DNA of 64,000 nt from positions 13,826,001 through 13,890,000 of the forward strand of contig NC_090359.1 in assembly GCF_035084215.1 (NCBI RefSeq), given 5' to 3'. Source of the DNA: Heptranchias perlo. Lineage: Eukaryota. Both the position numbers and the translations under genes were made by a program. Under the pieces are notes generated by a model. That model saw only the letters and a list, made by a program, of their open reading frames with translations. It was not told where the DNA came from and ran no database searches. Below are positions 1 through 64,000 of this stretch, in pieces. The number at the start of each line of letters is the position of its first letter. Positions within the stretch are counted from its first letter, which is position 1.

Positions 1-625
1 ATGTGCCTGCTGCCCTTGTCCTTCTAGGTGGTAGAGGTCGCGGGTTTGGGAGGTGCTGTCGAAGAAGCCTTGGCGAGTTGCTGCAGTGCATTCTGTGGAT
101 GCTACACACTGCAGCCAAGGTGCGCCGGTGGTGAAGGGAGTGAATGTTTTGGGTGGTGGATGGGGTGCCAATAAAGCTGGGTGCTTTGTCCTGGATGGTG
201 TCGAGCTTCTTGAGTGTTGTTGGAGCTGCACTTATCCAGGCAAGTGGAGAGTATTCCATCACACCCCTGACCTGTGCCTTGTAGATGGTGGAAAGGTTTT
301 GGGGAGTCAGGAAATGAGTCACTCGCCTCAGAATACCCAGCCTCTGACCTGCTGTTGTAACCACATTATTTATGTGGCTGGTCCAGTTAAGTTTCTGGTC
401 AATGGTGACCCCCAGGATGTTGATGGTGGGGGATTCGGCGATGGTAATGCCGTTGAATGTCAAGAGGAGTTGGTTAGACTCTTTCTTGTTGGAGATGGTC
501 ATTGCCTGGCACTTGTCTGGCGCGAATGTTACTTGCCACTTATCAGCCCAATCCTAGATGTTGTCCAGGTCTTGTTGCATGCGGGCACGGACTGCTTCAT
601 TATCTGAAGGGTTGCGAATGGAACT
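1..625 (-). mobile_element. Decayed CR1-clade LINE fragment (RT C-terminal region)
   Basis: The minus strand reads 'MQQDLDNI*DWADKWQVTFAPDKCQAMTIS', typical of the post-YADD region of CR1-clade RT. It contains stops; boundaries are approximate. Confidence 0.75.
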
Positions 626-629
626 GTAA

Positions 630-1960
630 CCCATGTTCTTCCAAGTGACAGTTAACTTTGTCTCGGGTTATTGTCTCTAAACGTCTCACCACCACGGACT
701 TTAGGCTGACTGGTCTGTAGCTAGCGGGTTTACCTCTCTCCCCTTTTTTGAAAAGGGGTGTAACATTTACAACCCTCCAGTCTTTCTGGTACCATTCCCA
801 TATCCAAGAAGGATTGACAGATTGTGGCCAGAGCCTCTGCTATTTCCACCCTTACTTCCTTCAGCAACCTAGGATGCATTCCATCCGGACCGGGTGACTT
901 TTCTACCTTGGGCGCTGCCAAACTTTTAAGTACCTCCTCTTTATCTATTTTTATCCGATCTAATTCTTCTAGCCCTCCTCCTTCACTGTAACATTGGCAC
1001 CATCCTCTTCTTTGGTGAATCCAGATGCAAAGTATTTATTTAGAACATCAGTCATTCCCTCTGACTCCACACGACAATTTAATTTTTGGTCCTTAATCAA
1101 CCCGACCTTTCCTTTGACTATACATTTGCTCTTTATGTGTTTGTTTCCCACTAATCTTTCCTCAAATATTATCTTTGCCCCTCTTATTTCCTTTTCCAGT
1201 TCTCCTCTGCTCTCTTTGTATTCAGCTTCATTCTCTACTGTATTGTGAAACTGACATTTATCATAAGCCTCCTTTTTCTGTTTCCTTTTAACTTCTATTT
1301 CTTTAGTCACCCAGGGAGCTCTGGTTTTGGATGCCCTTCCTTCCCCCCTCATTGAAATGCATCCATTCTGTACCCGAACTATCTCACCTTTGAAGATTTC
1401 CCATTGCTCATTTACTGTTTTATCTGCCAATCTTTGTTTCCAATCCACCTGGGCCAGATCCATTTTCAACTCACTGAAATTCACCCTCTTCCACTTGAGT
1501 ATTTTCACCATTCGTTTTTCCTTGTCCTTTTCCACAGCTACTCTAAACCTAATAATATTGTGATGACAATTTCCCAAATGCTCTCCCACTGAAACTTGCT
1601 CCACTTGCCCCACTTTATTCCCCAGAACTAGATCCAGCACTGCTTCCTTCCTCATTGCACTGGAAACATACAAGAAAGTTATCTTTTACACATTTCAGGA
1701 ATTCCTTCCCCTCTTTGCCCTTTACACTGTTTCTTCCCGAGTCTATGTTCGGATAATTGAATTCCCCCATTGTCACTACTCTATTGCGTTAACATCTATC
1801 TGAAATTTGCTCCATCTCCTTCCCACTATTTGGTGGTCCACAGTAAACACCCAGCAGTGTAACAACTCCTCTGTTTTTCCTTATCTCTCGCCAAATAGAT
1901 TCTGTCCTCGAAACCTCAAACACACCATCCCTTTCCAGGGCCGTAACAGTATCTTTGATC
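630..1960 (-). mobile_element. Decayed CR1 LINE ORF2 fragment (endonuclease end to RT start)
   Basis: ORFs 969-1673 ('AVLDLVLGN..VGEHLGN.HHNIIRF') and 730-921 ('KSPGPDGMHPRLLKE') carry characteristic CR1 ORF2 motifs and are frameshifted relative to each other. Confidence 0.85.
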
Positions 1961-3589
1961 AATTCTTATTTGCAAAATATGAATTTTAATGAAACAGTCG
2001 TGAAATAATCAGCAGCTGGTAAGGAAAAAAATAAAACCTTCTCAGTAACGATGTTGCAACTTCCCTTTGTTCTCCTGATGCTCAGGAAACCTCTGTTCTA
2101 GACCATGACCATGTCGTCAAATCAGGAAGTCACTGCAGACCACAACAGTTATGTGAACCACCGATAGCGGCAGGTTCCTGGTTCTGTACATAAGTAACGT
2201 TCAAAACATGATGTTGAACAGGATAAGGTTCACATCAGTCACCAAAGGCTAGTGCTACTGATCCTGGGAGTGCAGAAATGAAAAGGCCATGGAAGGTTAC
2301 AGGAGGACAACAGTATGCTTTGGCTCACTGAGAGCTAGCACTGCTCGAAATATAGTGCCAGGTTGAGTTACCATAGACACACACTAAAGAAAACAAATAC
2401 ATATGCGGATAGAAAAATCCACGATGTGCCTAAAATATCTCCCCCCTACTCCCGCAAAAAAACCCTCCTTTACCCTCACTTCAATCAGATCTGAACACTG
2501 TTTTATTGACATCGGTGATGTTTCTGGTCGCTGGCCCGAGCGGTCATTCTTCCTGTAGGAGCCGGTCAGTGAGCGTTGTCTGAATATTTAAGCCTGAGGG
2601 AATCCCGTCCAATGCAGCTCCCATTAGGGCCTCTCACCCACTGTTTCCTGCCAGAGTAACTGGATGGCAAACCCGCAGCTCCAATCCTCGCTCACCCTCC
2701 TCCCTAAAACGAGAGCCCTCCGATCCTTAATATTTCGCTGTCAGGACCGTGTCCCGGATCAGCAAACTCTGAGGAGAACAGGCTTCCTACCTGGAACCTC
2801 CGTGGCCCTTTGTGACTTCGGTGCCGCTCCGAAACTCTCAAGAATCTCAGAGATAAACTGGCACGAGTTCAAAAGGTGAGAATAAAATGGGACATTCCTG
2901 TCCGCAGAGCACCGCAGTGAAACTAAAATAACAGCCTGGTCACATTAAAGCTATTGACTGAACAGGTGGGTCAGGTACCTGCATTGCTGGGAGAAGGTGC
3001 TGGAAGTTGTTGCTTCAGAGAAGATTGAGAGAACCTCAGATCTGCATCAATTCCATGAGCTTCCATTCCACCGATCAGCCTGCAGCATCTGTGAAGCTGT
3101 ATTGTTGAGGGGCGGTGTGATAGTGAACAGTGTCAGACAGGATGGGACGTTAGTCAGAGGCGGGGTTCACTATTTCTCCTTTTCTCTCCTTTGCTGAAGA
3201 TGTGACGGGTTTTTGGAGGTTTTACAAGTGTCTCGAACATCTGTTGCAGCAGAGACCAGTTTTGTTTCATTGAATTATAACAGAACACGGTTATAATTAT
3301 TAGATTTTACTTCATTATAAACATCATGGGGGGAGGATTTTACTTGAGCGGTGGCTCAAAACCAGCGGTCTGGTTTTTATCGCCCGTTCCAGGCCCCGCC
3401 CGATATACAGTTCTATTGGCCTCGATATTAAACCCCCCGCCCACCCTCCCACGACCGGCGGAAGAGGGTCTGGGGATTGGGGGGGGGGGTTTAAAAATCA
3501 AGTAATGGGGAACGTGTCCCCACCCCGCTGCGTAAACACCAGTTGTCGGTTTCACGGTGGTGGGTTTCATGGCGTCCAAGCAGCCCAAC

Positions 3590-6250
3590 ATGGACTCCTC
3601 ATTAACATATAAATAGAGGCATAGAGCACAAAAGCAAGAAAGTTAAGTTGAACCTTTATGAAACACTGGTTCGGCCACAACTGGAGTATTGGGCTCGATA
3701 TTAGGAGGGCGGCGGGTTCTCAGCGGGGGGTCGACTGAGCGCGTGGGTAACGCACCCGGTGAAATCAGTGTGCTCTGCACGGAATCGCAGGCTAATTGGA
3801 GCCACTTACCTGTGCTCACAGGTTTCCCACTGCAAAGCTGCGCGTCGGGCGGACTGCGCATGCGCAGCAAGGTCTGTCAGCTGGAGGAGCTCTATTTAAA
3901 GGGGCAATCCTCCACTGACTGATGCTGCAGAAAATAGAAAAAATTACAGAATGGAGCAGCCCAGGGGGAAGGCAGCTCCCAGTTTAATGATGCTTCACAC
4001 CAGGTATCAATGGATGGGGTGGGGAGGAGGGGGAGGACAGAGATCTTCCCCACGGCGGGCGGGAGGAAGCAGCCTGCTTCTGCCACCAGGAAGGCCTGGC
4101 TCGAGGTGGCAGAGGAGGTCACCAGCACCACCAACATATCGCCCACCTGCATACAGTGCAGGAGGCGCTCCAATGACCTCAGTAGGCCGGCCGAAGTGAG
4201 TACACTTACTCATTCCCCTCCCCTCTGTCTGCCACATCACCGCCCCCACCCCACATCTCCTTCTGCACAGCCAACACTACTCTGTCACATCACCCCTCAC
4301 ACCCACTCAAACCTCATCCTCATCTTACCTGCACTTACTCACCTCCCAGTACTCATCCCGCCACTACCACTCAACCCAATCCTCATATAATATCATGGCT
4401 CTATCTCATACTCACCCTCTCGTGCATCTCTTTCACGGTCAGCTTCACTCAACCTGCCACTACCTGTGCTGCAGCCACAGGGCATGCATCACATATGTGC
4501 AGTAGGAAGCGTAAGGCAAACGTGTCGTGAGCATGAAGGGGAAGCACAAGGGTGTTTGAGGGTTTGTCATGGTGTTTACCGATATTTAATTTCTGATCAA
4601 CTCACATAACATATTATATTATATTGTCACCATTACTGCCACGTCTTTGCGAATCTTGTCTGGTTTGTGCAATAATGCCCTTTCCTGAGGATCACTAAGA
4701 CCCGCAACTGATGCCACCCATTGTGTCACTGCAGATTGGGTGTAGGTGTATTTGCAGGGCTCTTTTGTGCAGATGACTGAGAGATGTCGGCGATGTCCCC
4801 GGTGGCACCCTGGAAAGATGCGGAGGAGAAGTTGTTGAGGGCAGTGGTGACTTTGACAGCGACAGGTAAGAAGATGGTGCTCGGGCCAGCCGGGAGCAGC
4901 TCGGCATGAAGGAGGCTGCAGATGTCGAGTGACTCTGAGCCTCCGTGTGCACTGCTGCTCAGAGAGGTCCAGGAAGCTGAGCCTCGGTCTGTGGACCCCG
5001 TGGCGAGGGTAGTGCTCTCTGCGACGCATCTCTCTCTGCGGTTGCCCTCCCTCCTGCTGTGCAAGTGGATGTGTCACAGCACTGTGTTGTGGAGCTCCAC
5101 GTGTCAGAGGTGGATGGCGTGGCTGGTGATGCTGTTCGCCCTCCGAGGAGGTCATGACTGCAGCTACGGCGGCCCCACAGCTGGAAGATGTACATTTGAG
5201 GGGGTCCGCAAGGTCGGTAAATGTGTCTGGACACCGGGGTAAGTGAGCAAGTTGGTGAATTTTATTGTTAGGAGGGTGGTGGAGGCCAAACTTTGTCCAA
5301 AGTGACAGAGTGGCCTCCTACAATGAGTGAGGGTCTCCCCCCTCACCTGTCAAATGGACCTTTGCAGCTGCCACAGGCTGATGGCTGCAACACGTCCATT
5401 TGAACTGGGAGTGTTTCCCCCAGTACGGGAAACAGTCTCAGTTAATTTCAAAATCCCATCCCTCCTAAAATATCAGGTCAATCAGGTCTGTAAATGACCT
5501 GAAGTACCTGTTTAAGTACTTTAAATGGCACCCCGCCGGCTTTAATTGCCGGCGGGAGTCCCACATGCGGGGGCTGCGTGGGCATGTCAGCGCGTCACTG
5601 GGGAACCCGGAAGTGGGTTGGAGCCGGGCTCCAGACCCGCCCCAGGAATCCCCGATTTCCGCAGCACCCCCCCCCCCCCGCCACAAATGCACCCGATCAC
5701 GGGTGCGAAAATCGAGCCCATTTTGTCCACTGAACTTTAGGAAGGCTGTAAAGGCCTTAGAGAGGGTGCAGAGAAGATTTACTTGAATGGTTCCAGGGAT
5801 GAGGGGCTTTAGTTACATCAATAGACTGGAAAAGCTGGGTTTGCTCTCCTTGGAACAAAGAAGGTGGAGAGGAGATTTGATAGAAGTGTTCAAAATCATG
5901 AAGGGTTTCGACAAAGTAAATAAAGAGAAACAATTCCCAATGGCGGAAGGGTCCAGAAGAGAGGACACAGATTTAAGGTGATTGGCAAAAGAACCAAAGG
6001 CGACATGAGGAAAAACTTTCTTAAGCAGCTATGACCTGGAATGCGCTGCCTGGAAGGGTGTTGGAAGCCCTTTCAATCGTGGCTTTCAAAAAAGGAATTC
6101 GATAAATACTTGAAGGGAAAAATTTGCAGGGCTGCGGGGAAAGAGCAGGAGAATGGGACGAACTGGATTGCTCTTACAAAGAGTCAGCACGGGCTCGATG
6201 GGCCAAATAGCCTCCTTCTGTGCTGTAACCAATGTATGATTCTGTGATTC
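3590..6250 (+). mobile_element. CR1 LINE 3' fragment, split by the Harbinger element at 3691-5719
   Basis: '...CGGCCACAACTGGAGTATT' on the left continues on the right as 'FRKAVKALERVQRRFT', then 'RLEKLGLLSLEQRR.RGDLIEVFKIMKGFD', then a CR1-type 3' tail. Confidence 0.8.
3691..5719. mobile_element. PIF/Harbinger-type DNA transposon, defective (Myb/SANT-like gene on +, HARBI1-like transposase remnant on -)
   Basis: TIRs GGGCTCGATATT / AAAATCGAGCCC are flanked by the 3-bp duplication ATT (3688-3690, 5720-5722). The Myb-like peptide 'KAWLEVAEEVTS...CIQCRRR.NDL' is at about 3951-4200. The HARBI1-like 'LPVAVKVTTALN.FSS.SFQGATGDIADISQ' is at about 4726-4900 on the minus strand. Confidence 0.85.
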
Positions 6251-6254
6251 AATG

Positions 6255-6675
6255 AGAAACAGCTGGGCATCGTCAGTTCTACATGGGGAATCTGACACTG
6301 TGTTTTCAGTTGATGTCACCGATGGGCAGCATGAAGATGAGAAACAGGAGGGGGCCAATGATAGATCCTTGGGGGACTCCAGAGGTAACGGTTCAAGAAC
6401 GGGAAGAGAAGCCATTGCAGGCGATTCCCTGGCTATGACTGGATAGATAGGTATGGAACCAGACGATGGCAGTCCCACCCAGCTGGACAACGGAAGAGAG
6501 GCATTGGAGGAGGATGGTGTGGCCAACTGTGTCATAGGCTGTAGACAGGTCGAGCAGGATGAGGAGGGATAGTTCACCACGGTCACAGTCACAGAGGATG
6601 TCATTTGTGACTTTGCTGAGGGCTGTTTCAGTGCTGTGGCAGGAGTGGAAACCTGATTGGAGGGATTCAAACATG
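6255..6675 (-). mobile_element. L2/CR1-group LINE RT fragment
   Basis: 'LQSGFHSCHSTETALSKVTNDIL...LILLDLSTAYDTVGHTILL' corresponds to RT subdomains 2-3. Confidence 0.8.
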
Positions 6676-8180
6676 GAACATAGTAACAGGAGTAGGCCAT
6701 TCAGCCCCTCAAGCCTTTCAATTCGATCATAGCTGATCTGTATCTTAACTCCATCAACCAGCCTTAGTTCCCTAACCTTTAATACCTTTGCCGAACAAAA
6801 ATCTATCAATCTCAACATCTTTTTGGTGGAGAGTGTTCCAGATTTCCACCGCCCTTGATGTGAAGAAGTCATTTCTGACATCAGCCCTGTACGGCCTACC
6901 TCTAATTTTAAGGTTATGCCCCCTTGTTCTGGACTCCCCGTCTGCCCCGCCCCCCACCAGAGGAAATACTTTCTCTCTATCTACCCTATCAACTCCTTTG
7001 ATCATCGTGAACACCTCAATTAGATCACCCCTTAATCTTCTGTACTCAAGGGAATACAGGCCTAATCTATATAACCTGTCCTCAATATTAACCCTTTTAG
7101 ACCCGGTATCATTCTGAATCTGTGCTGCACCCTCTCCAAGGTCAATACATCCTTCCTGAGGTGCGCTGCCCAGAGCTGAATGCAGTCCTCCAGATGGGGT
7201 CTAACCATGGCACTCGACAGCTATAACATAACTTCCAACCCTTTGCATTCCAGCCCTCTTGAGATAAAGGCAAACATTTAAATTATTTTTAATACCTGTC
7301 CACTAAATTTTATTGATTTTCGCACTTGGATCCCTATATCTCTCTGCCCATCCACAGATCCTAGCTTCTCACCATTTAGATAATACTCTGATCTATCTTT
7401 CTTAGGGTCAAAGTTGATGAGCCTGTACTTTCCCACGTTGAATTCCATCTGCCAATGTTTTTCCCACTCACTTAATCTATCAATGTCCTTTTGCAACTTT
7501 CTGTTCCCATCTGCACTATTTAGTGCGACCTAACTTAGTGCCGTCAGCAAACTTAGATATACGGCTCTGTATTCCTTCATCCAAGTCATTTATAAATACA
7601 ATGAAAAGCTGAGGCCCCAGTTCAGATCCCTGTGTGACATCACTAGTCACATCCTGACAATTTGAGCACATACCCATTATCTCTACTCTGTTTCCTACCT
7701 CCTGACCAATTCCCGATCCAAGCCAATGAGTTGCCACCAATCCCACGCGCTCTCACTTTAGTTAACTTTCTCTTATGTGGAACCTTGTCGAATGCCTTCT
7801 GGAAGTCCATTTAAATATCAATAGATACTCCTTTATCGACCACTTTTGTTACCTCTTCAAAAAACTCAACTCAGTTCATTAAACATGACTTACCCTTTAC
7901 AAATCCATGCTGGCTTTCTCCGATCAGCTCATATTTGTTCAAATGCTCAGTCACTCTGTCCCTAACAACAGATTCTAGTAACTTCCCCACTACTGACGTT
8001 GGACTAATAGGTCTGTAACTTCCTAGTTTATTTCCCCTACCCTTAAACAATGGAGTTATATTGGCAGTTTTCCAATCCAAGGGAACAATTCCTGAATCAA
8101 GAGAGTTTTGGAAGATCTTGAAGCATCAACAATTTCCTCACCTACACTGGGATGGAAACCATCGGGTCCTGGGGTTGTGG
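6676..8180 (-). mobile_element. Decayed CR1 LINE, RT to 3' end
   Basis: Motifs 'DWKTANITPLFK..YRPIS.TSVVGKLLES', 'QHGFVKGKSC', 'FINDLDEG..ISKFAD', 'WQMEFNV.K' and 'RTRGHNLKI' occur in order, broken by frameshifts. Confidence 0.9.
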
Positions 8181-8206
8181 GAGAGATGGGCACAGATAAC
8201 AGAAAA

Positions 8207-8722
8207 GATGGAGAGAGAGTCTGTGTGTATAATGGAATTGGTGGAGAGAGAGTCTGTGTGTATAATGGAATTGGTGGAGAGAGAGAGTCTGTGTGTATAA
8301 TGGAATTGGTGGAGAGAGAGAGTCTGTGTGTATAATGGAATTGGTGGAGAGTCTGTGTGTATAATGGAATTGGTGGAGAGAGAGTCTGTGTGTATAATGG
8401 AATTGGTGGAGAGAGAGTCTGTGTGTATAATGGAATTGGTGGAGAGAGAGTCTGTGTGTATAATGGAATTGGTGGAGAGAGAGTCTGTGTGTATAATGGA
8501 ATTGGTGGAGAGAGAGTCTGTGTGTATAATGGAATTGGTGGAGAGAGAGTCTGTGTGTATAATGGAATTGGTGGAGAGAGAGTCTGTGTGTATAATGGAA
8601 TTGGTGGAGAGAGAGTCTGTGTGTATAATGGAATTGGTGGAGAGAGAGAGTCTGTGTGTACAATGGAATTGGTGGAGAGAGTCTGTGTGTATAATGGAAT
8701 TGGTGGAGAGAGTCTGTGTGTG
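8207..8722. repeat. Minisatellite, about 33-bp unit (GTCTGTGTGTATAATGGAATTGGTGGAGAGAGA), roughly 15 copies
   Basis: The tandem array is directly visible. Units differ mainly in the number of GA dinucleotides. Confidence 0.97.
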
Positions 8723-8836
8723 AGAGAGAAAAGAGGAGGCAGAATCTGAGAGAAGGGGAGAGAGTGTATGAGTGAAAGAAGGGACAGAGAGCTTGTGTGT
8801 CAGAGCGAAGGGGACAACAAGTCAGGGTGTATGAAA

Positions 8837-9076
8837 GAGGTGATTTTAAACCCCAAGAACGGGTGGGTTGTGGGCGGGTGGGAGTTGAAAGTAGTTTTTT
8901 GGGTCATGACCGCAACTCGGCTTTATTTCTGGGTTGAGCGTCAGCGTGTAAAAGTACAGGCTTCCCATTGGGGATGCAAAGTCCGAAAATTTTGCGGTGG
9001 CGACCCAAAAACACAACTATTTTCAACTCCCACCAGTCCCCAACCGGCCGATTCTTGGGGTTTAAAATCAACCCCC
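8837..9076. mobile_element. MITE with long (about 75 bp) imperfect terminal inverted repeats
   Basis: The left end 'GGTGATTTTAAACCCCAAGAAC...GGTGGGAGTTGAAA..TTTTTGGGTC..ACCGCAA' is the reverse complement of the right end 'TTGCGGTGGCGACCCAAAAA...TTTCAACTCCCACC...TTCTTGGGGTTTAAAATCAACC'. Confidence 0.8.
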
Positions 9077-9297
9077 TAGGTGTCTGTGCAAGAGATGGGA
9101 GAGAGAATCTGTGTATAAAGGAGGAGACCGAGGACCTGAGTACAACAGTGTGAGATAGTGAGTCTCAGAGAGTCTGTGTATGAGGGAGTGAGTCTCAGAG
9201 AGTCTGTGTATGAGGGAGTGAGTCTTTGAGACAGACTCTCAGAGAGTCTGGATGTGGATGAGGGACAGTCTGAGAGGTAGGGTGGGAGGGAGATATG

Positions 9298-11014
9298 GGG
9301 CCCGCTATTAGGAGGGAGGAGGGTTGGCAGTGGGGGGTCGACTGGGCGCGTGGGTAACCCGCCCAGTGAAATATGTGGGTTTGGCACGCGATCGTAAGTA
9401 AATTGAAGCCAATTACCTTGGCTTCTGGGTTTCATGCTGGAAAGCTGCACAGTGGGCGGACTGCGGACCCGCATCATACGCTGTCAGCTGGAGGAGCCCT
9501 ATTTAAAAGGGGCAATCCTCCACTGACTGATGCCGCAGAAAATAGGCCCAGGGGGAAGGCTGCTCCCAGGTTTAACGATGCCTCACTCCAGATCTTACTG
9601 GATGGGGTGAGGAGGAGGAGGGAGATCTTCCACCCGGCGGACGGGAGGAAGTGGCCTGCCTCTGCCACCACGAAGGCCTAGCTCAAGGTAGCAGAGGAGG
9701 TGACCAGCACCACCAACATATCGCCCACCCGCATACAGTGCAGGAGGCGCTTCAATGACCTAACCAGGTCAGCCGAAGTGAGTACTCTTACTCATTCCCC
9801 TACACTCCGTCTGCCAATCACCGCCCCCACCCCACATCTCATTCTGCACTGCCAACACTTCTCAATCACAATACTCCTCACACCCACTGAACCCTCATCC
9901 TCATCTTACATGCACTTCCTCACTTCCCCAGTATTTATCTCACCACTACCACTCAACCCAATCCGTAAACAATCTCATGGCTCTGTCTCATACTCACCCT
10001 CTCATGCATCTCTTTCACGGTCAGTCTTGCCCCACCTGCCACTACCTGTGCTGCAGCTACAGGGCATGTATCATGTATGTGTAGTTGGAAGCATAAGGCA
10101 AACGTGTCGTGAGCATGAAAGGGATGCACAAGGATGTTTGAGGGTTTGTCATGGTTTTTACTTATATTTGATTTCTGATTAACTCACATTACATATTATA
10201 TTGTCATCACTACTGCTACATCTTGGCCATTCCTGACTGGCTTGTCCAACCAGGCCCTTTCGTCAGGTTCTCCATAAACACCCTGGATGCCACCCATTGG
10301 GTCACCCTACAGTGGGTGTCTGTGTAGTTGCATGACTACTTTGTGCAGGTGCCTGTTGCGCAGCACTGTGTTGTGTAGCTCCATGTGGCAGAGGTGGACG
10401 GCGTGCCTGGCGAGGCTAGTGATGTTGCTCGTCCTCCAATGGAGTGATGAATGCAGCGATGGAACCCCCCACCACCATCCTGACGCTGTGAGTGTGAGGG
10501 GGTCCGCAAAGTAGGCAAATGTGTTTGGACAGCAGAGTTTAGGGTATGATGTAATAATTATGAGTGTGGATACAACGGTGTGGCAGACAAAACTTTGTCT
10601 GAGGTGGCAGAGTGCCCTGCTGCAATGAATGAGGTATTCCCCCCAACTCTCAAGGAATCCTCTGCATCTTTCAATGGCTGCTGACTGAAACACATCTGCA
10701 ACAACAGGGAGTATTTCCCACAGCATGGGAAACACGCTGAGGATAGTCCAAAATCACATCCCTGCTAAAATCTCTTCCCAATGAGGTGTGTCAACGACCT
10801 CAAGTACCTCCCTAACTATCTAAACTGTCATCCCGCCGGCTTTAATTGGCGGTGGGAGGCCCGCACGCGGGGGCTGCGCACGCACCGATTCGCGTCATTG
10901 GGGAAACTAGAAGGGGGCAGGTTGGAGCCGGGCTCCGGACCTGCTCCGGGATTCCCCAATTTTAGGAACCCCCCGCCACGAACGCACCCGATCGGTCATC
11001 CTAAAATTGACCCC
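9298..11014. mobile_element. Second PIF/Harbinger-type element of the same family as 3691-5719, internally deleted
   Basis: Colinear homology to 3691-5719. Degenerate TIRs GGGCCCGCTATT / AAAATTGACCCC with 3-bp duplication ATG. Myb-like 'KAAPRFNDASLQILLDGV...QCRRRFNDL' contains an internal stop; most of the transposase remnant is deleted. Confidence 0.82.
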
Positions 11015-11204
11015 ATGGTGTGTGTATATAAGAGTGAGAAAGGAAAAGAGAGGATACGGGAGACAAGGGAGAGAAAGTCTGTGTGTATGAAAGAGAGGAA
11101 AGGGGAAGAGAGTCTGTTTGTGTATGAGAACTGAGGGATAGAAATATGAGAAGTTGGAGAGGAGAAATGAGAGAGAGGGAGAGAGAGGGGATGGGTAAAG
11201 GACA

Positions 11205-13180
11205 GAAAATTGAGAGTCGTGGTTAACAGATGTTTCTTGCACTGGAAGGGTTCAAACCGTGGTGATCCCCGGGGTCAGTGTTGGCACCATTGCTTTTCTC
11301 AATATCTGTGGATAGAAATGATCTGGACCTGGGTGTAGGGGGCACAATGTCAAAATTTGCAGCTGCCACAAAGATAAGGAGGGAGATTAACCATGAAGAT
11401 GATTGTCAACAAATTCAGGAGGAGGCAGACAGGTGAGAAGATTGGGCAGGTAGATGTGAGATAGAATTTAATGGGAAGAGATGTGAGGTGAGGAGAATAA
11501 GGAGAGGAAATAGACACTATACTGTAAAACTGTAAAAGGAGTAGAGGAGCAGAGAGATTTAGTGATTCAGATACACAAATCTTTAAAAGTGGGAGGACAA
11601 GTTGATAAAGCTGTTTTACAAAAAAAAACCATGGGATCAGAGGATTTATAAATAGGGGCATAGAGTATAAAAGGAAAGAGTTAATGCTACACCTGGACAA
11701 ATCATTGGTTAGGTCACAGTCAGAATACTGTGTCCAGTTTTTGGTGCATTACTTTAGTAAGAATGTCGCGGCCATGGAGAGGGGCAGAAGAGATTCACTA
11801 AGATGATCCCAAGGATGAGAGTCTTCACATAACTTTTCATGAGAGCAGAGAAGTTTAAATAAGATCAGAGAGTGGGGATCAAAATTATGAGGGGATTTTG
11901 ATAAAGTAAATGAGGGATATCTATTTCCACCAGTTTGTGAGTCGGTAACTGGAGGGCATCAAATTAAGACCAAAAGAATGAAGTGAGAGGTTGGTTTTCT
12001 TTTTGATGCAGAGGGTTGTTCGGACAATGGAATGTCCGACCAGAAACACCGAGGGAAGCAGAATTTAAAAAGGAAGTGAATAAATATCTGAAAAAGAAAA
12101 CCTTGAAAGGCCTTCGATAAGGTATCGCATGTGGACTCATGACCAAGGTCAGAGCTTGTGGAGTCAGGGGACAGGCAGCAGAATGGATAGCAAGCTGGCT
12201 ACAAAACAGAAAACAGAGAGTAGGGATGAAAGGTAGTTACTCACACTGGTAAAAGGTGTGAAGTGGTGTTCCACAAGGATCGGTGCTGGGAACACTGTTG
12301 TTCACCATTTGCATAAATGATTTGGACTCAGGAATCGGGAGTACAATTTCAAAATTTGCTGACGACACCCAATTGGGAGGTACAGTTAATACTGAAGAGG
12401 ACTGCGACAAAATACAGGAAACCATTAATAAATTTGCAAAATGGACGTGTAATTGGCAAATGAATTTCAATGTAGATAAGTGTGAGGTGGTACATTTTGG
12501 TCGGAAGAATAAGGAGGCCGCATACTGCTTGGATAATAAGAGTCTAAATGGGGTAGAGGAGCAAAGGAATTTCGGGGTACAGGGACACAAATAATTAAAA
12601 GTAGCAAAGCAGGTTAATAAGGCATTAAAAAAGCAAACAAGGCACTTGGGTTCATATAAAAATGATACAGAGGCACCGGAGAAGGTGCAAAAAAGATTTA
12701 CTAGGATGATACCAGAACCGAGAGGTTAAACCTATCAGGAAAAAGTGAACAGACTGGGGCTCTTTTCTCTACAAAGGAGAAGGCTGGGGGAGGGGGGGGA
12801 CTTGATAGAGGTTTTTAAGATTATGAAAGGGTTTGATCGGGTAGAGGTGGAGAAGAAGTTTCCACTTGTGGGGGAGACCAGAACTTGGGGCCATGAAAAT
12901 AAAATAGTCACTAATAAATCCAGTAAGGAATTCAAAAGGAAATTATTTACCCAGAGAGTGGTTAGAATGTGGAACTTGCTAACACATGGAGTAATTGAGG
13001 CAAATAGCATAGATGCTTTTAAGGGGAAGCTGGATAAGTACATGAGGGAGAAAGGAACAGAAGGATATACAGATAGGGATAGATGAAGAGAGGTGTGAGG
13101 AGGCTCGTGTGAAGCATAAACACCAGCACAGACCAGTTGAGCCGAATGGCCTGTTTCTGTGCTGTAAATTCTATGTAATT
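11205..13180 (+). mobile_element. Two successive decayed CR1 LINE 3' fragments (about 11205-12110 and 12115-13180)
   Basis: Motifs 'INDLDSGIGSTISKFADDTQLGG', 'WQMNFNVDKCEVVHFG', 'RLGLFSL.RRRL..DLIEVFKIMKG' and 'FTQRVVRMWN' are present. Confidence 0.85.
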
Positions 13181-13261
13181 CCAAAGAGTCCATAAATACG
13201 GAGAATAAAAGTGGGCCCAGCACTGACCCCTGGGGTAACCACTTCCAACCCTTCTCCAATC

Positions 13262-13360
13262 ACTTCCACACCGCCTGAGGAAGGGGAAAGCCCCCGAAAT
13301 CTTGTGGAATTAAAAATAAAATCGTTGGACTATAACTTGGTGTTGTAAAATTGTTTACAA
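13262..13360 (+). mobile_element. Short Penelope-like/retrozyme-like insertion carrying a minimal hammerhead-ribozyme-like core
   Basis: A 99-bp insert lies between 10-bp direct repeats TTCTCCAATC (13252-13261, 13361-13370). It contains CTGAGGA-A-GGGG-AAAG-CCCC-C-GAAA closed by TTCCACA/TGTGGAA, then AATAAA. Confidence 0.6.
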
Positions 13361-13756
13361 TTCTCCAATCTCAGCAACTCCCATTAACCCGGACCCTCTG
13401 TTTCCGGTCCCCAGACAACTTTCTCCCCGCACTTTTCCATTTCCTTTTAAACGGCCCACCTGAACAGACTGGACATTACCCCGGGGATCCCCCAGTTACC
13501 TTCACACCGTTGCTCGCCATGTCCCTGATTTCACTTGACATCCTTCACAGTCTCATTGAATTGTCTTGGTGCCTCCCGGCCGTGTGAACATCCAAAGAGA
13601 TTTCCAGTCGGCCTCAAGTATTTTCCAACAGATTGATTCAAATCCGGTGCGGTTTTCCTCAAAACTCCTGGAAGTTCAGGCACGAATTCTCCTGTGGAAG
13701 AAAGTCACATCATGTTACGGGACGGAAGAATTAACGACCCTTCTGAAGTACTCGGT

Positions 13757-14205
13757 GTCGGCCTTGGCTCATTTGTCGCACTCTCTCAACTCTAGAATCA
13801 TAAAGGTTGTGGGTTAAAGCTCCCCTCCAGAGACCTGAGCACAAAATCTAGGCTCACACTCCAGTGCAGTACTGAGGGAGTGCTACACTGTCGGAGGTGC
13901 CGTTTTTCAGATGAAATATTAAACCGAGGCCCCGTTTGCCCTCTCAGGTGGCTGTAAAAGATCCCATGACACTATTTGGAAGAAATGCAGGGGAATTCTC
14001 CCCAGTGTCCTGGCCAATATTTATCCCTCAACCAACATCACTAAAACAGATTATCCGGTCATTATCACATTGTTGTTTGTGGGATCTTGTTGTGCAAGAA
14101 ATGGTAGCCCACTTTACAACAGTGACGTTATTTCCAAAGCCCCCGATTGGCTGCGAAGATTTGGGACACGAGGATGTGAAAGGCGCTGGAGAAATGCAAG
14201 ATCCT
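13757..14205 (+). mobile_element. tRNA-derived Deu-domain SINE (SacSINE1-like)
   Basis: tRNA-like head (TGGCTCA...GGGTTAAAGC) followed by the central 'CAGTACTGAGGGAGTGCT...TTAAACCGAGGCCCC...AAAGATCCCATG.CACTATTT...GTCCTGGCCAATATTTATCCCTC' segment. Family assigned by recall, not by search. Confidence 0.75.
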
Positions 14206-14514
14206 CCCTCCCCCTATCCGGGGCCGCCCTTCCCTCTAATCCCATTTCCCATCTCTCAAATTCGAGGACGCTGCAGGGCCCTTTAAGAGGCCTTGGGCCG
14301 ATCTCCGGAGTCAGGGTCCTGAGTCAGGGTTCATCGACTGGGCTCTTTAGCGCTGAGTGGAGGATGGAGACGGTCTGTAACCTCTGACCCTGAATCCCAG
14401 GTGAGAATCCGCCAATCACGGGACCCATGATGCCACAGAAAGGATTGTGGCGTCATCCACCGCGTGACGGCCATGTTTGCGTGACGGTCACACTGCGCAT
14501 GTGTGCCGTTAATT

Positions 14515-14985
14515 TACATAGAATTACATGGAATGTACAGCACAGAAACAGGCCATTCGGCCCAACTGGTCTATGACGGCGGTTGTGCTCCACACGAGCC
14601 TCTTCATCGAACCCGATCAGCATAACCTGCTGTTCCTTTCTCCCTCATGTGTTTCTTTAGCTGCCCTTTAAATGCATCTATGTTATTTGCCTCAACTACT
14701 CCTTATGGCAACACGTTCCACATTCTGACAATTCTTTGGGGAAAGAGGTTTCTCCCGAATTCCCAATTACATTTATTAGTGACGATCTTATATTGATGAC
14801 CCCTTGTTTTGGTCTCCCCCACAAGCAGAAACATTTTCTCTACGTCTCCCCTATCAAACCCTTTCATTATCTGAAAAGACCTCGATCAGGTCACCCCTCA
14901 GCCTTCTCCTTTCTGGAGACAAGAGCCCCGGCCTGTTCAATCTTTCCTGATAACTCGATCCTCTCAGTTCTGGTACCATCCTTGT
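14515..14985 (-). mobile_element. CR1 LINE 3' end fragment
   Basis: Reverse-complement homology to the CR1 3' end at 12730-13180 (e.g. ACAGCACAGAAACAGGCCATTCGGC). Confidence 0.8.
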
Positions 14986-14990
14986 GAATC

Positions 14991-15098
14991 AGTTGGGTGT
15001 TATTGATTGATTGCTGTGATTTGTTTAGTGATTGATTATTGATTAGTTGGGTGTTATTGATTGATTGCTGTGATTTGTTGAGTGATTGATTATTGATT
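14991..15098. repeat. 54-bp tandem duplication (2 copies), TGAT-rich
   Basis: AGTTGGGTGTTATTGATTGATTGCTGTGATTTGTT(T/G)AGTGATTGATTATTGATT is repeated twice. Confidence 0.9.
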
Positions 15099-15129
15099 GC
15101 TGCTCTGCCCATACCTGATGTCTGTCAGG

Positions 15130-16120
15130 AGCCTGCAGTCAAAGGCTGCGTGTGCAGAGCCGCAGAAGGTCAGGGCCCAGGCGCGGATCCACATGGTTTT
15201 GGCGGAAGTTTTCTCTTCTTTGTTAAACGGTGCCTCGAACTCGAAAGACTGGAGTCGGCGGTGAGACTGGAGTCGGCGGGTGTCGCCATTCTCCGCCCAA
15301 GGCCGCAGCGGCTCACAGGCCTCGCCCGTCACCCCCAGCAACGGCCCCCCGCCCTCCCCCCGCCCCGTCGCCTCCAGCAACGAAGAAGAGCAGGGGAGTT
15401 CTCTCCGGTGTCCTGGCCAATATTTAATCCTCAACCAACACCTATAAACAGATTATCTGGTCATTTATCACATTGCTGTTTGTGGGATCTTGCTGTGCAC
15501 AAAATGGCTGCCCACATTACAACAGTGACCTCATTTCCAAAGCTCCCCATTGGCTGCGAGGCTTTGGGTCGTCCTGAGGATGTGACAGGCGCTGGAGAAA
15601 TGCAAGTTCCCCCTCCCCGGGGCCGCCCTCCGCTCTAATCCCATTGCCCGTCTCTCGATCCTGTCCCCGGGCTCGGGGACTCTCGGCCGGTCCAGGGCCC
15701 TTTAAGAGGGACGCGCCACACTGCGCATGTGCGCCGTTTATTTAAATCAAACCGCGCGATTCAAAGGAAAAGTGACGTCAGTTTCCGTCACAATAAAAAC
15801 CGCTCGTTCTCAACCGAAAAAACGGAAAGTTTGTCTCGCGACACAACAGGAAGCGGCCGCTGATCCGGCGGGTGATGTGCGCATGTGCGAACATTCTCCC
15901 AGAGTGCAGCGCGGCCTGTCTCACAGATGGGGCCTTTTCTCCGCCGCTCTGCATTGTGGGAGATCCGGCCGCCATGACGGGACCGGGTCACCGAGTTCAT
16001 CCAATCACAGGTGAAGCTTCCCGGATTGGTGGAACCGACAGAGTGCAGGTGGTCTGTGGAGCGAGAGAATCTCTGAGAAGAGGGGCAGCCAATTGGGGAA
16101 ATCACAGGAGGTGGTGACCG
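15130..16120. promoter_or_regulatory. CpG-island promoter region (housekeeping/cell-cycle-like motifs)
   Basis: CpG-dense relative to the flanks. NRF1-like TGCGCATGTGCG at about 15722 and 15878, palindromic CRE TGACGTCA at 15773-15780, ETS-like CAGGAAG, GC boxes near 15345-15365, and several CCAAT at about 16000-16135. Confidence 0.6.
15380..15610 (+). mobile_element. Partial Deu-domain SINE (3' half)
   Basis: Near-colinear with 13980-14205. Confidence 0.7.
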
Positions 16121-16194
16121 GTCATAAACCCAATCGGTGAATGACGGATTGAACCAAGGAAAGGAATGAAGAAACTCGACTGGGACCTGTGGGA

Positions 16195-16865
16195 ACAGGC
16201 GGACTAATAAATTTAACCCGTGTCCAGTTCAGGTCACCACATTACAGGAAAGATGGGATTGGACCAGAGAGGGTCCAGAGGAGATTTACAAGGATGTTCC
16301 AGGACTGGAGAATTTTAGCTGTGAGGAAGGATTGGATCGGCTGGAGTTGTTTTCATTGGAACAGAGGAGGCTGAGGGGGGATTTAATTGAGGTGCATAAA
16401 ATTATTGGGGGCCACACAGACTGCATCACTTCAAGAAGGCAGCTCACCACCACCTTCATGAGGGCAATTGGGGATGGGCAATAAATGCTGCCCTGGCCAG
16501 CGACGCCCACATCCCATGAACAAATAAAAAAAGGATATTGAGGTCCTCTCTCCCTTAGCAGAGAGGCCAATAACCAGGGGGCATATATTTCAAGTAATTG
16601 GTAGAAGGATTAGAGGGGATCTGTGGATAATTTTTTTTACCCAGAGGGTGGTGTGGGTTTGGACCTTACTGGCTGAAAGGGTGGTCGAGGCAGAAACCCA
16701 CATCGCTTTTTAAAAGTACTTGGATGTGCACTTGAAGTGCCGTCACCGACAAGGCTGCGGACCAACACCAAGAGTGCGATTAGGCTGGACAGCTCTTCTT
16801 CAGCTGGCACAGACACAATGGGCCGAATAGCCTCCTTCTGTGCTGTAAATTTCGATGATTCTATA
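16195..16865 (+). mobile_element. CR1 LINE 3' fragments
   Basis: 'QFRSPHYRKD...ERVQRRFTRM' and a CR1-type tail 'ATGGGCCGAATAGCCTCCTTCTGTGCTGTAA'. Confidence 0.75.
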
Positions 16866-18881
16866 ACCCCTAGGGTCAAATGTAACATGGCAAAAGATAC
16901 ATGTTTATGGTTCAAAAAAATATCGTGACAGGGAGGGAGGGGACAATGTAGAGTTCTGCCCGAAAGCGTTGTTGACACAAACTCCATGAATTATTTTCAA
17001 TGGGAATAATAGTATCGGGACCTTGGAACAGAGGAACATTAAATTGGATGAGAGGCGAGAGGAAAGTCACCTGTTTCTGTACTGTAAGATCCGAAGCTTC
17101 ATTGAGAATGAATTCATGAAGCATTTCTACATAGTATTTTTTTTGCAACATTTTAAAAATATCCCACAGTAGTTCTCCTGGTCAGTATATCCAGTTTGTA
17201 AAGTCTCCCTGAAATGCTTATATGTAAATCAGACAACAGTCAGAAGAGGGTAGGATGGACCTACACTACACTTGAATGTATTGTCATCTATTGAGTTTAA
17301 AGTTTCCGAATACTATTTATCAATAGTGTGAGGAAGCTCAGAGTGAAAGTGAGGAGGGGCCGTCTGACTGCAGGTTCCACTGGAAAAAAAAATCACCTTC
17401 AGTGTGTACAGTGAGCAGAAATGAATTGCTATTATTAAAAGTTCCCACTAACTCATTGTTATTCTACTTCAACAGAACAAGCCTGGATCTCCTGCTATGT
17501 TTAAACACTAAACTTCAGTGATTATAGCTCAAGTAAAATATTACCATGATTTGATTTAAATGGAGAAGTGGTTTCCACCTGCCAAAGAATGTTGTCTGAA
17601 GCGGGTGTTTACTGCTAACAGCTCCCATCCTGTTTAATAGACCCCCTGAATGTCTGATTTAACAAAAAGAAAAACACAGCTCAATAAAGTTCAACATTCT
17701 CTTATTAATCTGAAGACCATTTTATGAACAAATTTCAGGATTTCACAAGGGTGTCCCAGACATGGATTGGACCCAATTCACTGTAAAGTTATAAAAACAC
17801 AGCCAGTTTAGCGACCAGGGGACAGAACCTAAAAATTAGAATCAGGACTTTCAGGAGTCAAGTTATGAGACACTTCTACACGCAAAGAGTGGGAGAAGTT
17901 AGGAACACTCTTCCACAAAGGGCAGTTGATGCTAGCTCAATTGTTAAATCTATTACCTCAGCTTAAAATTTTGTTGAGCAAAACAAGGTAAGGGATATGA
18001 CGAAGGCAGGTATATGGAGTTATGTCACAGATCAACCATGATCTCATTGAATGGTGGACCAGGCTCGAGGGGCTAAATGGACTACTCCTGATCCAATGAC
18101 CACCCCTCAAATACAGTGAATGATAAACAATGTAATTTGAAAATAGGACTAACGACTTACAATACAATCCTGAGGGCCTGTCGTGAGGGGAAGCTGAGGA
18201 TAAAGAAACTTCAATCTGTGCTCAAGATGACAGGTGAAATTCATATCCAACAGAGTTAAATCACAACCGCTGGGCTCCCCGTCCCTCACATTCTCACTGT
18301 GCCTGTACCCACTGGGCACAACATTGCCCCCCGTGTACATTAACCATTACACTGAACATTTGAAATCTACCTGGAGCCCCACCCCCACTAAACAAGAATC
18401 TTTACACCAGGGGCAGAGATATTCAATCTTGGAGGAGAGTTCCAAGTCCACTGACTTTCAATCCGATTGGTGTTTGGACAATTAGCTCCAAAAGGGGAAG
18501 TTTAACTGGAGTTTGGAGCCCGTTTTGGATTCGAGCGATCAATGGCCACGGGACACCAAGGGAATGATTGGGCCGTCAACCAGCCAGCACCAGTACCTCA
18601 GGCCAGTCCCACTGTCCCTTCAGAGTTCATTGACCTGCACAATGAGGGCCTGGCAAGCTTTCACCCATTGCTGCAGCCATCCCTGGACAGGGCCTGGATA
18701 CACTATTACCAGCCATTCTGCCACTACTTACATGGACCCATTAAAACCCATTTCACTAACAGGAGGAACTGTGGAGGAGTGCGGAGTGTTACTAACAGAA
18801 TTGAGCACTCGTTGCATGCTGATTGGAACCAGATAATGAAAAATGAGCAACCAGCCATTAGAAGATACAAGTAGTCACTGC

Positions 18882-18887
18882 TTTATT
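18882..18887 (-). terminator. Polyadenylation signal of the ZP3-like gene
   Basis: AATAAA on the minus strand, 13 nt after the TAG stop (18901-18903). Confidence 0.8.
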
Positions 18888-18900
18888 GGTCATTTGATAA

Positions 18901-21367
18901 CTAGTTGAATTGGGTTTGCTTGTGTTTCCTGTACAGGAACAAGGCGATCAAAGAAGCAGAGATCAGAGAGACAGCGGTCACAGTCAGGGCCAGGATCAGG
19001 ACCACCTCAGTCTCCACACCTAAAAAGCAACAAGAAACCAATGGTTAGTGAAGGAAATACTGAGGAGAAAATGGAAACTAGCAGTCAACCAACTCACCAC
19101 CCGGAGACCTCTCCTGCATCCTTTGCTCAACCTCATTAAGGGACTCAGTTGCCAGCTCTGTCACATCAGGATCCAGAATGACCAGGGGTCCAAGTGAGGC
19201 TTCACCCTCCCACTTCAATTCAGCATCACTCTCTGCAATATCAAACATTCCAGTTAGAGAGGGTAAAGGGTGACCTCCAACATAGAGGGGATCAATGTCC
19301 TACCAGGTCCAGATGCAAGATCCCTCCTTCCTCTGGAATCAAGTCGGAATTCCCTCGTGGCACTACAGCTGCCCAGATGACAACAGGCACACACATCATT
19401 GGTAGATTCTTCTAATGGGGTCCAGCTAAACCAGAGAATCAGTTTATCAACCAGGTTGTCCATCACCCTTTAATACAACACATCCCTGAGCGAGAGAGGG
19501 AACTTACATATTCTGGAAAGTACAAGCTTTGTTCATTGAATCTCTCTGATCCACTGCAGCAACTTTCAGGTGACAGGTGATGAAAATCTGAGGGACACAT
19601 TCAATACAAGTTGTTATTTAGTGACCTCCTCCCAACATGGGGAACCCAATGTTTGGCTTCCTCTTACCAAGGAACGGTCATCTCCAAAGAAGCGGAACGC
19701 ATCCAGGTCAAACTGGAGTTTGTCCAGCTCACGTTCACCTCTTGGCAACACAAAGGTTGAAAAGGAGTCCTCAGCTTTGCTGTCCAGGAGGCAACTGAAG
19801 AAAGATTAAAAAAGGGACAAAGTGAATAAAGTGAACCTATTGAGACATAACCAGCTGGAGAAAGCAGAGAGCTCCTTACCCATGGTAGTCAATGATGTTG
19901 TATCTTGGGGTGGAATCCTTGTCTGGGCTCAATGTAGCTGCACAGCTGTCAATGTAGAGCTTCAAGGGCATGTGGTTGGTCATTGAAACAGAGGCCTCAA
20001 TGTGAATGAGGTCACCCAGGTAGTAGACAGTCGAGGTGCGCTCTGTAAGCCAGTCATCTGAAGTACAAGAGGACAAGGGTTGGAGACAGTGGATGAAACT
20101 CCGAGTGGGAGACCACAGAAAAGCACTCCCCATCCACCCATCACATACCGTTCATAAGACGCAGTGAGAATGACAGAAGCCCTTCTCCAGACTTGGTCGA
20201 GCTGAATGGGATCCAGGTGGGCTTGATAGGGTCACTGCTCACATTGCCCTTCCTGGAAGGACAGGAGAGTAATTTCAGGACAACTTCAGAGAACTGCACC
20301 TGCTATAGACCTTATTTGCCACAGAGTAAAGTTTCTTACCTAAAATAATGGCACTCAATGGGAATGATGGCTCCATTCGTTCTCACAATGACAGATCCAT
20401 GAGCATTTGGGGTGTGGTTCAGGTGGGTGGTGTAGACCAGGAAATCTCCAGCCATCTGAAAGACATCAGGTTAAGGAATGAAGAGCTGGTCTCATTGGAC
20501 AAAAGCTATTTCTGGTCATTTTCCTGCCCTGTTAAGCAGCAGTTTGAGGGGTTTCAGCTGTTCCTCAATGACACATGATTGAAGCAGCTCCACCATTGGT
20601 TGAAGTTGCCTCGAGCAGCCTCTGTTCCTCTGCTCAGTCCACCTTCTATTACAGGGGACTTCAGGCCTGCAGTCAGAAACCCTGAAATGATTGGCACTGT
20701 CGGAATTGATGAGCATTCTTTCCCATGTAGAATAGAGCTTTCACCTTAAGGGGCTTCAAGTTAACCCTGATATGGAGCACAAAACAACATCACTTAAATC
20801 TCATCTGTGTCCGTGGAATCAAGGGGATTGGCAGGAGTAATAACCAAAAGTGGAGTTCCCCTTTAATACATTGTATCCCAATTATTATTCCACTTGTTTC
20901 ATTTTTCAAGAGAAGTCTCAACAGGAACTTCCACATTGAACATTCATTGACCACAAGTTGAGGCAACAGGCCTGAATATCCACGAGAAGGCACGGAAAAG
21001 ATAAATCAATTGAGGCACAAAAGAACAGACTGGTTTGGAGGAATGTCGGTAAAGGTTCAAGGTCAATAGAATTGAATCTCAGAGTTAGAGAGTAGTAATG
21101 ACCCATTTAAGAAAGATGCAGTCCCTCAGTGACAAGTTAAAGTTCTTTTTAAATATAAAGCTAAGATTAACAGGTCAATATAAAGTAGTTGTTTCACACA
21201 GGGTGATATTTAACAGTGGGCAAGAATTTATACACTGATTTCATTCAGGGATCTCCTCAGTGGCTGGAGTTTCAGCCGACGTGAATGAATTCAGAGTGGG
21301 CAGTAAACGACACAGTGAAATTGGAGCAAGAATTGAGGAATCACATTACCTGCAATCTGCTGCCACA
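18901..21367 (-). pseudogene. zp3: Zona pellucida sperm-binding protein 3-like gene, 5'-truncated. Exons: 21367-21350 (exon 1 remnant), 20455-20340, 20252-20149, 20057-19880, 19794-19668, 19587-19508, 19425-19304, 19232-19098, 19019-18901
   Basis: All introns are GT-AG with consistent phases and an open frame: CGSRLQ | MAGDFLVYTTHLNHTP..IVRTNGAIIPIECHYFR | [23 protein letters not shown] | DDWLTERTS..YLGDLIHIEASV..IDSCAAT..IIDYHG | CLLDSK..KLQFDLDAFRF | IFITCHLKV..NKACTF | WTPLEE..CACCHLGSC..RGRR (furin site) | ..LGPLVI | hydrophobic TM, RKHK, stop. The start codon and signal peptide are absent. Confidence 0.93.
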
Positions 21368-21534
21368 TTTTTTTTTTTTCTTTTTTTTTTGTTTTAGCAC
21401 TCTCCTCACAGGCCTCTCACTGGGAAGTTTTCTCTTTTTTTTTTGTTTTTGTGTATTAGGCCCCCCTTTTATAAGAAGGGGGGGGTGTGGGGTGTGCTTA
21501 AATACTAAAAACCAAATAAACCAAAACCAAGTGT

Positions 21535-24500
21535 TCAAATTAAAATTTTATTCTCCTCGTCCAGGATGCACTCCAGCCCCTGCGGTGCCCACCGGCCGCG
21601 GAAAGCCTCGAGCGTACCGGCAGACACCGCGTGCTCCATCTCCAGGGCCACCCGGGCGCGGAGCATTCCGCGGAATAGAGGCAGACAGGCCGAGCGACCG
21701 CCCCCACGGACCACGATCATCCTAGACCTGTGGATGGCCACCTTGGACAGGCCCAGGAGCAGGCCCGCGAGAACGTCCACCGACCTGCCCGCCCCCCTCC
21801 TCACCGGGCGGCCAAAGATCAGGAGCGTGGGACTGAAATGCAGCCAGAACTTGAGGAGCAGCCCCTTCAAATAGTGGAACAGGGGCTGCAGTCTCGCACA
21901 CCCAGTGTACAAATGAAAAACGGACTCCTCCAGGCCGCAGAAAATGCAAGCGGCCTGGGTGTCCGTAAAATGGCGTAAACGCCTGTTGCACGGGACTGCT
22001 CCGTGCAACACCCTCCACCCCAGATCCCCAAAGTAACACGGGAGGACCCCTGTATAGAGAGCCTCCCACTGGGGACCCCCGTCTCCGCCGGACGGCAGGA
22101 TGGTACGCCAGGGCGTGTCCGGGCGAGAGACGAGGGCGAGGAAGTGGATGGTGTGCAGGAGCAGCCCGTACAGGAAATCCCTCCGCGCGGTGTGAAACGG
22201 CACGGAGGGAATTTCCGAGAGACGGCTCAAGTTGTGAGGCGCGGCCCTCCGAGGGAGGTTCCGGGGTTTGGCGCCGAGGAGGAATTCCGTCCGAACGGGG
22301 GTCAGGTCGGACGGGATGGCTCCGCACGCCTGAGCCGCCTCCACACCCCGAGTGGAGTCAGGGCCGAGCGCCGATTTCAACGCCTGGATGGCGGCGGCCG
22401 CGTCCCCGGCACGCCACGAGGACATGCGAGCGGCGAGCGCCCACGGCTCGAGCCAACCCGACCTCCCGCCATCCAGGACGTCCCTGACTCTGGTTACCCG
22501 ACCGGCCACAGCCCTCCGCTCCGTCAGCCACGAGCGGCTGAAGCCGACATCGCGGAGGAACGGATTCCCGAGCAGCGGCTCCTGCAGGACGGCCGCTACT
22601 CCCGACGGGCGAGAGCTCCGGCTGGAGGCGACCATGGTCCAGACCCTGAGCAGATCCTGGTACAAGACAGGCAGCTCCTGCAAAGACGTGCGGCCGCCCA
22701 GCAGCGAGACGAACAGGAGCTGCGTGTCGTAGTTCAGGCCGTGCACCTGGCGGAAAAAATACGTCGCCAGCGCACGCCATCTAAGAGGGCGCTCCGCGTA
22801 CAGGTATCGCTGCAGCATCCGAAGGCGGAAAGTTGCCACCTGGGTGCGGACGCACACCAGCCCCTGACCGCCCTCCCTAAGCGGGAGACTCAGGACCGCG
22901 GCAGCGACCCAGTGCATCCCTTTGGCCCAGAAGTCGACGAACTTCCTCTGAATCTTGGCGACAAAATCAGGGGGGGGGGTCAAAGTGACCAACCGGTACC
23001 ACAACATGGCGGCCACCAGCTGGTTTATGACCAGCACTCGACCCCTGTAGGATAACACTCGGAGCAGTCCTGTCCAGCGCGCCAGGCGAGCGGTGACTTT
23101 GGCCTCCAGCTCTACCCAGTTCGCCGGCCAGGCTTCCTCGGCAGGGCCGAGGTAGACTCCCAGGTACCGGAGGTGCGTGGTACTCCAGGCGAAAGCCCTG
23201 AGCTCCTCCGGCATGGAGTCCACCCGCCACTGACCCACCAGGAGTCCGGAACATTTCTCCCAGTTGATCCTTGCGGAAGACGCGGCAGAGTAGACCTCTT
23301 GGCACTCGCGCATCCTCCGCAAGTCAAGGGGATCCGTGACCACGAGGAGCACGTCGTCGGCGTAAGCCCAAAGGACGACCTCCACGTCCGGCTCGCGCAG
23401 ATCCAGTCCCGACAACCTCTTGCGCAAGAGGCGCAGGAAAGGCTCCACGCAGACGGTGTATAATTGGCCGAACATGGGGCACCCCTGACGCACTCCTCTC
23501 CCGAAGCGAAGGGGCGCCGTCAAGGATCCGTTAACCTTAATCAGACACTCCGCGGCGGCGTACAGAAGTCGGATCCGGGCGACGAAATGCGACCCGAACC
23601 CGAAAGCGCGCAGAGTCCCGAATAGATACTCGTGATCCACCCTGTCGAACGCCTTCTCCTGATCTAAGGAAAGGAAGGCGACCGACAGACCAGCCCTCTG
23701 GGAATGGTGGATCAGGTCCCGGACCAGGTGGATGTTATCCTGGATCTTCCGGCCCGGGACCGTGTAGGACTGGTCGGGGTGGATCATGTGGGCCAGCACG
23801 GTGCCCAGGCGAGCAGACATCGCCCTGGCGAAGACCTTATAATCCGTGCTGAGGAGGGAGACCGGGCGCCAGTTTTTAAGGTTGCGGAGATCCCCCTTCT
23901 TAGGCAGCAGGACCATGACCGCCCTGCGCCACGAAAGGGGCATCTCCCCGGTTGCCAGACATTCCCCCAGGACCCGCGTGTAGTCGCCCCGCAGGACGTC
24001 CCAGAAGGCCCTGAGGAACTCCACGGTCAGCCCATCCAGCCCCGGGGATTTGCCCCTGGAGAGCTGGTGGAGGGCGCCGGTCAGCTCCGCCAAACTCAGC
24101 GGAGCGTCCATACTGTCGGCGTCCTCCGGGCCGACCTTCGGCAGGTCCTCCCACAAAACGCTGCGCGCCTCCTCGCTGGACGGATCCGGAGAGAACAGAG
24201 CCTCGTAGTAAGATCGAGCCCTGGCCCTGACTCCCTCCGGGTCCGAGACGAGGGACCCGTCGTCGGCCAGCAGCGTAAGGAGCTGCTTACGAGCCCCCCG
24301 CCGCTTTTCCAGCGAGTAGAAGAAGGGAGAGCCGCGGTCCAGGTCCCGCAGGAGCTGGAGCCGCGACCTCACGTACGCTCCTCGGGACCCGACCAGTTGC
24401 AGGTCCCTCAGAGCGTCCTTCTTCTCTAATTACACCTGCCGCAGGGCCGGATCCTCGGCGGCCTGACCGAGACGGGACTCCAGGCCAAGCACCTCCTGCT

Positions 24501-40947: not shown

Positions 40948-42833
40948 CTGGGGTTCGATAACCATTAGTTCTAGACTTGGTGAATGCTTTGGTTGTGGTT
41001 ATTTCCCAGTTTTCTCATCTGTTATACATGGAAATAAAAGTTATTCATTGAACTGGTTTCTCTTTGTTGTATAATTAAGTAGCTGATCTGATTATCCGGA
41101 TCACCAAGATCTCCACTGCACCACACCCAGCTGAGTAACTTATGATCCAAGTTAGAACTTTTTCCAGGCCAAAAAATATAAAAAGCCCCTCCTGGTCCAG
41201 TTTCCTCACTTGACTCTGTGCCAATCCAGGATGGTTATGATTACATCTCCAAATTGTTACTGGGATGTCTGAAATACATAATTTCTGCAACTATAACCTC
41301 AGTAACAATTCCTGCAGAAAAGGGATTTCATAACATCTGCAAGCAAAGCATCATCAATATGTTGTGCTTTAAAACAATAAAGTGGGAGGGGTGCTGTATT
41401 AGTGGCTGGAGAATGATGAGTATTGGTTAGGACAAGGGAGGGGATCCCTGCAATTTAGCTGCCCTTGCATTAGGCTGATGCCACAAATCACTCACTGGGG
41501 TGCTAGAGTTGTAGCCTGTGTAGAGTACACAATTAACAACCTGAGACTCTTCCTTCGGGCAGACTGTTCTGTTTAACGTCCCCTCATTCGGGGCAATATT
41601 TGCCCATTCTTTGTGATTGAGTAAACCAGCTATCTGTAGAAAACATCAAACTGCAGTCTGTCCTGTGTGGTGTTTGCTGTTGGTTAACCTGTACTGGTAG
41701 AGGAATCATTTGCTTTAATTTCATTTCGATCACCCAACAACTTAAACTGCCTTCCTTTTGATTATTGCATCACTAACTGTTATAAGGAGCCACAAGTTAA
41801 TTGTAATCCAATAGTTTCTGTACATTATCTTCCATATTTCATGTATTCTTTGCAACCACCTCAACTTGCACAAAAAGGCTGCCCTTAACCCACAAATATT
41901 GTGATTTTTTTCCCCCTGAAGATATCAGAAATGAAACCATCAAGTTTGTGAGCCCACTACATAAATATTCTCTTGGGCTGAGGTTGCAGACAAAGGGAGC
42001 TGTTATACATGGTTACACTACCGACAAATTAAATATTGGCTCGACTGTCAGGGGATGGAGGATGTCTGCATGAGCAAGACTGGATAACAGGGTAGGCCTA
42101 TGGGATTAAGACTACTGCTTGTGTGAAGGATAAACACCAACATGAACTTGTTGGGCCAAACAGCCTGTTGCGATGTAAGTTTTATGCAATTCACTCTTCT
42201 CTGTTCTTGAGGCTTTGTGGTCCTTCTGTTCAATGCCTGGTAGTTGCACCAGAGATACAACAGGATAGGAACAAAATACTGAAGATACTGGAAAACTCAA
42301 ACACAAACAAAAAATGTTGGAGATACTCACCAGATCAGGCAACATTGGTCTAGAAAACACAAGACAGTTGACATATCAGATATAAAACCTTTCCTCACAA
42401 CAGACTCGAGATTTGCAGGAGATGAATAAACAGTGCAAACTAAACACTGGACTTTACAGGTTCTAAATTTCATGGGGATAAAACTCCACATCGCACTTTA
42501 CAGTGATGGAGCAACAGAGTTCTGTTTGAAGCTCCCAACTGATCCACTTTCCATTTCCCCAACTCGTTGTCGGTTGGTTTGCGGACTCACTGCGGACTGT
42601 CTGGTGAAGGTCAGTCTCCTTCAATCTATTGTGGTGATCAACATTGTGAATCTTGGTATAATGGACTCTTTCAGGACACACCGAGATGCCCATCAATTGT
42701 CCAAGAGTTGCGATAACTTAGAAACGATTGTGCTCGACACCATCTACGGGATGGGATTTCCATTTGTAAACTGATCGATCTCTTTGAGAAATGTGTGAAG
42801 CTCTGATTCTGGAAACAGAGATGTGATCAGATT
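40948..42833. repeat. Intergenic spacer of the ferritin tandem repeat unit (homologous to 59898-61747)
   Basis: Colinear high similarity from the 3'UTR up to AACAGAGATGT(G/T)ATCAGATT in both copies. Confidence 0.92.
42814..42833. repeat. Target-site duplication AACAGAGATGTGATCAGATT (left copy)
   Basis: Identical 20-mer at 49655-49674 and 56840-56859; a single one-mismatch copy lies at the empty site 61728-61747. Confidence 0.93.
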
Positions 42834-42944
42834 TTTTTTTTTCTTTTAGGGTGTGTTTTTTTTTAATTAGGCCCCCCTTTTATAAGAAGGGGGGGGGTGG
42901 GGTGTGCTTAAATACTAAAAACCAAATAAACCAAAACCAAGTGT

Positions 42945-45900
42945 TCAAATTAAAATTTTATTCTCCTCGTCCAGGATACACTCCAGCCCCTGCGGTGCCC
43001 ACCGGCCGCGGAAAGCCTCGAGCGTACCGGCAGACACCGCGTGCTCCATCTCCAGGGCCACCCGGGCGCGGAGCATTCCGCGGAAGAGAGGCAGACAGGC
43101 CGAGCGACCGCCCCCACGGACCACGATCATCCTAGACCTGTGGATGGCCACCTTGGACAGGCCCAGGAGCAGGCCCACGAGAACGTCCACCGACCTGCCC
43201 GCCCCCCCCCTCACCGGGCGGCCAAAGATCAGGAGCGTGGGACTGAAGTGCAGCCAGAACTTGAGGAGCAGCCCCTTCAAATAATGGAACAGGGGCTGCA
43301 GTCTCGCACACCCGGTGTACAGATGGAACACGGACTCCTCCAGGCCGCAGAAATCACAAGCGGCCTGGGTGTCCGTGAAATGGCGTAACCGCCGGTTGCA
43401 CGCGACTGCTCCGTGCGCCACCCTCCACCCCAGATCCCCAAAGTAACACGGGAGGACCCCTGTATAGAGAGCCTCCCAATGGGGACCCCCGTCTCCGCCG
43501 GACGGCAGGATGGCACGCCAGGGCGTGTCCGGCAGAGAGACGAGGGCGAGGAAGTGGATGGTGTGCAGGAGCAGCCCGTACAGGAAATCCCTCCGCGCGG
43601 TGTGAAACGGCACGGAGGGAATTTCCGAGAGACGGCTCAAGTTGTGAGGCGCGGCCCCCCGAGGGAGGTTCCGGGGTTTGGCGCCGAGGAGGAACTCCGT
43701 CCGAACGGGGGTCAGGTCGGACGGGATGGCTCCGCACGCCTGAGCCGCCTCCACATCCCGAGTGGAGTCAGGGCCGAGCGCCGATTTCAACGCCCGGATG
43801 GCGGCGGCCGCGTCCCCGGCACGCCACGAGGACATCCGTGCGGCGAGCGCCCACGGCTCGAGCCAACCCGACCTCCCGCCATCCAGGACGTCCCTGACTC
43901 TGGTCACCCGACCGGCCACGGCCCTCCGCACCGACAGCCGCGAGTGGCCGAAGCCGATATCGCGGAGGAACGGATTCCCGAGCAGCGGCTCCTGCAGGAC
44001 GGCCGCTACCCCTGATGGGTGAGAGCTCCGACCGGAGGCGACCATGTTCCAGACCCTGAGCAGATCCTGGTAAAAGACAGGCAGCTCCTGCAAAGACATG
44101 CGGCCGCCCACCAGCGAGATGAACAGGAGCTGCGTGTCGTAGTTCAGGCCGTGCAGCTGGCGGAAAAAATACGTCGCCAGCGCACGCCATCTAAGAGGAT
44201 GCTCAACGTACAGGTATCGCCGCAGCGTCCGAAGGCGGAAAGTTGCCACCTGGGTGCGGACGCACACCAGCCCCTGACCGCCCTCCCTAAGCGGGAGACT
44301 CAGGACCGCGGCAGCGACCCAGTGTATCCCTTTGGCCCAGAAGAAGTCGACAAACTTCTTCTGAATCTTGGCGACGAACTCAGGGGGGGGGGTCAAAGTG
44401 ACCAACCGGTACCACAACATGGCGGCCACCAGCTGGTTTATGACCAGCACACGACCCCTGTAGGATAACACTCGGAGCAGTCCTGTCCAGCGCGCCAGGC
44501 GAGCGGCGACTTTGACTCCAGCTCTTCCCAGTTCGCCGGCCAGGCTTCCTCGGCAGGGCCGAGGTAGACTCCCAGGTACCGGAGGTGCGTGGTACTCCAG
44601 GCGAAAGGCCTGAGCTCCTCCGGCAGGGAGTCCACCCGCCACTGACCCACCAGGAGTCCGGAACATTTCTCCCAGTTGATCCTTGCGGAGGACGCGGCAG
44701 CGTAGACCTCTTGGCACTCGCGCATCCTCCGCAAGTCAAGGGGATCCGTGACCACGAGGAGCACGTCGTCGGCGTAAGCCGAAAGGACGACCTCCACGCC
44801 CGGCTCGAGCAGAGCCAGTCCCGACAACCTCTTGCGCAAGAGGCGCAGGAAAGGCTCTACGCAGATGGTATATAATTGGCCGGACATGGGGCACCCCTGA
44901 CGCACTCCTCTCCCGAAGCGAAGGGGCGCCGTCAAGGATCCGTTAACCTTAATCAGACACTCCGCGGCAGCGTACAGAAGTCGGATCCGGGCGACGAAAT
45001 GCGACCCGAACCCGAAAGCGCGCAGAGTCCCGAATAGATACTCGTGATCCACCCTGTCGAACGCCTTCTCCTGATCTAAGGAAAGGAAGGCGACCGACAG
45101 ACCAGCCCTCTGGGAATGGTGGATCAGGTCCCGGACCAGGTGGATGTTATCGTGGATCTTCCGGCCCGGGAGCGTGTAGGACTGGTCGGGGTGGATCATG
45201 TGGGCCAGCACGGTGCCCAGGCGAGCAGACATCGCCTTGGCAAAGACCTTATAATCCGTGCTGAGGAGGGAGACCGGGCGCCAGTTTTTAAGGTTGCGGA
45301 GATCCCCCTTCTTAGGCAGCAGGACCACGACCGCCCTGCGCCACGAAAGGGGCATCTCCCCGGTCGCCAGACATTCCCCCAGGACCCGCGCGTAGTCGCT
45401 CCCCAGGACGTCCCAGAAGGCCCTGAGGAACTCCACGGTCAGCCCGTCCAGCCCCGGGGACTTGCCCCTGGAGAGCTGGTGGAGGGCGCCCGTCAGCTCC
45501 GCCAAACTGAGGGGAGCGTCCAGACTGTCGGCGTCCTCCGGGCCAATCTTCGGCAGGTCCTCCCACAAAACTCTGCGCGCCTCCTCGCCGGACGGATCCG
45601 GAGAGAACAGAGCCTCGTAGTAAGATCGAGCCCGGGCCCTGACTCCCTCCGGGTCCGAGACGAGGGACCCGTCGTCGGCCAGCAGCGTAAGGAGCTGCTT
45701 ACGAGCCCCCCGCCGCTTTTCCAGCGAGTAGAAGAAGGGAGAGCCGCGGTCCAGGTCCCGAAGGAGCTGGAGCCGCGACCTCACGTACGCTCCTCGGGAC
45801 CCGACCAGTTGCAGGTCCCTCAGAGCGTCCTTCCTCCCCTCGTACACCTGCCGCAGGGCCGGATCCTCGGCGGCCTGACCGAGACGGGACTCCAGGCCAA

Positions 45901-46849
45901 GCACCTCCTGCTCCAACCGCCTGACCTCGGACTCCCGCCTCTTAGTCGACCCCCTCGCGTACTCTTGACAGAAGAGGCGGACGTGAGCCTTGCCCACGTC
46001 CCACCATAGCCTCAAGGAGGAGAAGCCTCCCCGCTTCCCTCTCCAGTCGCTCCAGAACAGACGGAACGAGTCCCGGAACCGCGCGTCCTCCAGCAGCCGG
46101 TTGTTAAAGTGCCAGTACGCGGACCCCGACCGGGCGCGGAGCAGAGCGAGCTCCATCCACACCAGGTGGTGGTCCGAGCACGACACCGGCCGGATGGAGG
46201 CCGACGGGACGCAGGAGGCGTACGCCCGCGAAACGTACAGGCGGTCGATTCTGGTGCTCCCTCCTGCAGCCCTCACAAAGGTGAACTGGCCGGAGTCGGG
46301 ATGGAGATTCCGCCAGACGTCCACCAAGTCGAAGGACCCGACCAGGTCCCTCAACTTCCCCGTCGCCGACCGGCGATCCGCGGGACCGGAGCGGTCCCTC
46401 GCCTCGAGGGTACGGTTAAAATCCCCCCCGAGGATAATGCACTCGCCGGCGTCGACGGAGTTCAGGTAAGTGGACACTTCCTCAAAGAAGCTCACTTGCT
46501 CGCCCTCGGACCAGGGGGCGTACACGTTCACCAGGTGAAGCGGCACGGCCCCGTGGCGAAGGGCTACGTGGAGCAAGCGGCCCGGCACCGGCTCCTTGAC
46601 CCCCAAGATCTCCGGCTGAAAAGTCGGGGCCAACAAGATGGCCACCCCGCTCGAAACGCTGGCGAGGTGACTCAAGTAGACCCCCCCTCCCCATTCCAGG
46701 ATCCACGTGGCCTCGTCTCCCGGAACGGTGTGGGTTTCCTGCAGAAAGCACACCGCATACTTCCCGTCCCGAAGGACCGAGAACTTGTCAAATCTAAGGC
46801 GGGCGTCTCTGCCGCCGTTGATGTTGAGGCTGGCTATGGTTATCTCCAT
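42945..46849 (-). pseudogene. Tx1 copy 3 ORF2, one frameshift after the RT core
   Basis: ORF 44438-46957 covers EN+RT up to 'NWEELE'; the continuation 'KVAARLARW...' is in another frame (42945-44717). Confidence 0.9.
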
Positions 46850-46878
46850 GGCAAGAGCACAGCGCAACCTACTTAAAC

Positions 46879-48921
46879 CTAACGCGCGGAGGGAGCGGGG
46901 CCGCGAGTCGACCGCCACTCGCTCAAGAGGCCGGTGAGGAGGGATCTGAGCCGACACAGCCCGACCCCGCCGCCGTCCCCTTCCGCGGCCACGGACGCGA
47001 CGGCGGCCAGGACCGAGCGGATTAACAGCGCCGGCTCAGACCAACGGTCGAGGGCCAGCCGGACGCCATCGCGACGACGGCTCCAACCGGACGCAAAATC
47101 CCGGAGTTCCTCAACGGGGATGAGGGGAGACTCGGTGCAGGGCACGAGGGCGTCCACCACCTCACTGGCGGCGAACTCTAAATCCTCTCCAGTGCCCACC
47201 ACCGAGTCCCCGTCCTCCTCCGGGTCATCGTCGCCCGCGGCCGACCCGCTCCCCGCACAAAGCGCGGAGAACGAGACGGCCGCGCCGGCCAGCCCCACCT
47301 CTGTTACGATCCCACCCCCAGGATCGTCGGCAGAGGAGTCCTCCCCGGGCTCCACCGGGGGGTCCGGGTCAGAGGGCGGCGCCGGGCGGGGACCCTCCCC
47401 AGCCTCCGAGCGGTGAAAAACCGGCACCCGGATATAAGGGGAACCCGGGGAAACCGGGGAGAACGTGTACTCAAGTTCTCCCACCTCCCCCGGCTCCGAG
47501 CCCAGAGACTGAGAGGAGGGGGTCCCCCCACCCACGTCGCCACCGACCGACCCGGCCGGTGAGATATTTTGATTAAAACCCACCACCAGGTCGAGCAGGT
47601 CCTGGGAGAGGTCGAGCCGAGGGCAGACGAATTTGGCCGCAACGGCCTCGCCCACCCCGACACCCAGGACGCCCGACCCGGTGAACAGGGTAGTGTTGGG
47701 TAAATGCGGAGCCGCGACCCCCCCCATCGGCGGGGTCTCTCCATCCCCCCCGGGAGGCACGGGAGCGATCCCCTCCCCCCGAGAGGTGGATGACCCCCGC
47801 CGCTGTTCGGATGTCACGGGCGGGGCCGCAGGATCCGCGACCGGCACCGACTCCCCTTCCACGGGGGGCCGTCCATTAGCAGGGAGCCCGTTCGCTTCCG
47901 GGGAGTGGTGCCTCTTTTTCTTCCAGGAGGGTCGCGGAGGGAGGGGGGACTCCATGTCTGCTGGGACCCCCGCCTCCGCTCCCTCCTGATCACCCGCCAG
48001 CCCGGGCTCTGTCGCGACCGCGAGATGTTGACTGGCCGCGGTCACGGCCTCGGGCTGACTGAGATCTTCTCTGTCCCGGGGACCAGCCTCTAAATTCTTC
48101 CTCTTTCTCCGCGCTTTCTTCTGGCGAGGGTTCCCCTCCTCCCCCCTGGCGGAGGCCTCGACGCCAACCTCCACCCGCGCAGTTGACTCTCCCGACGCGG
48201 GGGCGGGGTTGGGGGGAGGAGCGGTGGCGGCGCCAGCCCCGGCCGCCGTAGCTGTTTTGGCGGCCTGAGAGGCAGGGCAGTTCCTCTTCAGGTGCCCCAC
48301 CTCCTTACAGGGATGGCACCGCCCACCCTCTGCCGTCCAAAAGACGCGGTAAGGGGTCCCCTCGTGGAGGGCGTTAAAGCCCCCCTCCGTAACCTCCTCC
48401 CGTGCCAGCTTGACGAATGCCTGGCGACGGAAGGAGTAAACATGCCGGAGGCTGTTCTCCCTGAGTCCGAGCGGCAGCGGCGTTACCCCCGACCTCACCT
48501 CCCCCAGTTGACGTAGGTGGGGGAGGAGGAGCTCGTCCGACAGGAAAGGCGGGACGTTAGATAAAATGACTCGCTGCGCGGTGGCCTCCAGCGGGTCCAC
48601 CGGCAGGAAGGTCCCGCCAACCGTGAGCCCCTTACTAAGGGCCAGGGACACCGCCCGCTCGGACCTCAGGAAGAACACCACCCTCCCGTACATTTTTGAG
48701 GCCGCGACGATGGCCGAGGGGCCGACAACCTCGGCCATGGCCTTTACGCAGGCCTCAATGGTCATGTTGGGGTGGGCGTAGCTCTTCACCCCATGCTTCC
48801 TCGTAATGAGGCGGAAAGGCGCCGGCCCAGCAGGAGCGGCACGAACTGTAGGAGCGGCCCCCGAGGTAACCGCCGCATACGTCCTGCTGGGTCCCGGCAC
48901 CGGCGAAGATGGTGAAGCCAT
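46879..48921 (-). CDS. Tx1 copy 3 ORF1 protein (680 aa)
   Basis: Uninterrupted ORF with knuckle CHPCKEVGHLKRNC. Confidence 0.92.
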   Translation of the reverse strand: MASPSSPVPGPSRTYAAVTSGAAPTVRAAPAGPAPFRLITRKHGVKSYAHPNMTIEACVKAMAEVVGPSAIVAASKMYGRVVFFLRSERAVSLALSKGLTVGGTFLPVDPLEATAQRVILSNVPPFLSDELLLPHLRQLGEVRSGVTPLPLGLRENSLRHVYSFRRQAFVKLAREEVTEGGFNALHEGTPYRVFWTAEGGRCHPCKEVGHLKRNCPASQAAKTATAAGAGAATAPPPNPAPASGESTARVEVGVEASARGEEGNPRQKKARRKRKNLEAGPRDREDLSQPEAVTAASQHLAVATEPGLAGDQEGAEAGVPADMESPLPPRPSWKKKRHHSPEANGLPANGRPPVEGESVPVADPAAPPVTSEQRRGSSTSRGEGIAPVPPGGDGETPPMGGVAAPHLPNTTLFTGSGVLGVGVGEAVAAKFVCPRLDLSQDLLDLVVGFNQNISPAGSVGGDVGGGTPSSQSLGSEPGEVGELEYTFSPVSPGSPYIRVPVFHRSEAGEGPRPAPPSDPDPPVEPGEDSSADDPGGGIVTEVGLAGAAVSFSALCAGSGSAAGDDDPEEDGDSVVGTGEDLEFAASEVVDALVPCTESPLIPVEELRDFASGWSRRRDGVRLALDRWSEPALLIRSVLAAVASVAAEGDGGGVGLCRLRSLLTGLLSEWRSTRGPAPSAR

Positions 48922-49654
48922 GACCTAAAGAGCCACACCCACCCCAAGTCTCGGGCCTACTGATGAAATTAGGCCTTTTTAAAAGAAGCCCTGAGGAAAC
49001 CTCTCTCCCCGAATCCCAGAGCTTGGTTGGGAGAGGGGCCCCTTTGCTGGTTTTATTTCCCCCCAGAATATCCGGGAGAGCAAGAGAAGGTGGGAGGGAT
49101 TAATGGTGGAATGGGAAGGAGGGAGTCTGCAGGGGTAGGCTGCTGCAGAAGTGGGTGGAAGTGGGGCGGGGTTGCACCTTAAAAGGTGGATCATCTTCTG
49201 TCTGTCTTCCAGTGGGCAGGGGGAGGAGATGTCTTCCCCGAGACAGCTGGAGCTGCCTAGGCTCAGTCCTCCAAAGATTGAAAAAGTAATTTCACCCAGG
49301 CAGCTCCAGCTGTCCTGGGCCAGACACTTGGGGGAACCCCCTGTCCTCTAAGGTCTTCTTCCTCCCCCTACCTTCAGCCGACGCACCTCACTGCACCGAC
49401 CTCCTCTTCCTCCCTCTGTTCGGTGTCGGAAACCACCAGCAGCAGCAGCAGCAGCACAACCCCTCCCGGCTGCTGTTTGGTCGTATTCTTCTTCACCCTC
49501 CCTCCTTGTTGATGGTGGTTTCTCCTTCTCCTTCTCCTTGACTCAGAGGGACCCGGGCAAGGGCCTGCTCTCTCTGCTCTCTCTGCTCTCCACTCAATGG
49601 CAGTTCAGCCACAATCAGCTCCAATGCCGAGCTGGTGTGTCTCAAAGACAACCC

Positions 49655-49854
49655 AACAGAGATGTGATCAGATTCCGTCTGAGGAAAGTCAAAGAAACCA
49701 ACAGCAATGGCATCACAGAATAATTCTCCAATCCCACCTGTATTCCAAAGCTCTGATTGGTTCTGGGAATCACACCCCACCTTCTGTCCTTTGTTAATTG
49801 GTGCCTGGATTCATGGACGATTCCTGAGTGGTTGTCAGGGATTGTCAATCATCA
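49655..49854 (+). promoter_or_regulatory. Orphan duplicate of the ferritin B promoter, between Tx1 copies 3 and 4
   Basis: Matches 56840-57039 and ends at the N gap. Confidence 0.85.
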
Positions 49855-49995
49855 NNNNNNNNNNNNNNNNNNNNNNNNNNNNNNNNNNNNNNNNNNNNNN
49901 NNNNNNNNNNNNNNNNNNNNNNNNNNNNNNNNNNNNNNNNNNNNNNNNNNNNNNNNNNNNNNNNNNNNNNNNNNNNNNNNNNNNNNNNNNNNNNN
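49855..49995. other. Assembly gap (141 N)
   Basis: Run of N. Confidence 1.
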
Positions 49996-50093
49996 TTTTT
50001 TGTTCTTTTTTCTAATTAGGCCCCCCTTTTATAAGAAGGGGGGGTGTGGGGTGTGCTTAACAACTAAAAACCAAACAAACCAAAACCAAGAGT

Positions 50094-53000
50094 TCAAATC
50101 AAAATTTTATTATCCTCGTTCAGGATGCACTCCAGCCCCTGCGGTGCCCACCGGTCGCGGAAAGCCTCAAGCGTACCGGCAGACACCGCGTGCTCCATCT
50201 CCAGGGCCACCCGGGCGCGGAGCAACCCGCGAAAGAGAGGCAGACAGGCCGAGCGCCCACCCCCGCGGACCGCGAGCATCCTGGACCTGTGGATAGCCAC
50301 CTTGGACAGGCCCAGGAGCAGGCCCACGAGGACGTCCACCGACCTGCCCGCCCCCCTCCTCACCGGGCGGCCAAAGATCAGGAGCGTGGGACTGAAGTGC
50401 AGCCAGAACTTGAGGAGCAGCCCCTCCAAATAATGGAACAGGGGCTGCAGTCTCGCACACCCAGTGTACAAATGAAAAACGGACTCCTCCAGGCCGCAGA
50501 AAATGCAAGCGGCCTGGGTGTCCGTAAAATGGCGTAAACGCCTGTTGCACGGGACTGCTCCGTGCAACACCCTCCACCCCAGATCCCCAAAGTAACACGG
50601 GAGGACCCCGGTATAGAGAGCCTCCCACTGGGGACCCCCGTCTCCGCCGGACGGCAGGATGGCACGCCAGGGCGTGTCCGGGCGAGAGACGAGGGCGAGG
50701 AAGTGGATGGTGTGCAGGAGCAGCCCGTACAGGAAATCCCTCCGCGCGGTGTGAAACGGCACGGAGGGAATTTCCGAGAGACGGCTCAAGTTGTGAGGCG
50801 CGGCCCTCCGAGGGAGGTTCCGGGGTTTGGCGCCGAGGAGGAATTCCGTCCGAACGGGGGTCAGGTCGGACGGGATGGCTCCGCACGCCTGAGCCGCCTC
50901 CACACCCCGAGTGGAGTCAGGGCCGAGCGCCGATTTCAACGCCTGGATGGCGGCGGCCGCGTCCCCGGCACGCCACGAGGACATGCGAGCGGCGAGCGCC
51001 CACGGCTCGAGCCAACCCGACCCTCCGCCATCCAGGACGTCCCTGACTCTGGTCACCCGACCGGCCACAGCCCTCCGCTCCGTCAGCCACGAGCGGCCGA
51101 AGCCGACATCGCGGAGGAACGGATTCCCGAGCAGCGGCTCCTGCAGGACGGCCGCTACCCCCGACGGGCGAGAGCTCCGGCTGGAGGCGACCATGGTCCA
51201 GACCCTGAGCAGATCCTGGTACAAGACAGGCAGCTCCTGCAAAGACGTGCGGCCGCCCAGCAGCGAGACGAACAGGAGCTGCGTGTCGTAATTCAGGCCG
51301 TGCAGCTGGCGGAAAAAATACGTCGCCAGCGCACGCCATCTAAGAGGACGCTCCGCGTACAGGTATCGCTGCAGCATCCGAAGGCGGAAAGTTGCCACCT
51401 GGGTGCGGACGCACACCAGTCCCTGACCGCCCTCCCTAAGCGGGAGACTCAGGACCGCGGCAGCGACCCAGTGCATCCCTTTGGCCCAGAAGAAGTCGAC
51501 GAACTTCCTCTGAATCTTGGCGACAAAATCAGGGGGGGGGGTCAAAGGAACCAACCGGTACCACAACATGGCGGCCACCAGCTGGTTTATGACCAGCACA
51601 CGACCCCTGTAGGATAACACTCGGAGCAGTCCTGTCCAGCGCGCCAGGCGAGCGGTGACTTTGGCCTCCAGCTCTACCCAGTTCGCCGGCCAGGCTTCCT
51701 CGGCAGGGCCGAGGTAGACTCCCAGGTACCGGAGGTGCGTGGTACTCCAGGCGAAAGCCCTGAGCTCCTCCGGCATGGAGTCCACCCGCCACTGACCCAC
51801 CAGGAGTCCGGAACATTTCTCCCAGTTGATTCTTGCGGAGGACGCGGCAGAGTAGACCTCTTGGCACTCGCGCATCCTCCGCAAGTCAAGGGGATCGGTG
51901 ACCACGAGGAGCACGTCGTCGGCGTAAGCCGAAAGGACGACCTCCACGTCCGGCTCGCGCAGAGCCAGTCCCGACAGCCTCTTTCGCAAGAGGTGCAGGA
52001 AAGGCTCTACACAGATGGTATATAATTGGCCGGACATGGGGCACCCCTGACGCACTCCTCTCCCGAAGCGAAGGGGCGCCGTCAAGGATCCGTTAACCTT
52101 AATCAGACACTCCGCGGCGGCGTACAGAAGTCGGATCCGGGCGACGAAATGCGACCCGAACCCGAAAGCGCGCAGAGTCCCGAATAGGTACTCGTGATCC
52201 ACCCTGTCGAACGCCTTCTCCTGATCCAAGGAAAGGAAGGCGACCGACAGACCAGCCCTCTGGGAGTGGTGGATCAGGTCCCGGACCAGGTGGATGTTAT
52301 CGTGGATCGTCCGGCCCGGGACCGTGTAGGACTGGTCGGGGTGGATCATGTGGTCCAGCACGGTGCCGAGGCGAGCAGACATCGCCCTGGCGAAGACCTT
52401 ATAATCCGTGCTGAGGAGGGAGACCGGGCGCCAGTTTTTAAGGTTGCGGAGATCCCCCTTCTTAGGCAGCAGGACCACGACCGCCCTGCGCCACGAAAGG
52501 GGCATCTCCCCGGTCGCCAGACATTCCCCCAGGACCCGCGCGTAGTCGCCCCCCAGGACGTCCCAGAAGGCCCTGAGGAACTCCACGGTCAGCCCGTCCA
52601 GCCCCGGGGATTTGCCCCTAGAGAGCTGGTGGAGGGCGCCGGTCAGCTCCGCCAAACTGAGCGGAGCGTCCAGACGCTCAGCGTCCTCCGGGCCGACCTT
52701 CGGCAGGTCCTCCCACAAAACTCTGCGCGCCTCCTCGCTGGACGGATCCGGAGAGAACAGAGCCTCGTAGTAAGATCGAGCACGGGCCCTGACTCCCTCC
52801 GGGTCCGAGACGAGGGACCCGTCGTCGGCCAACAGCGTAAGGAGCTGCTTACGAGCCCCCCGCCACTTTTCCAGCGAGTAGAAGAAGGGAGAGCCGCGGT
52901 CCAGGTCCCGCAGGAGCTGGAGCCGCGACCTCACGTACGCTCCTCGGGACCCGACAAGGTGCAGGTCCCTCAGAGCGTCCTTCTTCTCTTCGTACACCTG

Positions 53001-53999
53001 CCGTAGGGCCGGATCCTCGGCGGCCTGACCGAGACGGGACTCCAGGCCAAGCACCTCCTGCTCCAACCGCTTGACCTCGGACTCCCGCCTCTTAGTCGAC
53101 CCCCTCGCATACTCTTGACAGAAGAGGCGGACGTGAGCCTTGCCCACGTCCCACCATAGCCTCAAGGAGGAGAAGCCTCCCCGCTTCCCTCTCCAGTCGC
53201 TCCAGAACAGACGGAACGAGTCCCGGAACCGCGCGTCCTCCAGCAGCCGGTTGTTAAAGTGCCAGTACGCGGACCCCGACCGGGCACGGAGCAGAGCGAG
53301 CTCCATCCATACCAGGTGGTGGTCCGTGCACGACACCGGCCGGATGGAGGCCGACGGGACGCAGGAGGCGTACGCCCGCGAAACGTACAGGCAGTCGATT
53401 CTGGTGCACCCTCCTACAGCCCTCACAAAGGTGAACTGGCTGGAGTCGGGATGGAGATTCCGCCAGACGTCCACCAAGTCGAAGGACCCGACCAGGTCCC
53501 TCAACTTCTCCGTCGCCGTTCGGCAACGCACGGGACCGGAACGGTCCCTCGCCTCGAGGGTGCGGTTAAAATCCCCCCCGAGGATAATGCACTCGCCGGC
53601 GTCGACGGAGTTTAGGTAAGTGGACACTTCCTCAAAGAAGATCACTTGCTCGGCTCCGGACCAGGGGGCGTACACGTTCACCAGGTGAAGCGGCACGTCC
53701 CCGTGGCGAAGCGTTACGTGGAGCAAGCGGCCCGGCACCGGCTCCTTGACCCCCAAGATCTCCGGCTGAAAAGTCGGGGCCAACAAGATGGCCACCCCGC
53801 TCGAAACGCCGCTGAGGTGACTCAAGTAGACCCCCCCTCCCCATTCCAGGATCCACGTGGCCTCGTCTCCCGGAACGGTGTGGGTTTCCTGCAGAAAGCA
53901 CACCGCATACTTCCCGTCCCGAAGGACCGAGAACTTGTCAAATCTACGGCGGGCGTCTCTGCCGCCGTTGATGTTGAGGCTGGCTATGGTTATCTCCAT
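50094..53999 (-). CDS. Tx1 copy 4 ORF2: APE endonuclease + reverse transcriptase + C-terminal Cys/His zinc motif
   Basis: MEITIASLNING, FLQETH, GGDFN, RID, TDH; KSPGLDG, NWRPVSLL, LDQEKAFDRV, GVRQGCP, YADD, YLGV; CIFCGLEESVFHLYTGC. The first ATG is at 53999 (the ORF track starts at an upstream TTG). Confidence 0.96.
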   Translation of the reverse strand: MEITIASLNINGGRDARRRFDKFSVLRDGKYAVCFLQETHTVPGDEATWILEWGGGVYLSHLSGVSSGVAILLAPTFQPEILGVKEPVPGRLLHVTLRHGDVPLHLVNVYAPWSGAEQVIFFEEVSTYLNSVDAGECIILGGDFNRTLEARDRSGPVRCRTATEKLRDLVGSFDLVDVWRNLHPDSSQFTFVRAVGGCTRIDCLYVSRAYASCVPSASIRPVSCTDHHLVWMELALLRARSGSAYWHFNNRLLEDARFRDSFRLFWSDWRGKRGGFSSLRLWWDVGKAHVRLFCQEYARGSTKRRESEVKRLEQEVLGLESRLGQAAEDPALRQVYEEKKDALRDLHLVGSRGAYVRSRLQLLRDLDRGSPFFYSLEKWRGARKQLLTLLADDGSLVSDPEGVRARARSYYEALFSPDPSSEEARRVLWEDLPKVGPEDAERLDAPLSLAELTGALHQLSRGKSPGLDGLTVEFLRAFWDVLGGDYARVLGECLATGEMPLSWRRAVVVLLPKKGDLRNLKNWRPVSLLSTDYKVFARAMSARLGTVLDHMIHPDQSYTVPGRTIHDNIHLVRDLIHHSQRAGLSVAFLSLDQEKAFDRVDHEYLFGTLRAFGFGSHFVARIRLLYAAAECLIKVNGSLTAPLRFGRGVRQGCPMSGQLYTICVEPFLHLLRKRLSGLALREPDVEVVLSAYADDVLLVVTDPLDLRRMRECQEVYSAASSARINWEKCSGLLVGQWRVDSMPEELRAFAWSTTHLRYLGVYLGPAEEAWPANWVELEAKVTARLARWTGLLRVLSYRGRVLVINQLVAAMLWYRLVPLTPPPDFVAKIQRKFVDFFWAKGMHWVAAAVLSLPLREGGQGLVCVRTQVATFRLRMLQRYLYAERPLRWRALATYFFRQLHGLNYDTQLLFVSLLGGRTSLQELPVLYQDLLRVWTMVASSRSSRPSGVAAVLQEPLLGNPFLRDVGFGRSWLTERRAVAGRVTRVRDVLDGGGSGWLEPWALAARMSSWRAGDAAAAIQALKSALGPDSTRGVEAAQACGAIPSDLTPVRTEFLLGAKPRNLPRRAAPHNLSRLSEIPSVPFHTARRDFLYGLLLHTIHFLALVSRPDTPWRAILPSGGDGGPQWEALYTGVLPCYFGDLGWRVLHGAVPCNRRLRHFTDTQAACIFCGLEESVFHLYTGCARLQPLFHYLEGLLLKFWLHFSPTLLIFGRPVRRGAGRSVDVLVGLLLGLSKVAIHRSRMLAVRGGGRSACLPLFRGLLRARVALEMEHAVSAGTLEAFRDRWAPQGLECILNEDNKILI

Positions 54000-54028
54000 G
54001 GCAAGAGCACAGCGCAACCTACTTAAAC

Positions 54029-56071
54029 CTAATGCGCGGAGGGAGCGGGGCCGCTAGTCGACCGCCACTCGCTCAAGAGCCCGGTGAGGAGGGATCTGAG
54101 CCGACGCAGCCCGACCCCGCCGTCGTCCCCTTCCGCGGCCACGGACGCGACGGCGGCCAGGACCGAGCGGATTAACTGCGCCGGCTCCGACCAACGGTCG
54201 AGGGCCAGCCGGACGCCATCGCGACGATGGCTCCAAACGGACACAAAATCCCGGAGTTCCTCAACGGGGATGAGGGGAGACTCGGTGTCGGGCACGAGGG
54301 CGTCCACCACCTCACTGGTGGCGAACTCCAAATCCTCCCCAGTGCCCACCACCGAGTCCCCGACCTCCTCCGGATCATCGTCGCCCGCGGCCGACCCGCT
54401 CCCCGCACAAAGCGCGGAGAACGAGACGGCCGCGCCGGCCAGCCCCACCTCTGTTACGATCCCACCCCCAGGATCGTCGGCAGAGGAGTCCTCCCCGGGC
54501 TCCACCGGGGGGTCCGGGTCAGAGGGCGGCGCCGGGCGGGGACCCTCCCCAGCCTCCGAGCGGTGAAAAACCGGCACCCGGATATAGGGGCAAACCGGGG
54601 AAACCGGGGAGAACGTGTACTCCAGTTCTCCCACCTCCCCCGGCTCCGTGCCCAGATACTGGGAGGAGGGGGTCCCCCCACCCACGTCGCCACCGACCGA
54701 CCCGGCCGGTGAGATGTTTTGATTAAAACCCACCACCAGGTCGAGCAGGTCCTGGGAGAGGTCGAGCCGAGGGCAGACGAATTTGGCCGCAACGGCCTCG
54801 CCCACCCCGACACCCAGGACGCCCGACCCGGTGAACAGGGTAGTGTTGGGTAAATGCGGAGCCGCGACCCCCCCCATCGGCGGGGTCTCTCCATCCCCCC
54901 CGGGAGGCACGGGCACGATCCCCTCCCCCCGAGAGGTGGATGACCCCCGCCGCTGTTCGGATGTCACGGGCGGGGCCGCAGGATCCGCGACCGGCACCGA
55001 CTCCCCTTCCACGGGGGGCCGTCCCTTAGCAGGGAGCCCGTTCGCTTCCGGGGAGTGGTGCCTCTTTTTCTTCCAGGAGGGTCGCGGAGGGAGGGGGGAC
55101 TCCATGTCTGCTGGGACCCCCGCCTCCGCTCCCTCCTGATCACCCGCCAGCCCGGGCTCTGTCGCGACCGCGAGATGTTGACTGGCCGCGGTCACGGCCT
55201 CGGGCTGACTGAGATCTTCTCTGTCCCGGGGACCAGCCTCTAAATTCTTCCTCTTTCTCCGCGCTTTCTTCTGGCGAGGGTTCCCCTCCTCCCCCCTGGC
55301 GGAGGCCTCGACGCCAACCTCCACCCGCGCAGTTGACTCTCCCGACGCGGGGGCGGGGTTGGGGGGAGGAGCGGTGGCGGCGCCAGCCCCGGCCGCCGTA
55401 GCTGTTTTGGCGGCCTGAGAGGCAGGGCAGTTCCTCTTCAGGTGCCCCACCTCCTTACAGGGATGGCACCGCCCACCCTCTGCCGTCCAAAAGACGCGGT
55501 AAGGGGTCCCCTCGTGGAGGGCGTTAAAGCCCCCCTCCGTAACCTCCTCCCGTGCCAGCTTGACGAATGCCTGGCGACGGAAGGAGTAAACATGCCGGAG
55601 GCTGTTCTCCCTGAGTCCGAGCGGCAGCGGCGTTACCCCCGACCTCACCTCCCCCAGTTGACGTAGGTGGGGGAGGAGGAGCTCGTCCGACAGGAAAGGC
55701 GGGACGTTAGATAAAATGACTCGCTGCGCGGTGGCCTCCAGCGGGTCCACCGGCAGGAAGGTCCCGCCAACCGTGAGCCCCTTACTAAGGGCCAGGGACA
55801 CCGCCCGCTCGGACCTCAGGAAGAACACCGCCCTCCCGTACATTTTTGAGGCCGCGACGATGGCCGAGGGGCCGACAACCTCGGCCATGGCCTTTACGCA
55901 GGCCTCAATGGTCATGTTGGGGTGGGCGTAGCTCTTCACCCCATGCTTCCTCGTAATGAGGCGGAAAGGCGCCGGCCCAGCAGGAGCGGCACGAACTGTA
56001 GGAGCGGCCCCCGAGGTAACCGCCGCATACGTCCTGCTGGGTCCCGGCACCGGCGAAGATGGTGAAGCCAT
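54029..56071 (-). CDS. Tx1 copy 4 ORF1 protein (680 aa)
   Basis: Uninterrupted ORF with a CX2CX4HX4C knuckle. Confidence 0.93.
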   Translation of the reverse strand: MASPSSPVPGPSRTYAAVTSGAAPTVRAAPAGPAPFRLITRKHGVKSYAHPNMTIEACVKAMAEVVGPSAIVAASKMYGRAVFFLRSERAVSLALSKGLTVGGTFLPVDPLEATAQRVILSNVPPFLSDELLLPHLRQLGEVRSGVTPLPLGLRENSLRHVYSFRRQAFVKLAREEVTEGGFNALHEGTPYRVFWTAEGGRCHPCKEVGHLKRNCPASQAAKTATAAGAGAATAPPPNPAPASGESTARVEVGVEASARGEEGNPRQKKARRKRKNLEAGPRDREDLSQPEAVTAASQHLAVATEPGLAGDQEGAEAGVPADMESPLPPRPSWKKKRHHSPEANGLPAKGRPPVEGESVPVADPAAPPVTSEQRRGSSTSRGEGIVPVPPGGDGETPPMGGVAAPHLPNTTLFTGSGVLGVGVGEAVAAKFVCPRLDLSQDLLDLVVGFNQNISPAGSVGGDVGGGTPSSQYLGTEPGEVGELEYTFSPVSPVCPYIRVPVFHRSEAGEGPRPAPPSDPDPPVEPGEDSSADDPGGGIVTEVGLAGAAVSFSALCAGSGSAAGDDDPEEVGDSVVGTGEDLEFATSEVVDALVPDTESPLIPVEELRDFVSVWSHRRDGVRLALDRWSEPAQLIRSVLAAVASVAAEGDDGGVGLRRLRSLLTGLLSEWRSTSGPAPSAH

Positions 56072-56839
56072 GACCTAAAGAGCCACACCCACCCCAAGTC
56101 TCGGGCCTACTGATGAAATTAGGCCTTTTTAAAAGAAGCCCTGAGGAAACCTCTCTCCCCGAATCCCAGAGCTTGGTTGGGAGAGGGGCCCCTTTGCTGG
56201 TTTTATTTCCCCCCAGAATATCCGGGAGAGCAAGAGAAGGTGGGAGGGATTAATGGTGGAATGGGAAGGAGGGAGTCTGCAGGGGTAGGCTGCTGCAGAA
56301 GTGGGTGGAAGTGGGGCGGGGTTGCACCTTAAAAGGTGGATCATCTTCTGTCTGTCTTCCAGTGGGCAGGGGGAGGAGATGTCTTCCCCGAGACAGCTGG
56401 AGCTGCCTAGGCTCAGTCCTCCAAAGATTGAAAAAGTAATTTCACCCAGGCAGCTCCAGCTGTCCTGGGCCAGACACTTGGGGGAACCCCCTGTCCTCTA
56501 AGGTCTTCTTCCTCCCCCTACCTTCAGCCGACGCACCTCACTGCACCGACCTCCTCTTCCTCCCTCTGTTCGGTTTCGCAAACCAGCAGCAGCAGCAGCA
56601 CAACCCCTCCCGGCTGCTGTTTGGTAGTATTCTTCTTCTCCCTCCCTCCTTGTTGATGGTGGTTTCTCCTTCTCCTTCTCCTTCTCCTTCTTCTCCTCCT
56701 CCTTCTCCTCCTCCTCCTTGACTCAGAGGGACCCGGGCAAGGGCCTGCTCTCTCTGCTCTCTCTGCTCTCCACTCCACTCAGTGGCAGTTCAGCCACAAT
56801 CAGCTCCAATGCCGAGCTGGTGTGTCTCAAAGACAACCC

Positions 56840-57165
56840 AACAGAGATGTGATCAGATTCCGTCTGAGGAAAGTCAAAGAAACCAACAGCAATGGCATCA
56901 CAGAATAATTCTCCAATCCCACCTGTATTCCAAAGCTCTGATTGGTTCTGGGAATCACACCCCACCTTCTGTCCTTTGTTAATTGGTGCCTGGATTCATG
57001 GACGATTCCTGAGTGGTTGTCAGGGATTGTCAATCATCATTGGTGATCTCATACCCTGTGTAAATGCAGGCTGTCCCAGTAGTATAAATACAAGAGCTTG
57101 TGAGGGAAGAGGTTAGGTTGTTTTTGCAGTTTGAAGTGTGATTGTGGTTAATAGTAAAAGTTAAA
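56840..57165 (+). promoter_or_regulatory. Proximal promoter/5'UTR of ferritin copy B
   Basis: Inverted CCAAT boxes, TATAAATA at 57083-57090 and ATG at 57166. Confidence 0.8.
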
Positions 57166-59897
<2,732 letters not shown>

Positions 59898-61727
59898 CTG
59901 GGATTCTATAACCATTAGTTCTATACTTGGTGAATGCTTTGCTTGTGGTTATTTTCCAGTTTTCTCACCTGTTGTACATGGCAATAAAAGCTATTCATCA
60001 AACTGGTTTGTCTTTGTTGTATAATTAAGTATCTGATCTGATTATCCAGATCACAAAGCTACCCACTGCACCACACCCAGCTGAGGAACTTATGATCCAA
60101 GTTAGAACTTTCTCCAGGTGTAAAAATATAAAAACCCCTCCTGGTCCAGCTTCCTGACTTGACTCTGTGCCAATCCAGGATGGTTATGATCACATCTCCA
60201 AATTGTTACTGGGATGCCTGAAATACATAATTTCTACAACTACAATCTCAGTAAACAATTCCTGCAGAAAAGGGGTTTTCATAACATCTGCAAGCAAGAC
60301 AACATCAATATGTCGTGCTTTAAAACAACAAAAGGGGAGGTGTGGCTGGAGAAAGATGAATATGTCAGGACAAGGGAGGGGATCCCTGCAATTTTGCTGT
60401 AGTCTGATGCCATAAGTCACTCACTAGGTTGCTCGAGTTGTGGCCTGTACAAAGTATACTGTTGACAACCCTAGAGTCTTCCTTTGGGCAGACTGTCCTG
60501 TTTAACGTTCCCTCATCCAGGGCAATATTTGCCCATTCTTTGTGTTTGAGTAAACCAGCTGTTTGCAGAAAACACCAAACTGCAGTCTGTCCTGTGTGGT
60601 GTTTGTTGTTGGGTAACCTGTGCTGGTAGAGGAATCATTTGATTTCATTTCTATCACCCAACAACTTGAACTGCCTTCCTTTTGATCATTGCATTACTAA
60701 CTGTTAAATGGAGCCACAAGTTAATTGTAATCCAATAGTTACTGTACATTATCTTCCATACTTCATGTATTCTTTCTAACTACCACAACTTGTACAAAAA
60801 CACTGCCCTTAACCCACAAATAGTGTGATTTTTTTTTTCCTGAAGGTATCAGAAATGAAACCATAAAGTTTGTGAGCCCACTACATAAATATTCTCTTGG
60901 ACTGACGTTGCAGACAAAGGGATCTGTTATACATGGTTACACTACCTACAAATTAAACATTGGCTTGACTCGCAGGGGATGGAGGATGTCTGTATGAGCA
61001 AGACTGGATAACAGGGTAGGCCTATGGGATTAAGACGACTGCTTGTGTGAAAGATAAACACCAACATGAACTGGTTGGGCCAAACAGCCTGTTTCGGTGT
61101 AAGTTTTATGCAATTCACTCTTCTCTGTTCTTGAGGCTTTGTGATCCTTGTATTCAATGCCTGATAGTTGGACCAGAGATACAACAGGATAGGGACAAGA
61201 TACTGGAAAACTCAAACACACAGAAAATGCTGAATATACTCACCAGATCAGGCAACATTGGTCTCGAAAACAGGAGACAGTTGACATATTAGATATAAAA
61301 CCTTTCCTCACAACAGACTCGAGATTTGCAGGAGATGAATAAACAGTGCAAACCAAACACTGGACTTTACAGGTTCTAAATTTCATGGGGATAAAACTCC
61401 ACATCGCACTTTACAGTGATGGAGCAACAGAGTTCTGTTTGAACCTCCCAACTGATCCACTTTCCATTTCCCCGACTCGTTGTCGGTTGGTTTGCGGACT
61501 CACTGCGGACTGTCTGGTGAAGGTCAGTCTCCTTCAATCTATTGCGGTGATCAACATTGTGAATCTGGGTATAACGGACTCTTTCAGGACACACCAAGAT
61601 GCCCATCAATTGTCCAAGAGACAGGATAACTCAGAACCAAATGTGCTCGACACCATCTACGGGATGGGATTTCCATTTGTAAACTCATCGATCTCTTTGA
61701 TATATGTTGTGAAGCTCTGATTCTGGG

Positions 61728-62114
61728 AACAGAGATGTTATCAGATTCAGTTTGAGGACTCAATAACTGGGATGACATTGGAGGCCATTGTTGGATCCAA
61801 GGAGCCGATCAGTCCTTTGAGGAAAACAACAGCAATGACATCACAGATTAATCATCCAATCCTGCCTGTATTCCAAAGCTCTGATTGGCTCTGGGAAACA
61901 ACTCGCCCCCTCTCTCCTTTGTTAATTGGTGCCTGGATTCATGGAAGATTCCTGATTGGCTATCAGGGATTGTCAATCATCATTGGTGATGTCATACCCT
62001 GTGTAAATGCAAGCTGTCCCAGCAGTATAAATACAAGAGCTTGTGAGGGAAGAGGTTAGGTTGTTTCATGCAGTGGTGTTTGAAGTGAGGTTTCTGTTAA
62101 CAGTAAAAGTGAAG
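61728..62114 (+). promoter_or_regulatory. Element-free promoter/5'UTR of ferritin copy C
   Basis: Empty target site at 61728-61747; ATTGG at 61884, 61925, 61955 and 61982; TATAAATA at 62026-62033. Confidence 0.82.
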
Positions 62115-63758
62115 ATGGTTTCCCAAGTGTGTCAGAACTACCACAAGGAGTGTGAGGATGGTGTCAACAAGCAGATCAATATGGAGCTCTATTCCTCCTA
62201 TGTTTACCTCTCCATGGTGAGTCTTGTACTGTCTCTTCATTCTGAGAACTTGGAATTTTTTTTTGTTCAGAATTGGATTCAAATTACATTTCTCTTGAGT
62301 TCCTTTTCCTCCCTGGGGTGGAATATCTTTGGGCAGTGAGTACTTTGTGTGCAATATGGGGTGATCTTGTGTTAATGGACTGCTCCTTACAGCACCTGCA
62401 CTCTATTGAGGGGCTTAATATATGAACCTGGCTCAGCTGCTGCTTGAATTTGTAAGAGAAGAGCAGAAACCTGGTCAAGTGCTTGTCAACATTTGACTGA
62501 AAAGGTTCAGTTTCAATGGGGTGACTGTAGCCAGTGAAATGTTGACAGGTCCTCACTAGTTTTCTTGCATTTTTACTTGCAGGTGAAGTACTATGAGAGT
62601 CCTAGGCTTTTGTCACTGCCTTGATCCTTAACACAGATTGTGGAGTTTGAAACTTCTGGAATATAAGAATTTTCTTGTTCCTTGCCCAATTTTAGATTAG
62701 AATAGCAAGTAGAAGGAGGGGCTACTTACTGTAAGTACAGTTTAGTTTGCGTTACTAGTTAACATAGTATTTTTTAAAAGAAACTTTGAGCACTCATTAA
62801 CTGGGGAGGGGAGAGAAAGATAATTGTATGTCGGTGAGATCTAGGTCTGACATGATTCTGTTTAAAATTCCAGTCCTATTACTTTGACCGGGATGATGTT
62901 GCCCTGCGTCACTTTGCTGAGTTCTTCAAGGAGCAGTCACATGAGGAACAGGAGCACGCTGAGAAACTGCTGAAATTCCAGAATCAGCGTGGAGGCCGAA
63001 TCATCTTGGAGGACATCAAGGTTTGTTCATAGAATCAGGCCATTTGGCTCATAGTGTCTGTGCTGGCACTTTGAAAGAATATCCAATTAGTCCCTCGTGC
63101 CCTGCTCTTTCCCCATAGAGCTGTAAATTATTCCTTTTCATGATTCTATACATAAAAATCTGTTCTGACAGTTGCTATTGAATCAGCTTCCCTTTCAGGC
63201 ATTTCATTCCAGATTGTAACAATTCACTGTTTATATATGAAATCTCTATCTTCCCTCTGGTTCTTTTGCCCATTATCTTCAATGTGTGTCCTCTGGTTAA
63301 TGACCCACCTGCCAGTTGTTGAGTTCATGACTGGGCCAAATGTAATTTATTGAGGCTTATTTTCATATTGAATGATTGGTCCCCAGTGCAGCCTCTATCC
63401 AGCTTTCAGAATGTGGAAAATTTCTCCACAGCAGAGAAGATGTTTTCTCATTAATGAGCCACATGTTCTACATTATAACTGAACAGAGTACTTGTTGCTA
63501 ACATCAGGGCAAAAATCAATTTTCTTCCACTCTCCAGTCATCCTCTTGTTTCAGGCTAGTTTGAGATTAATACTGCATGGGATGCAGATGGAAGCTTGAG
63601 CATTTTGTGACTTGAAAGACTTCCCTTTTCAGAAGCCAGAGCAGGATGAGTGGGGCAATGGTCTGGAGGCGATGCAGAGAGCTCTGCAGATGGAGAAGGA
63701 TGTGAACCAGAGTCTGCTGGATCTGCACAAACTGTCCACTGAGAGGACAGACCCTCAT
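62115..63758 (+). CDS. fth1: Ferritin heavy/middle-chain-like, copy C (partial; exon 4 beyond the window). Exons 62115-62216, 62874-63020, 63633-63758
   Basis: Same exon sizes and near-identical coding sequence to copies A and B, with GT-AG boundaries. Confidence 0.94.
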
Positions 63759-64000
63759 GTAAGTCCTTAATGCATCAGTGGCATTTAGCTTTTGGGTTTA
63801 TTTTTAATTTGGGATTGTGTAATTTAGCACTGTCCTTTAAAATCACATCAGACTGAATGCAGCTCAATACTTTCCATTTCTAAATCTGAGGTTTGTTAAA
63901 TCTACTGAAGGTGAGCATTAAAATCTGTCCTTGAAATCAATCTGTTTCAAGGGTTGAGATATCTTTGGCTTGAAGGGAACCTTCAAATGGATACTGACTT

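Follow-up and report, generated by a model that had tools for sequence, protein, structure and literature searches.

Organization of the ZP3/Tx1/ferritin locus

The window analyzed here is a 64,000-nucleotide stretch (C38:13826001-13890000 of a 3.25-Gb assembly) in which the body of a ZP3 gene is joined through Tx1 elements to a block of ferritin genes. The features on the two sides of the junction are listed below in window coordinates.

20455-20340, 20252-20149, 20057-19880, 19794-19668, 19587-19508, 19425-19304, 19232-19101 and 19019-18901, minus strand: ZP3 exons 2-9, with AG/GT ends and one open frame
20456..21349, minus strand: ZP3 intron 1, with GT..AG ends, 94-99% identical to paralogues
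21350-21367, minus strand: remnant of ZP3 exon 1, its final 18 nt (CGSRLQ plus the GT donor)
21368-21395 (about), minus strand: distal poly(A) tail touching ZP3; its first two A may belong to the target
21396..21434, minus strand: 39-nt tag, matching a B-type Tx1 5' end (C38:15529839, 2 mismatches)
21435..28168, minus strand: Tx1 copy 1 and its own tail; full length, mosaic, with a frameshift in ORF1 and a stop at codon 332 of ORF2
28169-28380, plus strand: 212-nt ferritin promoter piece, at a stock 5' junction
28381..35157, minus strand: Tx1 copy 2 and its tail, inserted ~42 nt upstream of the ferritin ATG position
35158..40947, plus strand: ferritin gene 1 with promoter and introns, ATG at 35411, the first of a four-gene block (Pfam Ferritin, E 5.4e-10)

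The ZP3 reading frame was uninterrupted through exons 2-9 to a stop at 18901 (minus strand), and exon 4 matched the Pfam ZP-C domain (E 6.5e-12). Since coding exon 1 measures 402 nt in intact paralogues and 18 nt remain here, the gene has lost 384 coding nt together with its promoter. An earlier note on this DNA had placed the poly(A) tail of copy 1 directly against the exon 1 remnant. The junction does lie there, at 21367/21368, but the tail is not copy 1's own: the order on the ZP3 side is exon 1 remnant, second poly(A), 39-nt tag and only then the A-run of copy 1. The tag reads as a 3' transduction, because a 36-nt pattern taken from it matched, in the whole assembly, the window, one duplicate locus and the B-type Tx1 5' end (2 mismatches) only. 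The rest of exon 1 and the ZP3 promoter were missing on the far side of copy 1, as the earlier note had described; the longest exact match to them within the window was 13 nt of low complexity, and a search of 114 kb around the locus for a ZP3 head or a target-site duplication (TSD) beyond copy 1 revealed none, save one diverged head 58 kb away. Its statement that copy 1 has no TSD was also upheld, with no target-site 7-9-mer found within ~300 nt of the 5' end of the element.

The window carries four 6.7-6.8 kb copies of one Tx1 element, all on the minus strand. Copies 1 and 4 matched Pfam Exo_endo_phos and RVT_1 (an AP-type endonuclease and a reverse transcriptase, RT). With copy 4 as the query, the RT region was 66% identical over its length to Xenopus Tx1 ORF2 (149-kDa protein), the best-scoring hit with an element name; the highest-identity ORF2 match (77%) was from a ray, which together with the repeat content suggests that the DNA is from a cartilaginous fish. 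The endonuclease and RT, the closest named RT, and the combination of poly(A), 5' truncation and TSDs point to membership of the Tx1 clade, and the two ORFs with endonuclease and RT resemble those of Xenopus Tx1, Keno, Kibi, Koshi and Tx1-Mar. Both ORFs of copy 4 are intact, at 681 and 1319 codons from stop to stop, and copy 3 shows a 20-nt TSD-like repeat.

Copy 1 is a mosaic: the first 2.4 kb of its alignment differed by 0.9% from copy 2, and columns 5200-6650 by only 0.4% from a B-type copy. Mosaicism was widespread, affecting most of the 19 aligned Tx1 copies, so that the mosaic map of copy 1 does not pin down a crossover. Copies 1 and 2 have an identical 5' junction. Copy 2 also bears the ORF2 stop of copy 1, within a run of 482 nt over which the two are identical. 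The duplicate of copy 2 at the second locus lacks this tract, which marks gene conversion between neighboring copies.

On its 5' side copy 1 adjoins the 212-nt promoter piece, which is followed by the tail of copy 2; the ferritin gene begins past copy 2. The earlier note had put the far end of copy 1 in a ferritin promoter, and this holds for the promoter piece, but a second element intervenes before the gene. The element/promoter junction at the 5' end of copy 1 occurred 33 times in the assembly, solely on C38, C43, C725 and C1048, and stands before different ferritin paralogues with chimeric promoters. Because it is present 33 times and in arrays only, this 5' junction was inherited and not created by the ZP3 insertion. 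The main ferritin cluster lies at C43:4.28-4.78 Mb, with 33 first exons in 200 kb of it. The block in the window aligns to this cluster through exons and introns alike, at 96.6% identity for 5.4 kb and at 97.3% for 9.5 kb, and is thus a copy, with its introns, of a ferritin cluster that lies on a different chromosome. The ZP3 array contains several further intron-bearing ferritin genes with Tx1 flanks, and ferritin genes on C43 contain pieces of the ZP3 promoter and exon 1. At one C43 site (L058:2394-2706; C43:4630687-4630999) a Tx1 stub with 173 nt of ZP3 TATA/exon 1 sequence sits in ferritin intron 1.

The junction is present at two loci

The poly(A)/ZP3 exon junction was found twice in the assembly, at C38:13847369 and C38:11846466. 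The duplicate locus (C38:11.85 Mb) was 99.7% identical to the window over 20 kb of the left flank and over ferritin gene 1, and 98.9% identical over ferritin genes 2-4. It has an insertion 110 nt inside copy 1 and a third tandem copy, lacks copies 3 and 4, and its block terminates in a ZP3 gene of opposite orientation. Both loci share the arrangement of ZP3, then copy 1, the promoter piece, copy 2 and ferritin gene 1, and the Tx1 copies pair between them: copy 1 differs from its counterpart by 10 substitutions within the first 6700 alignment columns, and copy 2 by 14 in total. An insertion after ferritin gene 4 shares its 3' junction between the loci; beyond it lies a ZP3 head at one locus and a ferritin promoter at the other. 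The two loci would reflect a later duplication or allelic divergence. The missing copies 3 and 4 occupy 42830-56860 of the window, within a region otherwise 99% identical to the duplicate. At the duplicate junction (C38:11846466-11846800) five tail segments are stacked: two ferritin 5' UTR tags, a ZP3-promoter-like tag, a 110-nt Tx1 end and the 39-nt tag.

The earlier note had named a misjoin within the repeated element as the finding that would overturn its reading. Between the flanks lie 14-21 kb of repeats that are 97-99% identical, and there is an N run at 49855-49995 (masking or a gap), both of which would favor such an error. However, two distinct sequences with different Tx1 arrays give the same ZP3-to-ferritin order with pairwise matching copies, and the searches for a reciprocal product described below turned up no orphan head waiting for the junction; a misjoin is therefore unlikely, and we rank it last among the explanations considered here. 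Four read runs of relatives (~92-95% identity) gave no contig across the junction and were uninformative either way. One relative's contig (place 21456) joins a Tx1 3' end to ZP3 TATA-site sequence, a hint, from a single loose contig end, that the association extends across species.

Tx1 truncation is common among ZP3 paralogues

ZP3 is present in approximately 160 paralogues, as judged by a head pattern (159 sites) and a junction-spanning pattern (160 sites) searched assembly-wide; among the matches listed, most sites lie at C38:9-18 Mb. Exons 2-9 were open in 66 of 100 sampled loci, and all nine exons in at least 57 of the 100. The earlier note had taken the open exons 2-9 of the truncated gene as a sign of a recent event. 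The exons are indeed open, but with so many sampled paralogues in the same state their openness says little about age, and the loss of this copy is redundant. The truncation is better dated by the duplicate locus, which differs at 6 of 2468 nt in the gene, and by the nearest intact paralogue, which differs at 16 of 978 exon nt (1.6%). The truncated gene is likely a silent, redundant pseudogene, and with at least 57 of 100 sampled loci keeping nine open exons its loss carries little weight.

We also examined the upstream side of 99 sampled ZP3 gene loci (omitting L211, a C7 fragment; L175 could not be oriented automatically). The promoter was kept in 43 and replaced by a Tx1 end in 54. The Tx1-truncated loci derive mostly from a few founders, whose Tx1 ends lie at the TATA box or ~75 nt before the ATG, and the junction in the window was the only exon-1 3' junction among the 99. 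Approximately 15 copies (L123, L134, L138, L145, L166 and others) begin in the proximal promoter and stop in exon 9 at the 3' end of an old antisense Tx1; they are possibly intron-retaining antisense transductions of nearly the whole gene. Unrecognized in the earlier note, the ZP3 hit concerns one of ~160 copies, the event is duplicated, such truncation is common in the array, and the ferritin block comes from another chromosome.

Origin of the junction

The explanation that we place first, with about even confidence, is a Tx1 insertion into ZP3 exon 1 followed by homologous exchange with a Tx1 in a ferritin promoter. Target-primed insertion would have set the tail 384 nt into exon 1 of one ZP3 copy; exchange with an element resident in a ferritin promoter would then have cost the gene its ZP3 head and brought the remaining body up against the ferritin block; and a later duplication (or allelic divergence) would have produced the two loci. 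More generally, Tx1 copies would act as homology hubs that reshuffle the ZP3 and ferritin arrays. The 3' side of copy 1 bears the marks of target-primed insertion. TSDs of at least 9 nt were called in 34 of 44 dispersed copies with the 5' end in view (an automated count with no chance control, in which at least one call, L257, is a tandem-repeat artefact); as TSDs are usual for the family and missing here, an exchange of flanks is needed. Such exchange is visible nearby, since the insertion after ferritin gene 4 has different 5' flanks at the two loci. The proposal of the earlier note that Tx1 copies joined the two loci is thus supported by the stock 5' junction (33 occurrences, in arrays only) and by the flank swaps and gene conversion at the locus. 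Ferritin likely arrived on C38 (~3% divergence) before the ZP3 junction formed (the gene being 1.6% from its nearest intact paralogue), as far as these divergences can tell, so that the final join probably took place within C38.

Non-allelic homologous recombination between integrated LINE copies leaves a mosaic element between unrelated flanks, with the TSD lost. The mechanism proposed here is no different; what is peculiar is that its substrates are concentrated in the promoters of two arrays.

Post-insertion exchange predicts products that we looked for in several ways. Neither junction locus holds a canonical ZP3 insertion, since no TSD and no remainder of the target follow the 5' end of the element. 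Among the 99 sampled of ~160 ZP3 sites, none carried a pre-exchange allele with head, TSD, element and body. The reciprocal junction for which the earlier note had called was not recovered: two negated-donor patterns, which cover short TSDs only, returned point-mutated donors and one match on C23; none of the 99 sampled ZP3 loci was an orphan head; and among 104 head positions listed, none lay within 22 kb of any of the 41 A-type 5' ends on C38. The ~60 ZP3 sites outside the sample could include a head with a long TSD, as the family can make duplications of 204 bp.

The absence of both the intermediate and the reciprocal product is explained more simply by a bridge formed at insertion. Here cDNA primed in ZP3 exon 1 would pair with a resident Tx1/ferritin-promoter junction, where second-strand synthesis would end, giving a deletion or translocation in one step. 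The junction has the expected form, with poly(A) at one breakpoint and a distant locus at the other, and seamless 5' joins without TSDs recur at array insertions (copy 2, and the insertion 110 nt inside the duplicate's copy 1). Head-to-head Tx1 pairs with two outward tails, running from the ferritin-promoter site to the ZP3 TATA site, were seen at about two dozen sampled loci, and bridging has been shown experimentally for human L1, where homology promotes it (accessible text of PMC13526784). The same source reports that mismatches suppress bridging via MSH2, however, and the copies here differ by 1-4%. In addition, gene conversion between integrated neighbors is active here, so that the post-insertion route requires no new assumption, and the ferritin flank on the dispersed full-length copy is no longer than ~12 nt, so that long promoter cargo in the RNA is unsupported (n = 1). 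We regard a bridge at insertion as a serious but less likely alternative to insertion followed by exchange. The head-to-head pair at C38:11912784-11914966, like those at the other sampled ZP3 loci, resembles a bridge of two simultaneous insertions that was amplified later.

The diverged head 58 kb away raised one further possibility, that a ZP3 gene received the 58-kb Tx1/ferritin block in its entirety, as a long antisense transduction or a Tx1-bounded segment, and that the head at C38:13905116 is its lost front. The far end of the block does carry a ZP3 promoter and ~25 coding nt, in the right orientation and joined to a Tx1 5' end, and the family does retrotranspose unspliced ZP3 pieces (an orphan tag on C7 has a 14-nt TSD). 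We rejected this head as the lost front: it is ~91% identical to the reference, ends near codon 9 and not codon 128, and has no TSD; moreover, it recurs at C38:14784028 with another 3' flank and is missing at the duplicate locus. As the right ends of the two duplicate loci differ, a composite insertion is largely refuted and we consider it very improbable.

Distribution and target preference of the Tx1 family

The 3' ends of the family were counted with a 28-mer (up to 1 mismatch). This revealed 643 ends genome-wide, or 0.2 per Mb. Loci centred on ZP3 gave 60 ends within 1.0 Mb, and the C43 cluster gave 5 within 0.2 Mb, densities that are inflated by duplication and by the choice of loci. For A-type elements, 61 of 63 5' ends, and with them almost all full-length copies, were in the ZP3/ferritin arrays or on two unplaced contigs that also carry ZP3. 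A single fixed target of the Keno type was not seen, as the 643 3' ends lie on many chromosomes with varied flanks and the arrays contain many sites.

L1 3' transduction tags are short pieces of flank between A-runs that reveal the source locus. In this family several tags are often stacked in a row, and most lead back to the 5' regions of ZP3 and ferritin genes. The dispersed copies examined were 50 of the first 52 listed 3' ends, on C1-C4, with two clustered C4 entries skipped; ZP3/ferritin tags between A-runs were present in 9 of the 50, compared with 0 of 50 in an equally long control. Eight of the tags came from the ZP3 promoter or intron 1 and one from a ferritin flank; the nine loci represent eight events, since L258 and L259 are one duplicated event. 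A looser filter or inspection by eye added five tagged loci (L087, L110, L261, L264 and L265), whereas the matches at L098 and L114 were discarded as generic repeat or chance. Because dispersed copies bear such tags and the control does not, the ZP3/ferritin arrays are likely major source loci of dispersed Tx1 daughters. At C7:63.40 Mb (L211:4950-5070) lies an 84-nt stretch of ZP3 that crosses unspliced from exon 1 into intron 1; it carries poly(A) and a 14-nt TSD but no element, and is by its structure an orphan transduction. 'Partnered transductions' have been described for L1 (10.1101/2024.08.27.596794, accessible text).

Insertion sites within the arrays were numerous and, on a rough parse, grouped toward the 5' ends of the genes. 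This parse, which pools tags with in-situ sites, gave distinct ZP3 sites at about -120, -80, -48 (TATA), +384 and +2792, and about seven distinct ferritin sites from -400 to -44. Of 22 Tx1 pieces in the C43 stretch, 19 have their end in the 1 kb that precedes a ferritin ATG; such zones make up 17% of the stretch, although about half of the pieces are one old amplified insertion. The ZP3 TATA site bears stacked tags at 7 loci, which requires repeated Tx1 arrival. Preference for ZP3 and ferritin 5' regions, which the earlier note had suggested to reach beyond ferritin alone, gains far stronger support than that note could draw on, from the distinct and repeatedly struck sites, from the A-type 5' ends (61 of 63 in arrays) and from the tags (9 of 50 against 0 of 50). 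The family therefore likely favors ZP3 and ferritin promoters, on sequence evidence in which targeting is not cleanly separated from survival and amplification.

These patterns could also arise if insertion were broad and concentration in the arrays came about through tolerance of redundant copies, duplication of founders and the breeding of sources active in the germ line. The 643 3' ends are scattered across chromosomes; CCAAT was only slightly enriched near dispersed targets (20 in 12,150 nt, compared with 37 in 30,000 nt far from them; 1.65 versus 1.23 per kb); the 54 truncated ZP3 loci derive mostly from few founders, with two start positions accounting for 46 main hits; many C43 pieces are one old insertion amplified along with its cluster; and tags show sources, not targets. 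On the other hand, many separate sites have been struck in both ZP3 and ferritin in the rough parse, the ZP3 TATA site was struck serially, as the stacked tags at 7 loci attest, and ferritin genes on another chromosome receive ZP3-derived tags. Concentration without preference is accordingly a possibility that we hold in some doubt.

Transcripts of zp3 and ferritin heavy chain are abundant in zebrafish oocytes/ovary (PMC1488847), as are ZP gene transcripts in catfish (PMC13704971), in the accessible text of both reports. By analogy with these other fishes, the Tx1 target genes may be highly transcribed in oocytes. We tentatively propose that this Tx1 lineage is steered to the Pol II promoters of oocyte-active arrays (ZP3 and ferritin) as a niche, as R2 is to rDNA, and is bred there by germ-line transcription; synchronous bridging insertions would move intron-bearing ferritin genes and ZP3 pieces between chromosomes and drive the birth and death of ~160 egg-coat genes. 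We give this idea somewhat less than an even chance.

Several other candidates were set aside. Genome-wide targeting of CCAAT boxes had little support, as the enrichment is weak, and the mostly ordinary sequence at dispersed targets likewise speaks against a strict targeting of promoters. A third target gene at L269 (C10:14.09 Mb) proved to be one tandem-amplified insertion, with three Tx1 stubs 2.1-2.2 kb apart. A promoter-cargo model was not supported by the single dispersed full-length copy, which has at most ~12 nt of ferritin flank at its 5' end (n = 1). This copy (L268, 377-580 and 7346-7550; C30:36827577-36834750), the sole dispersed full-length A-type element, is flanked by a 204-bp direct duplication identical at 203 of 204 positions, far longer than the usual 9-15 bp; long duplications do occur.

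Comparison with known systems and implications

A preference for repeated targets is common in the Tx1 clade, and the targets named in the accessible text of one account (PMC4494074) are a DNA transposon, U2 snRNA and other small-RNA genes, microsatellites and LTR elements. Unlike these, the targets here are the 5' regions of two unrelated multicopy protein-coding genes, with many nearby sites. A literature search outside Repbase and most subscription journals found no Tx1 targeting of protein-coding promoters. The present case is a candidate widening of Tx1 preference, in which promoters of multicopy protein-coding genes would join small-RNA genes and repeats as targets.

L1-mediated rearrangements (Zumalave et al., 10.1101/2024.08.27.596794; Mendez-Dorantes et al., PMC13526784) are alike in that a retroelement bridges distant loci, with one-sided poly(A), a chimeric bridge and no TSD in cis. 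For human L1, both post-insertion recombination and pairing at insertion are known from these two sources. As far as their accessible text goes, the rearrangements described there are somatic or from cell culture, with matched normals, whereas the one described here is inherited, non-mammalian and recurrent in gene arrays, with no reciprocal found. The truncated ZP3 gene is real, but it is a small example of a rearrangement type already known; it matters as a natural, inherited LINE-bridged rearrangement, of a type so far mainly known from tumors and cell lines. The Tx1/ZP3/ferritin system as a whole likely represents a new form of Tx1 target preference with genome-shaping effects. The stacked tags provide an internal genealogy that links sources to targets, so that targeting can be tested directly against survival.

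Fish ZP3 copies multiply by tandem and segmental duplication, with 39-49 ZP genes in catfish (PMC13704971, accessible text). By comparison, ~160 ZP3 exon-1 ends are present here, interleaved with Tx1 and ferritin genes, and Tx1 activity may account for the expansion and mixing of the egg-coat and ferritin arrays in this lineage.

Some smaller features of the region were also recorded. A 33-bp tandem array occupies 8149-8759 of the window and an old inverted repeat pair (78-87%) 12695-14990, and within intron 2 of ferritin gene 1 part of exon 3 is repeated (39230-39275). Elsewhere on C38, a 2.1-kb tandem unit lies beside a Tx1 array (C38:15530000-15550000; L013), and one of its units appears tRNA-like by eye.
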